DNA of 64,000 nucleotides from a virus (taxonomy: Duplodnaviria; Heunggongvirae; Uroviricota; Caudoviricetes): the IMG/VR virus record IMGVR_UViG_3300012007_000007, positions 99,434 to 163,433 of that record; one strand, given 5' to 3'. The notes under the pieces were generated by a model. The model ran no database searches and was not told the DNA's origin. It saw only the letters and a program-made list of their open reading frames with translations. Both the position numbers and the translations under genes were made by a program. Of the stretch, positions 1 to 64,000 are shown piece by piece (positions within the stretch are counted from its first letter, which is position 1; each line of letters opens with the position of its first letter).

Positions 1-4
1 CCAG

Positions 5-40
5 CCCTCCCGTGGAACCACGGGAGGAATTCTTTTTTTC
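5..40 (+). terminator. intrinsic terminator (hairpin CCTCCCGTGGAACCACGGGAGG + T-run)
   Basis: GC hairpin followed by aattcttttttt; same architecture recurs after most early genes. Confidence 0.5.
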
Positions 41-80
41 TGAAGGCGGAGCAGCGGCACCTCCGCGGGGACTTCCCGGT

Positions 81-118
81 GTCTATCGGGTCAGGGATGG
101 GATGGCGGGTTATCCGAG
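81..118 (+). promoter_or_regulatory. class-I repeated early promoter/operator-like element (degenerate copy)
   Basis: GTCTATCGGG-tcag-GGATGGGATGG; ~40 nt upstream of RBS of CDS 155. Confidence 0.5.
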
Positions 119-154
119 AGATAGCCATATAGGGAGTGGATAAAGGAGGTTATT

Positions 155-511
155 ATGTTAGGTATTATGAAGACTATTCGGGACGATTTCCTGGACTTTG
201 TCCGTGTGATGTTCCCCGATGGACGGATTGTAAAGCCGTCCAACGACTCACTGTATGAAGCGGACGCAGAAGCCATCGGCCTTGCCGTCAGTTCCAACTG
301 TGTAGATGTGTTCGCAAGAGTGTTGGTGGGCACTACCCCCATCTACATTGAACGGAGCTACAGCCTGGGGCAGGAGAGCAAGGTTCTGTATTTCGCAAAG
401 CTCTACGAGAGTTCCGATGAGTCCGGGGATGTGTTCGGGAGTTACATTGCCGAGACCGAGAGCGAGGATGTCCGGGAGTTCCTGCGTGCCGTGCGTGCGT
501 GGGTGAAGTAG
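155..511 (+). CDS. hypothetical early protein (118 aa)
   Basis: ORF track; AAAGGAGG RBS 8 nt upstream; own upstream element and terminator. Confidence 0.6.
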   Translation: MLGIMKTIRDDFLDFVRVMFPDGRIVKPSNDSLYEADAEAIGLAVSSNCVDVFARVLVGTTPIYIERSYSLGQESKVLYFAKLYESSDESGDVFGSYIAETESEDVREFLRAVRAWVK

Positions 512-550
512 CCATAGACCCCATACCCTGCGGGGTCAGCCCGATGAGAA

Positions 551-586
551 CCTCCCGTGGGAACACGGGAGGGATTCTTTTTTCTC
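551..586 (+). terminator. intrinsic terminator
   Basis: CCTCCCGTGGGAACACGGGAGG hairpin + ttcttttttct. Confidence 0.55.
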
Positions 587-626
587 CGGAGGCCCGGGCA
601 GCGGCGTCCCCGCGGGACTTCCCGTC

Positions 627-668
627 ATCTAACGGGTGCGGGATGGGATGCCCGGGAGGTGCGGGAGT
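627..668 (+). promoter_or_regulatory. class-I element
   Basis: TCTAACGGGtgcGGGATGGGATGCCCGGGAggtgCGGGAG. Confidence 0.55.
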
Positions 669-714
669 TGCCTATCGGTGTATATGGCGAAATTGCCATA
701 AAAGGAGGTATGCT

Positions 715-1062
715 ATGGGATTGCGTGCGACTGTAATAAAGAAGTATGAGGTTTCCTACGGGGACACCCAGGGATTCAACTACGATTCGGAGGTCTTGGC
801 TGACCTGCTGAACCATTTCTGCGATTCGGCATATTGTGGCGGGGGCTATCACTCCACAAATGCCATCTGGGAAGTCCCCAGGGGGGAAATTCAGGGAATG
901 GTGGACAGGATTTCCTCTATGACCGACACCGAATTTGCCGAGGCTTGCGAGAAGGCCACGGGAACAGACAACTACACCCGGGAGGAAGTCCTGGACGTGT
1001 TCCGGGGCTGGCTTGCGGAAACGCCCGCCGACAGCCCGTATGTGCGATTCGGCTGGCTGTAA
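715..1062 (+). CDS. hypothetical early protein (115 aa)
   Basis: in-frame ATG (residue 73 of ORF 499..1062) 8 nt after AAAGGAGG. Confidence 0.6.
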   Translation: MGLRATVIKKYEVSYGDTQGFNYDSEVLADLLNHFCDSAYCGGGYHSTNAIWEVPRGEIQGMVDRISSMTDTEFAEACEKATGTDNYTREEVLDVFRGWLAETPADSPYVRFGWL

Positions 1063-1163
1063 GAGGCCTCCTGGCCTGGCGGAAGCTCCCGGTGAATGCC
1101 GGGGGCGTTCCTTTTTGCCCGGGTGGCGGGGCGACGGAGCCCTTCCCGGCGGGAACTCCCGGT

Positions 1164-1205
1164 GTCTATCGGGTTCGGGATGGGATTCCCGGGAGGGCGG
1201 GGCCG
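1164..1205 (+). promoter_or_regulatory. class-I element
   Basis: GTCTATCGGGttcGGGATGGGATTCCCGGGAGGGCGGGG. Confidence 0.55.
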
Positions 1206-1238
1206 TAGCCATTTTTTCTTTGGAAAAAGGAGGCCATT

Positions 1239-1637
1239 ATGCTGATAAGGATAGACCAGGATGTATTCAATGCACTGAAGGCAAAGCTTGACGGCAGCCG
1301 TGCGGCCGATGAATACGTGCAGGCGAAGGCTGCGGAGAGCGGCGAGGTCATCGGCTTGCCAATCCGAGCTGCCGAGGTTGCCGAAGCTGAAGGGCTAGTC
1401 GGGCATATCAAGACCACCGGGGAAATAGACCCGTGGCACGGCCCGAGAGACCCATACATTGTCGTGACCTACGACAGCGGGGACACCGAGCTGGACGCCG
1501 AGAGGTGCGAAACCCTGGCGGACGCCGTATGCTATATGGTGAACACGGTAAAGGCCGGGGGTTGTTCCTATGCGGAACTGTGCGTGGACAACAACACGGG
1601 CGAAGCCATATATGACGTTATGAAGTGGAGTAATTGA
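1239..1637 (+). CDS. hypothetical early protein (132 aa)
   Basis: ORF track; AAAAAGGAGG RBS. Confidence 0.6.
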   Translation: MLIRIDQDVFNALKAKLDGSRAADEYVQAKAAESGEVIGLPIRAAEVAEAEGLVGHIKTTGEIDPWHGPRDPYIVVTYDSGDTELDAERCETLADAVCYMVNTVKAGGCSYAELCVDNNTGEAIYDVMKWSN

Positions 1638-1653
1638 CCCTGCCGAGCACCTC

Positions 1654-1690
1654 CCGGGAATTCCCCGGGAGGCCTTCTTGTTTCCTGGCG
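1654..1690 (+). terminator. intrinsic terminator
   Basis: CCTCCCGGGAATTCCCCGGGAGG hairpin + ccttcttgtttcc. Confidence 0.55.
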
Positions 1691-1742
1691 GCCTGAAGCT
1701 CCAGATGGCGGCTTCCTGAGTCTTCCGCCGGGAGCTCCCGGT

Positions 1743-1775
1743 ATCTATCGGGTGCCGGATGGGATGCCCGGGAGG
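1743..1775 (+). promoter_or_regulatory. class-I element (truncated, palindrome missing)
   Basis: ATCTATCGGGtgccGGATGGGATGCCCGGGAGG with no gene directly downstream. Confidence 0.4.
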
Positions 1776-1807
1776 AGAGTTGTAAACAAACTTTTACAGA
1801 AATGGTA

Positions 1808-1836
1808 TTGACAATTACACAATTTTTATCTATATT
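1808..1836 (+). promoter_or_regulatory. near-consensus sigma70 promoter (TTGACA-17-TATATT)
   Basis: exact -35 TTGACA, 17-nt AT-rich spacer, TATATT; AT island in GC-rich DNA. Confidence 0.55.
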
Positions 1837-1937
1837 TATAAATACCTTCCCGGAGTCTCCCGTCAAATCCAATCCCGATACTTGGGAACTCCCGGGAAGA
1901 ATTCTTTACCGCGTATCGCCGCCCGTGTGGTATGCCA

Positions 1938-1975
1938 TCTATCGGGTCGGGGATGGGATAAGCGGCGGTTCGGGG
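1938..1975 (+). promoter_or_regulatory. class-I element (degenerate)
   Basis: TCTATCGGGtcgGGGATGGGATAAGCGGCGG. Confidence 0.45.
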
Positions 1976-2013
1976 GTATAGACCATATTATGGGTGAACT
2001 TATGGAGGTATCT

Positions 2014-2253
2014 ATGATAAAGGTTGCAGTAAGGGATTGGTTCGGGACTCCGTATCTCGTAAAGCTGAATTCCGTCCCCTCGGTCGGGGAGGACTTCCAG
2101 GTCGGGGGGAAGGGTGACAAGCACGTCCGTGGAATCGTTTCCCGCGTGGAGAGGACGGTTACGCGGGAGGGCGACTCCATCGAGGTGTACCTGAACGACG
2201 ACCGGAACGAGGTCAACGACGAATCCGACTTCAGGAGCGTGGATTGGTGGTAG
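2014..2253 (+). CDS. hypothetical early protein (79 aa)
   Basis: ATG 6 nt after GGAGGT (residue 45 of ORF 1882..2253). Confidence 0.55.
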   Translation: MIKVAVRDWFGTPYLVKLNSVPSVGEDFQVGGKGDKHVRGIVSRVERTVTREGDSIEVYLNDDRNEVNDESDFRSVDWW

Positions 2254-2301
2254 TCTAACGGTAACAGGATGGGTTTCCCGGGTGTTCCCGGGAGTTTCCC
2301 A
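2254..2301 (+). promoter_or_regulatory. class-I element (degenerate)
   Basis: TCTAACGGtaacaGGATGGGTTTCCCGGGtgTTCCCGGGAGTTTCCCA. Confidence 0.5.
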
Positions 2302-2332
2302 TTTTTCAATGGCAACAATAGGAGGTTACGAT

Positions 2333-2626
2333 ATGCCGGAAGCTGGATTTTCCACCACGTTCCGTATGGACTTCACGATAGCAGACCGCTTCGGGGTATC
2401 CGCCGTTAAGGATACCTTCAACCGGGCGTTTGCCGAATGGAAGGGCGACTACAGGTACCTGACCGACCTGGTGATTACCCTGAACCACAAGATTTGGGAG
2501 CACTACGAGGCTGGCCACGAGTCCCTGGCAGCTTTGTACGACAGCCTCTGGAAGCAGGCTGACGGATACGCCTGCGAGCACTTGACGGGTGACGAGCTGG
2601 CCTACTTCTACCGGGAAACCGACTAG
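2333..2626 (+). CDS. hypothetical early protein (97 aa)
   Basis: ATG after ATAGGAGGTTACGAT; residue 18 of ORF 2282..2626. Confidence 0.55.
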   Translation: MPEAGFSTTFRMDFTIADRFGVSAVKDTFNRAFAEWKGDYRYLTDLVITLNHKIWEHYEAGHESLAALYDSLWKQADGYACEHLTGDELAYFYRETD

Positions 2627-2720
2627 CTGTATGGCGATGGATTGCGGAGGGCCTCCCGGGAACCACCGGGAGGCCCTGCCGTATCTGCCGGGAGGCGGCT
2701 GCGGAAACCGGGCCCGAGTC

Positions 2721-2750
2721 CCAGCGGCCCGCTGGAAATTTTTTTATTCG
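2721..2750 (+). terminator. intrinsic terminator
   Basis: CCAGCGGCCCGCTGG hairpin + aaatttttttatt. Confidence 0.5.
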
Positions 2751-2795
2751 TCTATCGGGCCGGGGATGGGATGCCCGGGAGAACCGGGGGTATGC
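2751..2795 (+). promoter_or_regulatory. class-I element
   Basis: TCTATCGGGccgGGGATGGGATGCCCGGGAGAACCGGGGG. Confidence 0.55.
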
Positions 2796-2866
2796 CATAG
2801 GTTGAGTGTAAACGGGCGGCCCGTCTGGCCCTGGATAGGCGGAGATAGTTACCTAGGGGGTAAGCT

Positions 2867-3067
2867 ATGATTAGGACACTGATTGTCACCATCCTGGTGG
2901 CCTTTGTCGCAGGTCTCGTTGCCGAGACCGCAGTGGTTGCCGTCGGCCTGGCCGGTGGCGTTGTTCCCGCCATTCACACGGGTGTTGAACTCGTGGTATG
3001 CTGGGCGGTCTGCCTGGCCGGGTTCGTGGGGAGCGTGCTCCACACGGTGCTCGGCAGGCGGTTCTGA
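2867..3067 (+). CDS. small hydrophobic membrane protein (66 aa)
   Basis: ORF track; two predicted TM helices; GGGGGTAAGCT upstream. Confidence 0.5.
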   Translation: MIRTLIVTILVAFVAGLVAETAVVAVGLAGGVVPAIHTGVELVVCWAVCLAGFVGSVLHTVLGRRF

Positions 3068-3221
3068 CGCAGTAGCGTTTACCCGTGCCACAGGGAGCCC
3101 CGGTCACCCCGACCGGGGCTTTCCCGTATCCTCCCTGGGATACGCCTGGGAACTCCCTGGGAACTCCCGGGAGCAGTCCCAGATGGCGTCAGGCGAAGCC
3201 TTCCGGCCGGAACTCCCGGTG

Positions 3222-3268
3222 TCTAACGGGACGGGGATGGGATGCCCGGGAGAACCGGGAGTGTCCTA
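3222..3268 (+). promoter_or_regulatory. class-I element
   Basis: TCTAACGGGacgGGGATGGGATGCCCGGGAGAACCGGGAGtgTCCtATATT. Confidence 0.55.
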
Positions 3269-3295
3269 TATTGTAGGTAGCTTATGGAGGCTATT

Positions 3296-3694
3296 ATGGA
3301 AATGGTGGAAATGTGCGGTATGTTCAATGTCGTGGCTACAACAATGCCCGTTGACGATTTTTCAATGGATGACCCGGAAATCAGGTTCGTCCAGGCCGGG
3401 TGCGAGGTCATCCTGAAAGACCTCGGGAGTCTCGGCCCGAAGGCCGTTGTCACCGAGCAGGGCCCGAACGAATGCGACTTCGGCGAATGGGATTGCGACT
3501 TCCGCGTGGATGGGGACACAGATACCATCTACCGCCTCGTGGTAGTCCATACGGACGATACCGTAGGCATAGGTATCCAGGCCACCGTGAGCGAATGGGA
3601 TACCTGCTCCACCATTCATTCCCTGGGTGACGTGACGGAACTGGATGCCTCCCTCCCGGTGGTGAAGGCCGAGGCTGTGAAGGCGAGCCTCTAG
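3296..3694 (+). CDS. hypothetical early protein (132 aa)
   Basis: ATG 8 nt after conserved cTATGGAGG leader. Confidence 0.6.
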   Translation: MEMVEMCGMFNVVATTMPVDDFSMDDPEIRFVQAGCEVILKDLGSLGPKAVVTEQGPNECDFGEWDCDFRVDGDTDTIYRLVVVHTDDTVGIGIQATVSEWDTCSTIHSLGDVTELDASLPVVKAEAVKASL

Positions 3695-3711
3695 CCCGGG
3701 AGGCCCTCCCG

Positions 3712-3740
3712 GGGAACTCCCGGGAGTTTTCTTTTTCTAA
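3712..3740 (+). terminator. intrinsic terminator
   Basis: CTCCCGGGGAACTCCCGGGAG + ttttctttttct. Confidence 0.55.
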
Positions 3741-3785
3741 CGGGACGGGGATGGGATGCCCGGGAGAACCGGGAGTGTCCCATAT
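3736..3785 (+). promoter_or_regulatory. class-I element
   Basis: near-identical to copy at 3222 (tandem paralogous cassettes). Confidence 0.55.
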
Positions 3786-3809
3786 TGTAGGTAGCTTATG
3801 GAGGCTAAT

Positions 3810-4340
3810 ATGGCTATGAAATACCATTACAACGTTCACGTCATTCCTACTACCCCGGGGACTGACGCAACAATCTGGGTCGGGGTCACCATCAGCGAGA
3901 AGTATGTGTCCGATGACAGCTTCGTCACCCGGGACAGCGTGCTGTGGAACGCGGCCATCGCCCGTGCCAATGAGCTGTGCCCGGACATTGGCGAATGCGT
4001 CTGCGAGGAATGGAACGGCGGCGAGCCGGTGTATCCCTACACCCGCATTACCGAGGAACAGCGACTTCTCGCCCAGCGTCTGTGGAACGAATACAACGCA
4101 ACACTTGCCAAGAACGGGATGAAGCTCCACTATGACGTGGCTAACGGTGGCTTTTTCGTGGCAAGCACTGACCTTGAGAACGGTATGCTAAAGGACGGAA
4201 AGGGTGCTACTCCCGATGACCTTGATGCCGATGAGCTGGAACGTGTCGTAAACGATGGGGGTTTTGATGACGGTGCTGTAAATAACCCCCCTTGGTTCGT
4301 GGATTTCTACTCTTACACCCTAAAGGTGAAGAGGGCATAA
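3810..4340 (+). CDS. hypothetical early protein (176 aa)
   Basis: ATG after cTATGGAGGctaat; ORF track. Confidence 0.6.
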   Translation: MAMKYHYNVHVIPTTPGTDATIWVGVTISEKYVSDDSFVTRDSVLWNAAIARANELCPDIGECVCEEWNGGEPVYPYTRITEEQRLLAQRLWNEYNATLAKNGMKLHYDVANGGFFVASTDLENGMLKDGKGATPDDLDADELERVVNDGGFDDGAVNNPPWFVDFYSYTLKVKRA

Positions 4341-4348
4341 TTCAAGAA

Positions 4349-4385
4349 CCTCCCGGGGAACTCCCCGGGAATTTTTTCCTTTCCC
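4349..4385 (+). terminator. intrinsic terminator
   Basis: ACCTCCCGGGGAACTCCCCGGGAAT + tttttcctttcc. Confidence 0.55.
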
Positions 4386-4421
4386 GGGAGCTCCCGGGGC
4401 TGTTCCGGCCGGACTCCGGTG

Positions 4422-4468
4422 TCTATCGGAGCCGGGATGGGATGCCCGGGAGAACCGGGGGTCACCCA
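4422..4468 (+). promoter_or_regulatory. class-I element
   Basis: GTCTATCGGagccGGGATGGGATGCCCGGGAGAACCGGGGG. Confidence 0.55.
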
Positions 4469-4509
4469 GGAATATGACAGGACAACAACATTAACCTATG
4501 GAGGAAAGT

Positions 4510-4824
4510 ATGAAGAAGTTTTTTATCGCCCTTGCCGTAGCCGGGATTCTCGTCGGCTGTGGTGAACAGACCAAGGATGCGGCCAAGGAAACGGCACGCA
4601 GTGCGGGAAAGCTGGCCGTCACCGCGGTATCCGAGGCAGCCAGGGGCGTTGCCGATGTCACCGCTGACGCCGCGAAGGCGACCGCTGACGCCGCGAAGGC
4701 GAAAGCCGCCGAGCTGAAGGACTCCGCTGTCGCCAAGGCAACCGAAGCGAAGGACTCCGCTGTCGCCAAGGCCAAGGAAACGGTAAAGGCCGTGGCCGAC
4801 TCCGTTTCCAAGGGGGTGAAGTAA
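4510..4824 (+). CDS. putative lipoprotein with Ala/Lys-rich tandem repeats (104 aa)
   Basis: signal peptide + LVGC lipobox; repeated AKATADAAKAKAAELKDSAVAKA units. Confidence 0.55.
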   Translation: MKKFFIALAVAGILVGCGEQTKDAAKETARSAGKLAVTAVSEAARGVADVTADAAKATADAAKAKAAELKDSAVAKATEAKDSAVAKAKETVKAVADSVSKGVK

Positions 4825-4851
4825 TATGGGACGTATCGGAGGATACCACGG

Positions 4852-5016
4852 ATGACCATTGAGCAGATTATGGAAGCCCAGCGTCTCCTGAGACGCTCCC
4901 GGAAGTCCCTCCCGGCACTGAAGGGAAAGGTAAAGGAAGCCTGCCTCGCGTGGGCGGAAACCTCCCGCAAGTACGGGGTGATTCCGCTGAGTTCAACGTT
5001 CAGCCTCGGGAGGTAG
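4852..5016 (+). CDS. small basic protein (54 aa)
   Basis: ORF below track threshold; GGAGGA RBS 9 nt upstream of ATG. Confidence 0.3.
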   Translation: MTIEQIMEAQRLLRRSRKSLPALKGKVKEACLAWAETSRKYGVIPLSSTFSLGR

Positions 5017-5167
5017 GATATGCCGATTGAATGCTACAAGAGACCTTTCTAAAACAAAATTTTACAATATCCGCACTTGACTGCGGATATTTTTTTATCT
5101 ATCCGGTTTTGTGGAGTTGTCACTGGCAGCCTGGCGGAATTCCCGGGGAAGGCTGTTATGCCCGTTA

Positions 5168-5215
5168 TCTAACGGGTCCTGGATGGGAGAACCGGGAGAA
5201 CCGGGATACCCGCAT
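5168..5215 (+). promoter_or_regulatory. class-I element (degenerate)
   Basis: TCTAACGGGtcctGGATGGGAGAACCGGGAGAACCGGGATACCC. Confidence 0.45.
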
Positions 5216-5257
5216 TGGGACGATACACAGATACACATAAAAATGGAGGCAAATACT

Positions 5258-5614
5258 ATGGCACAGAACAACGAAATTTCCACCCTCGCAAAGGTCACCA
5301 TCGGACGCTACGATGTCTCCGAGGGGAGCAGCGGCCGCTTCTGCATTGAAGTGGAGTTCCCCGGCGAACCTTCCCTCGTCGTGACCGAGGAAGACCCCGT
5401 GGCTTCCCTGGAATCCCCGGACGATACCTTCGTCACCCCCGACCTCTGCGACGAGGTGTACGACGTCCTGGAAAAGTCCGGGCTGGCAACCTACCTGGGC
5501 GGGGAATACTGCGACCCGAACCAGAACGGGGGCTTCTCGTGTGCGGTGTACCGGGTGAAGGCGGGAGAGGGCACTTTCATCGTCCGCACGGACTACGGCG
5601 TAACCGCCGAATAG
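5258..5614 (+). CDS. hypothetical early protein (118 aa)
   Basis: ATG after aaaATGGAGGcaaatact. Confidence 0.6.
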   Translation: MAQNNEISTLAKVTIGRYDVSEGSSGRFCIEVEFPGEPSLVVTEEDPVASLESPDDTFVTPDLCDEVYDVLEKSGLATYLGGEYCDPNQNGGFSCAVYRVKAGEGTFIVRTDYGVTAE

Positions 5615-5630
5615 CCATTCGGCAACTCCA

Positions 5631-5668
5631 GGGCCTCCCGGGAAATCCCGGGAGGCTTTCTGTTTCCG
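5631..5668 (+). terminator. intrinsic terminator
   Basis: GGCCTCCCGGGAAATCCCGGGAGGC + tttctgtttcc. Confidence 0.55.
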
Positions 5669-5696
5669 GCCCGGGTTCTTTCGGGAGTTCCCGGTG

Positions 5697-5745
5697 TCTA
5701 TCGGGGCGGGGATGGGTTGTCCGGGAATACCGGGCATCCTTCATT
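5697..5745 (+). promoter_or_regulatory. class-I element
   Basis: TCTATCGGGgcgGGGATGGGTTGTCCGGGAATACCGGGCATCC. Confidence 0.5.
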
Positions 5746-5773
5746 GTATAACTGCGAACCATAGGAGGACATT

Positions 5774-6343
5774 ATGCAAGAATTCCGTGTAACTGCTACC
5801 ATTGACACCCGCAGGGCGACCGGAGACCGCACCACACAAATTCTCGGTGTCGTAGTCACGCTCGACTACCCGCAATCCGGCCACCACTTGACCGTCCATC
5901 TTTCCGGGGTGAGGCTGGAGAATTTCCACGCCTGCAACCCCTCGGTGAAGCTTCCGCCCGACATCATCTTTGAAGGCGAAGGCATACACGAGGCCATCTG
6001 CACTGCCATTCTGGAAGAGGTGGTGAAGGCTGCCAATTGGAGCATCCCGGAGGTTGACGTGGTGAACGAGGCACGTGCCCGCATGAAGGGGCTGATTGAC
6101 TTCCTTGCCGCCAACGGTCAGAGCCTCGGCTTTGACGATGACAGCGACACGCTGTTCATCGCCCCGAAGGGACTGCAATGGGATAACCAGGGTAAGGGCG
6201 GAAATGATTTAATCCCGGTAACGGCTGAGGAACTGGAATACCGTTCTGAACACTGCGACATCTGCTCGGAAAAGATTTGCTTCTGCCGTCCGAATGACGG
6301 GAGCGAATTCCTTGAGAAGAACGGCCTCCGCAAGGCAAGATAA
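5774..6343 (+). CDS. hypothetical early protein (189 aa)
   Basis: ORF track; ATAGGAGGACATT RBS. Confidence 0.6.
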   Translation: MQEFRVTATIDTRRATGDRTTQILGVVVTLDYPQSGHHLTVHLSGVRLENFHACNPSVKLPPDIIFEGEGIHEAICTAILEEVVKAANWSIPEVDVVNEARARMKGLIDFLAANGQSLGFDDDSDTLFIAPKGLQWDNQGKGGNDLIPVTAEELEYRSEHCDICSEKICFCRPNDGSEFLEKNGLRKAR

Positions 6344-6365
6344 TCTTTAACCCTCCCCACGGAGA

Positions 6366-6400
6366 CTCCCGGGAAACTCCCGGGGGTCTTTCTTTTTTCC
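6366..6400 (+). terminator. intrinsic terminator
   Basis: CTCCCGGGAAACTCCCGGGGG + tctttcttttttcc. Confidence 0.55.
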
Positions 6401-6461
6401 TCCCGGACTGTACCTGCCGACTCTGAAGCTTCTGGCGGCCGCCCGCGGGAACCTCCCGGTG

Positions 6462-6510
6462 TCTAACGGGTTACGGATGGGATGCCCGGGTTTCCCGGGA
6501 GTGGACCATA
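6462..6510 (+). promoter_or_regulatory. class-I element
   Basis: TCTAACGGGttacGGATGGGATGCCCGGGTTTCCCGGGAG. Confidence 0.55.
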
Positions 6511-6552
6511 TGCGAAGCAGGAATTCAACTTGAACCTATGGAGGATTGAACT

Positions 6553-7014
6553 ATGAGTATGGGATATGGTGCTAACTTTGCCGAAGTGGTAACTAAGGAA
6601 AGTCTGGCGAAGGTTATTGGCGACCGTGGCTGCCGCAGGGTAAACGCTTTCATTAAGGCGTTCAAGAACTATGAACTGGATGAAGGCGAATACGGCTGTC
6701 GGGATGAGCTGTGCGATGCCATTATGGGTATTGGCTGTACTCCGGCAGGTATTGACACTGACCGGAAGGAGTTTAAGGCACTGAAGGCAAAGTGGGATGC
6801 TATCGCCACGAAGTTTAAGGAAGCGACAAAGATTGCCCTCTGGTGCAACTGGCATTCCATTGATGAGGATGGCGACCGATACGATGAGGTGGACGGACTC
6901 TACTTTGATGTCGGCCTGAAGTCCATCTGGCAGCCAACGAAGGCTTACCGGGAGGCGATGGCAAAGTTCGGAAAGAACTTCATCACTCGTAAGTTTTTCG
7001 TAACATTTGGCTAA
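6553..7014 (+). CDS. hypothetical early protein (153 aa)
   Basis: ORF track; cTATGGAGGattgaact leader. Confidence 0.6.
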   Translation: MSMGYGANFAEVVTKESLAKVIGDRGCRRVNAFIKAFKNYELDEGEYGCRDELCDAIMGIGCTPAGIDTDRKEFKALKAKWDAIATKFKEATKIALWCNWHSIDEDGDRYDEVDGLYFDVGLKSIWQPTKAYREAMAKFGKNFITRKFFVTFG

Positions 7015-7023
7015 AAAAGTAAG

Positions 7024-7062
7024 GAAATCCCTCCCGCTACCCTCCGGGAGGGATTTTTTGTA
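7024..7062 (+). terminator. intrinsic terminator
   Basis: AATCCCTCCCGCTACCCTCCGGGAGGGATT + ttttgtat. Confidence 0.55.
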
Positions 7063-7099
7063 TAAACTGCGGAAAACAACCAGGAACATAGGTTACGAT

Positions 7100-7666
7100 A
7101 TGATGGGCGACATTATCCAGTTCCCGAACGCATACCAGGGGAACAACCAATACGCAATGCAGAAACGGCAGGAACTTGCCTGGCTGAGGGAACGCCTGGA
7201 CAACATCAAGCAGAAGCTGGCAATGGCGAATATTTCCGGGACAAGGGATGACATCTACGACCTGGAACTCCAGGCCCGCAACCTCCTGCGACGCAGGCGA
7301 TTTCTGCTGGGCGGGGGAGACCCTGCGGACAATTCCGTCCAGGAAGATAACCATTACCCGGACGAGCTCGTCATGCTGGACGATATGCTTGAGCTGAAGA
7401 TGGAGGAATACGAGGAATGCGAGGGGGACGAGAATACCAACCCCGAGAAGGCGAGGATTGGCCGGGAATACGAGGAGATTGACGGCCTCAAGAGCTCAAT
7501 GAAGAAGGCTTGGTTTGCGGACGAGGAGTTTTCCGATGCCGACCTTGACAAATACTACAAGCTCCTGGCGAAGTACGTCGTACCTCCCGGGTTCAATAAC
7601 GGGAACAGCGAAGGCCTCACCAACGAAGAATTCATCGCCAAGTACGGCAAGGACCTCCAGGACTAG
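7100..7666 (+). CDS. hypothetical acidic protein (188 aa), no class-I element of its own
   Basis: first ATG after terminator (residue 32 of ORF 7007..7666); weak RBS AGGTTACGAT. Confidence 0.5.
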   Translation: MMGDIIQFPNAYQGNNQYAMQKRQELAWLRERLDNIKQKLAMANISGTRDDIYDLELQARNLLRRRRFLLGGGDPADNSVQEDNHYPDELVMLDDMLELKMEEYEECEGDENTNPEKARIGREYEEIDGLKSSMKKAWFADEEFSDADLDKYYKLLAKYVVPPGFNNGNSEGLTNEEFIAKYGKDLQD

Positions 7667-7674
7667 CCCGGCTC

Positions 7675-7735
7675 TCTAACGGGTTACGGATGGCTTCCCC
7701 GGGATTTCCCGGGGATTTCCCATATATTGGGCGAG
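7675..7735 (+). promoter_or_regulatory. class-I element (variant with duplicated palindrome)
   Basis: TCTAACGGGttacGGATGGCTTCCCCGGGATTTCCCGGGGATTTCCCATATATT. Confidence 0.5.
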
Positions 7736-7792
7736 GGCTTTCCCAGGGCCCTACCGGGGGTTTCCCGGGAAACCGTAATATGGAGGTTAGAT

Positions 7793-8113
7793 ATGTTCGT
7801 TCTTATGTTCTCGAGTTCCGACCCGAACGAGATTGACTGCCAGCGGCCGAGCGTAATCGCCCACGGGGATACCGTGGATGACCTCATCCAGGCACTGACC
7901 GACGAGGTGGCGTCCGAGGCCTGCATCCACGACGGTGCGAAGCTGTACGCCTGGGGCTACAGTGCCGGGGACGAGATTGACGCGAATGACATCGCTGGGC
8001 TCTGCGACGCGGTGTCCGAGGGAGTCACCCACATCACACTGAAGATTCCCGAAGGCCCGTTCAACGCGGAATACTGCAACAACTGGGCCATTGACGAGAT
8101 TGACCTGGACTAG
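7793..8113 (+). CDS. hypothetical early protein (106 aa)
   Basis: ATG after aATATGGAGGttagat. Confidence 0.6.
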   Translation: MFVLMFSSSDPNEIDCQRPSVIAHGDTVDDLIQALTDEVASEACIHDGAKLYAWGYSAGDEIDANDIAGLCDAVSEGVTHITLKIPEGPFNAEYCNNWAIDEIDLD

Positions 8114-8261
8114 GCAAGACTTCTGCATAGCAACCTCCTAACACCTCCCGTAGCGATACGGGAGGTTCGTCGTATGGAGGAGGATTTTTTATTATATTTC
8201 CTGAAGCTTCCCCGCCGAGCAGTTCAGGAATTCCCCGGAGGCTTCCCGGTGTCTAACGGGA

Positions 8262-8300
8262 CGGGGATGGGATGCCCGGGAACTCCACGAGATAACCACC
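8262..8300 (+). promoter_or_regulatory. class-I element (palindrome half lost)
   Basis: TCTAACGGGacgGGGATGGGATGCCCGGGAACTCCACG. Confidence 0.5.
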
Positions 8301-8334
8301 TGACAGACAACGGATAATTAACCGAGGAGGCAAA

Positions 8335-8715
8335 ATGATTACCATTCCCAAGAACACATTACCGCAGGAACTCGCAGAGAAGGATTCCCGTTGCGATGAA
8401 AAGGTTGTCCAGCGTATCGTGGACGCATTCCTGCATGGCGGTGCGTGGAAGACTTTCCACCCGTTTTCCGACGGCCCGTACCGCAGGGTGAACAACTTTG
8501 TCGCCAAGGACTACTTCTGGGATGACTCGGACGACGGAAAGTGCGTGAAGTTCACCAACACAGAACTCGACCGTGCGGTAGAACTGCTGAAGGATGCGGG
8601 CTACTTCTTCTACCGCAAGTATGAATACGGCACTTGGCTCGCCTACTTCTGCTCCCCGCGTCCCTCGTGCGAGAACGCAGTGAGGGTGGACATCGTGGAG
8701 CACTTCAACCCGTAA
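8335..8715 (+). CDS. hypothetical early protein (126 aa)
   Basis: ORF track; GAGGAGG RBS. Confidence 0.6.
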   Translation: MITIPKNTLPQELAEKDSRCDEKVVQRIVDAFLHGGAWKTFHPFSDGPYRRVNNFVAKDYFWDDSDDGKCVKFTNTELDRAVELLKDAGYFFYRKYEYGTWLAYFCSPRPSCENAVRVDIVEHFNP

Positions 8716-8760
8716 CCCAACTACCTGTCCACCGTATCCCGCATCCCACCGCCCGTTATG

Positions 8761-8808
8761 TCTAACGGGCTACGGATGGGATGCCCGGGAGAACCGGGAA
8801 TCCTTCAT
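8761..8808 (+). promoter_or_regulatory. class-I element
   Basis: TCTAACGGGctacGGATGGGATGCCCGGGAGAACCGGGAATCC. Confidence 0.55.
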
Positions 8809-8895
8809 TGATACTATGCAACAAAAAATGTAGATTTACGCTATAAACCGTCATATAGCGAGACCATCAAAAGAACCTTTAATCGGAGAACAGAT

Positions 8896-9912
8896 ATGCC
8901 CAACGCAAACCTCAACAAGGCCAAGGCCGCCAAGAACGATGAATTTTATACCGTAATCGCGGACATTGAACGCGAAATGAACGCCTACTACGACCGCGAC
9001 CCGGATGTTTTCCGTGGCAAGACCATCCTCTGCCCGTGCGACGACCCGACTTGGAGCAACTTCACCAAGCACTTTACGCAGAACTTCGTCCGCTACGGCC
9101 TGAAGAAGCTCATCTGCACCGGCTACCACAAGGGCGGCAAGGGCATGAAGTATGTCCTTGAAGGCGACACGGACGGCAACGGCAAGGTCGAAGCAGCCGA
9201 CATCGTTGCTACCGAAATGGAAGGTGACGGCGATTTCCGTAGCGAGGAAGTCCAGGAACTGCTCGGAGAAGTGGACTTCATCATCACGAATCCCCCCTTC
9301 TCGCTCTTCCGCGAATTTATCGCTTGGATTATGGAACACGGGAAAAAGTTTGCAATTATCGGAACACAGAACGCCGTTTCTTGTTCCGAAGTGTTCAGTC
9401 TCATTAAGAGCAACCAAGTGTGGCTCGGTGCTACCGGGAACAACACCGACATGGTGTTCCGCGTTCCCGAAGGTGCCGAAATCAAGCCTTCCGACCGTGC
9501 CAAGGCAGAACGCCTGGGCTACAAGGGCAGCTATACCCGTCTCGGGAACAGCTGCTGGTTTACCAACATCGAACACGGCAAGCGTCATGAGTTCCTTGAC
9601 CTCTGCACCAAGGCACAGCTGAAGAAGCGCGGGGTGGAGTTCCCGAAGTATGACAACTACAGGGCCATCGAAGTGTCCAAGGGGGCATACATCCCCAAGG
9701 ACTACAAGGGGGTGATGGGCGTGCCCGTCACATGGCTGGACAAGTATAACCCGGAGCAGTTTGAAATTGTGGGCCTTGACGAAGCCCACGGCACCGGGAA
9801 CTCCAACGGGTTGTGGACGGGCGGCAACAAGAAGGCAACCATCAATGGAGAAGAAAAGTACGCCCGCCTCTTCATCAGGCACAAGCCCGCCACCGAAGAG
9901 GCCGACGCATAG
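8896..9912 (+). CDS. DNA N6-adenine (amino) methyltransferase, NPPF motif IV (338 aa)
   Basis: VDFIITNPPFSLFREF catalytic motif; paralog of CDS 12150..13115 (about 55-60% identity over the N-terminal 60 aa). Confidence 0.75.
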   Translation: MPNANLNKAKAAKNDEFYTVIADIEREMNAYYDRDPDVFRGKTILCPCDDPTWSNFTKHFTQNFVRYGLKKLICTGYHKGGKGMKYVLEGDTDGNGKVEAADIVATEMEGDGDFRSEEVQELLGEVDFIITNPPFSLFREFIAWIMEHGKKFAIIGTQNAVSCSEVFSLIKSNQVWLGATGNNTDMVFRVPEGAEIKPSDRAKAERLGYKGSYTRLGNSCWFTNIEHGKRHEFLDLCTKAQLKKRGVEFPKYDNYRAIEVSKGAYIPKDYKGVMGVPVTWLDKYNPEQFEIVGLDEAHGTGNSNGLWTGGNKKATINGEEKYARLFIRHKPATEEADA

Positions 9913-9986
9913 GAATCACGGAAAATTTTCTTAATTTTCCAAAACTATCACATAGAAGGACTATCAAACGGAAAGGAGACCCGACG

Positions 9987-11237
9987 ATGGAACCGACAAA
10001 ACTTTTTGAAATTTTTGAAGAAGTGGCCCACGCAGAACAGCGCCCGGGCGAAATGGTGTCCCGCTACGCCACAGTCAAAATCCGCGACCTCGTGGACGGG
10101 GCCATCTTCGATGCAGCCGAAAACAAGGGCCTCTATGCCCTTGACGGCCACATCATCGTTCAACCCAAATATCAGCGTTTCTACATCTACGGGGACGGCA
10201 AGCGCGATGTCAAGGTCATTGACTCCATCCTCAAGGGCCTCCCCATCGGCATGATTAGCCTCTATCTCCCCGGCGACCTCGCCCGTGACGGCAAGCCGAT
10301 GGCCGAAGTTTTGGATGGTCAACAGCGCCTCACCACAATCATCCGCTTCTGCACGGAGAAGTTCTCCGTGGATATTGACGGCAATCCGTTCAATTTCTAC
10401 GCCCTCCCGGAAGAAATCAAGGCCAAGATTCTTGACACGGAAATCCCGGTGAGCATCTGCGCCGGGGGCGAAAAGATGCGTAACGATTGGTTCAAGACCA
10501 TCAATATGCAGGGTGTCGCCCTCACGGACATGGAAATCCTCAACTGCGTCTATTCCGGCGAACAGGTGGAAGCCCTCAAGGAAAAGTTCTCCCATGTCAC
10601 CCCTTACCTTTCCAATGTTGCCCTGCAATACATCAAGGGCGACCCGATGCGCCAGGAAATCGAGGAAACCGCTATCAAGATGGTCTGCCCCGATGTGGAA
10701 GCCTACCTTGCCGAACACCGCCACGATGCCGATGTCTCCAAGGTGGAAGCCAAGTTCCACGCCGTCATTGACTGGGTGGACAGCATCTTCCCGGAATACT
10801 ACAAGGAAATGAAGGGATTGGAATGGGGTCGCCTCTATGACGAATACCACGAAAAATTCTTCAATTCCGAAGAATTGGGAAAGATTGTGGCCGACCTCAT
10901 GGCGGACGAGCATGTGACCGCCAAGAAGGGCGCATTTGAATACGCCTTGCAGAAGGCATCCGGGGCTGACCCCGACCTCTCCCTGCTCCATATCCGTCTG
11001 TTCGAGGAATCAACCAAGCGCACGGTATTCTCCCGCCAGACCCAAGAAGCCAAGGAAAAGGGCGAATCCAACTGCCCGATGTGCGTATTGGAGAACGGTG
11101 CTAACCGTGCCAAGCTCTACGGCATCAAGGAAATGGATGCCGACCACGCCTCCGCATGGTCGAAGGGTGGCGCTACGGACATTTCCAATTGCGTGATGCT
11201 TTGTGCCCATCACAACCGAATGAAGGGAAACCGCTAA
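9987..11237 (+). CDS. DUF262 (ParB-like nuclease N-domain) + C-terminal HNH endonuclease, GmrSD-like architecture (416 aa)
   Basis: DGQQRLTT motif; C-terminal CPMC...DHASAWSKGG...NCVMLCAHHN HNH motif; AAAGGAGA RBS. Confidence 0.7.
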   Translation: MEPTKLFEIFEEVAHAEQRPGEMVSRYATVKIRDLVDGAIFDAAENKGLYALDGHIIVQPKYQRFYIYGDGKRDVKVIDSILKGLPIGMISLYLPGDLARDGKPMAEVLDGQQRLTTIIRFCTEKFSVDIDGNPFNFYALPEEIKAKILDTEIPVSICAGGEKMRNDWFKTINMQGVALTDMEILNCVYSGEQVEALKEKFSHVTPYLSNVALQYIKGDPMRQEIEETAIKMVCPDVEAYLAEHRHDADVSKVEAKFHAVIDWVDSIFPEYYKEMKGLEWGRLYDEYHEKFFNSEELGKIVADLMADEHVTAKKGAFEYALQKASGADPDLSLLHIRLFEESTKRTVFSRQTQEAKEKGESNCPMCVLENGANRAKLYGIKEMDADHASAWSKGGATDISNCVMLCAHHNRMKGNR

Positions 11238-11285
11238 CATCAAATTGGGCTTCCTCAACAAGTAACAGCCAATGCCTCCACAGAG

Positions 11286-11322
11286 AACCTCCCGGGAAAT
11301 CCCGGGAGGCTTTCGTTTTCCC
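11286..11322 (+). terminator. intrinsic terminator
   Basis: GAACCTCCCGGGAAATCCCGGGAGGC + tttcgttttcc. Confidence 0.55.
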
Positions 11323-11373
11323 CTGAAGCTTCCAGACGACTTCCGACACTGAGCCCGCGGGCATCGCCCGTCC

Positions 11374-11420
11374 TCTAACGGGACGGGGATGGGATGCCCG
11401 GGAACTCCCGGGGTTCACCA
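11374..11420 (+). promoter_or_regulatory. class-I element
   Basis: TCTAACGGGacgGGGATGGGATGCCCGGGAACTCCCGGGG. Confidence 0.55.
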
Positions 11421-11451
11421 TCAGTCCAATACGCTTATGGAGGAAAAGACT

Positions 11452-12009
11452 ATGGCACACGAAACTATCCCCACCGATTCCTATGACGAGAAGGGCGAAT
11501 TTGTCATCCTCGACAGTATGGCCAGCCCGGACTACGACCGTATAAAGGAGGACTGCGAGGCCAACGACTGGGACATCCCGGAGGTTGACTCGGAGGAATA
11601 CTGGGAACACTGGCACTGTATTCTGGATAGCGACCTGGAGCTTTTCCGGGATTCCTTCGCAGACCTCGGCCTCGTGGTGATGCGCGGAAAGTCTGGGCTT
11701 TGGTACGGCGACCGCGACTGCGGCAACGTGGCCAGGGTGGAGAACGGCGACCAGTTCCTGGCCATCGCCATGCACGGGGACGGGGTGGACGACTGCCGGG
11801 TCTACTTCACGAAGGAACAGGGGCTTTGTTCCGACGGATACCACCACGACGGGACGAACTCCTACGCCTACCGCCAGCTCACCGAGAAGGGAAAGGAACT
11901 CTATACCGCGTGGGACAACTATGAAATTGAGATGAGTGAACGGGAACTCCACGAGAAGCTGTGGGAACCCGAATACTCCACGAAGATTGACTGGTTCCTC
12001 GACACATAA
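11452..12009 (+). CDS. hypothetical protein (185 aa)
   Basis: ATG after cTTATGGAGGaaaagact. Confidence 0.6.
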   Translation: MAHETIPTDSYDEKGEFVILDSMASPDYDRIKEDCEANDWDIPEVDSEEYWEHWHCILDSDLELFRDSFADLGLVVMRGKSGLWYGDRDCGNVARVENGDQFLAIAMHGDGVDDCRVYFTKEQGLCSDGYHHDGTNSYAYRQLTEKGKELYTAWDNYEIEMSERELHEKLWEPEYSTKIDWFLDT

Positions 12010-12062
12010 ATTTTCCGATTGCCTCCCAGCTCCTCCCGGGAAACCCCCGGGAGGTTGCCTGT

Positions 12063-12095
12063 ATCTAACGGGGCCTGGATGGCTACCCCGGCCCG
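12063..12095 (+). promoter_or_regulatory. class-I element (heavily degenerate)
   Basis: ATCTAACGGGgcctGGATGGCTACCCCGGCCC. Confidence 0.35.
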
Positions 12096-12124
12096 TTGAC
12101 CCGGAAATTATTTTTTATTATAAT
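12096..12124 (+). promoter_or_regulatory. consensus sigma70 promoter (TTGACC-17-TATAAT)
   Basis: -35 TTGACC, exact 17-nt spacer, perfect TATAAT; 26 nt upstream of methyltransferase ATG. Confidence 0.6.
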
Positions 12125-12149
12125 TTTTTCATAAAAAAGGAAACCCCGA

Positions 12150-13115
12150 ATGCCCAACGCAAACCTCAACCGGGCGAAATCAGCCAAGAACGACGAATTC
12201 TACACGCTTCCAGCCGATGTTTCCCTGGAAGTATCGGCATACCTCCGCAGGAACCCCGACCTTTTCCGGGGAAAGTCCGTGCTCTGCCCCTGCGACGACC
12301 CGGACGACAGCGCGTTCGCGAGCCACTTCGCGGAACACCTGGGCGAATACGGGATAACCCGCCTGGTCTGCTCCTGCTACAACCGGGAATCCCACGGGAA
12401 GGTACGGGTCATAGAGAACGGTACTACCGTAGACTCCGAGCTCGAGGGCGACGGGGACTTCCGGGGGGAGGAGGTGGGACGGCTCATCGACGGCGCGGAC
12501 TTCGTGGTGACCAACCCCCCGTTCAGCCTGTTCAGGGACATCGTGGCCGTCCTGACGGCGAAAAATAAATTCTTTTCCCTGATAGGGAACCTCAACGCGA
12601 TAGGGTACAGCGAGATTTTCCCCCTTATAATGGAGAACCGCCTCTGGACGGGGGCCACCCACTTCAACACCGGGATGTACTTCCGCGTTCCCGGGGACTA
12701 CGAGTACGCACCCACCTACAAGTTCGACCGGGAGCGGGACGGCGTGAAGGTGATGCGCGTCCCGGCGACCTGCTGGTTCACCAACATAGACTTCGACTCA
12801 AGGCACGACACCCTGGAGCTCTCCTCCCGGGAAGCCCTGGAGAAGAAGGGGGTGTCGTTCCCGGTATATGACGACTACGACGCGATAGAGGTGTCGAAGG
12901 CGGTCAACATCCCGGGCGACTTCCCGGGGATAATGGGAGTTCCCATATCCTGGCTGGGCAAGTACAACCCGGAACAGTTCGAGATAGTGGGCATAGCCAA
13001 CCACGGCAAGGACAGCGAGTACGACCTGTTCGCCCCGAGCGTCCACGGGGAGACCGTGTACAAGCGGCTGCTCATCAGGCACCGGCATGCGCCCCAGGAT
13101 TCCCCCGTCCTCTAA
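12150..13115 (+). CDS. DNA N6-adenine methyltransferase paralog (321 aa)
   Basis: FVVTNPPFSLFRDI motif; N-terminus near-identical to CDS 8896. Confidence 0.75.
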   Translation: MPNANLNRAKSAKNDEFYTLPADVSLEVSAYLRRNPDLFRGKSVLCPCDDPDDSAFASHFAEHLGEYGITRLVCSCYNRESHGKVRVIENGTTVDSELEGDGDFRGEEVGRLIDGADFVVTNPPFSLFRDIVAVLTAKNKFFSLIGNLNAIGYSEIFPLIMENRLWTGATHFNTGMYFRVPGDYEYAPTYKFDRERDGVKVMRVPATCWFTNIDFDSRHDTLELSSREALEKKGVSFPVYDDYDAIEVSKAVNIPGDFPGIMGVPISWLGKYNPEQFEIVGIANHGKDSEYDLFAPSVHGETVYKRLLIRHRHAPQDSPVL

Positions 13116-13158
13116 CGGGTACGGGATGGGATGCCCGGGAACTCCCGGGGATAACCAC
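13111..13158 (+). promoter_or_regulatory. class-I element
   Basis: TCTAACGGGtacGGGATGGGATGCCCGGGAACTCCCGGGG; overlaps the methyltransferase stop codon. Confidence 0.55.
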
Positions 13159-13184
13159 ACCAATGTAAAAATGGAGGACATTAA

Positions 13185-13403
13185 ATGCTAGCATTTCCCG
13201 AATCCAACCCGAAGCCGGTAATTTCCCGCGACGGGGGGAACGTCCCCTGCCGTCGCCCGGACAAGACGGGTACGAAGCCGCCCTGCATCAACTGCGGCCG
13301 CCCGACCTACCGCTACATCGGGTCCTACCCGGTATGTTCCTACTGCACGAAGCTCGTAAAGCTGGACAGGTACGGCCAGCCGATAAAGGAGGCGAAACAA
13401 TGA
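13185..13403 (+). CDS. zinc-ribbon protein (72 aa)
   Basis: CINCGRPTYRYIGSYPVCSYCTK (4 Cys); aaaATGGAGGacattaa leader. Confidence 0.55.
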   Translation: MLAFPESNPKPVISRDGGNVPCRRPDKTGTKPPCINCGRPTYRYIGSYPVCSYCTKLVKLDRYGQPIKEAKQ

Positions 13404-13579
13404 CAGCCAAGAAGTTCTGCTACGAAGTACACGCCGACACTCCCGCAGGGAGGAAGGTGACATTCCCGGTAGCCGATACCGACGAGGAGGCCGTGGACAC
13501 GGCGCTCGCCGTGTTCCCGAGGGGCTCCCGGGTGACCAAGGTGGTAAACCAGGATACCGGGAAGGTCTGGGTACCCTAA
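13400..13579 (+). CDS. hypothetical protein (59 aa), translationally coupled (ATGA overlap)
   Basis: AAGGAGG RBS inside the upstream gene's end; in-frame ATG of ORF 13334..13579. Confidence 0.5.
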   Translation: MTAKKFCYEVHADTPAGRKVTFPVADTDEEAVDTALAVFPRGSRVTKVVNQDTGKVWVP

Positions 13580-13622
13580 CGGGGCCGGGATGGGATGCCC
13601 GGGAGTTCCCGGGAATTTCCCA
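13575..13622 (+). promoter_or_regulatory. class-I element
   Basis: CCTAACGGGgccGGGATGGGATGCCCGGGAGTTCCCGGGAATTTCCCA. Confidence 0.55.
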
Positions 13623-13653
13623 CGTCATAACCAGTCAAACAATGGAGGAAACA

Positions 13654-13929
13654 ATGAGAAAGACAATCTACATCGTCCACACCGCGCAGTTCTACGAATC
13701 TTCCGGCGAACTGATAACCTTCGCCCGGGCATTCCCGACACTGAAGGCTGCGGCGAAGTTCGTCGTGGCTGACTACAACGCACAGTGCCGTATCTTCGGG
13801 GACCCCAACACCCTCTCCGATACCGCCTGGAAGGGAATCTCTCAAACCCGTCAAATCGAATCTCCCGGTGAAATCTGGTCTGGCTGGCTCATCTGGAACA
13901 TCACGAAGCAGGTGCTGTCTATCGGGTAA
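13654..13929 (+). CDS. hypothetical protein (91 aa)
   Basis: ATG after cAATGGAGGaaaca. Confidence 0.6.
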   Translation: MRKTIYIVHTAQFYESSGELITFARAFPTLKAAAKFVVADYNAQCRIFGDPNTLSDTAWKGISQTRQIESPGEIWSGWLIWNITKQVLSIG

Positions 13930-13965
13930 CGGATGGGATGCCCGGGAACTCCCGGGGTTTCCCAT
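13918..13965 (+). promoter_or_regulatory. class-I element (overlaps the upstream gene's 3' end)
   Basis: TCTATCGGGtaacGGATGGGATGCCCGGGAACTCCCGGGGTTTCCCA. Confidence 0.55.
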
Positions 13966-13998
13966 TGGAACAACAGATAGCACAACAACGGAGGCAAT

Positions 13999-14247
13999 AT
14001 GTATATTCTCAACGTAGACGGAAACGCAGTATCTACCCACAGCACCCTGGAGGAGGCTTTCAAGGCACGCAACGACAAGGTGCGGGAAATCTGTCTCGAA
14101 CTGTACGACAACGACATCATCGACAAGTACGCCGTAGAGGACTGGTGCTTTGACCTCGGCAACAACAAGGATATGTCCTTCTGCATCGACGAGGGTTGCG
14201 GTTACACCATCGACATCGTGAAATCCAAGGACGAAAGAGTAGCATAG
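13999..14247 (+). CDS. hypothetical protein (82 aa)
   Basis: ORF track; ACGGAGGCAAT RBS. Confidence 0.6.
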   Translation: MYILNVDGNAVSTHSTLEEAFKARNDKVREICLELYDNDIIDKYAVEDWCFDLGNNKDMSFCIDEGCGYTIDIVKSKDERVA

Positions 14248-14273
14248 TCAGTTTTTAGTTAAATGGGGGAATA

Positions 14274-14321
14274 TCTAACGGGCCCGGGATGGGATGCCCG
14301 GGATTCCCGGGAGTTTCCCAG
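14274..14321 (+). promoter_or_regulatory. class-I element
   Basis: TCTAACGGGcccGGGATGGGATGCCCGGGATTCCCGGGAGTTTCCCA. Confidence 0.55.
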
Positions 14322-14352
14322 CGGAACCGCATAACCTATGGAGGAAAGCATT

Positions 14353-14775
14353 ATGGCAAGAGAAGCAATCAGCAAGATTACCCACGAATGGCTGGCTGAC
14401 GTAATCGCCCGTCTCGACCGGGAGAACCCGGACGGAACCAAGAGCAACGCCGTATACTGGCACAAGGTCGCCGAGACGGAAATGGGAACCGGCCTCTACA
14501 TCGTGGTGGGCTGGGGAAACGGCTTCGACGAGGCCCCGGAGCACACCAAGTTCGCCGACGGCACTTGGCGTATCTGCGCGAAGATAGGGTACGCCAGCGG
14601 GACTGCCGGGATTACCGGGTACGAGGATTTCTACATGCCATACGACCTTGAGGACGGGGAGGTGTGCGATACCGACTCCGAGGTAAGACCGTACAAGTAC
14701 TGTGCCGTCCGCCTGAACCGGGAAGCCCGGGATGTGTGGAACGAATACAAGGACACGCTGGACGAGCTCGGGTAA
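14353..14775 (+). CDS. hypothetical protein (140 aa)
   Basis: ATG after cTATGGAGGaaagcatt. Confidence 0.6.
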   Translation: MAREAISKITHEWLADVIARLDRENPDGTKSNAVYWHKVAETEMGTGLYIVVGWGNGFDEAPEHTKFADGTWRICAKIGYASGTAGITGYEDFYMPYDLEDGEVCDTDSEVRPYKYCAVRLNREARDVWNEYKDTLDELG

Positions 14776-14805
14776 AAAATTTTTTATTAAATGGGGGATA
14801 GCATT

Positions 14806-15171
14806 ATGGCAGGACGGAAGGACGCAAGCCGGGCAAAAATCTACATCACCATCGTTCCCGTAGATGGCGAAATCTGCGACGCTGGCGTGGACATCTTCAC
14901 CGACCGCAAGGCCGCCGAGGACTACGCCAGCATGTTCGATGGGATGAAGGTAATCGAGAAGCGGATTTCCGTGGAACCCCCGGAACCGAAGAAGGTGCCC
15001 GTTACAGTAACCTGCTACGGCAACACGGAAAACTGGCCCTGCGCGGAGGACGCGATACGCTACTACCGAGAAGCCGCGAATTGCAGCGACGGCTGCGAGC
15101 GCGACCGCTACCTGACCATCGTCTCGAAGCTCCTCGACGGCCAGACCGTCGTTGACGACCAGTGGGGCTAG
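14806..15171 (+). CDS. hypothetical protein (121 aa), no element of its own
   Basis: ATG after AAATGGGGGATAGCATT; follows 14775 directly. Confidence 0.55.
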   Translation: MAGRKDASRAKIYITIVPVDGEICDAGVDIFTDRKAAEDYASMFDGMKVIEKRISVEPPEPKKVPVTVTCYGNTENWPCAEDAIRYYREAANCSDGCERDRYLTIVSKLLDGQTVVDDQWG

Positions 15172-15174
15172 CTG

Positions 15175-15222
15175 TCTATCGGGACAGGGATGGGATGCCC
15201 GGGATTCCCGGGAGTTCCGCAT
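15175..15222 (+). promoter_or_regulatory. class-I element
   Basis: TCTATCGGGacaGGGATGGGATGCCCGGGATTCCCGGGAGTTCCGCATAT. Confidence 0.55.
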
Positions 15223-15250
15223 ATACCCAATGTAACAAGTGGAGGAAACC

Positions 15251-15682
15251 ATGATACACACGGGAAAGCTGGGACTGTCCAGCGATGAAATCAGGGCCGA
15301 ACTCGAGGAAATCAACTCGGCCATCTGCCGCCGGAACCCCTCCGTCTGCCGTTCCGGCATAGGCTTCGCCCACCTGGCGACTCCCGGGGAAACCCACCGC
15401 CGCAACGTCCTCCGGGCGATGCAGATGGCGATTTCCTGCATCGCCTACAACGACAAGGAAGGATGGGCCAACTACTCCCTCAGCTTCCAGCAACCCATGC
15501 CCCAGGCGAACAACCCGGAATACGAATGCTCACCCGAGCAGAAGGCCGCATACCCCCTCTCCGACGCGGAACTCGCCGCCGTGTACGCCGCGCAGAAGCT
15601 CCGTATCTCCCAGGGAACCGTGGTCAGGAACCTGGCTGAAGATGACGACGGAAGCTTCAGGTACGCCGGTGTGCGCTGGTAG
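15251..15682 (+). CDS. hypothetical protein (143 aa)
   Basis: ATG after AGTGGAGGaaacc. Confidence 0.6.
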   Translation: MIHTGKLGLSSDEIRAELEEINSAICRRNPSVCRSGIGFAHLATPGETHRRNVLRAMQMAISCIAYNDKEGWANYSLSFQQPMPQANNPEYECSPEQKAAYPLSDAELAAVYAAQKLRISQGTVVRNLAEDDDGSFRYAGVRW

Positions 15683-15730
15683 TCTATCGGGGCCAGGATG
15701 GGATGCCCGGGAGAACCGGGAGTTTACCAC
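15683..15730 (+). promoter_or_regulatory. class-I element
   Basis: TCTATCGGGgccaGGATGGGATGCCCGGGAGAACCGGGAGTTTACCA. Confidence 0.55.
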
Positions 15731-15761
15731 CTATCGGCTATAACCTATGGAGGAAAGGACT

Positions 15762-16232
15762 ATGAACTATCAGACGGTAAAGAACATACTCACATGTGCA
15801 CGGGAGAACGGCGTGGCCGAAATCATCTACACGGGAACCAACAGCGGCGGACTCTATTCCAGCAGCTCGGCCCGTGTCTACGTATTCCTGACCCGCTACC
15901 CCGACCTCGGGGAAAGGGAGGCGAAGGACTTCGCCGAATGCCTGAAGAGCGTGGGAAAGGAGCCCGAGGACTTCCTCGACACCGTGGAAGTCATGGACGG
16001 GTACATCAAGGTGACCATCAACCACCTCGAGAACCAGCGCTCCGAGAACCAGCGCGCAGACGACCTCGACTGCACCTTCTCTACTTACGGCGGCCATGCC
16101 GCACACCGTCACTACCGCCGCGGCTGCGTATCGCGAAACACCTACGGATACACGGGCTACACCGAGCGCAACGGGGAGGAACTCCACACAATCATGATTC
16201 CCTTCGAGAACATCGTGGCCATCGTCTGCTAA
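15762..16232 (+). CDS. hypothetical protein (156 aa)
   Basis: ATG after cTATGGAGGaaaggact. Confidence 0.6.
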   Translation: MNYQTVKNILTCARENGVAEIIYTGTNSGGLYSSSSARVYVFLTRYPDLGEREAKDFAECLKSVGKEPEDFLDTVEVMDGYIKVTINHLENQRSENQRADDLDCTFSTYGGHAAHRHYRRGCVSRNTYGYTGYTERNGEELHTIMIPFENIVAIVC

Positions 16233-16235
16233 TCA

Positions 16236-16283
16236 CCTATCGGGGCCAGGATGGGATGCCCGGGAGAACCGGGGAATTCCCAC
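16236..16283 (+). promoter_or_regulatory. class-I element
   Basis: CCTATCGGGgccaGGATGGGATGCCCGGGAGAACCGGGGAATTCCCA. Confidence 0.55.
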
Positions 16284-16314
16284 CCGGCCTGCATAACCTA
16301 TGGAGGACATCGTT

Positions 16315-16875
16315 ATGGGCCAGTATTTCCGAATCATTACCCGCAACGCCAGCGGAACCACCGTCTACAACCGCGCCATCAAGGGAGAAGGCGAATACGT
16401 CGCCGCGAAGCTCATGGAACATTCCTGGTGGGAGAACTCCACCTGCAAGGCGCTCGCCGCTTCCATCGTGGACAACCCGACGAAGGTCTGCTGGTGCGGA
16501 GACTACGCCGAGGACGAAGAGTGCAAGGCGCTCGGATTCTCCTATGGGGAGGTCTGTGGCGACGACGCGGATGACAGGGAAATCGACCCGGCGCCAGCCG
16601 ACTTCTCCCTGGACAACTACAAGTACCTGGTGAACCACGACAAGAACCAGTTCGTGGACCTCGCCAAGTACCGCACGGCTTCCACCGACGGCGACGGCGA
16701 TTGCGTATTCCCGGTGTCAATCCTGACCGCCCTCGGCAACGGCCGTGGCGGTGGCGACTACCACGGGGATGACCCCCTCGTCGGCTCCTGGGCCTTCGAT
16801 ACCGTCGAAATCACCAACGACGCCGCAAAAATCGATGGATTCGAGGAAATCGAACCCGTGTTCGTGGACCGTTAA
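16315..16875 (+). CDS. hypothetical Cys/Asp-rich protein (186 aa)
   Basis: ATG after cTATGGAGGacatcgtt. Confidence 0.6.
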   Translation: MGQYFRIITRNASGTTVYNRAIKGEGEYVAAKLMEHSWWENSTCKALAASIVDNPTKVCWCGDYAEDEECKALGFSYGEVCGDDADDREIDPAPADFSLDNYKYLVNHDKNQFVDLAKYRTASTDGDGDCVFPVSILTALGNGRGGGDYHGDDPLVGSWAFDTVEITNDAAKIDGFEEIEPVFVDR

Positions 16876-16937
16876 CCCCGGCTTCCCGGGAAACTCCCGA
16901 AAAATTTTTTGTTTTCCCGTCCGGACCCCGGACGTAA

Positions 16938-16985
16938 CCTATCGGGGCTGGGATGGGATGCCCGGGAACCCCGGGGAATTCCCAA
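16938..16985 (+). promoter_or_regulatory. class-I element
   Basis: CCTATCGGGgctGGGATGGGATGCCCGGGAACCCCGGGGAATTCCCA. Confidence 0.55.
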
Positions 16986-17016
16986 GTAGGCAACAGACAA
17001 GCAAATGGAGACAAGC

Positions 17017-17598
17017 ATGAACCTCAACTACATCACCGAACCGCTGCCCCAGTACGTCACCCGGACCAAGGGAGAGGGCATGAAGCACACCCGCACATCC
17101 TACCACTGCCCCCTGTGCCGGACCGTAATCCCGAAGCGCAACTTCGAGGACCACGTCCTCACCGAGCACGCCGTGCGCGCCCAGGAATGCTTCGCCATGC
17201 TCTACGGCGTACCCTGGCCCGCCAAGTGCAAGGTCTGCAACCGCGACCTCCATTACTCCCCCGCCCACAAGGGCTTCCAGAGGGTCTGTGGGACGTGCAT
17301 CATGGGCAGCGCCGTTCCGACCGGCACCGAATACAAGAACGCAGACGACGCCAGGCAGCACATCGCCAAGCTGGAAGCGCTGCTCGCCAACGCCAAGGAA
17401 GAGGCCAAGAGGCTCGACCGCGAGGCCGAACTCGACAGGATTCCCCTCAAGGAACTCCCGTTCCCCTCCCGGAAGGACCCGAGATTCCTGATGCGGGTAT
17501 CCAAGCTGATGCGCATGTACGCCATCAACAGCGAGAAGGAACGCCTCGTGGACCTCGCGAACACCATCGACGCCAAGCTGAAGGAAGTCACCGCATAA
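17017..17598 (+). CDS. zinc-finger protein with C-terminal coiled-coil (193 aa)
   Basis: CPLCRT...HVLTEH and CKVCNRDLHY C2H2/C4-like motifs. Confidence 0.6.
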   Translation: MNLNYITEPLPQYVTRTKGEGMKHTRTSYHCPLCRTVIPKRNFEDHVLTEHAVRAQECFAMLYGVPWPAKCKVCNRDLHYSPAHKGFQRVCGTCIMGSAVPTGTEYKNADDARQHIAKLEALLANAKEEAKRLDREAELDRIPLKELPFPSRKDPRFLMRVSKLMRMYAINSEKERLVDLANTIDAKLKEVTA

Positions 17599-17609
17599 TT
17601 TTTTCCATA

Positions 17610-17655
17610 GGTCCAAGGGGCCTCCCGGGGTAACCCGGGGGGTCCTTTTTTTCCG
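17610..17655 (+). terminator. intrinsic terminator
   Basis: GGCCTCCCGGGGTAACCCGGGGGGTCC + tttttttcc. Confidence 0.55.
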
Positions 17656-17706
17656 CAAGGTGAGGACATACCCGGACCGAGGTACCTCCCGCAAGGTTCC
17701 CCGCCA

Positions 17707-17753
17707 TCTAACGGGTACAGGATGGGATGCCCGGGAGAACCGGGGAATTCCCA
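17707..17753 (+). promoter_or_regulatory. class-I element
   Basis: TCTAACGGGtacaGGATGGGATGCCCGGGAGAACCGGGGAATTCCCA. Confidence 0.55.
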
Positions 17754-17783
17754 ACAGGAAAGCGTAACCTATGGAGGAAACCT

Positions 17784-18470
17784 ATGAAGATTGAAACCTA
17801 CCTTGAGACCCTGGTCCAGGTCCCAGGACGCAGCAACTTCGACACGACGGAACTGAACCGCCAGCTCGATATCGTCAAGGAATGCGTCCTTGAAGCCTCC
17901 CGGCCCTACCGCATGGGAACTTGCTGGGCAAACTGTTCAGCAGAATGGATTGACTTCCGCTTCACCCTCGTGAGCGACGACATCCGTTCAGAGGACACCT
18001 TCCGTCTGGACATTTCCGTGGACGCTACCGACCCCAAGTGGTATGTCCACCTGTTCGTCGAGGACAGGAACGGAAACCAGGCCCTCCCGGTGGAAGCCGA
18101 GTTCAAGTCCTCCGACGGCTCGTTCAAGTCCCTTGAGCAGTGCCTCGCCGATTTCCGTGCAGAGTACGACCTGAAGGTAGCCGACCTTGCCCGGGAACTG
18201 ATTGAAAACAATTTTTCCGACAAGGAGGAAGCAATCGAACAGATTCGGGCTTACCTGAAGGTAGCGACCGACCTCGCCAGGGAAAACGGGTTCAGGCTCG
18301 CCCTGGACACATCAATCGCAAGCGTCTGCGTCTACATCGTACCCGCATCGGCCACAATCCGTGAAATCGGTACTCCCGGGGAAATCGACCGCGAATCCCT
18401 GCCTACACTGGACTTCGACTCCGTAAAGTTCAACTCCGACCACGACGCCTTCTGCCTCGAAAAGGAATAA
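17784..18470 (+). CDS. hypothetical protein (228 aa)
   Basis: ATG after cTATGGAGGaaacct. Confidence 0.6.
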   Translation: MKIETYLETLVQVPGRSNFDTTELNRQLDIVKECVLEASRPYRMGTCWANCSAEWIDFRFTLVSDDIRSEDTFRLDISVDATDPKWYVHLFVEDRNGNQALPVEAEFKSSDGSFKSLEQCLADFRAEYDLKVADLARELIENNFSDKEEAIEQIRAYLKVATDLARENGFRLALDTSIASVCVYIVPASATIREIGTPGEIDRESLPTLDFDSVKFNSDHDAFCLEKE

Positions 18471-18598
18471 CTCCCGGCACTCCCTGGCCGGGACCCGGGA
18501 GCCCCCGTACCACGACACAATGACACGCGGGGGTTCCCGGGAATTATTTTTTTATTTTTTGAATTTGGCCCCAGGCGGCATTCCGATAAACTGCTTGC

Positions 18599-18709
18599 AT
18601 GAAGAAAGACGGATACAACCCCTTCGCAATCACATGCACCGACATACTGGTCATGGTCGGCGTGCTGTTCGTACTGGGGGTACTAGCCGCCGCGCTCGTC
18701 CTGGAATAG
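18599..18709 (+). CDS. possible small membrane protein (36 aa)
   Basis: short hydrophobic ORF in an AT-rich gap; no SD. Confidence 0.2.
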   Translation: MKKDGYNPFAITCTDILVMVGVLFVLGVLAAALVLE

Positions 18710-18728
18710 ATTTTTTGCCTCCGTAATG

Positions 18729-18770
18729 AACCTCCCGGAATTTCCCGGGAGGTTTTCTTGTCTTTCCCGG
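18729..18770 (+). terminator. intrinsic terminator
   Basis: AACCTCCCGGAATTTCCCGGGAGGTT + ttcttgtctttcc. Confidence 0.55.
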
Positions 18771-18816
18771 GTTTTTTCCAACGTCAGCCCCCGGGCCCGG
18801 GGCACGGCTCCCGTCC

Positions 18817-18863
18817 TCTATCGGGACCGGGATGGGATGCCCGGGATTCCCGGGAGATTCCCA
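18817..18863 (+). promoter_or_regulatory. class-I element
   Basis: TCTATCGGGaccGGGATGGGATGCCCGGGATTCCCGGGAGATTCCCA. Confidence 0.55.
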
Positions 18864-18892
18864 GCATATCCCGGCAAATACGGAGGAACCCT

Positions 18893-19285
18893 ATGGACAG
18901 GCAAGTATACGTACTGTACGGGACGCTGTGGACGGCGACCTCGTGCACCCCGTGGGTTCCCGTGCTGTTCGACGACTACGGCAGGGCGCGGGAATACATG
19001 GTGGGGGAGTTCAGGAACTACCTGAAGTCATGCGGATACCTGGGCAAGGACGGTGATACCGTCGTCCCGACCCGGGAGGTCGACTCCATCACCGTGAACG
19101 GCGTGAGCGTGACCGACCCCATATTCGGCAGGTTCCGCGTGTCGGAGCTGCTCGACGTCCAGCTGGAGACCCTGCGCGCGGCGGAGGAGTTCTCCGGCAT
19201 CGAATGGAGGCTCCGCAGCCTCCCGGTACACGCCGGGTCCGAAAGCACCGAAGGCGCCCCCGGGAGGTTCCGCATCGACGCCTGA
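18893..19285 (+). CDS. hypothetical protein (130 aa)
   Basis: ATG after ACGGAGGaaccct. Confidence 0.6.
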   Translation: MDRQVYVLYGTLWTATSCTPWVPVLFDDYGRAREYMVGEFRNYLKSCGYLGKDGDTVVPTREVDSITVNGVSVTDPIFGRFRVSELLDVQLETLRAAEEFSGIEWRLRSLPVHAGSESTEGAPGRFRIDA

Positions 19286-19287
19286 CG

Positions 19288-19335
19288 TCTATCGGGTCCG
19301 GGATGGGATGCCCGGGAACCCCGGGAGATTCCCAT
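19288..19335 (+). promoter_or_regulatory. class-I element
   Basis: TCTATCGGGtccGGGATGGGATGCCCGGGAACCCCGGGAGATTCCCA. Confidence 0.55.
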
Positions 19336-19370
19336 AGCAAAATTACGTGATTCAACCTATGGAGGAAACC

Positions 19371-19805
19371 ATGTCATACGAGAACATCATCATTTCCAAG
19401 CTCACCCCGGCCCAGAAGGACGAGGTAATCGCCGAGCTCATCGCCGAGCTGAAGGCGAAGGACAGCCTGCTCGGCGACACCGGCGAGGCCGCCACCGCCA
19501 CCGCCGACATGCGCCCGAGCGACTTCGACTGCCTCGCGGTCACCAGGGTGTCCGTGTTCCCGTTCACCCAGTCAGGAACCTGCTCCCGCACCAAGGGCAT
19601 CGCCACCGTCACCCTGAACGACCAGCTGGTACTCCGCGGCGTGCGAATCGTCGAGAACGGCAATGAACTCTCCGTCGAAATGCCGCCCGACCCGTTCTTC
19701 AAGGGGGAAGGAATCCGCAGTATCGTAGCGCCAGTCACACGCCAGCTCCGCGAACATATCGAGAACTGTGTGCTGGAAATGTACCGCCACCAGAAGGAGA
19801 TTTAA
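19371..19805 (+). CDS. hypothetical protein (144 aa)
   Basis: ATG after cTATGGAGGaaacc. Confidence 0.6.
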   Translation: MSYENIIISKLTPAQKDEVIAELIAELKAKDSLLGDTGEAATATADMRPSDFDCLAVTRVSVFPFTQSGTCSRTKGIATVTLNDQLVLRGVRIVENGNELSVEMPPDPFFKGEGIRSIVAPVTRQLREHIENCVLEMYRHQKEI

Positions 19806-19907
19806 TATATGATGTACCAGGACTATTACTCCGCCCCGATGCTCGTCATCGTGGACGGCAAGCTCGTCGTAGCGAAGGTCCAGCGGGAATACCGATAGCG
19901 GGAGCCT

Positions 19908-19955
19908 TCTATCGGGCCCGGGATGGGATGCCCGGGATTCCCGGGAGATTCCCAT
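19908..19955 (+). promoter_or_regulatory. class-I element
   Basis: TCTATCGGGcccGGGATGGGATGCCCGGGATTCCCGGGAGATTCCCA. Confidence 0.55.
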
Positions 19956-19994
19956 TGCTGCCATACGAAATACAATTAGATGGAGGATAACACA

Positions 19995-20483
19995 ATGTCT
20001 TTTTCTACCACTACCCGGGTTTCGGACCACTACAGCCTCGCAGACCTGCTGAACGCAGACTGCCTCGACTCGGCCTACCACCCGGAGGTCCTGGAACTGC
20101 TCCGCCGCTACTACCCGGACCCGGACCTCGAAGACGAAATTGACGCGGACCTGTCCCTGTCCGACCCCGAATACGTAATCAAGACCTGCGAGAACCTCTC
20201 CTACGACGACGCTGTATGCGTGGTCAACTACTTCCACGTCCACCTCCCTGGCGACGAGGTCGCCGAGGAACTCGCCGCAATCATCAACGGGGACGTGGTG
20301 GAAGGACTCCACGACACCGGAACCAGGTCCTTCGTCGTCAGCTTCGTCGGGAGGGTCACCATCCAGGCCGACTCGGAAAACGACGCGGTCACCAAGCTCT
20401 CCGGCCTCGACCTCTTCACGAGGGAAGCGCAGGACCACGGGGCGGAATTCGTCGCAGTCGACCAGGTAACTGAAGACAACTAA
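19995..20483 (+). CDS. hypothetical acidic protein (162 aa)
   Basis: ATG after AGATGGAGGataacaca. Confidence 0.6.
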   Translation: MSFSTTTRVSDHYSLADLLNADCLDSAYHPEVLELLRRYYPDPDLEDEIDADLSLSDPEYVIKTCENLSYDDAVCVVNYFHVHLPGDEVAEELAAIINGDVVEGLHDTGTRSFVVSFVGRVTIQADSENDAVTKLSGLDLFTREAQDHGAEFVAVDQVTEDN

Positions 20484-20509
20484 TTTTTTAATTAACTGGA
20501 GGAAACATC

Positions 20510-20743
20510 ATGGCAAAAAACAAGGAAAAGACCGACGGCCAGGAACTTGACGAAATCCTGTTCGACACACTGGGTGAGTTCATCAGTCCCAACAGATGGA
20601 AAATCATGGAACGCCCCGACGGCCACTATAATGTCCTCTGTAACGAAACGCCCGAATGCAACGCGTTCCTGGAAGATGTGACCCGCGGCCTCCGTGGAAC
20701 CAAGTTCGAGAACAAGGTCCATCTATATTATCTCACCAAGTGA
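20510..20743 (+). CDS. hypothetical protein (77 aa)
   Basis: ORF track; CTGGAGGAAACATC RBS. Confidence 0.55.
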   Translation: MAKNKEKTDGQELDEILFDTLGEFISPNRWKIMERPDGHYNVLCNETPECNAFLEDVTRGLRGTKFENKVHLYYLTK

Positions 20744-21017
20744 AAAACTTTCCTTGACCTCACGAAATAATTTTTTATTTTATTTCCCATGGCTACGGGT
20801 GTAGCCACGGGAATTCCCGGGAAAACACATCTCTTTCCCATGTTGTTTGCTGGCACAGCCCGGGAATTCCCTCATCTCTTATACCACATATTTTTACTTC
20901 CTCCAAGCAGGGCCCTTCCCGGTATCTCCCGGGAGGGGCCTCTTGCTTTCCCGGGTTCCTTCCGGGAGTTCCCCCAAGTTCTCCCGGGAGGTACCTTCGC
21001 GTAACCGGGTCCCTCCC

Positions 21018-21065
21018 TCTATCGGGACAGGGATGGGATGCCCGGGATTCCCGGGGATTTCCCAT
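21018..21065 (+). promoter_or_regulatory. class-I element
   Basis: TCTATCGGGacaGGGATGGGATGCCCGGGATTCCCGGGGATTTCCCA. Confidence 0.55.
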
Positions 21066-21095
21066 GCCGACAGTACACTTGCAGGAGACATACCC

Positions 21096-21368
21096 ATGAA
21101 ATTCGTACACAGCGCAAACCCCAGGATGTCCAACCCCACCGAAGCACAGCTCGACACGCTCGAGAAGGCCGTCCAGACCGTGGACAGGAACCTCTTCGTT
21201 TCCGAGGTCGACTTCGAGAAGGGAACCGTGTCCCTGGGAATGGTCTACAACCCGGGAGAACCCTCCCAGTGGAAGCAGGAGGACTTCCTCGTCGTCAACG
21301 TCGCGTGCGACTCCGTAGCCGCGCTCTTCCACGACGTCTACTCCGCCGCATACGACCGCTGCATCTGA
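21096..21368 (+). CDS. hypothetical protein (90 aa)
   Basis: in-frame ATG (residue 84 of ORF 20847..21368) after CAGGAGACATACCC. Confidence 0.55.
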   Translation: MKFVHSANPRMSNPTEAQLDTLEKAVQTVDRNLFVSEVDFEKGTVSLGMVYNPGEPSQWKQEDFLVVNVACDSVAALFHDVYSAAYDRCI

Positions 21369-21393
21369 CACTCCCGGATACTCCCGGGCCTAT

Positions 21394-21440
21394 CCTATCG
21401 GGACCCGGATGGGATGCCCGGGAAACCCCGGGAATTCCCA
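21394..21440 (+). promoter_or_regulatory. class-I element
   Basis: CCTATCGGGaccCGGATGGGATGCCCGGGAAACCCCGGGAATTCCCA. Confidence 0.55.
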
Positions 21441-21529
21441 CCAGGGAACCACACAGCCCGGCCCCGGGAACTCCCGGGAAACCGAACGGAAACTTTTTTT
21501 CTTACAAGAAACTTACAGGAGATACCACC

Positions 21530-21919
21530 ATGGCAAAGACAGCAAAGACAGCCAAGACAGCCAAGACAACCGCACCCAAGTACACCGCCAAGGAAACCAA
21601 CCTGGTCCTCGAAAAGATGTCGGACTTCGCCGGATACTTCAACAGGATGGCGAAGCTCCTCGCCACCGGGGTCGACGCGGTTATCGCATCCGCGACGAAA
21701 TGCCGCCTCCGCGTCAACACCGAGCACGTGTCCTTCAGGTCCTTCCCGGACAACGCCGTCAGGTTCTCCCTCACGGTCCACAAGGACTCCTCCGTACCCG
21801 TTCTGGTATATGCCCACCTCCCCGTCGGGAAGAAGGCGTTCTTTACCGGGAACGGGACCGAATACCCCATGACCTCCGCGGGTATCCGCCGCATGGCAAA
21901 GGACATCCTCGCCCTGTAG
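21530..21919 (+). CDS. hypothetical protein with basic AKTAK-repeat N-terminus (129 aa), possibly DNA-binding
   Basis: MAKTAKTAKTAKTTAPKYTAKE N-terminus; CAGGAGATACCACC RBS. Confidence 0.55.
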   Translation: MAKTAKTAKTAKTTAPKYTAKETNLVLEKMSDFAGYFNRMAKLLATGVDAVIASATKCRLRVNTEHVSFRSFPDNAVRFSLTVHKDSSVPVLVYAHLPVGKKAFFTGNGTEYPMTSAGIRRMAKDILAL

Positions 21920-21920
21920 C

Positions 21921-21967
21921 CTAACGGGTCCAGGATGGGATGCCCGGGAACCCCGGGGATTTCCCAT
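21921..21967 (+). promoter_or_regulatory. class-I element
   Basis: CTAACGGGtccaGGATGGGATGCCCGGGAACCCCGGGGATTTCCCA. Confidence 0.55.
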
Positions 21968-22009
21968 GGGTCCAACAAGAACTTTAAAACTTCAACAGGA
22001 GACATTCCC

Positions 22010-22522
22010 ATGAACAAGCTGCTCATCTACATCGTGGCAACCGCCATCGTCATCCTCCTCGGCTTCGACGCGTACCTCGCGCTCACCGGGCAGGCAACCG
22101 CAACCTCCCTCGTCGAGCTCGCCGTAGGCGCCGGGGCAATCATCGCGTTCTCCGCGGCCGCCCTCGTGCGTACCGTCGGCGGGTTCCGAATCGGGACCGG
22201 CCGCACCAACCCCGTCGAATGCAAGCTCGACGAAATACTGGAAGAACTCTCGGCATGCCGCGACACCATCGGCGAAACAAACACCGCCGTCGAGAACGCA
22301 CGCGAGGACTTCGACTCCCGTCTCGGACTGAAGCCCGACGCATGGGAAGCGACAGTCAACACCGTCGACGAACACGGGAAGCTCGTCCCGGTATACGCCC
22401 TCGCCCCAGAGGATTCCCAGGAAGAGGCCGTCTGCGCCGCCCGTACCTCCCTCGAGGCGCGTGACGCGGAAGGCAACCCCGTCGAGAACGCCCGAATCAC
22501 GCTCCGTCCCGTATTCTACTGA
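22010..22522 (+). CDS. membrane protein (170 aa)
   Basis: two N-terminal TM helices; ATG after ACAGGAGACATTCCC. Confidence 0.55.
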   Translation: MNKLLIYIVATAIVILLGFDAYLALTGQATATSLVELAVGAGAIIAFSAAALVRTVGGFRIGTGRTNPVECKLDEILEELSACRDTIGETNTAVENAREDFDSRLGLKPDAWEATVNTVDEHGKLVPVYALAPEDSQEEAVCAARTSLEARDAEGNPVENARITLRPVFY

Positions 22523-22537
22523 TTTCCTCCATAACCC

Positions 22538-22580
22538 CCCATTGGGGAACCTCCCGGTACCTGCCGGGAGGTTTTTGTTT
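22538..22580 (+). terminator. intrinsic terminator
   Basis: AACCTCCCGGTACCTGCCGGGAGGTT + tttgtttttc. Confidence 0.55.
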
Positions 22581-22800
22581 TTCTCCCGGGAAACCTCCCC
22601 GGAACCTCCCGGGAATTCCCGGGATTTTTTTCTTGTTCCCCCCGGGAACCTCCCACGGAATTCCTGCTTTCCCCCCGGGAACATCTCACGTAATTCCTGC
22701 TTTCCCCCCGGGAATCTCCCACGGAATTCCCGGGGTTTCCACCGGGAAACTCCCGGAAACCTCCCCGGGGCTTCCCGGGAATCCCGCGAAAAAATATTTT
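22560..22800. repeat. GC-rich tandem repeat tract (~38-bp units TTCCCCCCGGGAAnnTCCCACGGAATTCCTGCT, ~3 copies plus CCCGGGAA-type simple repeats)
   Basis: visible direct repetition; no credible ORF. Confidence 0.6.
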
Positions 22801-22858
22801 ATTTTTAACCCCGTGAGCCCAGCTCGGGAACGGTACCGGAAGGAAATGCCCCGCCGTC

Positions 22859-22905
22859 CTCTATCGGGACCGGGATGGGATGTCCAGGATTTTCCAGGTT
22901 TCCGG
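22859..22905 (+). promoter_or_regulatory. class-I element (palindrome mutated, CCCGGG to TCCAGG on both arms)
   Basis: CTATCGGGaccGGGATGGGATGTCCAGGATTTTCCAGG; no gene downstream. Confidence 0.4.
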
Positions 22906-22988
22906 CCCGTTTTCGCCATTTCCACATACCGGTCAGAGCAGTGTCCCCCGGGAGGTCCAGATGCTGGGAAGAACTGACCCCCGCCGCC

Positions 22989-23040
22989 CTCTATCGGGAC
23001 CGGGATGGGATGCCCGGGAGGACCTCCCGGATTCCCCCGG
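22989..23040 (+). promoter_or_regulatory. class-I element followed by a repeat tract instead of a gene
   Basis: CTATCGGGaccGGGATGGGATGCCCGGGAGGACCTCCCGG. Confidence 0.5.
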
Positions 23041-23340
23041 GTTCTCCAGGATGTTCCCGGGTTGCTCCCGGAGGCTCCCAGGTTGCTCCCGGAGCATTCG
23101 GGTTGCCTCCCAGGTTCCCCCAGGTTGCTCCCGGATTCCCCCGGGTTGCTCCCGGAGGCTCCCGGATTCCCCGGGTTGCTCCCGGGTTGCTCCCGGGAGG
23201 TTCCCAGGTTGCCCCCGGGGCATTCGGGTTGCCCGACATCGGGCTCCCCAGGTTCCCCCGGGTTGCTCCCGGGAGGTTCCGGGGAGGTTCCGGGAGTTAT
23301 CCGGGGGGTTCCTGGGAGGTTTCACGGAGTCCCGGGATGT
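23030..23340. repeat. degenerate 12-bp tandem repeat tract (GGTTGCTCCCGG-like, >15 units)
   Basis: read directly; the Pro/Gly-rich ORFs here (22875..23538) are judged spurious. Confidence 0.6.
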
Positions 23341-23420
23341 TCCACGGGAGGTACGGGTGCCGTTTTTCGCGAAATTTCGGGGGTGCCTGCCGGGAAAAGT
23401 GGCGGAAAGTGGGGAATTTT

Positions 23421-23520
23421 CCCCGATTTTTATTACTTTCCGCTTACAGGATACTTACAGAATACTTATGGAAATATTATTGAAATATTAAATTTTACTT
23501 GGAAAATACTTGCAGAATCC
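23421..23520. repeat. AT-rich island with iteron-like direct repeats (ATACTTACAG / ATACTTATGG / ATACTTGCAG, plus GAAATATTA x2); candidate replication origin
   Basis: about 75% AT in a ~62% GC context; 4-5 direct ~10-bp repeats; FtsK-like and RadC genes immediately downstream. Confidence 0.4.
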
Positions 23521-23743
23521 GGGAAGTGCTGTTTTTGAGCGAAAAACGCCATTTTTGCCTCTCGTTGAACGAGGGTTTGACCTCCCGGGGAACCCTGTTT
23601 CTCCCGTGGAATCCGGGGCATCCCGGCGGGCCCGTCCGTTCCGGGGCCGCATCCCGCGGGTCGGGGGCTGGCGCCGGGGTACCAAGTTGGTTTCCGGTTC
23701 CCGTTTCCTTCCCCGTTCCCGGGGGAGGCGGGGCTGTCCGCCA

Positions 23744-23790
23744 CCTATCGGGTCGTGGATGGGATGCCCGGGAGGACCGGGGGATTCCCA
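23744..23790 (+). promoter_or_regulatory. class-I element
   Basis: CCTATCGGGtcgtGGATGGGATGCCCGGGAGGACCGGGGGATTCCCA. Confidence 0.55.
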
Positions 23791-23852
23791 TGTGCATGGC
23801 GGGAATGAAACATTTACGTGCGCGGGGCATGGCCTCGCGGGAGGATAGCCGC

Positions 23853-24488
23853 ATGATGGCGAGGGAATTTGCTTTGGGCGTACTGGTCCTGGCGGGGAGC
23901 GCCGTGTTCGGGGTGGAGCCGGGGCTTCCGGCGGGTTTCGACCTGAGCTGGAGGCCTATGGGAGCCAACACCGGGAAGCTGGTGGAGGACGTGGAGGCGG
24001 TATACGAGGACGGTGATGGCAAGGTGCGCTGCCAGTACATCAGGGGGGTGGACCTCCCGGCGGTCCGGGAGTACGGGGAGTGGGTGTGCCCGGCGGTGAC
24101 GCTGTGGCACATCCGGGAGGTGGACATAGAGCGTTTCGGGGGGAAGTGCGGCGGTCTGCTGTGCATGTACGACTACACGATGCCCGGGGACCTCCCGACC
24201 GCGACCACGGTGAAGCGGGTGGCGTGGTGCCCGGACGTGGTTGTGACCCGTCGGGAGGGGGGCTACCTGCGTATCCGTGGCGGGCTCCGATTCGGACGGG
24301 GTGACAGGCCCGAGCCGTACTACAACAGCGGGGTGATACCTATGAGTTTCCCCCTGGACCCGGAGCTTGCGGAGTGCGGCGGGGAGAACTACCGGGAGCA
24401 GCGGAGGTTCTGGCTGGAGGAGTTCAGCGCGCCGGGGTACGGCGTGAGGGAGGAGGCCGGGGAGACGGACAGCTGGGACGGGACCTAA
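23853..24488 (+). CDS. membrane-anchored protein (211 aa)
   Basis: ATGATG after GGGAGGATAGCCGC; N-terminal hydrophobic helix FALGVLVLAGSAVFG. Confidence 0.5.
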   Translation: MMAREFALGVLVLAGSAVFGVEPGLPAGFDLSWRPMGANTGKLVEDVEAVYEDGDGKVRCQYIRGVDLPAVREYGEWVCPAVTLWHIREVDIERFGGKCGGLLCMYDYTMPGDLPTATTVKRVAWCPDVVVTRREGGYLRIRGGLRFGRGDRPEPYYNSGVIPMSFPLDPELAECGGENYREQRRFWLEEFSAPGYGVREEAGETDSWDGT

Positions 24489-24530
24489 CGGGTCCGGGAT
24501 GGGATGCCCGGGAGGTCCGGGGAATTCCCA
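24483..24530 (+). promoter_or_regulatory. class-I element (last copy)
   Basis: CCTAACGGGtccGGGATGGGATGCCCGGGAGGTCCGGGGAATTCCCA. Confidence 0.55.
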
Positions 24531-24568
24531 GGGGTATGGGCGTGAACAGTAACAAGATGGAGGACATC

Positions 24569-25720
24569 ATGGTCAAGGAGATGGAAAGGCGTTACTTCCG
24601 GGGACTCGGCGGAGACAGCGTGTCCGTCCCCTCCGGGAGCGACCGCGGGGAGCGGATAGAGGGCTTCTTCGCCGAGAACGGTGTCTCCCTCCGCGTGGAC
24701 GGGGTGGAGCGCGGCCCGGTGGTGACGAAGTACGTGGTGTCGCTGGGAAGCGACCGTGACCACGTGGCTAGGGTGGAGAACCTCCGCAGGGACCTGGGCA
24801 TCCGTCTCGGGGTCGGCGCGGGGAGGGTCTACATCGGCGAGACCCCGTGGAAGGGCGGCGTATCGCTGGCGATAGAGGTCCCGAACGCGGAGAGGGCGGG
24901 CGTGCCGGCGGGAGCCGTGATTCCGTCCGTGAGCGGGGACATTGCCAGGGACGGGCTGCGCGTGTGCCTGGGGGTGGACACCTCGGGCCGTCCGTATTCG
25001 GTGGACCTGTCCGTCGCCCCGCACGTGCTGGTCGCGGGCCAGAGCGGGAGCGGGAAGAGCGTGTTCCTGGACAGCCTGATATGCGGCCTCCTGGACAACT
25101 ACGGGCTTGGGGACTGCGAGGTGTCGGTGGTTGACCCGAAGGGCACGGAATTTATTTCGTTTTCCGGGCATCCCGGGGTTGTCCGGTACGGTCTGGGGAT
25201 TCCCGAGGAGGGCGCGGTGGTGAGGTCCGAGGAGGCCGCGGAGCACCTGGAGGCCCTGGTCCGCGTCATGCGTTCCCGCATGGCGGCGTTCGCGGGCGTG
25301 GGTGCGGGGAACATCCGGGAGTACCGGGAGGTGACGGGGTCGGCGATGCCGTACCACGTTGCGGTGGTGGACGAGTTCTACGACCTGCTGGTTAACTACC
25401 CGGAGGCGGAGGGCCCGATGGGCATCCTGGCGGCGAAGGCGAGGAGCGCGGGCATCCACCTGGTGCTCGCCACGCAGCGTCCGTCGGCGGACGTGGTGCG
25501 CGGTGCGCTGAAGGCGAACCTGTCCACTAGGATAGCGCTGAAGGTCGCGTCGAGGACGGACTCCCAGGTCATCCTGGACCGCGGCGGGGCGGAGACCCTG
25601 TGCGGCCGAGGGGACATGCTCTACATGGGCCCGGACGGGGATGCCCCGGTGCGCCTGCACGGGTGCTACGTGAGCAACGCGGACATCAGGGGCTTCGTCG
25701 CGAGCTGCGCGGGCCGGTAA
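24569..25720 (+). CDS. FtsK/SpoIIIE-family P-loop DNA translocase-like ATPase (383 aa)
   Basis: Walker A VAGQSGSGKSVF, Walker B VAVVDEFYDL, LVLATQRPSADVV motif. Confidence 0.7.
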   Translation: MVKEMERRYFRGLGGDSVSVPSGSDRGERIEGFFAENGVSLRVDGVERGPVVTKYVVSLGSDRDHVARVENLRRDLGIRLGVGAGRVYIGETPWKGGVSLAIEVPNAERAGVPAGAVIPSVSGDIARDGLRVCLGVDTSGRPYSVDLSVAPHVLVAGQSGSGKSVFLDSLICGLLDNYGLGDCEVSVVDPKGTEFISFSGHPGVVRYGLGIPEEGAVVRSEEAAEHLEALVRVMRSRMAAFAGVGAGNIREYREVTGSAMPYHVAVVDEFYDLLVNYPEAEGPMGILAAKARSAGIHLVLATQRPSADVVRGALKANLSTRIALKVASRTDSQVILDRGGAETLCGRGDMLYMGPDGDAPVRLHGCYVSNADIRGFVASCAGR

Positions 25721-25781
25721 CGGATTTATTTTTTTGATTTTTCGGATTTTCGAATTTCTACCCTCAAAAAGGAGAACTACC

Positions 25782-26396
25782 ATGGACAAGGAAACCTTAG
25801 CACAAATCAGTACAATCGTCGGCTCCAAGCGCATCGCGGAGGGGGCAGTGGCCTACCTCAGCATGTGCCGGGAGATACCGGACGAGGGGAAGGTGTGCAG
25901 GGCCCTCCACGTGAGCCCCCTCACAGCGAGGAAGATATGCGCCGTCGCCGCTCTCTCGGGCAAGTTCCTGCTCGACACGGTCCCGGTGCACGTGAACAAC
26001 CCGGCCCTGGTGGCGGGCTACCTGAGCGACCTGAAGTTCGCCCCCACGGAGCACGTGGTCGTCCTCAGCGTCGCTTCCGACAACACGCTCATCAAGCGCC
26101 ACGAGTGCTCGTCCGGCGCGAGCAACCGGGCCACGGTCGACCCCTGCACGGTGTTCAGCGGCCCGGTCCAGGACAAGGCGCGCTCCATCATCGTGGCCCA
26201 CAACCACCCGAGCGGAAGCGTCGAGTTCAGCAACTCCGACTACGACTTCACGGAACAGCTCGTGAAGGCCGGCCGCCTGCTGAACATCAGGGTCCTCGAC
26301 AGCATCGTAATCAGCCACCGCGGAATCAAGTCGATGCGTGCCGAACGCCCCGAGATGTTCGCCGAGCCGAAGCCCTCCCAGGAACCCAAGGCGTAG
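25782..26396 (+). CDS. RadC-like JAB/MPN-domain protein (204 aa)
   Basis: IIVAHNHPSGSVEFSNSDYDFTEQL (JAMM motif HxH...S...D); AAAAGGAGAA RBS. Confidence 0.7.
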   Translation: MDKETLAQISTIVGSKRIAEGAVAYLSMCREIPDEGKVCRALHVSPLTARKICAVAALSGKFLLDTVPVHVNNPALVAGYLSDLKFAPTEHVVVLSVASDNTLIKRHECSSGASNRATVDPCTVFSGPVQDKARSIIVAHNHPSGSVEFSNSDYDFTEQLVKAGRLLNIRVLDSIVISHRGIKSMRAERPEMFAEPKPSQEPKA

Positions 26397-26440
26397 TCCT
26401 TGGAATTCCCGGGAAACCGGGGCTGCCCATCTCGAATCCT

Positions 26441-26469
26441 GTTGACGGAGTTTTCAATTTTTATATTTT
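26441..26469 (+). promoter_or_regulatory. possible sigma70-like promoter upstream of the sigma-factor gene (TTGACG-16/17-TATTTT)
   Basis: good -35, weak -10 inside an AT-rich gap. Confidence 0.3.
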
Positions 26470-26557
26470 ATTTTTTGATTTTTCAAACAAACGGACAACT
26501 GACAACAATACAATAAGCCCTCCCGGGTACGGGAGGCGAGAACGGAGGAAATGGACC

Positions 26558-27334
26558 ATGGAGTTCGCCAAGGAGATATTCAAGAACGAGGTTCGGGCGG
26601 CATACCTAAGGGCATGCGGGATAATCACGAGCCCGGAAGTCGAGAACGCGCTCATAGCGAGGGCGAAGAGGGGGGACAGGGCGGCCAGGAACCTGCTTTT
26701 CGAGAAGCAGCTCCCTGCGCTGCTGGACATGGCGAACCACAGCAAGTACGGGGTGTACGGCGGGAACGCGTCGGAGCTGGTGTCCTCCGTGATGGGGATA
26801 ATGGACCGTGCTATAGAGCTGTTCGACCCGACGAGGGGTCTGCGGTTCTGGACGTTCCTGAGGAACCACGCGTTCAACGCGATGAACAAGGAGTCCTACG
26901 AGGACAGCCTCATCCACGTCCCGGAGAACTACGTGAAGGCCAACCGCCGCGGCGAGGTCGCCTCGGTGGAGTCCGGGGATACCGCCGTGGGCAAGAAGGA
27001 CGGGGTGACCGTGACCAGGTTCGACCTGATGGCCGGGGACGACGGCAACGAGACGGTCTTCGGCCGCCTGGTCGAGCGGGAGCAGGAGGGCATCGCCGGT
27101 AGGCTCCTGACCGCACTCGACAGGGACGAGCAGTACGTGGTGGAGAAGTGCTACCTGGAGGACGAGCCGGACGAAGCCGGGAATCCCGGGAGCAGGCCGT
27201 GGAGCGCCGCGTCGGTGGCGCGGTTCACCGGGAGTTCGAAGGAATGCATCAACCGTATCCGGAAGGCCGCCCTGGCGAAGATGCGGAAGGCACTGGACGC
27301 GGACAGGGACTGGTGCATCGACCAGAGCGTATAG
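26558..27334 (+). CDS. sigma-70 family RNA polymerase sigma factor (258 aa; regions 2 and 4 only)
   Basis: region 2 (RGDRAARNLLFEKQLPALLDMANHSKYGVY) and region 4 HTH (SVARFTGSSKECINRIRKAALAKMRK); ACGGAGGAAATGGACC RBS. Confidence 0.65.
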   Translation: MEFAKEIFKNEVRAAYLRACGIITSPEVENALIARAKRGDRAARNLLFEKQLPALLDMANHSKYGVYGGNASELVSSVMGIMDRAIELFDPTRGLRFWTFLRNHAFNAMNKESYEDSLIHVPENYVKANRRGEVASVESGDTAVGKKDGVTVTRFDLMAGDDGNETVFGRLVEREQEGIAGRLLTALDRDEQYVVEKCYLEDEPDEAGNPGSRPWSAASVARFTGSSKECINRIRKAALAKMRKALDADRDWCIDQSV

Positions 27335-27356
27335 GCGGGATTTAATTTTTATTTTT

Positions 27357-27374
27357 GGTTTTAACCGTGCTTCC
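27357..27374 (+). promoter_or_regulatory. class-II motif GTTTTAACCGTGCTTCC
   Basis: 4 copies (27357, 27641, 28100, 29584), each 30-120 nt upstream of a plus-strand gene start. Confidence 0.45.
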
Positions 27375-27414
27375 AAAACGAGGACTTAAAACTTAACAGC
27401 TATGGAGCAACATC

Positions 27415-27612
27415 ATGCCAAACATTGCAAGGAAACGCGAGCGTAAGCGCGTGAAGAAGCTGCGCAGTATTGAAAAGGCCAGGAAGGCCCGGAACCGCCT
27501 GCTTAATTGCCGCGCCAAGTGGCCGGAAGGGATGGATGCGCTGATGTCCGCCGCGTGGGACCCGCAGGTGTCCCTGCTGTATCATCACATCCCGGAGGAT
27601 ATTAGGGAATGA
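27415..27612 (+). CDS. small basic protein (65 aa)
   Basis: ORF track; ATGGAGC leader. Confidence 0.5.
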   Translation: MPNIARKRERKRVKKLRSIEKARKARNRLLNCRAKWPEGMDALMSAAWDPQVSLLYHHIPEDIRE

Positions 27613-27640
27613 GCCAGTTCGACCTGGACAATAAGATTAA

Positions 27641-27656
27641 GGTTTAACCGGGCTTC
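27641..27656 (+). promoter_or_regulatory. class-II motif (GGTTTAACCGGGCTTCC)
   Basis: variant copy. Confidence 0.4.
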
Positions 27657-27797
27657 CAATGAGACGAGGTAAAGCCGAATACCCGGACCTTCCGCGGTTC
27701 GACCGCATCGCCAACTTTGAACCGGAAATCTTCGACAATGCAGAAACTCTTTACAACCTGAAAGGTGCACAGGAAGCACTTAAAAAGGAGCCCACCA

Positions 27798-28106
27798 ATG
27801 AAGACATTTAAGTTCATAAAAGCGCTATATATCGCCGCATACCTCGGAATCATCGCGCTTGCAATTTTCAAGATTGTAAGCAAGGTCAATGGTTGTCTCT
27901 GCGACAAGTGCAAGGAGAAGCGTCCGCTGTTCGAGTCTGCCGAGAAGAGCAATGAAGCTGACCGCATGCTGACTATACGTGGTGGCTCCGGTATACAATA
28001 TGACCACTCCGTCATCTTGACCTCGGAAAATTCAGGCTGGCGCCGCAAAGAATTGAACTTCTTCGTCGGCGAGCCCAACATCGGCAAGAAGGTGCTGGCG
28101 GTTTAA
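27798..28106 (+). CDS. membrane protein with CxxC pair (102 aa)
   Basis: AAAAAGGAGCCCACC RBS; TM helix; CDKCKEK. Confidence 0.5.
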   Translation: MKTFKFIKALYIAAYLGIIALAIFKIVSKVNGCLCDKCKEKRPLFESAEKSNEADRMLTIRGGSGIQYDHSVILTSENSGWRRKELNFFVGEPNIGKKVLAV

Positions 28107-28116
28107 CCGTGCTTCC
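28100..28116 (+). promoter_or_regulatory. class-II motif
   Basis: GGTTTAACCGTGCTTCC, overlaps the stop codon of the previous gene. Confidence 0.45.
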
Positions 28117-28146
28117 GGCACAATAATTTAAAAGGAGAAATGCCAT

Positions 28147-28404
28147 ATGACGTTCTTTGAGATGGAAGGATATAAAGAGGGCGAACGCTATCCAGAATGC
28201 ACCGTTCGTTATACCACGTTCAAGGGAGCTGTCGAACATTTGTCCCGCTCCGTTGGGGGTCTCGGACACCTGTCCAGAGTGGTTGTATACTACGTTGGCC
28301 AGGCGCATCCTAGCGCCAAGCTCATCAGGCTTTCTAAATGGATGGTGTCATCCCGAAAGCTGTGTAAATTTATCTTGAACAATTGCCCGTTTATTGAGGA
28401 ATAA
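28147..28404 (+). CDS. hypothetical protein (85 aa)
   Basis: AAAAGGAGAAATGCCAT RBS. Confidence 0.5.
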   Translation: MTFFEMEGYKEGERYPECTVRYTTFKGAVEHLSRSVGGLGHLSRVVVYYVGQAHPSAKLIRLSKWMVSSRKLCKFILNNCPFIEE

Positions 28405-28416
28405 GGAAAAATCCGT

Positions 28417-28776
28417 ATGTTAAAAGACGGCAGATTTGGTAATAATCACGAATTTCTCGATGCATTGGCCGAGTTGGACCCGACTACGAAAATCCGCAGT
28501 GAATGCGATTCGCTTCATTATGACTATGTGTTCAAGTTGAAATCTGGAAGGACGTATCTAGCGGGAGACTTCAACTTTACACCGGGATTGTCCGTGTGCG
28601 AAGTACAAAATCTGTGGGGTGACAGGAAGATTGGCGAACCTGTACCGTGTACCCTCGAAACCCTTAAAAAGATTACTTCCGAACCAGCAAATACCGTCAA
28701 ATATTATGGTCCTAAGATTGGTACGGTTATAACCCAGTTTGACCGCGACCAAGACAAGAATATTGCTGGATACTGA
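28417..28776 (+). CDS. hypothetical protein (119 aa)
   Basis: ORF track. Confidence 0.5.
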   Translation: MLKDGRFGNNHEFLDALAELDPTTKIRSECDSLHYDYVFKLKSGRTYLAGDFNFTPGLSVCEVQNLWGDRKIGEPVPCTLETLKKITSEPANTVKYYGPKIGTVITQFDRDQDKNIAGY

Positions 28777-28818
28777 TATGACCGAGAAGGAAATCCCAGA
28801 AACACAAGGAAATTAAAA

Positions 28819-29088
28819 ATGCTATTGGAAGCCGTGCGTCATGAAACATTTGAAAAAGAAGGCCTGGTCAAGTACTATGACCGCCAGGACCGCATCGTGG
28901 AAATTTCATTCGTTCAATCGGGAAACGGCTGTACTATCCAGTACATTGAGCCACCCGTGCACGTAGGGGCGCAAACAAAGGAACGAGTGGTTCGATGGAG
29001 TAACGGGCAAGTGTATCGAACCTGGGTTGATGACGAAGGCAAAACAAAGTTCGTGAGGCTGAAGGATGAACAAGACTGGCACTATTGA
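28819..29088 (+). CDS. hypothetical protein (89 aa)
   Basis: ORF track. Confidence 0.5.
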   Translation: MLLEAVRHETFEKEGLVKYYDRQDRIVEISFVQSGNGCTIQYIEPPVHVGAQTKERVVRWSNGQVYRTWVDDEGKTKFVRLKDEQDWHY

Positions 29089-29314
29089 TGACAACACCAA
29101 TTCGAGCTGGAACGCATTCGTGACATATAACATGGCCGATGTGATGATGCTGAAACGATTGGAAGAATTTGCATACATGCAATGGCTGGCCGAACTGAAG
29201 CGTCGCTGGGGTATCTTCTGGCGCATCCCGTACTGGTGGCACCACGGCAGACATCCCGTACAACATATAACAAAAATTAATATTGGGTTAAAAGAAAGAA
29301 GGGAAGTTATATGA
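29066..29314 (+). CDS. hypothetical Trp-rich protein (82 aa)
   Basis: ORF track; overlaps neighbours by a few codons. Confidence 0.4.
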   Translation: MNKTGTIDDNTNSSWNAFVTYNMADVMMLKRLEEFAYMQWLAELKRRWGIFWRIPYWWHHGRHPVQHITKINIGLKERREVI

Positions 29315-29589
29315 TTATTCGGGACAAGAATGGCACTGAGCGCATCGCGATGGCGTCCGATTTCCAGGATGCTACCATTACATTCACTCCAGCCGAATGG
29401 AATGAACTGCATGACATATTCTGCTTCTATAAAAAGAAAATAAAACCGAACGAGTTCGCCAAGATTAACCAGCCAATCCTGGAAAAACTGGAAGCCAACC
29501 AACCGGTGCTTAAAGACGGCTACGAAAAGGTCCGGGACGGATGGCCTTCAATATCAAACGAACAAATATCAAACGAACAGGATGTTTAA
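29311..29589 (+). CDS. hypothetical protein (92 aa)
   Basis: ORF track; AGAAGGGAAG RBS. Confidence 0.5.
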   Translation: MIIRDKNGTERIAMASDFQDATITFTPAEWNELHDIFCFYKKKIKPNEFAKINQPILEKLEANQPVLKDGYEKVRDGWPSISNEQISNEQDV

Positions 29590-29599
29590 CCGTGCTTCC
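29584..29599 (+). promoter_or_regulatory. class-II motif
   Basis: TGTTTAACCGTGCTTCC. Confidence 0.45.
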
Positions 29600-29640
29600 G
29601 AAACAATGCGTTAAAAGCAACAATAAATACAGGAGTAGAT

Positions 29641-29916
29641 ATGATTAAACTGAGAGAATGGACAGCCAGCGAGATTGAAGAATATGATGACGCAAGGCTA
29701 GAACGTGCGGAAGACGGCAAGATTGCCTGCACCAGAGTGTATATCAAACCCGAAGTAGATGAATTAATATCGACTATTATGGCAGAGAAAGACAAGGCGA
29801 TTGCGGACTTGAAAGAAAGTCACAGGCAGAAAGTCAATCAACTTCTTGTGCAGATTGAAGACCTTGAACGGCGAGTGTATCGGGCAAATCGCGATGCACG
29901 GCGTACCCGCTACTAG
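29641..29916 (+). CDS. hypothetical coiled-coil protein (91 aa)
   Basis: ACAGGAGTAGAT RBS. Confidence 0.5.
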   Translation: MIKLREWTASEIEEYDDARLERAEDGKIACTRVYIKPEVDELISTIMAEKDKAIADLKESHRQKVNQLLVQIEDLERRVYRANRDARRTRY

Positions 29917-29990
29917 AGTACGTGGGCCGAACACATGAAACTTATAATATAATTTTCCAAAGAGCCAAGATAAAACAAAGGTTAATCATC

Positions 29991-30212
29991 ATGGCAGAAA
30001 GAGAACATTTCACCAAGGAACAGCTCCTTGAACAGTGCAAGAACGCGAAGCCCACTCCGGGAAGCAACCTAATGGGCTGTAGCGAATCGTGGTACGACCC
30101 GTTCTTCTGCTTGCAGCAAATCTTTACCGAGGGCGAACTCGGCGCCATGACAGAACAGGAACTGAACAACCTGTACCGTCTGGCCGACGAATTGACCCGC
30201 ACATTTTACTAG
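29991..30212 (+). CDS. hypothetical protein (73 aa)
   Basis: in-frame ATG of ORF 29922..30212. Confidence 0.45.
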   Translation: MAEREHFTKEQLLEQCKNAKPTPGSNLMGCSESWYDPFFCLQQIFTEGELGAMTEQELNNLYRLADELTRTFY

Positions 30213-30220
30213 GAGGAAAT

Positions 30221-30511
30221 ATGGAAACCCGTGAACAGAACGTTGATTGTCCGCTGTGCAAAGGTGAAACAATTCAGCCGTACGAAACCGTGTATGACCA
30301 CCATGGGCATTCAATTGGATTGAGGTCTGAAGTGAAATGGCGGCTAGACGGAACTACCCTCAATCAACTGGTTCATGCCGAATATATAACCAACAATGAT
30401 TTGCACTATGATGAAGACTTCACGCCTGAGCTGAGCTATTGCATTCCGGTTCAGGTAAGCCATTGCCCATACTGCCAACGCAAGTTGACCGAGACACCGG
30501 GAGATAACTAA
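30221..30511 (+). CDS. zinc-ribbon protein (96 aa)
   Basis: CPLCKG ... CPYCQRK; AGGAGG RBS. Confidence 0.5.
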   Translation: METREQNVDCPLCKGETIQPYETVYDHHGHSIGLRSEVKWRLDGTTLNQLVHAEYITNNDLHYDEDFTPELSYCIPVQVSHCPYCQRKLTETPGDN

Positions 30512-31035
30512 TGACTGAGCCGTTCTCATTCAAGCAGAAACAGCTGATATGCGTCAACAAGCGGGACTTCGAGCGAATTTGCCGGGACGAGGGGTGGTCG
30601 GACGACAACCCGCCCACGGATGCCGCGCTCATCTCGATATGCTGCAACGCGGAGGTCGCGAAGTGGGTCCTGTCCGACGGCGACAGGCACTTCTTCTCGT
30701 CGGACCACGACAACGTCCTCAACGTCGAGTTCGACGACGTCACCGAGGACGTCAAGGTGTTCGACGGAGACGAGTACGGGTTTCCCGGGAAAATCACCGC
30801 TAGGGGGATAACCCCGGAGACTGCCGAGAAGGTGGTCAGGTTCATCGAAGGGCACAGGGGGATGGATTTCCTCATCCACTGCCGGGCGGGCAAGTCGAGG
30901 TCCCAGGCAGTGGTCCGGTACGTGCTGGACTTCTACGAAGGCCCATTCCAGACTAACCAGAGCAATCCGTGCCGGTTCTACAACACCCACACCTACACTG
31001 CGCTGAGGAAGGCCCGGGAGAGGCTCGGTCTGTAG
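30511..31035 (+). CDS. dual-specificity / protein-tyrosine phosphatase (CX5R P-loop) (174 aa)
   Basis: HCRAGKSRSQAVV signature (HC-X5-R-S). Confidence 0.65.
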   Translation: MTEPFSFKQKQLICVNKRDFERICRDEGWSDDNPPTDAALISICCNAEVAKWVLSDGDRHFFSSDHDNVLNVEFDDVTEDVKVFDGDEYGFPGKITARGITPETAEKVVRFIEGHRGMDFLIHCRAGKSRSQAVVRYVLDFYEGPFQTNQSNPCRFYNTHTYTALRKARERLGL

Positions 31036-31080
31036 CTGGCGTATAAACTGTCGTTGGCTGAAACATTCCGGGTGGAACAC

Positions 31081-31494
31081 ATGAAACTCACAGACTACTT
31101 GAAGACATTCATCGGGCGTCCCTACATCTGGGGAGGCAACGGGAGCGGCAAGACTTCCGGCGGATTCGACTGCAGCGGCCTTGTCCTGGAGGGCCTGTGG
31201 GCCTTCGGGCTGTACAGCGGGACCGACACGACGGCCCAGGTCCTCTACGACCATCTCACGAAGACCGCCCTGTGGAAGGATGGCCGCATCGACCACGCCG
31301 GCGACGGCGACCTCCTGTTCTTCGGCAAGTCCACCTCCAAGATTACCCATGTGGCTGTAGCGCTGGGCGACGGGCTGATGCTCGAGGCCGGCGGTGGCGG
31401 TTCCTCCTGCAAGACGGCCGCGACATCAACCGGGTTCGTGCGCATACGCCCCATCCGCAAGGACGTCGTAGCCTGCGTGTACCAGGCGAAATAA
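31081..31494 (+). CDS. NlpC/P60-family cell-wall peptidase (137 aa)
   Basis: YIWGG...GFDCSGLV (catalytic Cys) and ITHVAVALGDGLMLEA (His). Confidence 0.65.
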   Translation: MKLTDYLKTFIGRPYIWGGNGSGKTSGGFDCSGLVLEGLWAFGLYSGTDTTAQVLYDHLTKTALWKDGRIDHAGDGDLLFFGKSTSKITHVAVALGDGLMLEAGGGGSSCKTAATSTGFVRIRPIRKDVVACVYQAK

Positions 31495-31585
31495 TCTCCA
31501 CCTCCGTGCAAATTTGCTATATTTGGTGTACGGGCAATTCCGCCCGTACATTTACATTTACATTATACACACAAAGGAATACCGC

Positions 31586-32533
31586 ATGAACAGCAACATC
31601 AAGATATTCGGCATCAGCGCCGCCATCGTGGCAATATTCGCACTCGCCCTCGGTTCCTTCACCATCGTGGAACCGACCGAAGTCGGTGTCGTCAAGACGG
31701 CAGGAAGCATCTCTGGCACGATTCCTCGTGGCAACGGTTACACATTGAAAATTCCGTTCATCCAGTCAATCACCACCATCGAACTGGCTCCGCAGAAGGA
31801 CGACTTTACTTACAAAGTTGGCGATGACGGTGCAATCACGAAGGACATGCAGACGGTCGGTGTTTCCACCTCCATCATCTACGTATTCAATGAAGATGAA
31901 GCCGAAAACTTCGTCCGCAACTACACCAAGAACGCCTTGGACAACTTCTTCAAGTCAAACATGAAGACTTCATTGAAGGTTGTCATCGGCAAGTATTCCA
32001 TCTATGACCTGACCAAGGAAACCGACAAGATTGCAGAAGAAGTTAAGAAGTTGATGGAAAAGAAGTGTGCCAATATGCCTATCACAATCCAGGATGTCAA
32101 CATCACCAACTGGGACTGGACTGACGACTTTGACAGCCAGATTAAGGAAACGATGATTAAGACCCAGAAGGAAAAGACCGCAAAGGCTGACGTGGAAATC
32201 GAACGTGCTATCAACGAGAAGAAGGTTGTTGCCGCACAGGCCCAGTTGCAGGCTGACTCAGCCACCTACCGAAATGAACTCAACAAGGCTCAAAACGAAC
32301 TCGAAATAGCCAAGAAGAAGGCAGAGGCACTCATCGTGGCAGCAGAGGCAGAAGCCAAGGCCATTACTGCAAAGAACAAGGCTATCGCGGCCAACTACGC
32401 AATCCAGCAGAGCGCATGGAAGCACGAAGAGACGATGGCCCGTCTCGAAAAGTGGAACGGCAAGATGCCTGGTGCAGAAGCCAGCACAATCACCCCGAAC
32501 TTCTCGGGAATCAACTTGAGCAAGGTGGAGTAA
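31586..32533 (+). CDS. SPFH/band-7 (prohibitin/HflK-like) membrane protein (315 aa)
   Basis: N-terminal TM; TIVEPTEVGVV ... band-7 core; C-terminal coiled-coil. Confidence 0.7.
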   Translation: MNSNIKIFGISAAIVAIFALALGSFTIVEPTEVGVVKTAGSISGTIPRGNGYTLKIPFIQSITTIELAPQKDDFTYKVGDDGAITKDMQTVGVSTSIIYVFNEDEAENFVRNYTKNALDNFFKSNMKTSLKVVIGKYSIYDLTKETDKIAEEVKKLMEKKCANMPITIQDVNITNWDWTDDFDSQIKETMIKTQKEKTAKADVEIERAINEKKVVAAQAQLQADSATYRNELNKAQNELEIAKKKAEALIVAAEAEAKAITAKNKAIAANYAIQQSAWKHEETMARLEKWNGKMPGAEASTITPNFSGINLSKVE

Positions 32534-32535
32534 CA

Positions 32536-32658
32536 TGGTTCTACTTTTCGGTATCTGCCTGGGGTTCGCGTGCGGGGTGCTCACCTGCACGCTGGTCGGC
32601 ATCCTCAAGGAAAACAGCCGGCTCAAGAAAGAGAAGAAGATTTCGGAGGACACATGAG
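32536..32658 (+). CDS. small membrane protein (40 aa)
   Basis: hydrophobic ORF between two genes; start overlaps the upstream stop. Confidence 0.3.
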
Positions 32659-33346
32659 CGAACTGAAACTGAAGGACATACTGGAACTGCTGACGAAAGT
32701 TCCTGCGCAAGAGCTGGGCAAGTACACCGAGCTCATCAAGGGCTCGCTGGTGGACGGGAATAGCTGCCGTGTTAGGGGCACCCACAGGGTCGACGTGCGG
32801 CCGTTTGGGTACTGTTCACAGGTCAGCTGCAGCACCTACCACAAGTGGATATTCAGTGGCTCCATTGACACGGACCGCATCGTGGACATCAGTATCACCG
32901 TCGGAAAGCCGAACGACGTGACCCGCAGCCAGTACAATGTGGTGGTGGAACTTGTCCCGGCCTTTACCCCGGGCCGCGGCCGCCTGTACGTCATGGAGGA
33001 CGATGACGACCCTTGCGACGTAATCGACATGATGTTCGCTCTCGCCAAGAAGCTCCCGGAGAAGTCCGTGAAGAAGTTCACCCTGGACGAGAAGAAGCGG
33101 GAGAAGGTAGTCGCCTCGCTGAAGGACCTGCAGAAAGTCCTGAAGGAGACCGGCACCAGGCTGGTCCGCACGAGCGAGGGGACCGTCACCGTCGTGCCGA
33201 AGAAGGTCACCGTGGAAGATACTGACAAGACCGGCGAGTTCGACTTCGTTGACAGCGACTTCTATCCCGAATTCAAGATTCAGGAAATCCCGGAGCTTGG
33301 CTGGGGGTTCTCCTACGCCATAGCCAAGCGGAAGGAGGGAAGATGA
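32654..33346 (+). CDS. hypothetical protein (230 aa)
   Basis: in-frame ATG (residue 29 of ORF 32570..33346). Confidence 0.55.
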   Translation: MSELKLKDILELLTKVPAQELGKYTELIKGSLVDGNSCRVRGTHRVDVRPFGYCSQVSCSTYHKWIFSGSIDTDRIVDISITVGKPNDVTRSQYNVVVELVPAFTPGRGRLYVMEDDDDPCDVIDMMFALAKKLPEKSVKKFTLDEKKREKVVASLKDLQKVLKETGTRLVRTSEGTVTVVPKKVTVEDTDKTGEFDFVDSDFYPEFKIQEIPELGWGFSYAIAKRKEGR

Positions 33347-33624
33347 CTTTCGAAGAATACGCAGAAATGAACGAGCGCTGCATCCTGTACAAGATGGGCG
33401 CAATCCGGGCAATATGCGGGATTACCGGGCAGGGAGACTTCGAGTCGGCCGTCCATGGCCAGTCCTGGCTGAACCGCGTGGCCGACGACAAGCTGAGCTA
33501 CCACATCCACTTCTGCAACGGGTACAACCTGGAAGGCGAGATGGAAACAAGGATTCTCGAACTTGCCATGGAAGGCAACATGTACCTGGCGAAGCTGGAA
33601 TACGCCGAAAAGGAGGGAAAATGA
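33343..33624 (+). CDS. hypothetical protein (93 aa)
   Basis: ORF track; ATGA overlap coupling. Confidence 0.5.
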   Translation: MTFEEYAEMNERCILYKMGAIRAICGITGQGDFESAVHGQSWLNRVADDKLSYHIHFCNGYNLEGEMETRILELAMEGNMYLAKLEYAEKEGK

Positions 33625-33923
33625 ACAAGCGGCATTACTACATCGCAGTGAAGAACCAATTCGACGCGCCATGCACCGTCTACGAGGGGACGAACCTCCC
33701 GAAGATGGCCAAGGCATATTCCGAGCTCCAGGATGTTCTCGCCCCGCACATCGAGGTGATTCTGGACATAGACGAGAACTACGACCCGGACCTGGGCGCA
33801 TTCCCTACCGTAAGCCAGCTCTTCGACGGCGAGGCGCTGCGGCCATGGATGGAGCGCCTGCTCCCGGCTGCCGACCGCACGCTGGAGAGGATAAGGGAAC
33901 GCTACGGCAATACTGCCGAGTAG
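33621..33923 (+). CDS. hypothetical protein (100 aa)
   Basis: AAGGAGGGAAA RBS. Confidence 0.5.
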   Translation: MNKRHYYIAVKNQFDAPCTVYEGTNLPKMAKAYSELQDVLAPHIEVILDIDENYDPDLGAFPTVSQLFDGEALRPWMERLLPAADRTLERIRERYGNTAE

Positions 33924-33931
33924 GGGGAACC

Positions 33932-34183
33932 ATGGCGAAGAGCGAATCGATGGAAGAGATAGCCGCCGGAGTCGTCTGCGGGCTTGTCAGGCTGAAGTAC
34001 GGGGAGAACCTCCCGGTAAAGGAAGTGCTTCCCCTGGTGAATATTTTAGAGGACGACAGGAAGGCCGCGGTAAACCTCCTGGAGATTTCCAGGAAGCTCG
34101 GGGTGTCTCCCGGGGAACTGAAGGAAAGTCTCGACAGTGCGCTGGTGATGTACTGGCGGGAGGATGAACGACATGCTGAGTAG
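33932..34183 (+). CDS. hypothetical protein (83 aa)
   Basis: in-frame ATG after TAGGGGGAACC. Confidence 0.5.
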   Translation: MAKSESMEEIAAGVVCGLVRLKYGENLPVKEVLPLVNILEDDRKAAVNLLEISRKLGVSPGELKESLDSALVMYWREDERHAE

Positions 34184-34565
34184 GAAGACCCTGGACAAGT
34201 TCTCTTCGCTTCTGGCGGAGATTTACAGGCAGGAGGACTGCAAGGACTTCACCCGGTGCCTGGCACCCGAGGTCGTGGACCAGGCCCGCGTGCTAGAGAA
34301 GTGCCTGTACGGGCTCCTGGACCGCGTGGCCTACTGCCATACCGGGAAGGACGGGAAGCCCCTGCACATCGACGGGAGGACATACCGGTCCTACCGGGCG
34401 GTCGTCCGCAGCATCCGGGAGAACGAGGGGGAGGACGGCAATTCCGAGACCCGCTGGTTCAACCTGCTGGACAGGCACCCGGAGGGGACCCTGGACGGAA
34501 TCCTGAGGGTGGAGAAGGCGATGGCGAATGCCGTATCCGCGGGGAAGGATGGCCTTCCTGGTTGA
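34164..34565 (+). CDS. hypothetical protein (133 aa)
   Basis: ORF track. Confidence 0.5.
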   Translation: MNDMLSRKTLDKFSSLLAEIYRQEDCKDFTRCLAPEVVDQARVLEKCLYGLLDRVAYCHTGKDGKPLHIDGRTYRSYRAVVRSIRENEGEDGNSETRWFNLLDRHPEGTLDGILRVEKAMANAVSAGKDGLPG

Positions 34566-34744
34566 TTGCGCACTGAAGGCCGCATGTGCCGCGGTGGCGC
34601 TCGTGTGTGCCTGGGTTGTCGTCTCGGCAGCGGTTGCCACCTTCACGTGGGCCTGCGACAGTCCTCCCCGGGACAGCTGGTGGAGGCACTTCAAGGACGC
34701 TTTCCTGCTGGCCTTCGACCTGTGACTCGAACATTCACCGAAAA

Positions 34745-34790
34745 AAAAGGAGCCGTTCCTGGGGAACGGCTCCTTTGTTTTCCCGTTTCC
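34745..34790 (+). terminator. intrinsic terminator
   Basis: GGAGCCGTTCC-tgggg-GGAACGGCTCC + tttgttttcc. Confidence 0.6.
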
Positions 34791-34876
34791 GGTGCCTACC
34801 GGTGCAAAGATAGCCTTTTTCACCAGCTGCCGATGCTATAAACTAGATGCAAACGACTTTAGACTTGGAGTATCCA

Positions 34877-35887
34877 ATGAACAAGATGTTCGACACGTAT
34901 CTGGCCATGCTGGAAAGCAAGGCCCCCGCCTCCCAGAAGGCTGACTTCCATGCCGCCAGGGAACTCTACCGTAAGGAAGGACTTCCTAAATTCGAGGGTA
35001 TCTGGGATATGGTCACCGGCAAGTTCGGAAAGGCACCCTCGCAGAGCACGTTCGGCGACCACAAGGACCAGAACAATGCGAAGCGCACACCCGAACAGGT
35101 TGCTCAGGACAAGGAAAACGCGACCAAAATTAAAACGGCTATTGAAAACTTCCCAAAGGCGGCCGAAACAATCAATACAGTTGCCGCCCACGACCCGGGT
35201 AAGGTGCATGCATGGGTAGACTTCAGGCTTACACCAGCAATCAAGCGTGCAATGAACACGCCGACCCAATTCAACACCGTCGATGAAATCAAGGCCGGTG
35301 CCAAGGAAGCCTACAAGGAATCGGCTAGGCAGTTCAAGGATGAAGATGCCGAGGCAAAGGCCGCAGAAAAGCAGAAGATGCAGGACAGTCTAGCCAAGGC
35401 CGACGAGTTCGAGAAGGAAAAGAAGGCGAAGGAGCTCGCCGCCAATTCAGAGAAGAAACTTGACGAAGTTGGAAAGAATCGTGACTACAAGTGGGACAAC
35501 AGCATGTCTGTGGGTGCCACTGATACCGACGTTAACCAGAAGATTGCCACCCGTCGCTCCGAAGACATGCAGAACAAGGAAAAGGCCGATGCCGACATTG
35601 CTGCCGCCCAGAAGTGGTGGGATGAGCACGGGGAGACACCCGCATTCCACAAGGCAATGACCGGCGAAGAAATGAAGAAGAATGAGGATTCACGCCAGAA
35701 GGCCGAAGCCGCGAAGCAGGCCGACGATGTCAATGACTGGATTAACGGCTGGGGACTCGACGAGTCCGTGAGCATCAAGGGACTCCGCGCCGCGTTCGAA
35801 AGTGTGTACGGTGACTCCAAGGAATTCAGCGACAGCGAAATCCGCGCCATCTGCGCATCCTGCTACGCCCGCAGGAATGCACAATAG
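34877..35887 (+). CDS. Lys/Ala/Glu-rich hypothetical protein (336 aa)
   Basis: ATG after GGAGTATCCA; ORF track. Confidence 0.55.
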   Translation: MNKMFDTYLAMLESKAPASQKADFHAARELYRKEGLPKFEGIWDMVTGKFGKAPSQSTFGDHKDQNNAKRTPEQVAQDKENATKIKTAIENFPKAAETINTVAAHDPGKVHAWVDFRLTPAIKRAMNTPTQFNTVDEIKAGAKEAYKESARQFKDEDAEAKAAEKQKMQDSLAKADEFEKEKKAKELAANSEKKLDEVGKNRDYKWDNSMSVGATDTDVNQKIATRRSEDMQNKEKADADIAAAQKWWDEHGETPAFHKAMTGEEMKKNEDSRQKAEAAKQADDVNDWINGWGLDESVSIKGLRAAFESVYGDSKEFSDSEIRAICASCYARRNAQ

Positions 35888-35909
35888 CCATATCGATTCA
35901 TGAAACAAC

Positions 35910-35943
35910 AAGCGCCACCAAAAGGTGGCGCTTTTTCTTTGGC
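35910..35943 (+). terminator. intrinsic terminator
   Basis: AGCGCCACCaaaaGGTGGCGCT + ttttcttt. Confidence 0.6.
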
Positions 35944-35968
35944 TATGTCCACCCAAAGTGTTGCTAGT
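35941..35968 (+). repeat. 28-bp repeat GGCTATGTCCACCCAAAGTGTTGCTAGTT (copy A, direct)
   Basis: inverted partner at 36719..36747; third copy at 54508..54533. Confidence 0.6.
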
Positions 35969-36083
35969 TTGAAAAATCGCTGAAGTTAGTCCAATTTCGA
36001 CATCATTCCACTGTTCCTTCTTGATGGCAACCCGGTTTGTTCCTTCTTCGTCACCAAACACTTCGGCCATCTTCGCCTGGGCA

Positions 36084-36602
36084 TTAAGGTAAGCCAGGTT
36101 GCCCATATTGCCTAGACTTCGGGCAGGACGCGAGATATTCGTCCTGTGCCTTGACACGGGAATACTTGGTGTTCAGCTCCAGGGAGAGCCACGGTGCCGT
36201 CCCGCCATTCGCGTCGATTGCGCGTTCGAGAAACCTTTTTGCCTGCATAACGAGATGGTGCCTGGTCTGCATCATCCGTTCGGATGACTGGCGGCAGTCG
36301 ATTATGAGCTGTTGCCCGCGGACCCGTCTTTCCACCAAGGTCGTCCCGGTGCATTCGTCATACTGCTTCCCGTCCTTCAACTGATAATTGTACAACGCGC
36401 ACTGCATTGCTGTCATCTTCGCTATACCGCACATGTGAGCAGCAGTCTGTTCCCATAATCTAGCGCGTTCATTTGCGACGAGCGCCATGAGATATAGTTC
36501 CCTGGCCGAGAACCCGTGGTGTTTCTTCCTCATTTTCGCTCCGTCACAAGCGTTCTTCATTTTCGGGTGTGGTGTCGCGACTATTTCTTTCATGCCAGCC
36601 AT
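36084..36602 (-). CDS. hypothetical Cys/His-containing protein inside the inverted-repeat-flanked cassette (172 aa)
   Basis: AAGGAG RBS 8 nt upstream of ATG (residue 17 of ORF 36084..36650). Confidence 0.5.
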   Translation of the reverse strand: MAGMKEIVATPHPKMKNACDGAKMRKKHHGFSARELYLMALVANERARLWEQTAAHMCGIAKMTAMQCALYNYQLKDGKQYDECTGTTLVERRVRGQQLIIDCRQSSERMMQTRHHLVMQAKRFLERAIDANGGTAPWLSLELNTKYSRVKAQDEYLASCPKSRQYGQPGLP

Positions 36603-36652
36603 ACTTATCTCCTTGGCTAATTTACTCACCCAATAAATTATATTTTTCAATA

Positions 36653-36664
36653 CAAATATAGCAA
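36653..36664 (-). promoter_or_regulatory. class-III motif (minus strand TTGCTATATTTG)
   Basis: ~45 nt upstream of ATG 36602. Confidence 0.45.
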
Positions 36665-36718
36665 TTTATGGGGGCTGCTGGTTAAATGCTGTTTTAGCCA
36701 ATTTTGGACGTTTATATC

Positions 36719-36747
36719 AACCAGCAACACTTTGGGTGGACATAGCC
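36719..36747 (-). repeat. 28-bp repeat copy B (inverted)
   Basis: reverse complement reads GGCTATGTCCACCCAAAGTGTTGCTGGTT. Confidence 0.6.
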
Positions 36748-36753
36748 TTTTCT

Positions 36754-37008
36754 TTAGTCGAGCATACCAAGCTCAACTATTTCCGGAACAGTCAGTTCGT
36801 GGTAGGAGAGCATACCTGCAGCGGAAAGTTCCTGTTCCTCGAAGATGCATTCCGAATCCCTGTACCTGTCGCAGCAGTCCGGGCCCCACGTTATTTCCAG
36901 TATAAGCCTTTTGCGGCCATCGGGTACCTGCCTTACCTTGACGGCCTTACCCAAGTTAAGCATCGTTTTGTCGTTCTTGTTTTTCTTCTTAGTTAGTCGC
37001 AGATTCAT
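36754..37008 (-). CDS. hypothetical protein (84 aa)
   Basis: ORF track. Confidence 0.45.
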   Translation of the reverse strand: MNLRLTKKKNKNDKTMLNLGKAVKVRQVPDGRKRLILEITWGPDCCDRYRDSECIFEEQELSAAGMLSYHELTVPEIVELGMLD

Positions 37009-37025
37009 GTCCGCTACCCCCTTCG

Positions 37026-37556
37026 CTATCCTGCGAGCGCCTTGTACGCTTTCATGAGCTTTTCGACTTTCTTATCGTCGACACGCTTCTCCGGTTTCGT
37101 TTCGGCGCGGTACCTCTTCACGCGAGCGTATACGCACTGCTTCGACACCCCTATCCTGGCGGCAATCTCGTCGTAGGTCAGACCCTCGGCGTGCATCTGG
37201 AACAGCAGCGCATCGCGTGCCATGACCTTTTCATGCCTGAAAGTTCCCTTCTCCATCGGAACGCACCGGATATTCCCGGAATCATCCCGCATAACCCGGA
37301 TACCCATCATGTATCCACGGTGGAAACAGGCCGCGAAAGAGCGTCCTTCCGGGAGCTTCCCGCTGCGCAGGGTGTCCATTTCCTTCTTCGTCCATTTCTT
37401 CCTCCCGGTCGGCGGGTCCGGTGGCTCGATGCCGAGTGCATGCGCCTTCAGGTAGCACTGCCCGTACGTACGCTTTGCGGGTATCTTGCCGCGGCCGAGA
37501 AGTTCAAGTTCCTTGTCCGTCCAGCGACGGTACTTGCGTTTAGTGAATGTTGACAT
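37026..37556 (-). CDS. HTH DNA-binding protein with two SANT/Myb-like repeats (176 aa); putative transcription regulator
   Basis: duplicated W-x-(K/D)-E..L/R units; C-terminal LTYDEIAARIGVSKQCVYARVKRY (sigma region-4-like HTH). Confidence 0.5.
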   Translation of the reverse strand: MSTFTKRKYRRWTDKELELLGRGKIPAKRTYGQCYLKAHALGIEPPDPPTGRKKWTKKEMDTLRSGKLPEGRSFAACFHRGYMMGIRVMRDDSGNIRCVPMEKGTFRHEKVMARDALLFQMHAEGLTYDEIAARIGVSKQCVYARVKRYRAETKPEKRVDDKKVEKLMKAYKALAG

Positions 37557-37575
37557 AGTTAATTGTCTCCTGTTT

Positions 37576-37812
37576 TTAACATTGCCTGTTGCACTGTATC
37601 TCGTTTGAGTGTTCCGGGTAGTCGTAACCGAAACGGTCCTTCAAGTACTTAACCATCTGTTCGCGGAAACCGAGGTACTTCCCGGCATCAAGACGAGAGA
37701 TGACCTGTTCCTTTGTCGCGGGGGTGTAGTAATCATCACCATGTCCCGCGATGCACCCGCCACCGCAGCCACATACGCAGCAGTCGCCGCTGCAGTCGCT
37801 ACACATCTTCAT
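37576..37812 (-). CDS. Cys-rich small protein (78 aa)
   Basis: MKMCSDCSGDCCVCGCGGGC N-terminus; internal start of ORF 37576..37983. Confidence 0.4.
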   Translation of the reverse strand: MKMCSDCSGDCCVCGCGGGCIAGHGDDYYTPATKEQVISRLDAGKYLGFREQMVKYLKDRFGYDYPEHSNEIQCNRQC

Positions 37813-38467
37813 TCTCGGCCTCCTCGGAAATTGCCATAACCTCATCCAGGTCGCCAAATTCCATCTCGGTATCGAGCCTCTGGAGCTGGTCGATTGTGGC
37901 CACGTCGAATCGGACTTCGACAACGGTAGGCACGCCGTCGTGGTCGATACGCTCGATGAGACGGGTAATCTTGCCACGGTCACTCGGCTTGAAGGAGTTC
38001 ACCGGGATATACACGGGAGCGTCCGGCTGCTTGCCGGCTTCCCAGTCGATGCCGCTCATCTGCATGTAGTGAATGAATTTCTCGCGGACATCCCTGCGCA
38101 TTTTCTTGATTTCATCGGGGTCGTCGTTGCGGGTCTGTGGCCATACCTTGCGGTCCTTGCAGCGTGATGCGAAGTGGGCCTCGTGGTCGTCACTGCACAG
38201 GAAGTAGGCGAGGTCGAACTTTTTTCCAATGTAATGGTAATACGGCTCGGGGTCCGGCTTTCCGGTGCCGTCCTTGTATGAAAACATGATACTTTTGATG
38301 TTGGTTTCGCTGCCGTCACAGTCGCGAAGGGGCATATCGGACTTGTTGTCGCTGAACACCACGGAAACGTCGAAGTCCGTCTCGGGATACTTCTTCAGGA
38401 TGACGTCGATGTCGCTCTTGTCAATCCACTTGGCTCCGAACACCGAGAAGATGTTTCTGTAAGACAT
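37799..38467 (-). CDS. hypothetical acidic protein (222 aa)
   Basis: ORF track. Confidence 0.55.
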   Translation of the reverse strand: MSYRNIFSVFGAKWIDKSDIDVILKKYPETDFDVSVVFSDNKSDMPLRDCDGSETNIKSIMFSYKDGTGKPDPEPYYHYIGKKFDLAYFLCSDDHEAHFASRCKDRKVWPQTRNDDPDEIKKMRRDVREKFIHYMQMSGIDWEAGKQPDAPVYIPVNSFKPSDRGKITRLIERIDHDGVPTVVEVRFDVATIDQLQRLDTEMEFGDLDEVMAISEEAENEDV

Positions 38468-38604
38468 GGTAAGTTCTCCTTTAATTGTATTGTTCTTGTC
38501 TCTTATACCCTAAATATACATTAATTTCGGCAAAAAGTCAATACTTTTATTGTAAAATTTAGTTTACTTACCATTTCCGCATCATATTTATGGGATTCAT
38601 AATT

Positions 38605-38619
38605 AAATATAGCAAAAAA
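38605..38619 (-). promoter_or_regulatory. class-III motif
   Basis: TTTTTTGCTATATTT immediately after the terminator hairpin. Confidence 0.45.
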
Positions 38620-38643
38620 CTCCTGTTGCGGTCAACAGGAGTT
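38611..38643 (-). terminator. intrinsic terminator (minus strand)
   Basis: AACTCCTGTTGACCGCAACAGGAGTT + TTTTTT. Confidence 0.6.
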
Positions 38644-38665
38644 ACGAACATTTAATTGCGAAACG

Positions 38666-39082
38666 TTACTTGATTAGTTCGAACACGAGGTTCCTGAATA
38701 TTTCCCAGTTATTGTCCAGCTGCGTGTACACGTCTATCTTTTTCTCGACTTCCATGTCCGGCCATCCCGTAACTACGACCTCGTACTCGCATTTTGCCCA
38801 GAAATAATACTGGCACTTGTGGCGGAGTTCCATCTCTACAAGTTCATCGACAGTATATTTGCGCTTGCGCTTGCGCTCGGCCCATACCACGGTGTCTACA
38901 ATTTGCCGGTACTTGTCAGGGTCCTTTCCGTAGGCGGCATCAAGACGTTTCTTGAGTTTTTTAAGCCCTTTCAGTACGACGCCCATCTGGCTGAATTCGA
39001 ATATGTTTTCGAACACGATGCCACGGCCGAATGCGTTGTGTATGACAAAAAATTCAGGCTTCTTTTTTCCCTTTCGTTTCAT
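38666..39082 (-). CDS. hypothetical basic protein (138 aa)
   Basis: AAGGAGG RBS 5 nt upstream of ATG. Confidence 0.55.
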   Translation of the reverse strand: MKRKGKKKPEFFVIHNAFGRGIVFENIFEFSQMGVVLKGLKKLKKRLDAAYGKDPDKYRQIVDTVVWAERKRKRKYTVDELVEMELRHKCQYYFWAKCEYEVVVTGWPDMEVEKKIDVYTQLDNNWEIFRNLVFELIK

Positions 39083-39135
39083 AATGCCTCCTTGGCTCGG
39101 TTCAAAAAATACCACCACCTACCGGCGGTGGCCTA

Positions 39136-39876
39136 TCAAGGATAGTATCTCAACCCGTCGTAGTTGAACTTGGTCGTCGGGTAGTCCATGTTCCCCACGT
39201 CGACCAGGCGGTCAATCCACTCGGAAAGCGGTACGTCGTTCTTCAGGAGGACGTTCGCGTCACGCCAGAACTTGCATGTCTCGTCCACGATGGTCTGGTT
39301 CGGGACTCCCGGGAAACCGCACGCCCTCGCCTCGCCACTGTTCGAGATGAACATGGAGGACCAGAACCCGTACAGGTGGTTCGCCTCGGCGAACTCGGAT
39401 GCGTGGCACCATACAGCTATGACGCGCCTGGCGTGGATATCCTTTGTCATTGAGGAATTGACGACTGTATCCATGACGTGCCGCGTATATTTCCTTGGCT
39501 TGGGTTCTTCGGCCTTCTTTTCCGCCATCGGGCCGATTTCACCGGGCAAGGCCTCGTTCTGCTTCAGCTTGGCGTATTCCTCCGCCATGCTTAGCACCTT
39601 GCCGCCGCGCTTCATGCCGTAGTCGAACCCCCATGAGCTGTAGGGCCTTTCCTCGTATTCCTGCACGACGAAACCGAGCAAACCGCGCGGCGTCCCGTGG
39701 CCGCACATGATGAGCGTGTCGTCGGCTTCCTTGATTGCGTTGTGCACGTCTTCCTTGGTGTAGTTCGTGTCATCGGCCAGACGAAGTACGTCCACGTCCG
39801 GGATTCCTTTCCACAGAAGCGGGATGCTGGCACAGTCCACGTCACCCAGGTCAGAATATATAACTTTGATTGACAT
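39136..39876 (-). CDS. hypothetical protein (246 aa)
   Basis: ORF track. Confidence 0.55.
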   Translation of the reverse strand: MSIKVIYSDLGDVDCASIPLLWKGIPDVDVLRLADDTNYTKEDVHNAIKEADDTLIMCGHGTPRGLLGFVVQEYEERPYSSWGFDYGMKRGGKVLSMAEEYAKLKQNEALPGEIGPMAEKKAEEPKPRKYTRHVMDTVVNSSMTKDIHARRVIAVWCHASEFAEANHLYGFWSSMFISNSGEARACGFPGVPNQTIVDETCKFWRDANVLLKNDVPLSEWIDRLVDVGNMDYPTTKFNYDGLRYYP

Positions 39877-39908
39877 CGTGTCCTCCGATTCAATAGTTTA
39901 TGGCATAT

Positions 39909-40121
39909 TCAGTTGAATTCTTCGGCCAGATAGACACGTTGCTCGGCCGGAATCCACTTGACGAAGCCAGTTTCCACCTTCTCCAGTTTCACTATAAGCA
40001 GCCCGGTTTTTGTGGATACCACCGGATTGGCAACTTTCATATAGGTCCACTTGGACTTAGGAGTAAGCTTGATGTAAGTTCCGCATAATAGGTCGCCGAT
40101 TAGTGCTGTTCGGTGCGGCAT
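39909..40121 (-). CDS. hypothetical protein (70 aa)
   Basis: ORF track. Confidence 0.45.
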   Translation of the reverse strand: MPHRTALIGDLLCGTYIKLTPKSKWTYMKVANPVVSTKTGLLIVKLEKVETGFVKWIPAEQRVYLAEEFN

Positions 40122-40140
40122 GAAGTCATCCTCGAATATA

Positions 40141-40167
40141 AATTAAAAAGCAGCGGTTCCCGCTGCC
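40141..40167 (-). terminator. intrinsic terminator (minus strand)
   Basis: GCAGCGGGAACCGCTGC + TTTTTAATTT. Confidence 0.55.
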
Positions 40168-40173
40168 GGTAAT

Positions 40174-40314
40174 TCAGGTTTTCCTGGGAAGGTCCGCCAG
40201 GTCCGCCCGGAGCTTGTACATGATTTTGCGTTCCCGGGCAACCAGGGCCGACACTATGCCAACCCCGAACAGGGCGAGCAGCTTCCACAGTATCTTGCGT
40301 TTCTTTCCGCTCAT
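40174..40314 (-). CDS. small membrane protein (46 aa)
   Basis: MSGKKRKILWKLLALFGVGIVSAL; ATGA overlap with the upstream gene. Confidence 0.3.
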   Translation of the reverse strand: MSGKKRKILWKLLALFGVGIVSALVARERKIMYKLRADLADLPRKT

Positions 40315-40544
40315 CGGGTGGTAGCCCTCATGGCGCAGTCGCAGGCGCAGTCGCTGACTTCCTGTTTGCAGGCGTCCTGTTCGACGTGTCGAAAGCCGTG
40401 GTTCAGGTCGATGGACTGCTCGGAGCCGCAGTCCTTCTTCTGGTCGGGCTCCTTGGCCGTGATAAGTGTACGAATCTTGCGGAAAGCGAATACGCTCCCG
40501 GCTACTGCCAGTGCCGCGATGGCTACTTTTGTCTTTGTTGTCAT
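40311..40544 (-). CDS. small membrane/Cys protein (77 aa)
   Basis: AGAGAGG RBS; TM helix then DCGS...CACDC. Confidence 0.45.
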   Translation of the reverse strand: MTTKTKVAIAALAVAGSVFAFRKIRTLITAKEPDQKKDCGSEQSIDLNHGFRHVEQDACKQEVSDCACDCAMRATTR

Positions 40545-40574
40545 GTTGTGACCTCTCTTTTGGAATGTTTGACA

Positions 40575-40590
40575 CAAATATAGCAAAAAA
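40575..40590 (-). promoter_or_regulatory. class-III motif
   Basis: TTTTTTGCTATATTTG ~30 nt upstream of ATG 40544. Confidence 0.45.
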
Positions 40591-40641
40591 CTTCCGAAAC
40601 GATGCATAAACTGTTTGAAAATTACCGCCAGGAAACCGGAC

Positions 40642-41067
40642 ATGGACCAGAATCTTGAAACTACGCTCGCCGAGGGATATTCACGAATCGCAGGCAGGCC
40701 ACTCAGCGAGGGCATTTTCAGCTGGCTGTTCGGCAAGAAACTGAGCCCGTCGGACGAGCTATTCAACCGGGTGAGCGACCTCTTCGAGCGGTTCTACGAC
40801 CGCGAGGTAGCCCGTGACGGGCGCACCTACCGGGGAACGCCGGGGGAATACAGCACGCAGGCCCTGCTAGACCGCGTGGACACCCTGAAGAACTCCGTCC
40901 TGTCGGAAATCCGCAGATTTAGCAGCAAGTGCGACAAGGCGTTCAAGGAACGCGACAGGGCGTTCAAGATGCGCGACAGCTACAACGAAAAGCTGAACTA
41001 CATGCGCGACGCCCGGGACGACTACAGGAGCCGCCTGTACGAGCAGCGGAGGAACCGAAACAAGTAG
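40642..41067 (+). CDS. hypothetical basic coiled-coil protein (141 aa)
   Basis: in-frame ATG of ORF 40615..41067; the only plus-strand gene in this block. Confidence 0.5.
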   Translation: MDQNLETTLAEGYSRIAGRPLSEGIFSWLFGKKLSPSDELFNRVSDLFERFYDREVARDGRTYRGTPGEYSTQALLDRVDTLKNSVLSEIRRFSSKCDKAFKERDRAFKMRDSYNEKLNYMRDARDDYRSRLYEQRRNRNK

Positions 41068-41388
41068 CTACAGAAGGTCAAGGTTGCCTTCTATGTCGGC
41101 ATCGCCTATCCTTTCCGCCGTGCTGTCCGCCGGTTTTCCGTCCGCCACCCTCCCGGCGCACTTCAGGAACGTCTCCTTGGCCTCGCCGGAAACAGTCGCC
41201 GGCCCGGTGGACACCAGCACGGCCCCGACCAGGGCTTTGATGTCATCCGGCACCAGGGTGTAGTCCGGCCCTCCCGGCATATCCGGCGGCTGGATTCCCA
41301 TCGCAGCAATGACGTTGATTATCGGTGCCTCGCTGCCGTTGTCCTGGCAAGCGGACACCAGCTCGCTAAAAGCCTCGTTCGTAGTCAT
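41068..41388 (-). CDS. hypothetical protein (106 aa)
   Basis: ORF track. Confidence 0.5.
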   Translation of the reverse strand: MTTNEAFSELVSACQDNGSEAPIINVIAAMGIQPPDMPGGPDYTLVPDDIKALVGAVLVSTGPATVSGEAKETFLKCAGRVADGKPADSTAERIGDADIEGNLDLL

Positions 41389-41656
41389 ATCTCGCCCCCG
41401 TTTCCACTATCTTGGCGGACACCACTTCCCCGGGAACCCCGACGCCGTAGGAGTCTACCTTCCAGTCATGTACCAGCTCGATTACGTCGGCATTCTCGTG
41501 GTGGCCGCGTACGAACTTCACCTTGCGGTTCTTCTTCCCGTCGGCACGCACCGTCATCATGCGTCCGCGGATGAACCCGTCCTTTATTAACTCGCTCTCC
41601 ACGAACCCGTACGGTCTTCCCGGGAGGTGGTCGACGTAGTATTCGACATCAATCAT
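41366..41656 (-). CDS. hypothetical protein (96 aa)
   Basis: ORF track. Confidence 0.5.
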   Translation of the reverse strand: MIDVEYYVDHLPGRPYGFVESELIKDGFIRGRMMTVRADGKKNRKVKFVRGHHENADVIELVHDWKVDSYGVGVPGEVVSAKIVETGARYDYERGF

Positions 41657-41988
41657 CTTATCTCCTTCTTCAGCCTGCGTCTGTATCCTTTCAGCAGTTT
41701 AAGTTTTTCCCGGCTGGCGGCAACCCGTACCATCCTGGCCGTGGCCTCGGCAACCGTCAGGTAGTCCTCGTACCCGTCATCCGTCTCGGCCCGCTTGTCC
41801 CGGAGCCTCACCGGCAGTTCCCTTTCCTCCAGTTCCCTCTCGACTTCGCCAATCTGGCCGTCCACCCATTCTACAGCTCCATCAAGCTGTCCAGTTCCCT
41901 TCCGGTTTTCCGGTCGTCTATCTGGTCTATCTGACCCGTTATGCTGAGGGTGTACTTCATTAGGTTTCTTAAATCTGTGTATGCCCAC
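41653..41988 (-). CDS. hypothetical protein (111 aa as drawn; true start probably nearer 41880)
   Basis: ORF track; 5' third overlaps the next gene. Confidence 0.3.
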   Translation of the reverse strand: MGIHRFKKPNEVHPQHNGSDRPDRRPENRKGTGQLDGAVEWVDGQIGEVERELEERELPVRLRDKRAETDDGYEDYLTVAEATARMVRVAASREKLKLLKGYRRRLKKEIR

Positions 41989-42473
41989 GTTCCGCTCCTT
42001 GTCCTGTCGGAATACTTGACCACCTTGCAGTACTTGATTTCCGACGTGGTGACTTCTATCCTGCCGTACTCGCCCTTGTCGACCATGAGGCGCAGGTTGC
42101 CCGCCGAATCGGTAAGCACGGTAGGCCAGGTCCTCACCAGCGATTCCAGGTAGGCGACCTCCCCGCAGAACTTCCCGTACTTTTGCTGGCCCCTTTCCTC
42201 GTCCAGCATGCTGACCCCGGTCAGCCTAATCGTCGGGGGGTTTATCTCCCTGTTGTACGTGATGGCCACTTCCTTCACCCCTAGGGTAAGCGTGGCCATG
42301 CTGAACCCCCTCCACATCAGCACGGTGTTCCATTCGTCGCCCGCGGGGACCTCCGCGGTGCATACCGGGGAAATGTCCCGCCACATCTTCAGCGCGTCGT
42401 CAAGTATCTTCCTGGCCCCGTCGGTGGAACCCTTGGGTTCGCGCTTGTTTTCCTTTTTCTTCCTGCCGAACAT
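41871..42473 (-). CDS. hypothetical protein (200 aa)
   Basis: internal ATG (residue 33) of ORF 41871..42569, tightly packed with the neighbour. Confidence 0.5.
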   Translation of the reverse strand: MFGRKKKENKREPKGSTDGARKILDDALKMWRDISPVCTAEVPAGDEWNTVLMWRGFSMATLTLGVKEVAITYNREINPPTIRLTGVSMLDEERGQQKYGKFCGEVAYLESLVRTWPTVLTDSAGNLRLMVDKGEYGRIEVTTSEIKYCKVVKYSDRTRSGTWAYTDLRNLMKYTLSITGQIDQIDDRKTGRELDSLMEL

Positions 42474-42477
42474 CAGC

Positions 42478-42780
42478 CTACCTGTCGTGATTGTACCAGG
42501 CGAAATACTCTTCCCTGTCGGGTGACTTGGCGAAGGAATTGTACTCGCCGTACACCTTCTCCATGTCATTGAACGACGCTCCTATGTCCTCGAGCATGTC
42601 CAGGAAGATTTCCCTGGATATGGTAACGAGCCTTTCCTGCATACGGTTCCTGATTGCGGAAATGTGCTCGTTCTTGACTGTGTTTCCCGAGACATGCATG
42701 AACACGGACGTGCCGTGTATCCCGTCGCACATCTGCATCATCGCGTCGCCCAGTACCATGTCGGAATGTTCTACTGGCAT
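42478..42780 (-). CDS. hypothetical protein (100 aa)
   Basis: internal ATG (residue 74) of ORF 42478..42999; the N-terminal extension is Pro/Gln junk. Confidence 0.45.
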   Translation of the reverse strand: MPVEHSDMVLGDAMMQMCDGIHGTSVFMHVSGNTVKNEHISAIRNRMQERLVTISREIFLDMLEDIGASFNDMEKVYGEYNSFAKSPDREEYFAWYNHDR

Positions 42781-43322
42781 GGCTGGGCCTCGTCGATATC
42801 CAGCTCGTCGAGCTTCACTAGTTCGTACTTTTTCGGACGCGCGAAGCCGTACGGGATGAGACGGTCCGTTACGAGTTCCGGCTCGGATGTTTCCGGTATC
42901 GGCAGGAAACCCGTTACTAGGTTGTACGTAAGGTTGGGGCTGTTGCGGCGGTTGTAACGGTCGACACGGGCAAGCAAAGGCACTCCCAGGAAGTCGCATT
43001 CGTCGAACACGCCGTCCTTGAAGTACTCATTGCGTTCCAGCCACTTGTACAGTTCGTCGCAGTCATTGCTCTCGGTGAGCCCGCACAGCAGCTTGCACAG
43101 CGGGCTGCCCTCGTTGATTGACACGTCGAACGGCTTGGTGCTGACGTAGCACACGCTGTCACCGCGGTGCACCTGCAGCAGGTACTCGCCGTACGTCCGG
43201 CGGGAAACCCCGCCCGATTCCTTCGGGTACACCATGCCTACGATGTGGGCGGGATATACGCCCGGGGCGAGGTCCAGCCTGGGAGTACCCAGCTTTTTAA
43301 GTCTTGAAATTGATACTGGCAT
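42771..43322 (-). CDS. hypothetical protein (183 aa)
   Basis: ORF track. Confidence 0.55.
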   Translation of the reverse strand: MPVSISRLKKLGTPRLDLAPGVYPAHIVGMVYPKESGGVSRRTYGEYLLQVHRGDSVCYVSTKPFDVSINEGSPLCKLLCGLTESNDCDELYKWLERNEYFKDGVFDECDFLGVPLLARVDRYNRRNSPNLTYNLVTGFLPIPETSEPELVTDRLIPYGFARPKKYELVKLDELDIDEAQPCQ

Positions 43323-43333
43323 TGAATTTTCTC

Positions 43334-43708
43334 CTATACAACCTTGATTCTTGTCACGAGGCCGCTGAAAGTGGCCCCGTCGTTCCTAGTATGGGTAAGC
43401 TCGACGGTTCCAGGGCTCAGCTGCACCTGCCGCGCCGATTGCTTGCCCTTCACCGTCTGGTCCCCGGTCTCGGCGAAGAATTGCTCCATGCTCCAGTTGA
43501 GGTCGTGCACCGCGTCCTTCTTGGAATGGTAGAAAGTTCGAGTGGTACTGGCAAGGGTCGACATGTCGTCGCTCCTGTATGTCGTCACGGTGAGCATGTA
43601 TATGTCGTTGTTCTTGCGCACGGCGGACAGGGAGGACTCAAGCTCGCGCACCTTCTTGCGGAGCTCATCCACTTCCTTGGTTTTCTTGTTAGTTACTGTT
43701 CTTGTCAT
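43334..43708 (-). CDS. hypothetical protein (124 aa)
   Basis: ORF track. Confidence 0.5.
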   Translation of the reverse strand: MTRTVTNKKTKEVDELRKKVRELESSLSAVRKNNDIYMLTVTTYRSDDMSTLASTTRTFYHSKKDAVHDLNWSMEQFFAETGDQTVKGKQSARQVQLSPGTVELTHTRNDGATFSGLVTRIKVV

Positions 43709-44670
43709 TATGCGGCAATCCTGGAGAATGCGAGGTCGAACGCGGGAGTGCTGGTCTTCTCGTAGCCACGGTCGACCATGTCCACGATATTGTTGAGGGC
43801 CATGCGGCTGCGACCGGCGATGTTGCCACAGAGAACGGAGCGTGGCTTGTTGGCAGTGTTCCGCGTGTCGTGCTGGTAGGTTCCCTGGATTGCGTTGTAC
43901 AGGTTCCAGGCAGTCATCTTCTCGGAATTGCCGTGGTCGGCGGACTCGAAGCGGTTGACCATTCCGGTGAGCAGGTTGACAAAGTGAGTACTCGGCTCCT
44001 GCGGGTCGTCATCGGAAGCCTTGTATGTCAGGCAACGGGCAATACCCTCGCGGACGAAGTCCATGTCGATTACATTGTCGGCAAGCCGGCTATAGATTTC
44101 GGAAGTCTTCTTGAACACGCCGTCGCAGATTCGCATCGTCTCGCCGAGGATGCGGAGGCGGCTTTCGGCCATGGAATCGTGGCGCACACGGAAAAGGCTG
44201 GCCTGGTCAGCATGGCTGAGCGCGGGTGCAATCTGGTTCTCGCACCAGAAACGGTACGGGGTGATGAGGATGGCGCAACCGCGTGTCCCGTCGTGGGAAT
44301 TGACCACCGAGATGTACCTACCCACGTGGTCGTCGCCACCGCCTACGACCATGTCGTCACCGATTGCAATCTGGGCGAACACGCCGGCACCGTTTCCCCA
44401 GCTGCCCACGTTGCGGAACTCGATATCGGCAACGTTGGCAATGTCGGCAATCACCTTGAAAGCGTCGCGGTTCTGTATTGGCCGGTAAGCCCTTGTGAAC
44501 GTATGCTCGGAAATGATTGTCCCGTCGTCGCTACGGACGGGGGCGAACATCTTGGTGCCGTGGAATTCCCCGTCGGCTCCCATGAAGGACACGGGTCTCA
44601 TCTCGGTGTCGAAGTCGAGGCGGTTGGCGCGGAGCGCGTCCATTACGGATTCATAGGCTGTATTGGGCAT
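43708..44670 (-). CDS. conserved phage/plasmid-type protein of unknown function (320 aa)
   Basis: long, well-formed ORF; AAAGGAACAATCACC upstream; no motif recognised with confidence. Confidence 0.55.
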   Translation of the reverse strand: MPNTAYESVMDALRANRLDFDTEMRPVSFMGADGEFHGTKMFAPVRSDDGTIISEHTFTRAYRPIQNRDAFKVIADIANVADIEFRNVGSWGNGAGVFAQIAIGDDMVVGGGDDHVGRYISVVNSHDGTRGCAILITPYRFWCENQIAPALSHADQASLFRVRHDSMAESRLRILGETMRICDGVFKKTSEIYSRLADNVIDMDFVREGIARCLTYKASDDDPQEPSTHFVNLLTGMVNRFESADHGNSEKMTAWNLYNAIQGTYQHDTRNTANKPRSVLCGNIAGRSRMALNNIVDMVDRGYEKTSTPAFDLAFSRIAA

Positions 44671-44717
44671 GGTGATTGTTCCTTTTATTAAGTTTTAATT
44701 GTATTGAAATTGTATTC

Positions 44718-44733
44718 CAAATATAGCAAAAAA
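44718..44733 (-). promoter_or_regulatory. class-III motif
   Basis: TTTTTTGCTATATTTGG right after terminator 44726..44754. Confidence 0.45.
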
Positions 44734-44754
44734 CCGCGCCGGTGACGCGGTTTC
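44726..44754 (-). terminator. intrinsic terminator (minus strand)
   Basis: AAACCGCGTCACCGGCGCGGTTT + TTTT. Confidence 0.55.
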
Positions 44755-44776
44755 CTGGAAAATGCACAATTTTGGA

Positions 44777-45274
44777 CTAAATTTGGGTATTCTTTCCCGC
44801 GCCGGCCACCTTTTCCAGCTTCCTGTCCATCAGCCAGAGGTATATCTTCCACCACAGCCAGGAGAACGTGCTGTTCACCCGGAACGGAACCGAATGGTCG
44901 TCCAGGTACACGTCGGCGCATATTTTCCTCCCGAACCTCCCGGAGCCTTCCTGGTATTCCCCGGGAGTCTCCCCTATGTTCCGGTTGACCGCGTCGAAGA
45001 ACATCTGGTGCCGGGTGCAGTACTGTACCGCCATGTTCAGGTATTCCCGGTCCTCGTAATCCCTCCCGCCGTAGTTCTCCCGGCATGTCCAGAGCACTAT
45101 GCGGTCGCCCATGAGCCTGCGCTTCCTGAGCCACCCGGCCACGACCTGGTTCCAGACTGCGTCATCCCCTATGTCGGGCCACGTGCCGGTTGCCAGCGTG
45201 CCGTCGAAATCAACGGCTATGGTGAGCGGCCTTCCGCCCTTTTGGATTCTTACCGCGTTTCCTCTTTTGGCCAT
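44777..45274 (-). CDS. HAD-superfamily phosphatase (165 aa)
   Basis: motif I IAVDFDGTL near the N-terminus. Confidence 0.6.
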   Translation of the reverse strand: MAKRGNAVRIQKGGRPLTIAVDFDGTLATGTWPDIGDDAVWNQVVAGWLRKRRLMGDRIVLWTCRENYGGRDYEDREYLNMAVQYCTRHQMFFDAVNRNIGETPGEYQEGSGRFGRKICADVYLDDHSVPFRVNSTFSWLWWKIYLWLMDRKLEKVAGAGKNTQI

Positions 45275-45803
45275 TCTTGCCCCCTGAGTGCATTACGCCT
45301 ACGACGGCCTCGCCGGATGCGAGCCTAATCTGCGATATCTCGTGTTCGGCCGTCTCCTTGAACGTGGCGAGGAGTTCGCCGAGCTTGTCCATTGTGGCCT
45401 TCCCGGTACATACCAGGCTGGCGATGTAGTCGTGGTCTACGCCGAACAGCGCGGAGCCGTCCACGACGTAGTAGAACTTCTTGTCCTGCTCGTCGTATGT
45501 CATGCCGAACTTGGCGCATGCCTCGTTTATCTTCCTGATGTTCGACTCGTCCTTCAGGAACCTGTACACCTGCTCGTCCATCCTGGCGGACTTCATCATC
45601 GCATTGAGCTGGTTACCGACCTGGTCGGCCGGGTATACGCCGTCCCGGTTGAGCCATGGCAGTGAAAACTCCATCGAGAACCCCACCGGAGAAGCGTACA
45701 CTAGCGACTCGCCGCCCACCTTATTCTTCTCGTACCGGAAGCCCATGCGGGTCGCCGCGGCTATTACTCCTTCGTAATCAATTAGCGGCTGGCTACTCAT
45801 CAA
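45210..45803 (-). CDS. hypothetical protein with basic C-terminal tail (197 aa)
   Basis: ORF track; C-terminal 20 codons overlap the HAD gene. Confidence 0.5.
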   Translation of the reverse strand: MMSSQPLIDYEGVIAAATRMGFRYEKNKVGGESLVYASPVGFSMEFSLPWLNRDGVYPADQVGNQLNAMMKSARMDEQVYRFLKDESNIRKINEACAKFGMTYDEQDKKFYYVVDGSALFGVDHDYIASLVCTGKATMDKLGELLATFKETAEHEISQIRLASGEAVVGVMHSGGKNGQKRKRGKNPKGRKAAHHSR

Positions 45804-46257
45804 GGAACCCCCTCCACCTGTCGCTGTCCACCATGAACCCGCTGATAATCACGGGGGCGTTCTTCCCTATGTACGGGAGAGTCCGCAGAGTGTTGTACTC
45901 GAACCACTCCAGGGCGGCCTCGTAGGCCTCGTCGTAGTCCTTGTACTCGTCGCTCTTGACGAACCTGTTGGCTATCGCCTTTACGCACAGTTCCCTCTCG
46001 TATACCGCCACGACGATGCCGTCCGCGTTCTCCATGGTCCCGACCATCGCATCCTCCATGTCGTGGAGCATCACTATGTTGGCACCCCGTTCATCGTCAG
46101 TGTCGCACGCCTCGTCGTAGCGCTCCTTCACAGTGTCGCTGTAGTCCGCCTTTATCCTCTCGCGGTCGGCGAGGATTTCGGCGTCGGTCATGCTACTCCC
46201 TGGAGATACGGTATTCTCCTCCTCAGACACCCCTCCTGACAGGTTCTCGTTTTCCAT
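45793..46257 (-). CDS. acidic hypothetical protein (154 aa)
   Basis: ORF track. Confidence 0.5.
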   Translation of the reverse strand: MENENLSGGVSEEENTVSPGSSMTDAEILADRERIKADYSDTVKERYDEACDTDDERGANIVMLHDMEDAMVGTMENADGIVVAVYERELCVKAIANRFVKSDEYKDYDEAYEAALEWFEYNTLRTLPYIGKNAPVIISGFMVDSDRWRGFLDE

Positions 46258-46302
46258 AGTTCCTTCCTAGTTAATAGATTTTCCCTTCCGTGGCTAGCTT
46301 CG

Positions 46303-47562
46303 TTAATCTGTCCTCACGGTATTGTCGAACAGTTCCTTTATCTTCGGTACGGCCAGGCACATGAGTTTTTCCCATTTCGGCCCGTCGTCCTTCCCGAATC
46401 CCTTCTTCGCCTGTTCCTTCCTGCGCTCCGCCTCGGCATTGGCCGGGCGCACCTTCGTGTAGTACAGGCTGCTCACAACCTCTTCCGGACACAGGTACAG
46501 GAACTTGTAGATGTTCAGCCCGTATGCCTTCGCCTTGTCCGACGGCCCGCTGTGGAACTCGTTCCACATGACATCCTCGTTCCTCGCCGTCAGGTCCATC
46601 AGTTCCTCGCCCAGGGCGGTCAGGCCGGGTATGTCCACCTTCGCCATGCGTTTCAGCTCGGCGACCATCTTCCCCTTGGTGGACCAGTCGGCATCGGAGC
46701 CGAACAACAACTTGTCGGCAGTAATACCGCTCAGGTTGTTCTTGAAGTTATAGTAGAAACGCACGAACCTCCCGGCGACCCCGACTCCCACCCGTCCGGC
46801 GACCAGCGCGTACAGGAAGTTCTCGGCATCGTCGTACAGCCTCATGTCGAACCGGGACTTGCCGGTCCCGCGGAAGTTCTCCCCGCGGGTGATGTGTTTC
46901 CCGAGAATATGGAACTGCCTGCGGCATGGCAGGACGTGGTGGTAGTACTGTCCCTTGGCCTCGTTAACGTTCGACTCGTTCTTGAAGGTATCGAGGTCAT
47001 CCGGGTGCTGCCTGATGTATTCGCGTATCACCGCGGGAACTCCTTCCTCGGCGGCATACGCAAGCCATTCGTCCACGGTGGGCTCCAGCTGCATCACCTG
47101 GAACCTGGCCCGGTGGGCCGGGTCCATCTCGATTACCTGGTAGAGGTTTCCGAACTCCGGGTTTATCGCAGCCATCACGTAGCTGCCGTCCGGGAGAACC
47201 AGGTCGCCCACGCGGTGGTCGGTCGCGAGTCGCATCAGCCCCTTCATCACGGTCTTGTTCCTGTTCACCTCGTCGAGAAGCAGGACGCACTTCGTATCCG
47301 GCCCGAGATACCAGGATGGCGGCTTGTACACCGTCCTCCCGCTGTCGAAGTCGGGAAGCCCGAACACGTCGACCATGTCCGTGTTCTCGGACACCTGTAT
47401 CACGCAGAACGGCAGCTTCACTATGTCGTCCGCGAAGTGCCTGGATATCGTAGTCTTTCCTATGCCGGTGTCGCCCTCGAGCAGCACCGCCGATTCCGAC
47501 CCGCACACTTCCATCATGTCATAGAACTGTGCGAAACTGATTCCCTTTCTTTCAGTAATCAT
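46303..47562 (-). CDS. MoxR/CobS-like AAA+ ATPase (419 aa)
   Basis: Walker A LLEGDTGIGKTT, Walker B CVLLLDEVNR, sensor AAINP. Confidence 0.7.
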   Translation of the reverse strand: MITERKGISFAQFYDMMEVCGSESAVLLEGDTGIGKTTISRHFADDIVKLPFCVIQVSENTDMVDVFGLPDFDSGRTVYKPPSWYLGPDTKCVLLLDEVNRNKTVMKGLMRLATDHRVGDLVLPDGSYVMAAINPEFGNLYQVIEMDPAHRARFQVMQLEPTVDEWLAYAAEEGVPAVIREYIRQHPDDLDTFKNESNVNEAKGQYYHHVLPCRRQFHILGKHITRGENFRGTGKSRFDMRLYDDAENFLYALVAGRVGVGVAGRFVRFYYNFKNNLSGITADKLLFGSDADWSTKGKMVAELKRMAKVDIPGLTALGEELMDLTARNEDVMWNEFHSGPSDKAKAYGLNIYKFLYLCPEEVVSSLYYTKVRPANAEAERRKEQAKKGFGKDDGPKWEKLMCLAVPKIKELFDNTVRTD

Positions 47563-47570
47563 ACCAAAAA

Positions 47571-47586
47571 CAAATGTAGCAAAATG
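47571..47586 (-). promoter_or_regulatory. class-III motif variant (TTTTGCTACATTTG)
   Basis: only ~10 nt upstream of ATG 47562. Confidence 0.35.
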
Positions 47587-47622
47587 AAGATGCCCCGGAA
47601 CCGGTCCGGGGCGTTTTCGCCG

Positions 47623-47907
47623 CTATTTCTTGTATATCCGTCGCATCACCAGCAGCCCCGTCGTCAGTATCGTCGCTACCGTGTAGTTGAAGTACAGCGG
47701 CCACTGCCATTCCCCGGTCACGCAGTTGGTGTACAGGACGAAAGCGCAGCTTCCGAGGTTACCTACGTAGGCCAGCGCGAAGAACCCGTACGATAGCCCG
47801 GTATCCTTCTTCTTCCACGCCTTGCGGACCTGAGGGGCCAGGTTGAATGCGAATGCCACCGCACCCGCACCTCCCAGAAGCCAGAACAGAATCCCTACCG
47901 CGTCCAT
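47623..47907 (-). CDS. PQ-loop / SemiSWEET-like small membrane protein (94 aa)
   Basis: 3 TM helices; PQVRKAWKKKDTGLS motif. Confidence 0.4.
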   Translation of the reverse strand: MDAVGILFWLLGGAGAVAFAFNLAPQVRKAWKKKDTGLSYGFFALAYVGNLGSCAFVLYTNCVTGEWQWPLYFNYTVATILTTGLLVMRRIYKK

Positions 47908-49154
47908 CAGCCCGCCTTGATTTCCCCCACGAGTTTATCGAACCACTCCCGCGTCATCTGCCGCCTGTCCTTGCGATGGCGGTACACGGCCAGCCGGAGC
48001 TTTCTGAGCGTATGTCCAAACTCCTTGCCCTGCTTCACGCCGGCATCGAGCAACGCCCTCGTCATGTCCTTCATTGTGGGCCACTCGGTCGCGTGCTCCC
48101 GCAGCTTTATCTCGTCCGTCCGAGAAATTACCAGGTAGCCCTGTCTCGAGAACACGTAGGCCCTGAACAGTTCCCATCGGTCGTCGGTAACCAGGTCGAC
48201 AAGGTCTACAAGGTCGAGCGTACCGGCGAGGTACTTCTTGAATCTTTCGGTAATATACTCGACGTTCCTCGCGTCCTCCCTGGTGCACTTCAGGGCCTGC
48301 ATCGAGTACTTGTCCGGGAGTATCAGCGGGAACAGGTATTCGGGCTTCCACTGCACGTCACTACCCAATGTCGCGCACGCCGTAGCCAATCTTGCAATGC
48401 ACTGTCTGGCAAAGTCCCAGTCGATATTCAGGCCAGTTCCCTTCCCGATGTCCCATGACGCCATCCAGCCGAGCATCGCGGCGACCTGCTGCACTCCGTA
48501 CTCGGCACACTTGGCAAGCTCGTCGTGAATCCTTTCCTTCGATATGTTGGCCAGCCTCGGCGCAAGCACCCTCGCGGCATTCAGCGTGGCAACATCTATC
48601 TTCATGCCGAAACGAGCGGCGAACCGGCACATCCTCACTATCCTTAGCGCGTCCTCGGTGAACCGCTCGGTAGCATCGCCGACGGTCCGCAGGTGGTTCT
48701 TCGTAATTGATTCAACGCCGCCGTGGTAGTCGACCACACGGTAATCGCCGTCCAGTCCCATTGCATTGGCGGTGAAGTCCCTTCTCGCCGAATCCTCCTC
48801 AAAGCTCCCGGCCCACTCTACGCTATCCGGGTGCCGTCCGTCGGTATAGTCCCCGTCCTTCCTGAACTGGGTCACCTCGAACATCGTGTCCTTCCACTCG
48901 ACCAGCACGGTACCGTGCGCCTCGCCGTTGTTGCTCTCGCACCTGAACGCCTTCTTCAGCTCCTCGATTGGCATGTTGGTCGCTATGTCCACGTCGTGTA
49001 TGCCGGGATGCTTCTCCAGCCCCAGCTCCCAGCGGACAAGGTCCCTCACGCAGCCCCCGGCAAGGAGTGCGTCATATCCGTGTTTACCAATCTCCCTGAC
49101 TAAACCGAGCCCCTTCTCGACGAGGGGGATGGTCCTTGCGTTCAATATAATCAT
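47907..49154 (-). CDS. tRNA nucleotidyltransferase (CCA-adding enzyme / poly(A) polymerase head + HD domain) (415 aa)
   Basis: GGCVRDLV ... HDVDIAT nucleotidyltransferase motif; C-terminal HD-like LRIVRMCRFAARFG. Confidence 0.7.
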   Translation of the reverse strand: MIILNARTIPLVEKGLGLVREIGKHGYDALLAGGCVRDLVRWELGLEKHPGIHDVDIATNMPIEELKKAFRCESNNGEAHGTVLVEWKDTMFEVTQFRKDGDYTDGRHPDSVEWAGSFEEDSARRDFTANAMGLDGDYRVVDYHGGVESITKNHLRTVGDATERFTEDALRIVRMCRFAARFGMKIDVATLNAARVLAPRLANISKERIHDELAKCAEYGVQQVAAMLGWMASWDIGKGTGLNIDWDFARQCIARLATACATLGSDVQWKPEYLFPLILPDKYSMQALKCTREDARNVEYITERFKKYLAGTLDLVDLVDLVTDDRWELFRAYVFSRQGYLVISRTDEIKLREHATEWPTMKDMTRALLDAGVKQGKEFGHTLRKLRLAVYRHRKDRRQMTREWFDKLVGEIKAG

Positions 49155-49168
49155 TTGGCCAGAATCCT

Positions 49169-49184
49169 TTCGAGTTGCGCAAAT
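49169..49184 (-). promoter_or_regulatory. class-III motif variant (TAAGCTAGATTTGCGC)
   Basis: ~30 nt upstream of ATG 49154. Confidence 0.35.
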
Positions 49185-49189
49185 CTAGC

Positions 49190-50974
49190 TTATTTCCCGA
49201 TAAAAGTGTCAAGGTCCTCCTTGAACACGCACCAGTCGGGGAACGCGTAATCCCCGTGCGACCGAAGTATCATTATCTGCCTCGGCCTCGGAGGCTCCGG
49301 CCAGTTGAATATGCAGTCCGTCAGGTATATCAGACCGTCATACTTGTAGCGCTCCGGACCCAGCTTCCGCAGGACGCAGTCGGGGTCGGTCCGGCCGCCA
49401 CCGTATATCGCCATGTCCCTTATCGACCTCGGGGTGTCGAATACCGGGCTGCACACGGCGTCCCAGTACACTATGTCTACCGAGAGCCCGTTCACGATGT
49501 TCTCCATCACCGTCAGACAGTTGAGTATCGCGTCGCCCTGGTACATCGAGCCGCTCACGTCTATGCAGAACAGTATCCTCTGCGTCTCCTCGTACAGGTT
49601 TCCCGGGGCAATCATCCCGTACCTCAGGTACTTCCTGTTGCGGCGGCTCCAGCTCGGGTTGAACTCCTCGTCCTGCACGCTCGTCATGAACCGGCGGAAC
49701 ATGGCCTCCCGGTCGACCTTCACACGGTTCGCGTTCCTCAGCATCAGTGGCAGGGGGCCGCGCATCCTGTCGAACATTCCCTTGTCCAGCGCATCCAGCA
49801 CCTTCGCCGTGGTGTTGTCGCTCGCCACCGAGTCGTTGTCCCACCTGGCCAGGTCGCCCGCCGCGTTGGACAGCGAGAAGTACTGCGACATTCTCTCCAT
49901 GTCGTCCTTTGGAGAATCTCCCCGTCCTTCGCCGGAAGACCCGTCGTCGACCGGCTCGCCGCCTTCACCCTCCTCGGTACCGCCGTCGGAATCGCCACCT
50001 TCCGTAGAGTCGCTGCCGCCGTCCGAATCACCCTCGCCGGAATCTCCCGGGGAACCGTCGGGAACCGAGCCACCGTCCTGGCCCTCGCCGGATGAACCGT
50101 CCGCGTCTTCACCGGGAGAACCTTCGCCGCCATCGTCGAATGGTTCGCTGCCGGACTCTTCACCGGGTTCTTCCTGGCTTTCACCGCCTTCATCGGGTGA
50201 ACCTTCGCCGTCGCCATCGCCGCCGGACTCCCCTTCGCCGGAATCACCCTCGTCGCCTCCCTTGCCCTTCTCCTCCCGGCTCTTGCCCTCTCCGCCGGGC
50301 TCGTCGCCGGTTTCCTCTGAGTCGTCCCCGTGCTCGCCGGATTCGCCATGGCTTCCGCCCGACTCTTCCTGCTTCTGCTCGGTCTTCTTCCCGGATTTCC
50401 CCGGGCTGTCCGAGGTTTCCTTCCGGGTTTCCCGGGAGGTTTCCCGGGAATTCTCCTCCCGCTCCTCGTCGTCGGACTCCTCGGGTTCCTGGGAGGCGTA
50501 CTCCTCCTTCAGAATCTCGAACAGCTTTTCCAGCGTAAGGTCGGTTTCCGGGTGGAACCCGTGCTTCTTCAGCACCGGCCAGTGGTTCCAGTAGCTCGGG
50601 AATATGCGGTTGACTATCTCCAGGTTGTTTCCTATCGAAGTATCGACTACCTTCCTGGCATACTCGGCGACGACTATGTCGCTGGCCAGCTTCAGCATGG
50701 ACAGCGGTTCCTGCTTGCGCTTGTCGCAGTGGTGCAGCGCAATCTTCAGGCACTGCATGTACACCACCGCCCCGAGCAGGGAAGGTTCCAGGCGGGTGAC
50801 GAAGTCCACGTTGTACTCGAGCACCGGCATTCCGCCGTCAACGCCGGTACGGACGGTAACGGAAGTGTCCTCGGTAGGTATGCAGTTCGCCGACATGTAC
50901 ACCGGGAGAAGCCCCGGTGCCGTCTTCGACATCAGCAGCACTGCCTGTCTCATCGCGGCGTTGGCCGCTTCCAT
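49190..50974 (-). CDS. CobT-like von Willebrand factor A domain protein with long acidic linker (594 aa)
   Basis: C-terminal vWA MIDAS motif FCIDVSGSMY; ~200-aa D/E/G/S-rich linker; start set at MEAANAAM, since the upstream 87 codons are Arg/Gly junk. Confidence 0.6.
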   Translation of the reverse strand: MEAANAAMRQAVLLMSKTAPGLLPVYMSANCIPTEDTSVTVRTGVDGGMPVLEYNVDFVTRLEPSLLGAVVYMQCLKIALHHCDKRKQEPLSMLKLASDIVVAEYARKVVDTSIGNNLEIVNRIFPSYWNHWPVLKKHGFHPETDLTLEKLFEILKEEYASQEPEESDDEEREENSRETSRETRKETSDSPGKSGKKTEQKQEESGGSHGESGEHGDDSEETGDEPGGEGKSREEKGKGGDEGDSGEGESGGDGDGEGSPDEGGESQEEPGEESGSEPFDDGGEGSPGEDADGSSGEGQDGGSVPDGSPGDSGEGDSDGGSDSTEGGDSDGGTEEGEGGEPVDDGSSGEGRGDSPKDDMERMSQYFSLSNAAGDLARWDNDSVASDNTTAKVLDALDKGMFDRMRGPLPLMLRNANRVKVDREAMFRRFMTSVQDEEFNPSWSRRNRKYLRYGMIAPGNLYEETQRILFCIDVSGSMYQGDAILNCLTVMENIVNGLSVDIVYWDAVCSPVFDTPRSIRDMAIYGGGRTDPDCVLRKLGPERYKYDGLIYLTDCIFNWPEPPRPRQIMILRSHGDYAFPDWCVFKEDLDTFIGK

Positions 50975-50988
50975 TCTGCGGGAATCAA

Positions 50989-51306
50989 TCAAAACACTTT
51001 CCTGTATGGCTGAATTGTGTACTGCACCCTGCGTGTTCCGATTCCCGGCCGTCCGCCGGAATAGTATACCTCGCTCTCGATTGCGGCCACCCTTCCCGGA
51101 TACAATTTCTTGTTTCCCCTGACGGCCCTCACGGCGCGCTCGAACATCGGCTCGTAGTCGTAATCCTTGTATCCCGGGTATGTCTTGACCGGCTGGTACC
51201 AGATTGTAACCCCGCGCCTGCGGTGGCATTTCCATCCGAAAGTAATCTGGCGCAGCCTATTGCTTATAGCATTATGGAAAAGTATTCTCTTTATCTTGTT
51301 CAGCAT
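50989..51306 (-). CDS. hypothetical protein (105 aa)
   Basis: AAGGAAAGACTAT RBS; internal ATG (residue 20) of ORF 50989..51363. Confidence 0.45.
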   Translation of the reverse strand: MLNKIKRILFHNAISNRLRQITFGWKCHRRRGVTIWYQPVKTYPGYKDYDYEPMFERAVRAVRGNKKLYPGRVAAIESEVYYSGGRPGIGTRRVQYTIQPYRKVF

Positions 51307-51351
51307 ATAGTCTTTCCTTGCAACAAAAAATGTGGCCTCGGTGGCCACATT

Positions 51352-51364
51352 CAAATATAGCAAA
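51352..51364 (-). promoter_or_regulatory. class-III motif
   Basis: TTTGCTATATTTGAA; here the hairpin TGTGGCCACCGAGGCCACA follows the motif. Confidence 0.4.
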
Positions 51365-51378
51365 TTTGCAAGGTTCCG

Positions 51379-51678
51379 TTAGAATATGTATGCCTTGCTG
51401 AGTCCGAGCTTGTCGCAGCCTTTCGCCACGTATTCCTTCATGAAGAGCACGTCGCCCAGGTAGACCTTCTCGCCCAGGTACTTGCGGAGCATGTGCTCGA
51501 TGCACTCGTCGACGGTTCCTATCTGTCTCACGCGTGGACCGGTGAAGCCCCACTCGGCGAACTCGCTCACGCCCAGCTGGACAAGCCCTTCCTTCAGGCA
51601 GTCCGACATTGTCATTATTTCACCTACGCTCGCATTTCTTCCGATAATGCAGGCTGCCGCTTCTTCTACGCACATCAT
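51379..51678 (-). CDS. hypothetical protein (99 aa)
   Basis: ORF track. Confidence 0.5.
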   Translation of the reverse strand: MMCVEEAAACIIGRNASVGEIMTMSDCLKEGLVQLGVSEFAEWGFTGPRVRQIGTVDECIEHMLRKYLGEKVYLGDVLFMKEYVAKGCDKLGLSKAYIF

Positions 51679-51682
51679 ATCT

Positions 51683-52042
51683 CTACCCCTTTATATAGTC
51701 TGCTGGAACAGCACCCGCTTTCTCTGGCGGCCATTCAGTTGTTCTTGTTGCCGTAACCACCGGCGTGTCCACCGACCAGTGGTCTCCTAGCCAGACAGGG
51801 TTCTGCGCCGGTTTCCCGGTACCGCCGTCTCCTGATGGAATCACCCTGGTAAAATCCACCACGCCCCCATTGCTCGCCTGCTTACCGGAAAGCTCATCGA
51901 GAACGGCCAGCTTCGCCTTTGCCTCGATTAGTCCATTGGTGAAAGAGTCAGGACAAGTCCCAATCCTGGTCATCGGCTCGGCAACCGCTATCAAGTCCTC
52001 CAGCGCATCCCTGGCGCACTTGAACATCAAATTGTATTCCAT
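51683..52042 (-). CDS. hypothetical protein (119 aa)
   Basis: ORF track. Confidence 0.5.
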   Translation of the reverse strand: MEYNLMFKCARDALEDLIAVAEPMTRIGTCPDSFTNGLIEAKAKLAVLDELSGKQASNGGVVDFTRVIPSGDGGTGKPAQNPVWLGDHWSVDTPVVTATRTTEWPPEKAGAVPADYIKG

Positions 52043-52073
52043 ATGTCCAAATATCCCATGTTAAGTTATGCCA

Positions 52074-52088
52074 CAAATATAGCAAAAA
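52074..52088 (-). promoter_or_regulatory. class-III motif
   Basis: TTTTTGCTATATTTG ~30 nt upstream of ATG 52042. Confidence 0.45.
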
Positions 52089-52178
52089 CCACCTACCGTG
52101 AATTGCCAGATGCAACCTGTCAGAAGAAGGAGCATGAGCACCATCCCCGCTACCAGTATCGCATACGCTATCTTACTT

Positions 52179-53024
52179 TCAGGCATCCGGCACCTCCACC
52201 AAGTAAGTTCCCGCTTCCCTGTTCAGCATGAACGCGTTCCTTTCCTCGGGATAGCCGAGCGGGTTGCACACTATCCTGACGCGGTTCCCGGTAGGAGCGG
52301 TGTACACCGTGTCGAACTGGTTGTGCGTGTGGCCACACTGCCATACCGTACCGTCGTCCAGCATGTCGAGGAACCTCTGCGCGTCGAAATAGAACATCGC
52401 CGTCACCGGGTCATCCCGGTACACCTCGGCAACCCCCATCTGCAACGGGCAGAAGTGCGTCATGACTATCCGGGGCCTCGCCTTGCATACAACCTCGAGA
52501 TTCTCCAGCTCCCTCGCCAGGATGTCCGGGAACACCTGGTTCCTGTAGTTCCACAGCCTGCCGTCGAACCACCGGTTGCTCCAGAAGTCGAGCGCGTTGA
52601 ACGGCTCTCCGTTGTCTACGCGGTAGCCCAGGTCGCATACGCCCATCGTTCCTCCGAACAGCCCTGACTCATCGACCTGTCCGTCAAGGATATGGACGTT
52701 GGGGCAGCTTTCCGAGATGCTCTCCCGGACATACTCCATCCTCTCCTCGCTGGTGTCGAACAGCCTTCCCGGGAAATCCCGCTTCACCACCAGGTCATGA
52801 TTGCCGAACACCACGTAGACCTCCCGGTACTTCCGGGAGATGAACCGCAGGAACGAAAGCTGTACCCCCTCGTAGTTGGCGACATCGCCGGCTATGCATA
52901 CCGCGTCGGCAGGGGTGAAGTAGTTGCCGTACAGTGCTTCGAACATAGGGTGGAGAACGGCATCGCTGTCGCTCAGTGCCGAATAGAAATCTACATGTAT
53001 ATCCGAAATGAGGAATACTTTCAT
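52179..53024 (-). CDS. calcineurin-like metallophosphoesterase (281 aa)
   Basis: ISDIHVD, GDVANY, GNHD, GHTH motifs; GGAGG RBS 9 nt upstream. Confidence 0.7.
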   Translation of the reverse strand: MKVFLISDIHVDFYSALSDSDAVLHPMFEALYGNYFTPADAVCIAGDVANYEGVQLSFLRFISRKYREVYVVFGNHDLVVKRDFPGRLFDTSEERMEYVRESISESCPNVHILDGQVDESGLFGGTMGVCDLGYRVDNGEPFNALDFWSNRWFDGRLWNYRNQVFPDILARELENLEVVCKARPRIVMTHFCPLQMGVAEVYRDDPVTAMFYFDAQRFLDMLDDGTVWQCGHTHNQFDTVYTAPTGNRVRIVCNPLGYPEERNAFMLNREAGTYLVEVPDA

Positions 53025-53060
53025 GGATGCGCCTCCGGGAACATTGCTTGCCCCAGGATG

Positions 53061-53076
53061 CAAATATAGCATTTTT
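53061..53076 (-). promoter_or_regulatory. class-III motif
   Basis: AAAAATGCTATATTTG ~40 nt upstream of ATG 53024. Confidence 0.45.
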
Positions 53077-53080
53077 CTGG

Positions 53081-54184
53081 CTAGAGGCTCTTCAAGGGAG
53101 TCAAAATTCCGTCCTGGACCCAGTCGTTCAGGTAATTGGCATCGATGACATTGTACGGGAGGCTCCCGGATACGGAATTGACTGCCGGCTTTCCCCAGTC
53201 AGGGAAGTATTTCACGATGTTGTATACGGCGATATCGGAATCGAGCGACATGCTCTCCAGCTTCCAGGAAATCACCTCGGTGGCATCGGGAATTGCGTTG
53301 TCCGATACCAGACAGTATCCAATCTTGTTTCCCGGTAGGTGCCAGGCGAGTAGCTTGCCGGCCTGCGGAGTGCGGGCCTCTTCGACCAGTCCGTTGTCCT
53401 CCACGAGTATGCCGCCCTCCAGCATGTCCTCTATCATGGAGTTGGGGAACAGCTGCGCACTGAGCCTGCTCCTGTTCAAGGTCAGTCTGCGCTTGAAGTT
53501 GGCGTCGTTGCACTTGCAGCACTTCGGCTCTATGCCGAACCACCGGGAGAACCCGTAAAGCGCCCACTGGAGGTTGTCCTTGTGTACACGGGATACCGCG
53601 GTAACTCCCGGCTTGGCGTTCGGTGCAAGCAGCAGGACGGAACCGTCGTTGTCGATACGGTTCTTCATGCCGTTGTTCAGTGTCAGCGGAGTGTCGTTAA
53701 CGACGGTAATCTTGTAGTTGGAACTCGAGTTGATGCGGTCGCACCACCTGGTGAACCTCGGGCCGTGTGTCTCCTCGTTGTCCTCCCGCTCGGGGGAGTA
53801 GGCGAGGTAGGCGTGAATCATCTCGTGGATGAGCACCTCGTCGAGTGTCTTCGGAGTATAGTCGAAGGCGTTGGACAGCTTGATGCCGCAATCCACCAGT
53901 GATGACTGGTTGAATGGCCCACGCCTCCAGGTGGTGGCACAGTATCCGAGCTTCTTGGTGGAATTGCAGAATCCTATCGGCATTGTCCTGGGAAGATACC
54001 CCTGGTCGCCCCCGAAGAATTGATTGCGGAACTCGGTATACTTCCGGTCCAGGTAGTCCTTGCCGTACTCGGCGGGTGTCTTGGCAATTTCGGGTTCAGC
54101 CATTTCGAGCAGGGTAAATTCCCTGCATTCCATGTAGCCCTTCCTGAGGGCCTCCATCAGCGATGTGTCGATTGTATTGGCCAT
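53081..54184 (-). CDS. SprT-like zinc metalloprotease domain protein (367 aa)
   Basis: LIHEMIHAY (HExxH) followed by ETHGPRF, typical SprT spacing. Confidence 0.6.
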   Translation of the reverse strand: MANTIDTSLMEALRKGYMECREFTLLEMAEPEIAKTPAEYGKDYLDRKYTEFRNQFFGGDQGYLPRTMPIGFCNSTKKLGYCATTWRRGPFNQSSLVDCGIKLSNAFDYTPKTLDEVLIHEMIHAYLAYSPEREDNEETHGPRFTRWCDRINSSSNYKITVVNDTPLTLNNGMKNRIDNDGSVLLLAPNAKPGVTAVSRVHKDNLQWALYGFSRWFGIEPKCCKCNDANFKRRLTLNRSRLSAQLFPNSMIEDMLEGGILVEDNGLVEEARTPQAGKLLAWHLPGNKIGYCLVSDNAIPDATEVISWKLESMSLDSDIAVYNIVKYFPDWGKPAVNSVSGSLPYNVIDANYLNDWVQDGILTPLKSL

Positions 54185-54223
54185 TTCTAGCCAGTTTATC
54201 TGTATGCACCATACGTATGGTAC

Positions 54224-54481
54224 TTACACGTCGATTATTGTGCCGTATGCACCTACGGCCTGCATACGCTGCTCGGGACAGCGAGTATTTACTGTCTTGT
54301 CGCAGGAATAGCCGCAATGCGGGCACCTGCATGTATAGTTCACATAGTCAAACGAGCCGTGACCTTGACGGGTGACCTTGGCCTCCCCGAGGTCGGCATC
54401 GAAAATGCAGTCGCATTCCATGCACACGAAACGAATTTTCTTGGTAATACCTTCGCGAACGATTTCCATGTGTTGTTTCAT
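54224..54481 (-). CDS. zinc-ribbon protein (85 aa)
   Basis: CMECDC ... CRCPHCGYSC; internal ATG of ORF 54224..54523. Confidence 0.45.
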   Translation of the reverse strand: MKQHMEIVREGITKKIRFVCMECDCIFDADLGEAKVTRQGHGSFDYVNYTCRCPHCGYSCDKTVNTRCPEQRMQAVGAYGTIIDV

Positions 54482-54507
54482 CCTTTTGGACACACCGTTA
54501 AACAATA

Positions 54508-54533
54508 GGCTATGTCCACCCAAAGAGTTGCTT
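54508..54533 (+). repeat. 28-bp repeat copy C (GGCTATGTCCACCCAAAGAGTTGCT)
   Basis: 24/25 identical to 35941 copy; direct orientation. Confidence 0.55.
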
Positions 54534-54561
54534 GCAGGATTATTGCAGCCCCGTTACACCT

Positions 54562-54852
54562 TTATTTCTTTTTCCAATGGTCTTGACCTACTTCATGATA
54601 TCCAAGAGATTCCAAAACCTGTCTGTGTTCGGGGCTACTAACGTGCATAATAATACCATTGACATGTCCCCTGCGTGAAGCATTAGTAATAGTCTCCGAT
54701 GCTTCCCTAACACACTGCAATATACTTTTCTTCTTCACTGCATCTACAATGGCATTAACGATGCCATCATACTTGAAATTGGACTTGTCTACACGCTTTC
54801 CAGATTTCAATTCCTCTAAGATTTCATTATCAACGGCATCTGCGCTAGTCAT
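54562..54852 (-). CDS. hypothetical protein (96 aa)
   Basis: ORF track. Confidence 0.5.
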   Translation of the reverse strand: MTSADAVDNEILEELKSGKRVDKSNFKYDGIVNAIVDAVKKKSILQCVREASETITNASRRGHVNGIIMHVSSPEHRQVLESLGYHEVGQDHWKKK

Positions 54853-54946
54853 TTGTTACTCCGATGTATTGAAGTTGATAGATTTCATTTTTCAGCAGCA
54901 CGTTGGGTTAACATACCCAAACAATATCTATTCCGGATGCGTGTAG

Positions 54947-55029
54947 CGGAAGGCGAGGGACTCGAACCCCCAAGCGTTTTACCGCGGCGGATTTCAAGTC
55001 CGCTGACTTACCAGTTAGCCTAGCCTTCC
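54947..55029 (-). tRNA. tRNA-Ser (anticodon UGA), long variable arm
   Basis: hand-folded cloverleaf; acceptor GGAAGGC/GCCTTCC; anticodon loop CTTGAAA; T-loop GGTTCGAGTCC. Confidence 0.65.
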
Positions 55030-55036
55030 TGTTTCC

Positions 55037-55225
55037 CTAGTAGTGGGCGTGCGAAGAGAGAAGTTCAGCCTTCTCCCTCTCCATGCGCTCCCTCTGCCGG
55101 GCAAGCTTCTTGATGTCTATTCCGCAGGACTTGGCCATGCTCCTGGCCTTCTTCTGCTGCTTGGCCCAGCGGGCCTGCTTCTGCTCCTCGGTTTCCTCCG
55201 GGAGCTCTTCCCTGTGCTTCTTCAT
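55037..55225 (-). CDS. small Lys/Glu-rich protein (62 aa)
   Basis: ORF track. Confidence 0.4.
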   Translation of the reverse strand: MKKHREELPEETEEQKQARWAKQQKKARSMAKSCGIDIKKLARQRERMEREKAELLSSHAHY

Positions 55226-55233
55226 ATGTCCCC

Positions 55234-55701
55234 CTAGTCGTTCACCCCGACGACCACAATCTCGTCTTCGGTAAAATACTCGTTAAGTTTGTCCCTGTTG
55301 GCCTGCATAGTGTTCCACATGCGCTCGACCACGTCAATAGGAACCTTGCGCTCCCTGCCTTCCATTCTCCGCATGGCGACCTCGGGCGGAATGTCGAACC
55401 AGTAGGCCCTGGACATTGAGCCGGCCGGGCAAAGGCCCAGGTAGGTCCTCCAGTCCCTCACGTGGATATTGGTGGCGTCGCACACCACGTCGCCGCGCAG
55501 CATGCCCTCCGATACCCTAGAACGGAATATGGCGAATACCTTGGAATCCAGCTCCGGGTAGAGGTATTCCTCCGTACCGGTCAGTTCCTTCCGGATTCCA
55601 TCGGACGACACTACGGTAGCCCCGGTAGATTCCGCGAGCTTCCTCCCGTACGTAGACTTGCCGCACCCGGGAATGCCTATGAGAAGATGCAGAGTATTCA
55701 T
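55234..55701 (-). CDS. polynucleotide 5'-kinase (T4 Pnk kinase-domain-like P-loop kinase) (155 aa)
   Basis: GIPGCGKST Walker A; RKVPIDVVERMWNTM closely resembles T4 Pnk KAVPIDVLRSMYKSM. Confidence 0.65.
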   Translation of the reverse strand: MNTLHLLIGIPGCGKSTYGRKLAESTGATVVSSDGIRKELTGTEEYLYPELDSKVFAIFRSRVSEGMLRGDVVCDATNIHVRDWRTYLGLCPAGSMSRAYWFDIPPEVAMRRMEGRERKVPIDVVERMWNTMQANRDKLNEYFTEDEIVVVGVND

Positions 55702-55719
55702 CTGATTGTTCCTTTTTAG

Positions 55720-55792
55720 TAGTCCTACCCGGATTCGAACCGGAGTTACCGGAATGAGAATCCGGCGTCCTGGGCCTCTAGACGATAGGACC
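55720..55792 (-). tRNA. tRNA-Glu (anticodon CUC)
   Basis: hand-folded; strong similarity to bacterial tRNA-Glu backbone; loop TTCTCAT. Confidence 0.6.
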
Positions 55793-55807
55793 GTGTGTTA
55801 AATTTAG

Positions 55808-55881
55808 CTCCGGTGGACAGACTCGAACTGCCGAATCTCCTGATTACAAATCAGGCGCTCTACCAACTGAGCTACACCGGA
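55808..55881 (-). tRNA. tRNA-Thr (anticodon UGU)
   Basis: hand-folded; loop TTTGTAA; T-loop TTCGAGT. Confidence 0.6.
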
Positions 55882-55887
55882 ATGGAA

Positions 55888-55961
55888 TCGGGGTAGCCGG
55901 ATTCGAACCGACGACATCCTGCTCCCAAAGCAGACGCTCTACCAGGCTGAGCTACACCCCG
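55888..55961 (-). tRNA. tRNA-Pro (anticodon UGG)
   Basis: hand-folded; loop TTTGGGA. Confidence 0.6.
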
Positions 55962-55967
55962 GGAACC

Positions 55968-56228
55968 CTAGTCTTCTTCGACTGGTTCCGTCAGCTTGGT
56001 AGCGATTACCTTCGCGTAGTCGGCCACCGTGCGGATACGTTCGAGCTCGGAATCGAGAATCTCAATCTCGAACTCGTCTTCCATCGCCATCACGATTTCC
56101 ACGATGTCGAGAGAGTCCGCGCCGAGGTCGGCAGCGATTTCGGAATCGTCGTCGATGTCGGAAACGTCAAGTTCCAGCTTGGCGGAAATTACGTTCTTCA
56201 CGCGTCCGAGAAGTTCATTGCTTGTCAT
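55968..56228 (-). CDS. acyl carrier protein (86 aa)
   Basis: GADSLDIVEIVMAMEDEF phosphopantetheine-attachment motif; AGGAGA RBS. Confidence 0.65.
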   Translation of the reverse strand: MTSNELLGRVKNVISAKLELDVSDIDDDSEIAADLGADSLDIVEIVMAMEDEFEIEILDSELERIRTVADYAKVIATKLTEPVEED

Positions 56229-56244
56229 ATACTCTCCTTGTAAA

Positions 56245-56541
56245 TCACTTGACTTCTTCGACTTTCTGCGGTCCGGCCAGGCGGTGCATGTCCGCATACA
56301 GTCTTTCCCGGTATAGTCCGAGGTCCTTCAATGTCTTTTCCAGTTCGTCGAACCTGCATTCGACGACACGGTCTCCGGATTCGATGCGGGCCTTCTCCTT
56401 ATCCATGTCGTACCGTATCCATGTTACGGCCAGGTCCTTCGGGTTGACGTACTTGGTCGTCGTAACGTCGTACGAGTGCATGTTTTGGAGGTAACCTTCG
56501 ATGAACCGGAATTTCCAAAGAGCAAAGTTTGTCAAGTCCAT
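56245..56541 (-). CDS. hypothetical protein (98 aa)
   Basis: ORF track. Confidence 0.5.
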   Translation of the reverse strand: MDLTNFALWKFRFIEGYLQNMHSYDVTTTKYVNPKDLAVTWIRYDMDKEKARIESGDRVVECRFDELEKTLKDLGLYRERLYADMHRLAGPQKVEEVK

Positions 56542-56562
56542 TGTTCATTATCCCCAAATTGC

Positions 56563-56651
56563 CAGTTTATGTAGAAGAGGGAGCAGGATTCGAACCTGCG
56601 AGGGCCCGTGAGGGCCCCACCGGCTTAGCAAGCCGGCGCCTTTAGCCTCTC
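56563..56651 (-). tRNA. tRNA-Ser (anticodon GCU), long variable arm
   Basis: hand-folded; loop TTGCTAA; 89 nt. Confidence 0.6.
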
Positions 56652-56670
56652 GGCCACCCCTCCGATGAAA

Positions 56671-57450
56671 TTAGTTCAGCGACAGGTCGGGAACTACCCT
56701 TTCCACGGAGCGGCTGTCGTTGAACTCGCTGCCACGATAGCGGTGAGTGTCGTACTTCGGGTCCTGCCCTATGATGCCGTAAGTCATGGAATCGGCCATG
56801 CCGGATGTCTTGCACACGCTGAACAGCGCGTCGCTCATGAACGGGTACCGCTTCAGCTCGTTGAGGAGACCGTCGAGTATGAAGTCGGCGAACCTGGTGT
56901 AAGCGCCGCTGTAGCACAGCAGACCCTTGTTCAGCCCGACCAGGAACAGCTTCATCTCGGAATGGTGGGCGAGGTACTCGTAAACTCCCTCCGTAATCTG
57001 CGGATAGGTCGGGGAATACATGTCGTCGAGCACCACTACACCGTCCGGCTGCAGTACCTTCGACGCGATGTCGAGGTCGCACTTCACCCCTTCCAGGGAA
57101 TGGGCCCCGTCGATGTGGATGAACTGCATGCACTTTCCGTATTCGCGGGTGAACGGGGTGTAGCATGAAAGGTTGAGGTATCCCTTCACGTGCTCCCCGT
57201 CCAGCGTGGTATGCGAAAGCACGTTCTCCCTGGTGGTCTGGTAGTGTCCGGCGTCGCATTCGACGTAGTGGAACGTGTCGGAAGTGCTGCTCGCTATGAT
57301 GACGGCCGTCTTCCCGTCCCACGTCCCTATCTCCATCGTGTTCGCCGGCTCGATGAAGCGTAGAAAACAGTCCATCAGGACCATGGCCTCGTAGTTGTTG
57401 AAGCCCTCTATGTCCGCGACAGTGTACATGTTGAATATATCGTTCTTCAT
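56671..57450 (-). CDS. class I SAM-dependent methyltransferase (TylF/MycF-like fold) (259 aa)
   Basis: EIGTWDGKTAVIIA (motif I-like), IHIDGAHSLEG, DGVVVLDDM. Confidence 0.5.
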   Translation of the reverse strand: MKNDIFNMYTVADIEGFNNYEAMVLMDCFLRFIEPANTMEIGTWDGKTAVIIASSTSDTFHYVECDAGHYQTTRENVLSHTTLDGEHVKGYLNLSCYTPFTREYGKCMQFIHIDGAHSLEGVKCDLDIASKVLQPDGVVVLDDMYSPTYPQITEGVYEYLAHHSEMKLFLVGLNKGLLCYSGAYTRFADFILDGLLNELKRYPFMSDALFSVCKTSGMADSMTYGIIGQDPKYDTHRYRGSEFNDSRSVERVVPDLSLN

Positions 57451-57484
57451 CGGGAATCTCCGGGAGATTGGTTGTTTTTGCTAG

Positions 57485-57557
57485 TATCCCCACCAAGACT
57501 CGAACTTGAATCGGCGGTTTAGGAAACCGTGGCTCTATCCTGTTGAGCTATGGGGAC
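57485..57557 (-). tRNA. tRNA-Arg (anticodon CCU)
   Basis: hand-folded; loop TTCCTAA. Confidence 0.55.
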
Positions 57558-57582
57558 TCATACTCGTACTTACGGAAGTGGA

Positions 57583-57666
57583 GGGACTCGAACCCCCAAG
57601 CCGGTAAAGGCTCGCGGTTTTCGAAACCGCTCCGCCACCACTTGCGGGACACTTCCTGTATAGGGT
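57583..57666 (-). tRNA. tRNA-Ser (anticodon CGA), long variable arm
   Basis: hand-folded; perfect acceptor GGAAGTG/CACTTCC; loop TTCGAAA. Confidence 0.6.
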
Positions 57667-57673
57667 GGAAGAC

Positions 57674-57747
57674 AGGGCTTGAACCTGCAACAGCCGGCTC
57701 CACAAGCCGGGGCTCTACCAGTTGAGCTACTTCCACCGTAAATGGCC
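57674..57747 (-). tRNA. tRNA-His (anticodon GUG) with genomically encoded G-1
   Basis: hand-folded; loop TTGTGGA; extra 5' G pairing with C73. Confidence 0.6.
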
Positions 57748-57864
57748 ATGCGGCCCGGGAGCGCCGGGATATCCCGCGGCGTTTTCCCGGTTGCCCCGGG
57801 AGCATACCGCCGGCATGCTGAGCATCCCGGGTATTGGCCGGGACTCACTTACATCACCGCATAG

Positions 57865-57939
57865 TGCCCCTGGATGGGCTCGAACCACCGACCACTCCCA
57901 CCAATGGCGGGAGATGCTCTACCGCTGAGCTACAAGGAC
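57865..57939 (-). tRNA. tRNA-like gene with non-canonical anticodon arm (8-bp stem / 3-nt loop, or 9-nt loop)
   Basis: acceptor, D-arm and T-arm (GGTGG-TTCGAGC-CCATC) fold; anticodon region CTCCCGCCATTGGTGGGAG does not give a 7-nt loop. Confidence 0.4.
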
Positions 57940-58184
57940 ATGGACCGGGGTACTAGCTAGCTCTCCCCCGGCGATTGAAGCAGCCGGCTGCCATGCAGGC
58001 TGACGGGCCCACATGGCCCGCCTTCACGATTTCCCTCCAATCAATTGGAAACCGGGAACGGTAGGCGGGCGCAGTCCGGTATCCCGGATGGCTGGCCCCT
58101 GGGCTGTTCCATGCCCGCCATGACTTTGTGCCTCATGGTGGCGACCATCGCATTTCCCGCGGTCGACGGGGCATGCGGTAGTAG

Positions 58185-58260
58185 TGGACGGTCTGGGGCT
58201 CGAACCCAGGGCCTAGTGGTTATGAGTCACCTGCTCGCATACCAACCGAGCTCACCGTCC
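58185..58260 (-). tRNA. tRNA-Met (anticodon CAU; elongator, or Ile2 lysidine type)
   Basis: hand-folded; perfect acceptor GGACGGT/ACCGTCC; loop CTCATAA. Confidence 0.55.
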
Positions 58261-58266
58261 GTAAAC

Positions 58267-59025
58267 TTATGCTTCAATTAACACATCATCTGATTCAATA
58301 TATCGATAGAACGTGCAACCTAGCAGCTCTTTGATGATACGTGTTCGTTCGATATCCTTGTCCTGACATACGCCATTAGTGTAATGGTGCCTGTGTTCAT
58401 CGTATTCAACGACTATATTACGTTCTTTATCATAAGCATCCAATGAATAACGGCCAACTCGAATCTCACCACCATTCATTGCATGCTGTAAATTCCAGCC
58501 ACGCTCAGCATTGAGCCTATCGAAATATTCACACGCTTTGATGCTGTATCGCGGACCAGCATTGGTTGCGTTTATATATTGCCGCGTCGATTCGCTAATT
58601 TTCTTCTTGGTTTCATCAGAATGGGTTCTTCCAGTGAATGTTCCCTTCAACTCTCCGCTAGCATATCGGTTTTCTAATGTAGTCACATACTGTTTGACCC
58701 TGGCATCAGTGAATTGTGTCAATCCCTTGTTCCATGCACTTCCAATCAGCTTTCGCTTTCCATCAACTACAACGAATCTAATCGCCTTATCGGGGTGAAC
58801 ACTCTTCTTATGTGCATCGAGAAGCCGTCTGGTTTCCATTACGCAATCACAGAATGGACACTTCCAGTCATTAGACCTGCGCCGACGAGTTGCTGGAGGA
58901 TGTCCTGTCAGTTTACCGTTCTTGTTTGATTGCTTGCCAATATTGCGATATTGGCAAGCTCTCGAGCAGAACCTCCCAGACCCGTACGAACCATCATGCT
59001 CAGCACCACATTCTTCGCATATCAT
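58267..59025 (-). CDS. putative freestanding homing endonuclease (N-terminal zinc fingers + NUMOD3-like motif) (252 aa)
   Basis: CEECG...CSRAC and CPFCDC...H..H fingers; FTGRTHSDETKKKISESTRQY NUMOD3-like; embedded in the tRNA cluster like T4 segB. Confidence 0.45.
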   Translation of the reverse strand: MICEECGAEHDGSYGSGRFCSRACQYRNIGKQSNKNGKLTGHPPATRRRRSNDWKCPFCDCVMETRRLLDAHKKSVHPDKAIRFVVVDGKRKLIGSAWNKGLTQFTDARVKQYVTTLENRYASGELKGTFTGRTHSDETKKKISESTRQYINATNAGPRYSIKACEYFDRLNAERGWNLQHAMNGGEIRVGRYSLDAYDKERNIVVEYDEHRHHYTNGVCQDKDIERTRIIKELLGCTFYRYIESDDVLIEA

Positions 59026-59042
59026 ATCTTTTATCCTTTTAG

Positions 59043-59119
59043 TGCCACGGGGTGGATTCGAACCACCATCTCACCTGGTCGCGAACCAAGGATGCGCTCT
59101 GCCGTTAAACTACCGCGAC
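59043..59119 (-). tRNA. tRNA-like gene with insertion between D- and anticodon stems
   Basis: T-arm GGTGG-TTCGAAT-CCACC and acceptor fold (2 G-U pairs); the standard anticodon stem does not pair. Confidence 0.35.
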
Positions 59120-59120
59120 A

Positions 59121-59774
59121 TGGTGGGAACAGCGGTATCCTAGCTTCTAGAAAGCGTCACCGCCCGGTTCCCTCTCGGTGTCCTTGCAGGGACTGTACTC
59201 ATTCCGCCGATGCGGAAACCATCCGGCTATCTGCCAACCGGCTAGGCCACTGTAACCAGTGTGGCCAACGGGCCCTTAATGCTCCACGTTACCAGGACGT
59301 GGCCGCACTCTGTCTTGTTTTACGTCGTTTCGACGGGCGCACCCGACGGCCGGACTTGCGAGAGCATACCTCGCTCGTCCATATTTGGCTTCCCCGCAAT
59401 TTACACCTAGGCTAATCACGGTTACCCAAAATCATAATCTCGCTGGCGCATTACCGGGCTTCCCCGAACGGTACCCCGGCCATTATTCCGCCACTTATGC
59501 TACGGCACAGCCCCATAGGATATACCTGCGGGCATCTTCCATCATCTCCGTCGAGACTTTTCAAACACACTGGGCCTATTAGCGGGCCCTTACCGCTTTA
59601 CGCTCGCGTGGCCGGTACGCGGCTGCACGCATGCAACCTTTCCCTGAACGGGATTGGCATTATGGCACTTGGCCAAGCTCATCAAATGCATGACCCCAGA
59701 TTCCTGTCGGGCCAAGAAACTTACCGCACGAATATCCAGGAATCTCAGTCGGGCGGCAGCAATCCAATGTCCTA
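59121..59774 (-). ncRNA. candidate structured ncRNA (GC-rich, ORF-free, ~650 nt) with RNase P RNA P3/P4-like motifs
   Basis: minus-strand hairpin GCGAG-guaugcu-CUCGC followed by AAGUCCGGCC; later ACAGAGUGCGGCC, CCUGGUAACG; near the 3' end GGGAACCGGGCGG complementary to GUCCGG; ends ...CCCACCA. Confidence 0.3.
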
Positions 59775-59847
59775 CTCCGGCTGCCGGACTCGAACCAGCG
59801 ACCCCGTCATTACGAATGACGCGCTCTACCAGCTGAGCTAAGCCGGA
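59775..59847 (-). tRNA. tRNA-Thr (anticodon CGU)
   Basis: hand-folded; perfect acceptor TCCGGCT/AGCCGGA; loop TTCGTAA. Confidence 0.6.
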
Positions 59848-60135
59848 AAAATGGTGGAACGCCCCGGTCTCGATTGTTCACAGGAAGTACCAGAGCCTTG
59901 ATAATGCCGAGCGGCCTTGCGTCCACCAAATGGTTTCCCGGCGGGGCGTAATATCTTCAATGTAAAAATAGGAACGCCGTTTGCCGGGAATAAAGGGGGC
60001 ACCTCCCGGGGAGTAATAATTTAACCCGTAAGAAGGAACTCCGTATGGGAGGTGCTAATGTCTTGGCGCGGGCCCAACCGGAGGAGAAAGGGCCCGCGCC
60101 GTCGCCGCGGCATGGAGGGACCGCGGACTTGTTCG

Positions 60136-60208
60136 TAGCGGGAGGCGGATTCGAACCGCCGACCTCGAGGTTATGGGCCTCGCGAGCTACCAACTGCTCC
60201 ATCCCGCG
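60136..60208 (-). tRNA. initiator tRNA-fMet (anticodon CAU)
   Basis: C1 x U72 mismatch, A11:U24, GGAGCAGTTGGTAGCTCG closely matches bacterial tRNA-fMet; loop CCCATAA. Confidence 0.6.
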
Positions 60209-60439
60209 TCGTAAAAAGGTTGGTACGGGACTGGCAAGGAGTTTTCGTCGAATCAACCAAATAAGGAGTATCATGGCAATGAATGAACCATGATGTATGG
60301 CACCTCGCCCGTCCCGTACCGAAAAGGTATTGCCTGGATATCGTATCCAGGAACGCACGGCTTAACCTGAGCCGTGTGAGAAAAAACGCATCCGGACTGT
60401 CAATCTGCTTGGGAAACTCTGGGATTTCCCGGTATGCCA

Positions 60440-60455
60440 TAAATATAGCAAAAAA
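60440..60455 (-). promoter_or_regulatory. class-III motif, likely promoter of the tRNA operon
   Basis: TTTTTTGCTATATTTA ~230 nt upstream of tRNA-fMet on the minus strand. Confidence 0.4.
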
Positions 60456-60604
60456 TGACGAGCGTGACAATAAATTGAGTAATATTTCAGAAAAATATGG
60501 CTCAAACACTTGTCAATACGCTCATTACGCAGAGTGAGCTTGGTGAATCAGCACTGTTTAATGAATGCGGAATCACCTTGCTCGTGCTGTTGACGATTAC
60601 TTAA

Positions 60605-61565
60605 ATGTCACATGTCCACTGAATGGGGCACGGTTCATCCCGGTAATGTTCACTTTTAACTACCCTGAAGTGTTGCCATTCCTCTGAATGGGAACGGGTC
60701 CACTAACATATTGCCCGTATCGGGGGCCGGACTGGTGTTGCTACCTCACAAAATGGAGGTAGGACCACCTATTTAATGTTGCTGGCTCAATCTTGTGCTG
60801 GTGTAGTCACCCCTCAAAATGGGGGTGGGTCCACCCTGGGCTTTCTCGCCGCTGGCGCCCTTGTCGGTGTAGCCACCCCTCAAAATGGGGGTGGGTCCAC
60901 CAGAGAGAGTAATTGCCGTATGAATTTGTACGGTGTAGTCACCCCTCAAAATGGGGGTGGGTCCACCAACATCGGTACGCTGAACGTAACGAGCGAGGGG
61001 TGTAGTCACCCCTCAAAATGGGGGTGGGTCCACCATCCTACAATAACGGGGCAATTACCGTCAAGGTGTAGTCACCCCTCAAAATGGGGGTGGGTCCACC
61101 GGTTATCCAGCCATTTATCCATGCCCTTCTGGTGTAGTCACCCCTCAAAATGGGGGTGGGTCCACCCGCAGGTGAAATAGTATTCTTTTCCTGGTTGGTG
61201 TAGTCACCCCTCAAAATGGGGGTGGGTCCACCCGACACAGCAGCCGTTGTAGGCGCCGTCATGGTGTAGTCACCCCTCAAAATGGGGGTGGGTCCACCAA
61301 GCCGGGGGTCATTAAAAACCTTACTAGAGGTGTAGTCACCCCTCAAAATGGGGGTGGGTCCACCTATGACTTCCTTGGTATAGTCTTCGATGCCGGTGTA
61401 GTCACCCCTCAAAATGGGGGTGGGTCCACCACTTACACGAGAAGATGCGTTCAAGCTCCTGGTGTAGTCACCCCTCAAAATGGGGGTGGGTCCACCCGGG
61501 GGCGAGTACAATTACTATGGCCTCTAGGTGTAGTCACCCCTCAAAATGGGGGTGGGTCCACCTTG
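60605..61565 (-). CRISPR. CRISPR array: 12 intact 36-bp repeats (GGTGTAGTCACCCCTCAAAATGGGGGTGGGTCCACC as read on the plus strand) + ~3 decayed repeats at the low-coordinate end; 11 spacers of 30-31 bp
   Basis: exact 66-bp periodicity from 60803 to 61565; repeat 2 has a T-to-C variant; decayed units at ~60611, 60677, 60743 keep the 66-bp phase; internal hairpin CACCCC-TCAAAAT-GGGGGTG in the repeat. Confidence 0.9.
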
Positions 61566-61575
61566 GTTTTCATAA

Positions 61576-64000
61576 TTACTTGCACTTCAATGCGTTAACG
61601 AACTCTGTGTCCTTAAATTTTACCCTATTCCTGATACAAAAGGCTGCATTGACATCGGCATTTTGAAGCTTACCATGCAAGGAACATTCCGGATTTCCAC
61701 ATACAAACTTTCGTCCGTCACGGAAATTCACCTTCTTAGTTAGGCACTGTTCCTGGGTCAGTTTTACATCCTTCTTTGCACATTTACCATATCCACATGC
61801 ATGACATGTTTGAGATGTCTTTTTAGCGGATACTTCCTTGTACAGGGTTCCTCGACGAGTTACGATACGTTCGACATCATGCTTTAATAGGGCAAGGTGC
61901 ATAGCGTTCTTGGTATAATGGTCGGACCATTCGCTGTCGCGTCGACGCAAACCTTCCTTAGTCGGTTCACAGTACAATGTAACGATTGAGCCGTTAATAG
62001 AGATTTCCTTTGGAGCATGCCAATCAGTCGTATCCTTGCAATTCGACATGATTTCCTGCTTCGTTACCGTTCGACCAAAGTCAATGACAGCCGTATTGCT
62101 GTTCTTGGAAGCAGTTAACTTGTAACCTTCATTAGGACCCATGTGCCATGTCTTAGAAACCGTTGTATACAGCGTTGTGAACTTCCCGGTCTTCTCCAAT
62201 TCATTGAGGTTAAGATTTTCCATGGAAACAATATCGGCCTTGGAGAATGTCTTGGTGTTGAGCAACTCGCATGACAGGATGAAGGTGCTTTCCGAGCGAA
62301 TCTTTTTGGTCAGTTTAGCGTATTCATCATTCAGTTCAGCCGCAATCTTGGACCGCTTTGCGAAGATTTCCGTCATGGTATCGTGCTTGCGGTCCCACCT
62401 GGCCTGCTCATAGAAATAATGTCGACGATTCGCAATGAGCTGACGGTGGAACTTGCGCCACAGCTTGGTGTGACCGATAATGGCAATCTGCCGGTCCGTA
62501 TAGAAAGGAGTGCCGTCGGCATTGGTCCTGTGGATAAGCCAGGCGAACATGGGGGCACATGGGTCGCTTACCGGAATCCAGTCGTGCTTCGCATCAGTCG
62601 GGGAGCCATCACGCATAGCAATAGACAGCATGGCGATAAAGTTGTAATCACCACTCTCGTATTCGTCTACGAGACGCTTCAGGTCATCCCGGGTCGACAC
62701 AGTTGATGTCGTGGTGAACAGTTTCGTCTCCGAATGGTCCTGATAGTAGGCGTGCACTGCTTCGTGCCAGTCTACCATGTCTGGCCCGATGTCCTTAGCC
62801 TTGATTGTAGTAATGAGGCCAGCGACTGCGATGCCGGCGTCAATGCCTACCGTCTTGGCCAGGTCAATATCCTGGATATGTTCCTTGTCGAGCGAAGGTA
62901 CCTTGCGAGGTACATCGTATGGTATGTTCAGTGTCATCGGAGGAATCCCCGGATGGTGCATATCAGTGCACACCATTTTAGACACATTCACGTCACCATT
63001 GAACACGATAGTGCCTTTCGGACACACTTTCGATAGGGCGAACAGATTTTCGGGGTAATAGTTGGTACCCTTATCCGAATGAGCCCTGATTAGAATGTCA
63101 ACAGTTCCTCCCGGTAAACCGCGGGCAGTCACTTTCCAGTCGAAGTAGGTACTGTCAAGCGTGGAGCCACGGTCGACCACAAGTTCAGGGAGGGTGATGG
63201 GAATGACTTTGTTCGGGTTTGGTACGTTCTCGATTACTGCCTTCTTGAATTCGGAATAGGCATCGAGATAGATTTCGAGCGCCTTGTCAGCTAGCTTTTC
63301 GAATTCGTCAAACGTAATATCGAGTGCTTCACCTTCAACCTTAGTTTTTAGTGTTTTCTTGTTGTCCTTCCCGAACGCCTTCTTCAATTCCGGCATCTCG
63401 CCATTGATTGCTTTCAGTGTCTGCGGACCGCATACAGTCAATACTTTAACTATCTTTCCGTAGTTAAAAACATCCAGGCAACTTTTCTTGGCTACAGACC
63501 GTACAGCAAACGCCCACTTCGTATCGGCATGACCGTTGACTGCCTTGGACAGCATGGAAACTCGCTGAGTATAGCCCTTCATCATGCCGTCGACCTTGGC
63601 ACAGACACATTCATTCCAGTATGTGGCAGGTGTTTCTACCGTGATTCCGGTCTCTTCGGAAATAGCATTGTCAATCATGGAGATGAATTCGGCGCGGTCA
63701 CCGAGTATAGGGGAATTCGGGTTGAACAATTCCCTGGTCGGGCGTGCATTGGGACCGTTTCCGATAGAAGCATTCACCGTATATTCAGTGGTACCGCGAA
63801 TAATAGTATATTTTTTCTCGGCATTCAGGTATTCTTCGGGAATGCCCTCACAGTAGATATCGAACACGGTCATATTCACTGTGCCGTCGTTTGTAATGAC
63901 GGTGAGCTGGTCGAAGAGTCTTTCCTTGATGCGTTCGAATGCAGCCTTGATTGCCTTGTTTGCACCGATAACACAGGATGCCAGACGCTTGGCTCCCCGT
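61576..64000 (-). CDS. cas12: type V CRISPR effector, Cas12/TnpB-like RuvC nuclease (at least 807 aa; 5' end beyond window)
   Basis: RuvC-I TVGIDAGIAVAG, RuvC-II IVSMENLNLNEL, zinc finger CHACGYGKC...CGNPEC, RuvC-III NADVNAAFCIRNR (D-x-NAA-x-N-I class); reading frame stays open to the window edge (no stop upstream of the GTG at 63879); the array starts 10 bp after the stop. Confidence 0.8.
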   Translation of the reverse strand, partial: RGAKRLASCVIGANKAIKAAFERIKERLFDQLTVITNDGTVNMTVFDIYCEGIPEEYLNAEKKYTIIRGTTEYTVNASIGNGPNARPTRELFNPNSPILGDRAEFISMIDNAISEETGITVETPATYWNECVCAKVDGMMKGYTQRVSMLSKAVNGHADTKWAFAVRSVAKKSCLDVFNYGKIVKVLTVCGPQTLKAINGEMPELKKAFGKDNKKTLKTKVEGEALDITFDEFEKLADKALEIYLDAYSEFKKAVIENVPNPNKVIPITLPELVVDRGSTLDSTYFDWKVTARGLPGGTVDILIRAHSDKGTNYYPENLFALSKVCPKGTIVFNGDVNVSKMVCTDMHHPGIPPMTLNIPYDVPRKVPSLDKEHIQDIDLAKTVGIDAGIAVAGLITTIKAKDIGPDMVDWHEAVHAYYQDHSETKLFTTTSTVSTRDDLKRLVDEYESGDYNFIAMLSIAMRDGSPTDAKHDWIPVSDPCAPMFAWLIHRTNADGTPFYTDRQIAIIGHTKLWRKFHRQLIANRRHYFYEQARWDRKHDTMTEIFAKRSKIAAELNDEYAKLTKKIRSESTFILSCELLNTKTFSKADIVSMENLNLNELEKTGKFTTLYTTVSKTWHMGPNEGYKLTASKNSNTAVIDFGRTVTKQEIMSNCKDTTDWHAPKEISINGSIVTLYCEPTKEGLRRRDSEWSDHYTKNAMHLALLKHDVERIVTRRGTLYKEVSAKKTSQTCHACGYGKCAKKDVKLTQEQCLTKKVNFRDGRKFVCGNPECSLHGKLQNADVNAAFCIRNRVKFKDTEFVNALKCK

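Follow-up and report, generated by a model that had tools for sequence, protein, structure and literature searches.

A mobile cassette with a predicted restriction-modification pair and a neighboring putative orphan adenine methylase in a large phage-like element

We analyzed a 64-kb stretch of DNA (hereafter called the window), in which four ORFs, encoding a methylase (MT1), a nuclease, an acidic protein (ORF3) and a second methylase (MT2), all lie on the plus strand at the coordinates given in Table 1. They are surrounded by a long array of co-oriented small genes, and the element is a large, uncultivated rumen/gut phage-like one. The cassette described below and its neighbors are likely to be phage-borne; capsid, terminase and other virion genes were not found in the 64-kb window, and a giant plasmid-like element instead of a phage is therefore conceivable. 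The context is more striking than the cassette itself: GATC is completely absent from this genome, there are 35 copies of an intergenic repeat, and a Cas12-like gene has a CRISPR array beside it. The repeat is conserved in sequence, without covariation, and each related lineage has a repeat of its own. The GC contents of the nuclease and ORF3 are 0.546 and 0.575, respectively, compared with 0.58 in the surrounding 24 kb; the different GC contents of the two methylases, noted in the original prediction, are true, yet modest (0.557 in MT1 vs 0.608 in MT2).

Table 1. Features of the locus, with positions in the window
Feature	Position	Strand	Description
Intergenic repeat copy, ~50 nt, TCTAACGGG..GGATGGGATGCCCGGGAGAACCGGGA	8759..8810	+	Upstream of MT1; left recombination boundary of the cassette in close relatives
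Sigma-70-like promoter match TTGATA-17-TAGATT, 9/12	8808..8836	+	MT1 leader; consensus match only
Mobile R-M cassette (predicted R-M)	8826..11237 (start approximate)	+	~70-nt conserved leader, MT1, 74-nt spacer, nuclease
MT1, 338 aa	8896..9912	+	EcoRI-family gamma-class NPPF N6-adenine DNA methyltransferase; predicted cognate methylase of the cassette
Palindrome GGAAAATT-TTCTT-AATTTTCC	9920..9940	+	MT1-nuclease spacer; kept in 5 cassette copies
Nuclease, 416 aa	9987..11237	+	DUF262 (ParB/Srx-like, DGQQR) + Cys4 HNH; predicted restriction endonuclease of the cassette
Intrinsic-terminator-like hairpin CCTCCCGGGAAATCCCGGGAGG + T-rich tail	11288..11309	+	Predicted end of the MT1-nuclease transcription unit
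Intergenic repeat copy	11372..11420	+	Upstream of ORF3; right recombination boundary of the cassette in close relatives
ORF3, 185 aa, pI 4.26, acidic	11452..12009	+	Unannotated family; invariant W84, H131-H132-D133-G134
Hairpin CCTCCCGGGAAACCCCCGGGAGG	12032..12054	+	After ORF3; terminator-like stem, no T tail
Intergenic repeat, degenerate copy, TATCTAACGGGGCCTGGATGGCTACCCCGG	12062..12091	+
Near-consensus sigma-70-like promoter match TTGACC-17-TATAAT, 11/12	12096..12124	+	AT-rich stretch directly upstream of MT2; consensus match only
MT2, 321 aa	12150..13115	+	Divergent putative orphan EcoRI-family N6-adenine methyltransferase, NPPF intact

Both methylases match the EcoRI_methylase profile PF13651 over its full length and above the gathering score (MT1, E 2.6e-111, 372.7 bits; MT2, E 3.3e-93, 313.2 bits; cut-off 26.4), and TNPPFS is intact in both. 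Comparison of EcoRI-family methylases showed N132, P133, P134 and F135 to be invariant. MT1 and MT2 are 48% identical to each other (E 1e-116), and both match the PADLOC model MTase_II (PDLC03297), with a full-length match at E 1e-94. Thus, the locus does encode two paralogous NPPF N6-adenine methyltransferases, as had been predicted.

The best start codon of the nuclease is the ATG at 9987, which is preceded by an AAAGGAG ribosome-binding site and corresponds to the start from which relatives are called; it is more plausible than the GTG listed at 9813. The protein matches PF03235 (GmrSD_N/DUF262; E 9e-18) and PF01844 (HNH; E 4e-7), the latter being its sole C-terminal domain, and Pfam revealed no DUF1524 (PF07510) at E<0.1. 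The HNH is of the CxxC...CxxxC zinc-finger type. Among 19 sequences, down to 46% identity, C363, C366, D386, H387, N401, C402, C406, H409 and N410 are invariant, as is DGQQR (D110, G111, Q112, Q113 and R114). The DUF262 plus HNH architecture proposed earlier is therefore confirmed, and its putative catalytic residues proved to be conserved where the original prediction had named unconserved HNH residues as the result that would speak against it. Judging from these residues and from the weak structural matches given below, the nuclease looks active. In addition, it matches PADLOC REase_II (PDLC03418), a REBASE-derived 'Type II REase' model, from end to end (positions 7-371 of 372; E 2.7e-76). 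NCBI names the family only 'DUF262 domain-containing protein'.

Examination of homologous loci revealed that an EcoRI-family methylase gene lies directly upstream of the nuclease gene in 61 of 73 bacterial (GTDB) and 61 of 73 viral (IMG/VR) loci; in most of the remaining ones, a gene is inserted between the two and the methylase lies 1-3 kb upstream. Tight, co-oriented linkage to the methylase is seen in ~84% of loci, and the methylase is located within 5 kb in ~95%, across many phyla, plasmids and phages, and most bacterial loci contain a single methylase. In bacterial chromosomes, 47%-identical nuclease homologs are found in compact methylase-nuclease pairs among housekeeping genes, with the two genes overlapping or standing 14 nt apart and, in some cases, accompanied by a divergent HTH_3 gene. 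Only 8 of 72 bacterial loci yielded a detectable C-protein-like HTH, so its absence at this cassette says little. The pair is also present on plasmids of E. faecium, Moraxella and Rhodococcus, and in the cultured Flavobacterium phage vB_FspS_laban6-1 (gp07/gp08; NC_048834), whose genes overlap and whose nuclease is 43% identical to the one described here. Unlike the present element, laban6-1 is a 43-kb siphovirus with no second methylase, and its pair is not part of an early-gene array but lies beside the genes for the tail. The methylase and nuclease trees contain identical phage-associated clades, and MT1 clusters with nuclease-linked methylases. In the window, MT1 and the nuclease are separate, adjacent and co-oriented genes, and their spacer contains no repeat or terminator. 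Their gene order and profile matches indicate a two-gene restriction-modification (R-M) unit with Type II gene organization, which is ordinary and widespread. It resembles HNH-type Type II systems (REBASE via PADLOC) in its methylase-then-nuclease operon, its M.EcoRI-family NPPF adenine methylase, its beta-beta-alpha-metal nuclease and its linkage in chromosomes, plasmids and phages, but it differs from textbook Type II enzymes in the N-terminal ParB/Srx-like DUF262, whose DGQQR may bind NTP. Of the three roles that had been suggested, only a self-protecting pair of nuclease and methyltransferase is supported by linkage and the REase_II match, and this applies to MT1 and the nuclease but not to MT2.

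Predicted transcription signals divide the four genes further. A repeat and a promoter match, the -10 part of which falls inside the conserved leader of the cassette, are followed by MT1, the nuclease and a terminator-like hairpin, and ORF3 and MT2 each have an upstream element of their own. This order suggests separate transcription units for MT1-nuclease, ORF3 and MT2, with the promoters being consensus matches only (3 found vs 2.1 expected by chance). The start of ORF3 has GGAGG 8 nt upstream, and the upstream ATG at 11389 falls inside the intergenic repeat. No known relative of ORF3 was found, although its predicted fold is confident, and it showed no sequence or fold similarity to DNA-mimic anti-restriction proteins (ArdA/Ocr). 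ORF3 always adjoins MT2 in close relatives, and we regard it as a candidate anti-defense factor.

Comparison of related genomes showed that the cassette is horizontally mobile and moves between large rumen phage-like genomes. It is 2.4 kb long, its right end coincides exactly with the stop codon of the nuclease, and it is 87-88% identical at the nucleotide level in relatives L001, L012 and L014, where the ends are sharp and the flanks cannot be aligned. In L012, GATC occurs at 0.4 per kb within the cassette vs 2.8 per kb outside. Among ~91%-identical genomes, the cassette lies on the opposite side of a 126-aa gene in L184 and is absent from L185 and L186. The blocks that the window shares with these three genomes start or stop at copies of the repeat located at 8250, 8759 and 11372. 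Such rearrangement breakpoints at conserved intergenic motifs are reminiscent of the promoter-early stem-loop (PeSL) cassettes known from T4-type phages (Arbiol et al. 2010, PMC2839356; PMC4122927). There, every small, non-essential gene stands between a conserved motif resembling a promoter and a terminator with a stem-loop, and insertions, deletions and re-orderings between close relatives break at the motifs. Unlike the PeSL motifs, the present repeat is unrelated in sequence, does not fit the sigma-70 consensus and is lineage-specific, and its promoter role is putative.

These comparisons also indicate that the bracketed four-gene module of the original prediction is not a unit. MT1 and the nuclease occur without MT2 in L001, L012, L014 and L015, ORF3 and MT2 occur without MT1 and the nuclease in L185 and L186, and three extra genes separate the nuclease from ORF3 in L178. 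MT2 is retained, together with ORF3, in every close relative examined, including those free of the cassette, and is 95% conserved between them. Since it is situated beyond a terminator, has its own promoter match and is present where the nuclease is absent, MT2 is considered an independent orphan methylase. Beyond the close relatives, the methylases most similar to it are an orphan (63% identity) and one linked to a nuclease (56% identity). T4 Dam and P1 Dam are examples of orphan adenine methyltransferases that viruses encode and use to counter restriction by the host. MT2 is similar to them as a stand-alone, lineage-conserved N6-adenine methylase of an early region with no adjacent nuclease, but it is EcoRI-like rather than Dam-like, and it cannot act on GATC here because the genome lacks this site. 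An anti-restriction role, as proposed earlier, is a reasonable suggestion for MT2 alone.

Another reading is that the cassette is a purely selfish, benefit-free addiction module in a hyperplastic region, and that MT2 is the decaying remnant of another such module whose nuclease has been lost. The variable presence and position of the cassette among ~91%-identical genomes fit this view, as do the long branch of MT2 in the tree, its substitutions at 14 of 80 family-invariant positions, and a relative (P0124) that is still nuclease-linked. However, NPPF and most motifs are intact in MT2, its promoter match is strong and it shows the conservation described above; moreover, usefulness and selfish maintenance can coexist. 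We therefore consider this reading unlikely.

The original prediction also proposed a GmrSD-like architecture and, as a possible role, a modification-dependent nuclease directed at co-infecting modified phages. On this reading, the protein would be a Type IV enzyme that cuts the modified DNA of competitors and whose activity has nothing to do with the flanking methylases. GmrSD, BrxU and SspE consist of DUF262 and DUF1524 and are modification-dependent or PT-sensing nucleases (PMC4619093, PMC12707154). The present nuclease is similar to them in that an N-terminal DUF262 with DGQQR precedes a C-terminal His-Me-finger nuclease. The best structural matches of its AF2 model (pLDDT 85), all of them weak, include DndI, ParB/Noc/Srx, Gme-HNH, McrA and, as the top PDB fold match, BrxU (Foldseek E 9e-3, TM 0.2), which is a Type IV enzyme of the GmrSD family. 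One JGI homolog carries the label 'McrA'. Nevertheless, its C-terminus is a four-Cys PF01844 HNH rather than DUF1524, it is shorter, and it is almost always linked to a methylase instead of standing alone without a cognate methyltransferase. The methylase directly upstream in most bacterial and viral loci, the full-length REase_II match, the uninterrupted MT1-nuclease spacer and the joint movement of methylase and nuclease make the Type IV reading very unlikely. Judging from this gene linkage, the modification sensitivity of the nuclease would be opposite to that of GmrSD, BrxU and SspE. A three-component system, in which MT1 and MT2 would each methylate one strand of an asymmetric, Type IIS-like site and all four genes would form one module, is scarcely credible. 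Five relatives combine MT1 and the nuclease and have no second methylase, MT2 lacks the nuclease in two close relatives, three unrelated genes intervene in L178, MT2 lies past a terminator with its own promoter match, and a single methylase is the rule in bacterial loci. In favor of such a system, MT1 and MT2 are paralogs on the same strand less than 3 kb apart, and at two IMG/VR loci (L148 and L149) the nuclease is immediately preceded by a tandem pair of EcoRI-family methylases.

Overall, the locus is probably best explained as a mobile R-M cassette next to an independent ORF3/MT2 unit. MT1 would methylate the N6 of adenine at a predicted specific site and so mark the element's own DNA, and the co-transcribed DUF262/HNH protein would cut unmarked DNA at the beta-beta-alpha-metal active site of its HNH. 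GmrSD/BrxU suggest, as analogs, that nucleotide binding by the N-terminal ParB/Srx-like domain with DGQQR probably controls when the nuclease cuts. Since packaged DNA would already be methylated (a wording that would have to change for a giant plasmid-like element), the nuclease would act in an infected cell on the chromosome of the host and on any element that co-infects it. MT2, the paralog with a host-type promoter match, most likely methylates the DNA of the element in advance and so protects it from restriction by another member of this very common R-M family.

A bolder proposal, which we regard as doubtful, is that DUF262/HNH enzymes form a distinct nucleotide-gated, methylation-sensitive class, the mirror image of GmrSD/BrxU with the same sensor/NTPase chassis and opposite polarity, and serve in weapon and immunity roles. 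If this is true, the cassette would be an exchangeable inter-phage weapon of CRISPR-bearing giant rumen phages, moved by recombination at promoter-like repeats, and the conserved orphan MT2, perhaps with ORF3, would provide standing immunity against rival cassette variants.

The finding itself, a phage-borne R-M system with an orphan methylase, is ordinary. It corrects a mis-annotation in that DUF262 plus HNH beside methylases points to an R-M nuclease rather than a GmrSD-type modification-dependent enzyme. This nuclease family is very common, with thousands of homologs across bacterial phyla, plasmids and phages, and is biochemically unstudied, as no published biochemistry for any member was found in the literature. 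It is a good target for characterization because it may reveal the way in which an HNH nuclease sensitive to methylation is linked to an NTP-binding domain of the ParB/Srx type. Moreover, the cassette-bearing and cassette-free close relatives constitute a natural experiment, in which metagenomic methylomes could assign the motifs of MT1 and MT2.

All four plus-strand genes of the original prediction were recovered in the window as described. MT1 (338 aa) and MT2 (321 aa), proposed to be paralogous NPPF methylases, both match the Pfam family EcoRI_methylase (PF13651) nearly end to end (E = 2.6e-111 and 3.3e-93, respectively), both contain TNPPFS, and are 48% identical to each other. The difference in their GC content is real (0.557 for MT1 and 0.608 for MT2) but modest in size, the regional mean being 0.58. 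For the nuclease, the ATG at 9987, preceded by an AAAGGAG ribosome-binding site, is the best start and gives a protein of 416 aa, in which Pfam detects both of the domains predicted for this single gene, PF03235 (GmrSD_N/DUF262, E = 9e-18) and PF01844 (HNH, E = 4e-7). In an alignment of 19 homologs with identities down to 46%, the DGQQR motif (110-114), the zinc ligands C363/C366/C402/C406 and the catalytic residues D386-H387...N401...H409-N410 are all invariant, so the conservation of the HNH residues on which the prediction depended holds throughout the alignment. The minus-strand ORFs that overlap the four genes are shadow ORFs, produced by the high GC3 of the coding strand. NCBIfam gave no match for any of the four proteins, and a nucleotide search of window positions 8700-13200 against GenBank phages also gave none.

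Coordinates of the features discussed in the text
Feature	Position in the window	Remark
Third AT-rich sigma-70-like site	1790-1830	After repeat copy at 1757
Intergenic repeat, about 35 copies	95-24512	Plus strand; e.g. 8759, 11372, 13109, 14272
R-M cassette (MT1 and nuclease)	about 8826-11237
Inverted repeat GCTATAAACCGTCATATAGC	8850-8870	MT1 leader
MT1	8896-9912	Plus strand
Inverted repeat GGAAAATT-TTCTT-AATTTTCC	9920-9940	MT1-nuclease spacer
DUF262/HNH nuclease	9987-11237	Plus strand
Good intrinsic terminator (predicted)	11288-11309	Downstream of nuclease
ORF3	11452-12009	Plus strand
MT2	12150-13115	Plus strand
Tandem CCCGG-rich arrays	22546-22754, 23023-23352
FtsK/SpoIIIE-like gene	24374-25720
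tRNA cluster and nearby genes	54946-60208, 47907-49154, 52179-53072, 55234-55701, 58267-59025	Minus strand
CRISPR array and adjoining 767-aa ORF	60664-61571, 61576-63879	Minus-strand ORF with Cas12f1-like TNB domain

Comparison with REBASE-derived PADLOC models placed MT1 and the nuclease among restriction-modification (R-M) enzymes: MTase_II PDLC03297 was matched at full length (E = 1e-94), and REase_II PDLC03418 aligned with the nuclease over model positions 7-371 of 372 (E = 2.7e-76). Homologs of the nuclease number more than 3,600. On bacterial chromosomes, homologs with 47% identity lie among housekeeping genes in a compact pair with an EcoRI-family methylase first, the two genes overlapping or 14 nt apart, and some of these pairs are accompanied by a divergent small HTH_3 gene. 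The methylase and DUF262/HNH pair is also carried by plasmids of Enterococcus faecium, Moraxella and Rhodococcus, and by the cultured Flavobacterium phage laban6-1 (gp07/gp08). We then counted methylase linkage at 80 GTDB and 79 IMG/VR nuclease loci, 73 of which were assessable in each set; an EcoRI-family methylase was present on the same strand and no more than 400 nt upstream of the nuclease at 61 of the 73 loci in both cases. At most of the non-adjacent loci the methylase lies 1-3 kb upstream with an inserted gene in between; at the Phocaeicola massiliensis locus, a 283-aa insert separates the two. In two IMG/VR loci, L148 and L149, a tandem pair of EcoRI-family methylases immediately precedes the nuclease (5612-9140 in L149, where a 1720-aa ORF follows); these loci represent a variant of the R-M system with two methylases. 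Loss of a controller gene in phages was dropped as evidence, since an HTH homolog of the type found at loci L005 and L008 is detectable in just 8 of 72 bacterial loci. Palindrome-avoidance analysis yielded no candidate recognition site for the cassette, and the lack of GATC alone emerged. Our literature search found no paper characterizing a member of this nuclease family, and nothing specific on DUF262/HNH Type II enzymes or on EcoRI-family and DUF262 pairs; older comparative genomics described HNH fusions of ParB-like COG1479/DUF262 domains and their linkage to R-M loci (PMC3632139).

Because the nuclease is so tightly linked to a methylase, it would be expected to be blocked by cognate methylation rather than to depend on it, which is R-M logic. 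This linkage and the C-terminal domain both speak against the GmrSD-like, modification-dependent nuclease that had been proposed: a GmrSD-type Type IV identity is incompatible with methylase-linked R-M logic, and the protein ends in PF01844 HNH, whereas GmrSD-type Type IV enzymes end in DUF1524 (PMC4619093, PMC12707154). In Foldseek searches, the AlphaFold model of the nuclease (pLDDT 85) weakly resembled BrxU, DndI, ParB/Noc/sulfiredoxin and small HNH nucleases (best E = 9e-3); matches in the PDB were weak and multi-domain, none reaching E ≤ 0.001, and a sequence search of the PDB gave no match. The model is consistent with a putative N-terminal ParB/Srx-like domain fused to HNH, without establishing family membership. 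A second suggestion of the original prediction, a nuclease/methyltransferase pair with self-protection, is supported for MT1 and the nuclease as a linked R-M pair but not for the four genes together.

The four genes do not behave as one module, since the R-M pair is found without MT2, and ORF3 and MT2 are found without the R-M pair. The relatives recovered, both close and distant, are rumen and gut metagenome contigs 94 to 466 kb long. Four of them (L001, L012, L014 and L015) carry the methylase-nuclease pair with a single methylase among quite different neighbor genes. The relatives L178/L184, about 91% identical to the window in nucleotide sequence, have the gene order MT1, nuclease, three extra genes, ORF3 and MT2; in L185 (a 223-kb contig) and L186, ORF3 and MT2 are present and both MT1 and the nuclease are absent. 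Block-wise blastn of L184 against the window placed the cassette on the opposite side of a 126-aa gene, and the boundaries of shared blocks fall on copies of an intergenic repeat at window positions 8250, 8759 and 11372, so that the repeat marks the recombination breakpoints. When the window early region was compared with L001, L012 and L014 by blastn, the sole long alignable stretch was 8826/8837-11236 (87-88% identity), with one further match of about 630 nt (69% identical) in L001. On the left, this stretch begins about 60-70 nt before the start of MT1, and on the right it ends exactly at the nuclease stop codon. Together, the pair-only and pair-free relatives and the block-wise alignments show that the R-M pair is a mobile cassette of 2.4 kb. 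In L012, GATC density is 0.4 per kb inside the cassette versus 2.8 per kb outside, which suggests that this copy came recently from a GATC-free genome. In the 466-kb relative L001, which was binned into a Fibrobacter MAG, a gene for S-adenosylmethionine lyase (9388-10086) is located three genes downstream of the cassette. This enzyme has an anti-restriction function of the T3 type, and its location supports the view of the gene array as an anti-defense or early region.

MT2 reads as a lineage-conserved orphan methylase. In a neighbor-joining tree, MT1 clusters with nuclease-linked methylases, and MT2, its 95% ortholog in L178 and the related methylase P0125 form a long branch within a phage-associated clade. 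The next relatives of MT2 are an orphan on the phage-like contig L181 (63% identity) and the nuclease-linked methylase of L182 (56% identity); judging from record titles, the R-M family from which it derives is abundant among bacteria of the rumen. NPPF and the CPCDD motif are intact in MT2, but of 80 positions at which 20 other family members show no variation, it differs at 14, with changes that include W53D, N55A, W144V and H227F. Its identity to MT1 falls to 17-44% in MT1 segments 71-94, 189-251 and 302-319, and its specificity probably differs from that of MT1. ORF3, directly before MT2 in all close relatives, encodes an acidic protein of 185 aa (pI 4.26, 45 acidic versus 16 basic residues) with no match in Pfam, PHROG, PADLOC or NCBIfam. 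A library of 1.8 billion proteins yielded about 120 remote homologs of similar size; these sit in similar small-gene arrays on contigs of up to 370 kb and share invariant W84 and H131-H132-D133-G134. An anti-defense role for ORF3 is a guess from its position and charge.

The transcription signals found in the window fit separate units. MT1 is preceded by a copy of the intergenic repeat and a weak sigma-70-like match, a spacer of only 74 nt separates it from the nuclease, and ORF3 and MT2 each have a separate upstream element. That of MT2 is an AT-rich stretch with TTGACC-17-TATAAT (11 of 12 sigma-70-like matches), where the usual repeat is degenerate. Including a third AT-rich site at 1790-1830 (TTGACA...TATATT/TATAAAT), this pattern suggests that a few array genes have an additional, putative host-type promoter. 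Two inverted repeats conserved in the cassette may be control elements replacing a C-protein circuit. The intergenic repeat is roughly 50 nt long, has the core CTAWCGGG-N4-5-GGATGGGATGCCCGGGA-N3-CCGGG..TTCCCA, and is positioned 50-60 nt ahead of the ribosome-binding site in nearly every plus-strand gene. Searching for a 16-nt core gave 36 matches versus 1.4 expected by chance, one of them on the minus strand (46039); related genomes have other repeats at the same positions. Rfam gathering searches returned only tRNAs and no family for this repeat, and a structured RNA was rejected in favor of a DNA motif as RNAalifold detected no covariation among 29 copies. For these reasons the repeat has the appearance of a promoter or DNA motif specific to the lineage; a single-stranded promoter of the leading-region kind is a further candidate role.

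In the mechanism we consider most likely, MT1 would methylate adenine within its site on the DNA of the element, and the nuclease would cut copies of that site left unmethylated. If the genome is packaged in virions, incoming DNA would already be marked, and a cassette expressed early would turn against the host chromosome as well as any co-infecting element. The same logic is known from other virus-borne R-M systems. MT2 would be expressed by the host polymerase and would shield the element from restriction. By analogy with GmrSD/BrxU, the DUF262 domain probably gives nucleotide-dependent control (PMC12707154).

Besides 13 tRNA genes, the window encodes a CCA-adding enzyme, a kinase, a phosphoesterase, SprT, DUF932 and an FtsK-like ATPase. 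The tRNA cluster is interspersed with a NUMOD3-motif ORF and, with the nearby CCA-adding enzyme, AAA_33 kinase and metallophosphoesterase, resembles a set of functions for tRNA supply and repair. The CRISPR array has 12 identical 36-nt repeats (GGTGTAGTCACCCCTCAAAATGGGGGTGGGTCCACC) and two degenerate ones, with spacers of 30-31 nt, and forms a compact type V system with the adjoining ORF; such systems have been reported in huge phages. Its spacers had no significant match in the window or in any of the loci retrieved. GATC does not occur once in 64 kb, against about 190 (Markov model) or 240 (base composition) expected. Six relatives (L001, L014, L178, L185, L186 and L188) are also GATC-free; L012, L015 and L182 contain GATC, which is over-represented in the latter two. 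This absence implies strong selection by GATC-specific restriction in some hosts, and since the window is GATC-free, neither MT1 nor MT2 can serve here as a Dam-like methylase of GATC sites. Just upstream of the FtsK/SpoIIIE-like gene, where the window is richest in GC (0.63-0.68), lie dense tandem arrays with periods of 11, 21 and 33 nt. They may serve as iterons, as an origin or as a packaging site, and a comparable 11-nt array occurs in L001 (12942-13045). IMG/VR contains no close relative of the lineage, the best match being 46% identical. No virion genes occur in the window; the tRNA, CRISPR and other gene content favor a very large phage. The R-M family is already catalogued and is also carried by a cultured phage; the methylase/nuclease finding is of modest interest, and the genome around it is more unusual than the finding itself.

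Follow-up and report, generated by a model that had tools for sequence, protein, structure and literature searches.

A compact non-coding locus of 1.27 kb (positions 22523-23790) was delimited in the 64-kb stretch of DNA analyzed here, which we refer to as the window. We tentatively read this locus as the origin of vegetative replication in a giant phage-like element, probably both bidirectional and transcription-activated, and we give the reading a little under an even chance. The first-pass annotation had suggested an origin from the presence of repeats and an AT-rich island, and this is still the best-supported explanation of the locus. The idea was strengthened because the locus is conserved in five lineages, contains inverted boxes, shows constraint on the island and an adjoining core, and coincides with a compositional flip at synonymous sites. 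The anatomy of the locus, its conservation, the pattern of constraint and a composition switch with the polarity of an origin are each observed directly.

Results

Extent, conservation and non-coding status of the locus

The earlier range for the locus was 22523-23530. Its elements lie at about the positions then assigned to them, but the functional unit does not stop at 23530; it ends at about 23790, and the extension includes a conserved core of about 70 bp (23526-23600). The repeats, class-I gene-start motifs and AT island described at that time are all present, far above chance. In five lineages (window/L073, L003, L008, L141) the locus holds a constant position behind a shared two-TM gene. 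The lineages represent an uncharacterized family on metagenome contigs of 200-470 kb, with FtsK orthologues that are 56-67% identical, and they share the order terminator, phased units, orphan gene-start motif, phased units, AT patch and conserved core. L073 is about 92% identical to the window, with flanking genes at 91-93%.

The claim that the region is non-coding also held. Three ORFs can be read in it (22875-23483, 22880-23491 and 23005-23538), but a coding reading was rejected because the repeats have a period of 10-11 bp and because indels relative to L073 (22, 12, 10 and 21 nt across the locus, not all multiples of 3) break the frame. Furthermore, the sole SD sequence with an ATG in the locus, at 22961, is not conserved in L073. 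Reading the repeats as a CRISPR array was likewise rejected, since the units abut without spacers; the window does contain a genuine CRISPR array, at another place. An attP site was discounted because an integrase is absent.

Megablast and tblastn searches of annotated phages and plasmids with the region, the 681-aa ORF and the core returned generic FtsK similarity only, and a scan of IMG/VR with the FtsK-like protein gave no match. A gapped core pattern with 11 viral and at least 120 metagenome matches proved too loose, L073 alone being real, and a tighter core pattern gave only chance matches in GTDB genomes and IMG/VR. L001, an IMG/VR match to the class-I pattern, was set aside as an unrelated high-GC contig. 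No described equivalent of the locus in rumen or huge phages was found in the literature.

Terminators and gene-start motifs

At 22545-22634 on the + strand are two hairpins in tandem that resemble intrinsic terminators, each with a T-run behind it. Hairpin 1 (22545-22576) has 14 pairs and is followed by GTTTTTCTCC, and hairpin 2 (22607-22624, TCCCGGGAATTCCCGGGA) is followed by TTTTTTTCTT. The same arrangement is present in L073, where the hairpin and T-run units are duplicated differently. The tandem hairpins probably insulate the locus from upstream early transcription.

Three copies of the class-I gene-start motif are found on the + strand. Copies a (22849-22889) and b (22979-23019) are orphans, a having no conserved ORF downstream and b reading directly into the middle repeat array. 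Copy a carries TCCAGG...TCCAGG in place of the consensus CCCGGG...CCCGGG and is 88% identical to L073, and copy b matches the 25-nt consensus perfectly and is 95% identical to L073; an earlier report of class-I copies, one with both palindrome arms mutated, was thus accurate. Copy c (23733-23790, with the motif at 23733-23773) precedes the downstream gene and lay outside the range first considered.

The class-I core occurs 34 times against 0.08 occurrences expected by chance, and CTCCCGGG occurs 85 times against 5.5 expected. From the position of the motif before 34 genes we infer promoter activity; class-I could instead be an RNA-level 5'-UTR element. A sigma-70 promoter scan gave just two weak sites, both in the island and at chance level. 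L003, L008 and L141 carry orphan copies of their own lineage's gene-start motif at the equivalent position, and motifs of this kind directed into the array are kept in the five lineages.

These features raise a second reading, in which the locus serves as a hub for the control of transcription and takes no part in replication. It would consist of a strong terminator cluster, orphan promoters and a large operator-like CCCGGG array that titrates or nucleates a class-I regulator or else yields a structured ncRNA. The retention of orphan motifs facing the array argues for such a hub, as does the array unit itself, a module (CCCGGGA / CTCCCGG) that occurs in 2-3 copies per class-I motif and also in local terminator stems. 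The conservation of a sigma-like gene a few genes further downstream would also suit a hub. No match to Rfam, on the other hand, passed the gathering threshold, and those below it, to sRNA and miRNA families, are repeat artefacts. We regard a hub as rather unlikely, and two further observations that bear on it are given below with the boxes and the skew.

Repeat arrays

The whole locus contains about 55 units with an average period of 10.5 bp, on one helix face. Helical phasing extends across 800 bp (lags of 10-11 bp and multiples, z up to 12), and L003 and L008 show the same phasing of repeats. The left array (22546-22780, + strand) consists of about 20 helically phased 10-11-bp units of type nnAACCTCCCGG, and its autocorrelation is highest at lags of 11, 22, 33 and 44 (z up to 10; families D4 and D7). 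Within it, at 22636-22734, a 33-bp unit occurs three times, each copy being made of three 11-bp sub-units (TRF: 22636-22730, period 33, 2.9 copies, 88% matches). A tract of 38-bp units had been described here; the tract is present, but its unit is 33 bp (3 x 11). Next comes a small AT patch (22783-22810, 71% AT, GCGAAAAAATATTTTATTTTTAAC) that is also found in L073, and L141 has an analogous AT patch between arrays.

The middle array (23020-23265, + strand) has about 23-26 units of 10-11 bp of the GGTTGCTCCCGG type, C-rich on the + strand, with exact GGTTGCTCCCGG in just 7 units. TRF reported periods of 10, 21, 31, 63 and 84 (families D1 and D2), and autocorrelation peaks fall at lags 10, 11, 21, 32 and 42 (z up to 9). 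The count agrees with the figure of about 25 copies given before, but the period of 10-11 bp replaces the 12 bp proposed with it. The opposite orientation (CCGGGAGGTTCC) of the last eight or so units, at 23266-23357, had gone unnoticed in the first-pass annotation.

The arrays are the least conserved part of the locus, with 62-71% identity to L073 and whole-unit indels: 62% and 43 gap columns in the left array, 71% and indels of 22, 12 and 10 nt in the middle array. This pattern would fit arrays that are largely functionless, being promoter and terminator debris expanded by slippage within a long intergenic region, with a skew flip that came from mosaic gene acquisition. The genes immediately right of the locus differ among lineages, as this explanation would have it. 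However, all five lineages retain the architecture, and lengths are stable, the distance from class-I copy b to the left box being 368 vs 369 bp in the window and L073. In addition, the inverted boxes are conserved, and conservation of the island and core equals or exceeds that of coding sequence. We give hardly any credence to functionless arrays. The comparison with L073 instead indicates purifying constraint on the island and core, and not on the arrays.

The phasing of the units invites comparison with a centromere for partition, like parC/ParR or tubC, in which an adaptor would coat the phased 10-11-bp repeats and segregate the giant genome. The number, average period and single helix face of the units, in blocks that flank promoter-like elements, would suit such a site, and R1 parC has similar 11-bp repeat blocks flanking a promoter. 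Against this, Pfam matches revealed no adjacent ParA, ParM or TubZ-type NTPase gene or RHH adaptor gene in five lineages, the repeats turn over fast and constraint falls instead on the AT island and the inverted boxes, and a skew flip is not predicted. A centromere is therefore very improbable.

AT island, mirrored arms and conserved core

The AT-rich island (23400-23525) is a candidate DNA-unwinding element. Seven units of about 11 bp, of the CTTACAGAATA type, lie at 23443-23519 (11-bp periodicity z 6.9), positions 23451-23510 are the most AT-rich 60 bp in the 64 kb (82% AT), and the best 100 bp of the island are 74% AT. An island of about 80% AT with direct repeats, as first reported, is thus confirmed. 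The island is 95% identical to L073 with no indel. L003, L008 and L141 have an AT patch at the equivalent place, but its sequence is not conserved, and the ATACTTACAG units are found in the window lineage only. The label of a "classic iteron/DUE organisation" did not hold in detail: the ATACTTACAG units are lineage-specific, and the GC-rich units, about 55 of 10-11 bp, are unlike 17-22-bp iterons. A telomere-resolution site was rejected because the centre consists of direct repeats and is not palindromic.

Inverted arms of about 80 bp flank the AT island in four lineages. The left arm (23266-23357, - strand) consists of about eight reversed units, CCGGGAGGTTCC on the + strand; it is G-rich on the + strand, carries the CTCCCGTGGAAC box on the - strand and contains a 23-nt perfect inverted match (I6). 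The nhmmer profile of the core matches the minus strand at 23378-23288, with equivalents in L073, L003 and L008. The right arm and conserved core (23526-23640, + strand) comprise box R, then CTCTCGTTGAAC (23559-23570), then GGGTTTGACC (23573-23582), then outward-facing CTCCCGG units. Each arm opens with a 13-bp box, GCGAAAAACGSCA, whose perfect copies in the 64-kb window are these two: box L (GCGAAAAACGGCA, 23358-23370, read on the - strand) and box R (GCGAAAAACGCCA, 23539-23551, + strand). The box positions AAAA-CG-CA are invariant in eight arms from four lineages (alignment A2). From box L to box R there are 181 bp in the window and L073 and 98 bp in L003, and a distance of about 20 bp was also seen. 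Another box, GTCGGCTTCAAGGG, is common to L003, L008 and L141 and absent from the window's locus. Neither the AT-island repeats nor the box spacing is conserved between lineages, an observation that counts against an origin.

The core was recovered with nhmmer E-values of 5e-32 (window), 2e-32 (L073), 3e-27 (L003), 2e-25 (L008) and 1e-10 (L141), and is 95% identical to L073 with no indels. As read from the sequences, four of the five lineages have TTGACC in the core and TCTCCC 17 bp on. This pair could be an unusual promoter, as would be expected of a control hub, but a hub would leave the mirrored 13-bp boxes around a constrained AT island unexplained. Folding of 23260-23650 as ssDNA gave a z-score of -5.0. 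To the right of the core lies a GC-rich variable spacer (23641-23732), in which L073 has a 139-bp insertion with an extra class-I copy.

Strand composition across the locus

All genes around the locus are on the + strand, and four-fold-site GC skew passes from -0.49 in the upstream flanking gene, up1, to +0.47 in the first downstream gene. A versus T flips as well, from A>T left of the locus to T>A right of it. The jump of +1.01 is the largest between adjacent + strand genes in the window, the next being 0.65. In relatives the flip runs from -0.69 to +0.35 (L073), from -0.50 to +0.19/+0.43 (L008) and from -0.66 to +0.39/+0.52 (L003), and the first downstream gene of L141 has a four-fold GC skew of +0.34. 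This polarity, lagging-like on the left and leading-like on the right, is as expected flanking an origin. Among the left genes, third codon positions become steadily more C-rich toward the locus (Spearman rho -0.72, p = 2e-5, 27 genes); the skew bin 21414-21872 is to be disregarded, its reading frame probably being wrong. Synonymous sites downstream of the locus have an excess of G and T.

The flip follows the locus and not the genes, because orthologues of both the FtsK-like gene and the first downstream gene change skew with their distance from it. FtsK orthologues have skews of +0.27 and +0.23 at 1 kb from the locus, +0.09 at 3.3 kb, and -0.29 (L003) and -0.24 (L141) at 7-9 kb; in L004, L007 and L009, with no locus within 10 kb, the values are -0.18 to -0.39. 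Orthologues of the first downstream gene that lie at least 6 kb from the locus, or at an undefined distance, have skews of -0.06 to +0.10. Mosaic gene acquisition, invoked above along with functionless arrays, does not fit this behavior, although the skew within the FtsK gene shows no smooth decay and the positive values stop abruptly at the FtsK/RadC boundary, as such acquisition might produce.

The positive domain spans about 2 kb in the window and 1-5 kb in relatives, the negative ramp about 15 kb, and the remainder of the window has no lasting replication skew. Analysis of GC skew, which had been suggested as a check on the origin, thus gave a divided answer: a flip of origin polarity exists at the locus, but it is local, and a persistent replichore-wide signal is absent. 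Since a simple replichore model predicts a persistent signal, the local skew counts against the origin reading. A control hub fares no better, since the flanking genes all run in the same direction and a change of sign of about 1.0 at four-fold sites is not accounted for by transcription on its own.

Neighboring genes and type of element

The upstream gene up1 (22010-22522, + strand; 170 aa from MNK) codes for a protein with a pair of TM helices at the N-terminus and a conserved beta-beta-alpha-beta domain at the C-terminus. This gene alone among the neighbors is syntenic in all five lineages (homologues P0121-P0127, alignment A3), with homologous C-termini directly upstream of the locus in L073, L003 and L141. 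It has no Pfam or PHROG match, and its structure model (mean pLDDT 70, about 90 in the C-terminal domain) gave no PDB match better than E = 0.26. The product of the first downstream gene (~23790-24488, + strand) has one N-terminal hydrophobic segment, and in relatives this gene always adjoins the FtsK-like gene. The FtsK/SpoIIIE-like ATPase (24542-25720, + strand; 392 aa, identical to P0001; PF01580 at 1e-27, PF17854) lacks both a TM and a gamma domain; FtsK-like family members of 380-430 aa are without PF09397, which cellular FtsK matches contain. RadC follows at 25782-26396 (PF04002, 3.5e-29). A membrane protein, an FtsK-like ATPase and RadC had been noted downstream; all three are there in the window (PF01580, PF04002), but their linkage to the locus is not conserved, the distance to FtsK/RadC being 1 kb in the window, 3-9 kb in three relatives and >10 kb or undefined in four.

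No initiator, helicase-loader, primase or polymerase gene was recognized within 10 kb of the locus in any lineage, and the neighboring genes received no assignment from Pfam or PHROG. Proteins without annotation could still act as the initiator. Pfam and PHROG searches of the window's flanking ORFs gave no Rep, O, DnaA-like or helicase-loader family, and no initiator family appears in precomputed Pfam matches for genes within 10 kb in L003, L008 and L141. Similarly, 22400-23900 contains no DnaA box (TTATCCACA, up to one mismatch). The origin proposal is thus unsupported as regards an initiator gene, a DnaA box and a conserved FtsK/RadC linkage. Across about 55 ORFs, Pfam and PHROG gave no capsid, terminase, portal, relaxase, T4SS, Rep or Par gene, and no phage RNA polymerase was identified in the window. 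A tRNA array, a CCA-adding enzyme and a CRISPR array adjoining a TNB-domain protein point indirectly to a phage-like element.

This neighborhood brings up an alternative in which the locus is a DNA-entry, packaging or transfer site, such as a T5-like injection stop that closes a first-entering block of early genes, a pac site or terminus, an oriT-like site whose leading region lies on the left, or a clt-like loading or stop site for an FtsK pump. At least 32 co-oriented small genes over the left 22 kb, each with the same gene-start motif, are directed at the locus, and 0.3-2 kb past it in the window come a membrane-anchored protein and an FtsK-like motor. Several nearby genes are of kinds typical of entry-phase or anti-restriction regions, namely those for EcoRI-like and other methyltransferases, RadC, DUF932 and SprT-like proteins. 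The long one-sided left ramp, C>G and A>T, would also fit prolonged single-strandedness of a first-transferred strand. Contig ends would also agree with entry, as those with up1 homologues (the P0121-P0127 set) are all short, 1-4 kb, and the 294-kb contig of L008 ends 1.4 kb left of the locus; the contigs of L003 (326 kb) and L141 (235 kb), in contrast, run straight through it. Additionally, no relaxase, T4SS, terminase or T5 A1/A2-like gene was recognized, the FtsK-like protein has no gamma/wHTH sequence-reading domain and lies anywhere from 1 kb to >10 kb away, and dsDNA entry or packaging does not predict a two-sided flip with G and T in excess on the right. We consider a site of this type unlikely.

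Discussion

If the locus is an origin, the order of its elements suggests how it may work. The tandem terminators (22545-22634) would halt read-through from the co-oriented early genes upstream. One or two orphan motifs (22849-22889 and 22979-23019) would then start non-coding transcription across about 340 bp of phased units, toward an AT-rich region that lies 380-500 bp downstream of class-I copy b. The last ~90 nt before the island would be G-rich on the RNA-like strand, and in the window, L003 and L008 the + strand indeed has G clusters immediately before the island. The 125-bp AT island, with its seven 11-bp units, would act as the unwinding element, and the mirrored ~80-bp arms, which open with GCGAAAAACGSCA and CTCYCGTKGAAC, would offer symmetric sites for a putative initiator or helicase loader. 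The phased CTCCCGG arrays may bind or wrap an architectural or regulatory factor along one helix face, and that factor may also read the CCCGGG modules of the 34 gene-start motifs.

A bolder version of this scheme, distinctly unlikely in our judgment, is that the locus represents a new kind of center that combines origin and control. Here one factor bound to early-gene CCCGGG modules would polymerize on the ~55-unit array and couple early transcription to R-loop- or D-loop-primed firing, and persistent single-strandedness would have left the footprint of several kb at synonymous sites. In a variant, the array may be the stop or loading site for a membrane-anchored FtsK-like motor that pumps the remaining several hundred kb in a second step.

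To our knowledge, no origin of an uncultivated huge phage has been experimentally defined, such origins having only been guessed from genome-wide GC skew. Inference of this type has been made for huge phages (PMC7162821). The present locus is a compact, family-conserved candidate with exact coordinates and sub-elements open to synthesis, namely the two 13-bp boxes, the AT island, the phased arrays and the orphan promoter-like motifs. Furthermore, a skew jump of about 1.0 that moves with the locus provides an unusually clean natural experiment on how a cis-element affects local mutation or selection. Should the origin reading be wrong, the anatomy would instead suggest that a genome of several hundred kb, to judge from related contigs of 200-470 kb, enters the cell or is packaged in steps.

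Several known systems resemble parts of the locus. In Streptomyces clt, 8-bp GACCCGGA repeats are recognized by the FtsK-like translocase TraB, and here too short GC-rich CCCGG repeats lie near the gene for an FtsK-like ATPase. Unlike TraB, this ATPase has no TM and no C-terminal wHTH/gamma reader, its linkage to the repeats varies from 1 kb to >10 kb, and the element carries tRNA genes and a CRISPR array, which are more typical of huge phages. Plasmid R1 parC, in which two blocks of five 11-bp repeats flank a promoter, is matched by the blocks of ~11-bp phased repeats around a promoter-like element; unlike parC, the locus has no adjacent partition NTPase or adaptor gene, and it has an AT island, inverted boxes and a skew flip.

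The injection-stop region of T5 is more conserved than the adjoining genes (bioRxiv 10.1101/866236). That region, a conserved untranslated stretch of repeats and palindromes, ends the first-entering early block, and a co-oriented early block and repeats are present here as well. The T5 region, however, lies in a long terminal repeat and has eight paired DnaA boxes, whereas the locus has no DnaA boxes and no sign of a terminus, and its compositional flip is not predicted by the T5 comparison.

For an origin, the primary origin of T7 comprises the tandem promoters phi1.1A and phi1.1B, and a promoter is needed by every T7 origin (PMC8373140). The T7 promoters precede an AT-rich region, and the locus is similar in that one or two tandem promoter-like elements, candidate promoters in our case, face an AT-rich stretch. 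It differs from T7, T4 and ColE1 in that about 340 bp of phased repeats separate the promoter-like element from the AT island and in that mirrored boxes flank the island. T4 oriF and oriG and ColE1 are other origins primed by transcription or an R-loop, and a G-rich RNA-like strand just before the AT-rich stretch is a further likeness between the locus and this group.

Iteron origins (lambda ori; RK2, R6K, P1 and pPS10) have clustered, phased direct repeats beside an AT-rich unwinding region, and phased direct repeats adjoin an AT-rich region here also. Such origins use 4-7 iterons of 17-22 bp, in contrast to the ~55 units of 10-11 bp in the locus, which has no overlapping or adjoining Rep/O-type initiator gene and no DnaA boxes. 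Unlike iterons, these repeats turn over quickly, and the conserved elements are two single inverted boxes.

Mirrored boxes that bracket an AT-rich segment are also found in HSV oriS (boxes I and II) and in the inverted ORB elements of archaeal oriC. The locus shares neither sequence nor protein homology with these origins, and its box spacing varies (181, 98 and ~20 bp). As in HSV oriS and archaeal oriC, nevertheless, a box, GCGAAAAACGSCA, stands on each side of the island, a geometry that suits head-to-head loading of two helicases.

Results

The candidate replication origin (hereafter the locus) is a non-coding region at 22523-23790. It lies directly after a two-TM gene (22010-22522) and is followed by genes for a membrane protein (23790-24488), an FtsK-like ATPase (24542-25720) and RadC (25782-26396). 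The window belongs to a large, uncharacterised element, and its genes occupy the plus strand from 1 to ~36 kb and the minus strand from 36 to 64 kb. ORF and domain analysis gave no supported gene within 22523-23790, and the ORFs that cross it were rejected as artefacts of the GC-rich repeats. Read rightwards, the locus opens with a pair of terminator-like hairpins that carry T-runs (22545-22634) and with a left array (22546-22780) in which ~20 units of 10-11 bp include three copies of a 33-bp unit. Next come a small AT patch (22783-22810) and two orphan copies of the window's gene-start motif, class-I (22849-22889 and 22979-23019, the latter termed class-I-b). These are followed by a middle array of ~23-26 units of GGTTGCTCCCGG type (23020-23265), ~8 units in reversed orientation (23266-23357), box L (a minus-strand 13-bp box, 23358-23370), an AT island of seven ~11-bp units (23400-23525) and a second copy of the 13-bp box on the plus strand (box R, 23539-23551) with CTCTCGTTGAAC and GGGTTTGACC behind it. 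Further CTCCCGG units extend up to ~23640, and a variable GC-rich spacer leads from there to a third class-I copy (23733-23790), which precedes the next gene.

The repeats exceed chance: CTCCCGGG occurs 85 times against 5.5 expected, and the class-I core 34 times against 0.08. Autocorrelation over 22546-23350 peaks at lags of 10, 11, 21, 32-33 and 42-44 (z up to 12), whereas flanking coding DNA is autocorrelated only at multiples of 3, as genes predict. The mean repeat period, ~10.5 bp, matches the turn of the DNA helix and not the codon. The first-pass annotation had assigned the first tract a unit of 38 bp, which we correct to 33 bp, and had described a 12-bp repeat; that repeat is present, with a period of 10-11 bp and only seven exact copies. 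Its estimate of ~80% AT is borne out at the 60-bp scale (82% in 23451-23510, the most AT-rich 60 bp anywhere in the window) but drops to 74% across 100 bp. Phased repeats of ~11 bp would also suit a parC-like centromere, a reading that we consider very unlikely; no partition genes were found among the neighboring genes.

Two further 100-bp stretches rank among the most AT-rich of the window, 38512-38611 (78% AT) and 36618-36717 (71% AT). Both are intergenic and sit in the block of minus-strand genes, the second close to where plus- and minus-strand genes converge. By-eye inspection at 38.5 kb revealed neither repeats nor boxes resembling those at the locus.

The full class-I element spans ~48 nt (CTAWCGGGnnnnGGATGGGATGCCCGGGAnnCCCGGGrnnTTCCCA) and is present in 34 copies, all on the plus strand, from 83 to 24506. 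Nearly all lie 45-75 nt 5' of a Shine-Dalgarno sequence and start codon, often with a terminator-like hairpin directly before them. From its placement, the pattern looks like the promoter, or possibly a 5'-UTR element, of a large early regulon. Only the two orphan copies inside the locus have no gene behind them, and the sole Shine-Dalgarno sequence with an ATG in that position, at 22961, is missing from the close relative L073, a contig ~92% identical to the window. The CCCGGG modules of class-I are also the building unit of the arrays and of the terminator stems. This common module would fit a purely transcriptional hub or a decoy array.

Relatives bear gene-start motifs specific to their own lineages, for example CCACCTGGT...GACGGGGGGAG in contig L141 and CCACCGTG...GGAGGGGGGAC...CCCGGGAG in contig L003. 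AT-rich sequences of TTTTAATTTTTGA type lie upstream of the FtsK-like and RadC genes in L003 (10001/11205), L141 (10001/11299) and a third contig, L008 (5482/6686), unlike the window, where the FtsK gene has a class-I motif upstream. FtsK and RadC therefore seem to be under different expression signals in different lineages.

The FtsK-like protein (392 aa) is identical to P0001 and lacks the TM and gamma domains; homologues at 49-67% identity are encoded on metagenome contigs of 200-470 kb. A string of genes for a ~215-aa protein, the FtsK-like ATPase, RadC and a ~257-aa sigma-like protein is conserved in the relatives' contigs. Four more contigs have an equivalent non-coding locus after the same two-TM gene: in L003 (2046-3037) it lies ~7 kb upstream of FtsK, in L008 (1398-2188) 3.3 kb upstream and in L141 (149-1046) ~9 kb upstream, and in L073 (4552-5945) the arrangement is window-like. 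In another genome of the family, ERZ28653768 scaffold_40 (326,661 bp), the locus falls at about 259.2-260.2 kb of the contig; ERZ28653906 scaffold_64 is a further family member. No such locus was found within 10 kb in L004, L007, L009 or L142. Every locus has the same fixed order, in which a terminator is followed by phased (C)TCC(C)GG units, an orphan copy of the lineage's own gene-start motif, more phased units (with the plus strand G-rich near their end), an AT patch and a ~70-bp core with the consensus TGGCGTTTTTGAGCGAAAAACGCCA-n-TGTCGTTGAACACGGGTTTGACC. The sequence of the AT patch is not conserved across lineages, and units of ATACTTACAG type are confined to the lineage of the window and L073.

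Three of the relatives' loci hold an extra short box, GTCGGCTTCAAGGG (L003 2295-2353, where it is doubled as a 30-bp tandem; L141 about 320-345; L008 1467-1492, minus strand), which is not present in the window's locus. Contigs with homologues of the upstream two-TM gene (P0121-P0127) are all very short, at 1.1-3.9 kb, and the 294-kb L008 contig stops 1.4 kb left of its locus; assembly may be prone to breaks in the vicinity of these repeats.

In the window, L073, L003 and L008 the core profile has a second match, on the minus strand just left of the AT patch, and an alignment of eight arms shows a GCGAAAAACGSCA box and a CTCYCGTKGAAC box common to them. Perfect 13-bp boxes occur nowhere in the 64 kb except for the two at the locus, and 23260-23650, folded as single-stranded DNA, forms a long hairpin (z-score -5.0). 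Thus, inverted recognition-like sites flank the AT island, and the CTCCCGG units on either side point outward. Between the window and L073, identity over aligned columns is 91-93% in the flanking genes and 95% in both the AT island and the core, each with zero indels, but only 62-71% in the arrays, where indels of 10, 12, 21 and 22 nt correspond to whole units. Spacing is nevertheless kept: class-I-b and box L are 368 bp apart in the window and 369 bp apart in L073, and box L to box R measures 181 bp in both. We therefore conclude that selection maintains the island and the boxes as well as overall length, while single units are free to turn over. Functionless products of slippage, whose architecture and lengths would not be expected to be conserved in this way, are a highly improbable explanation.

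Strand composition supplies the principal new evidence. The genes flanking the locus on both sides are all on the plus strand, yet GC skew at four-fold degenerate sites switches sign there. In the window the upstream gene stands at -0.49 and the downstream gene at +0.47, followed by FtsK at +0.27. The corresponding values are -0.69 and +0.35 in L073, -0.50 and then +0.19 and +0.43 in L008, and -0.66 and then +0.39 and +0.52 in L003, with +0.34 downstream in L141. The jump of +1.01 at the locus is the largest between neighboring plus-strand genes in the window (runner-up 0.65). A and T at four-fold sites also reverse, from A>T on the left to T>A on the right. The skew of FtsK orthologues varies with their distance from the locus, from +0.27 and +0.23 at 1 kb (window, L073) through +0.09 at 3.3 kb (L008) to -0.29 and -0.24 at 7-9 kb (L003, L141), and is -0.18 to -0.39 where no locus lies within 10 kb (L004, L007, L009). 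The adjacent membrane-protein gene varies in the same manner; the effect tracks the locus, not the genes. Left of the locus, third-position skew (GC3) becomes ever more negative towards it over ~15-20 kb (Spearman rho -0.72, p = 2e-5). The positive domain on the right is short, ~2 kb in the window, and stops fairly sharply at the FtsK/RadC boundary, with no replichore-wide skew visible elsewhere in the window. A transcriptional hub or decoy array fits neither a skew flip between co-oriented genes nor mirrored boxes under constraint, and we judge that reading to be rather unlikely.

Discussion

On the plus strand, C and A are in excess left of the locus and G and T right of it, a polarity that is expected on either side of a bidirectional origin, or else downstream of a position at which the plus strand is frequently single-stranded. 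Taken together, a replication origin is the best fit to the locus, held with somewhat less than even confidence. As an origin, it would combine an AT-rich element for unwinding, flanked by mirrored binding sites, with phased arrays that might wrap or recruit a factor, insulation against upstream transcription and promoter-like elements that would read into the locus. Both the G-rich, RNA-like strand immediately preceding the island and the excess of G and T downstream would fit initiation of an R-loop or D-loop type. Several points count against an origin: the skew is local, no initiator-like gene was found among the neighboring genes in the window or the relatives, and the locus holds no DnaA boxes.

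A site of entry, packaging or transfer was also considered. Early genes, all co-oriented, fill the 22 kb left of the locus as a single block, a membrane protein and an FtsK-like motor are encoded just downstream, and the T5 injection-stop region, at the end of the pre-early block, looks similar (bioRxiv 10.1101/866236). However, the motor has no sequence reader and its distance to the locus is variable, the searches found neither DnaA boxes nor a terminase, relaxase or terminus signal, and such a site does not predict a two-sided compositional flip. This reading appears unlikely.

With respect to the element itself, a scan of ~55 ORFs recognized no capsid, terminase, portal, relaxase or T4SS genes. 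Several marks suggest that it may be a huge phage, namely an array of 13 tRNA genes (54946-60208, minus strand) whose anticodons include an unusual tRNA-Asn (ATT), a CCA-adding tRNA nucleotidyltransferase (47907-49154, minus strand), a sigma-like gene, homing endonucleases and a 13-repeat CRISPR array beside a TNB-domain protein. Searches of annotated phage and plasmid collections, IMG/VR and GTDB representative genomes found no members of the family.

The CRISPR array and its adjoining ORF (60729-61571 and 61576-63879, minus strand) comprise 36-nt repeats (GGTGTAGTCACCCCTCAAAATGGGGGTGGGTCCACC) separated by ~30-nt spacers and a 767-aa product whose C-terminus matches a Cas12f1-like TNB domain (PF07282, 1.5e-8), a candidate compact type V CRISPR-Cas system aboard the element. 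Additionally, the 64-kb window has no GATC sites, against roughly 240 predicted from base composition (a rough estimate), a deficit suggesting that a GATC-targeting restriction system is strongly avoided. A gene cluster of the anti-restriction or entry-phase type (12150-13115, 8896-9912, 56671-57450, 43708-44670 and 53081-54184) includes an EcoRI-like adenine methyltransferase (PF13651, 3e-93), further methyltransferases, DUF932 and a protein resembling SprT, with RadC at 25782-26396. A Tad2-like gene is also present in L142.

The locus offers a concrete, testable candidate origin, supported by indirect evidence, for an uncultivated family of giant elements. Its make-up resembles that of the primary origin of T7, which has tandem promoters (PMC8373140). 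Its units are unlike classical iterons, a difference that counts against an origin. If the locus is an origin, it would be of a known kind, in which repeats and an AT-rich unwinding element are combined with transcriptional activation. It would be unusual in its ~55 helically phased units of 10-11 bp that share a module with the gene-start motif and the terminators, in the mirrored single boxes around the island, and in a very strong compositional footprint that moves with the locus.
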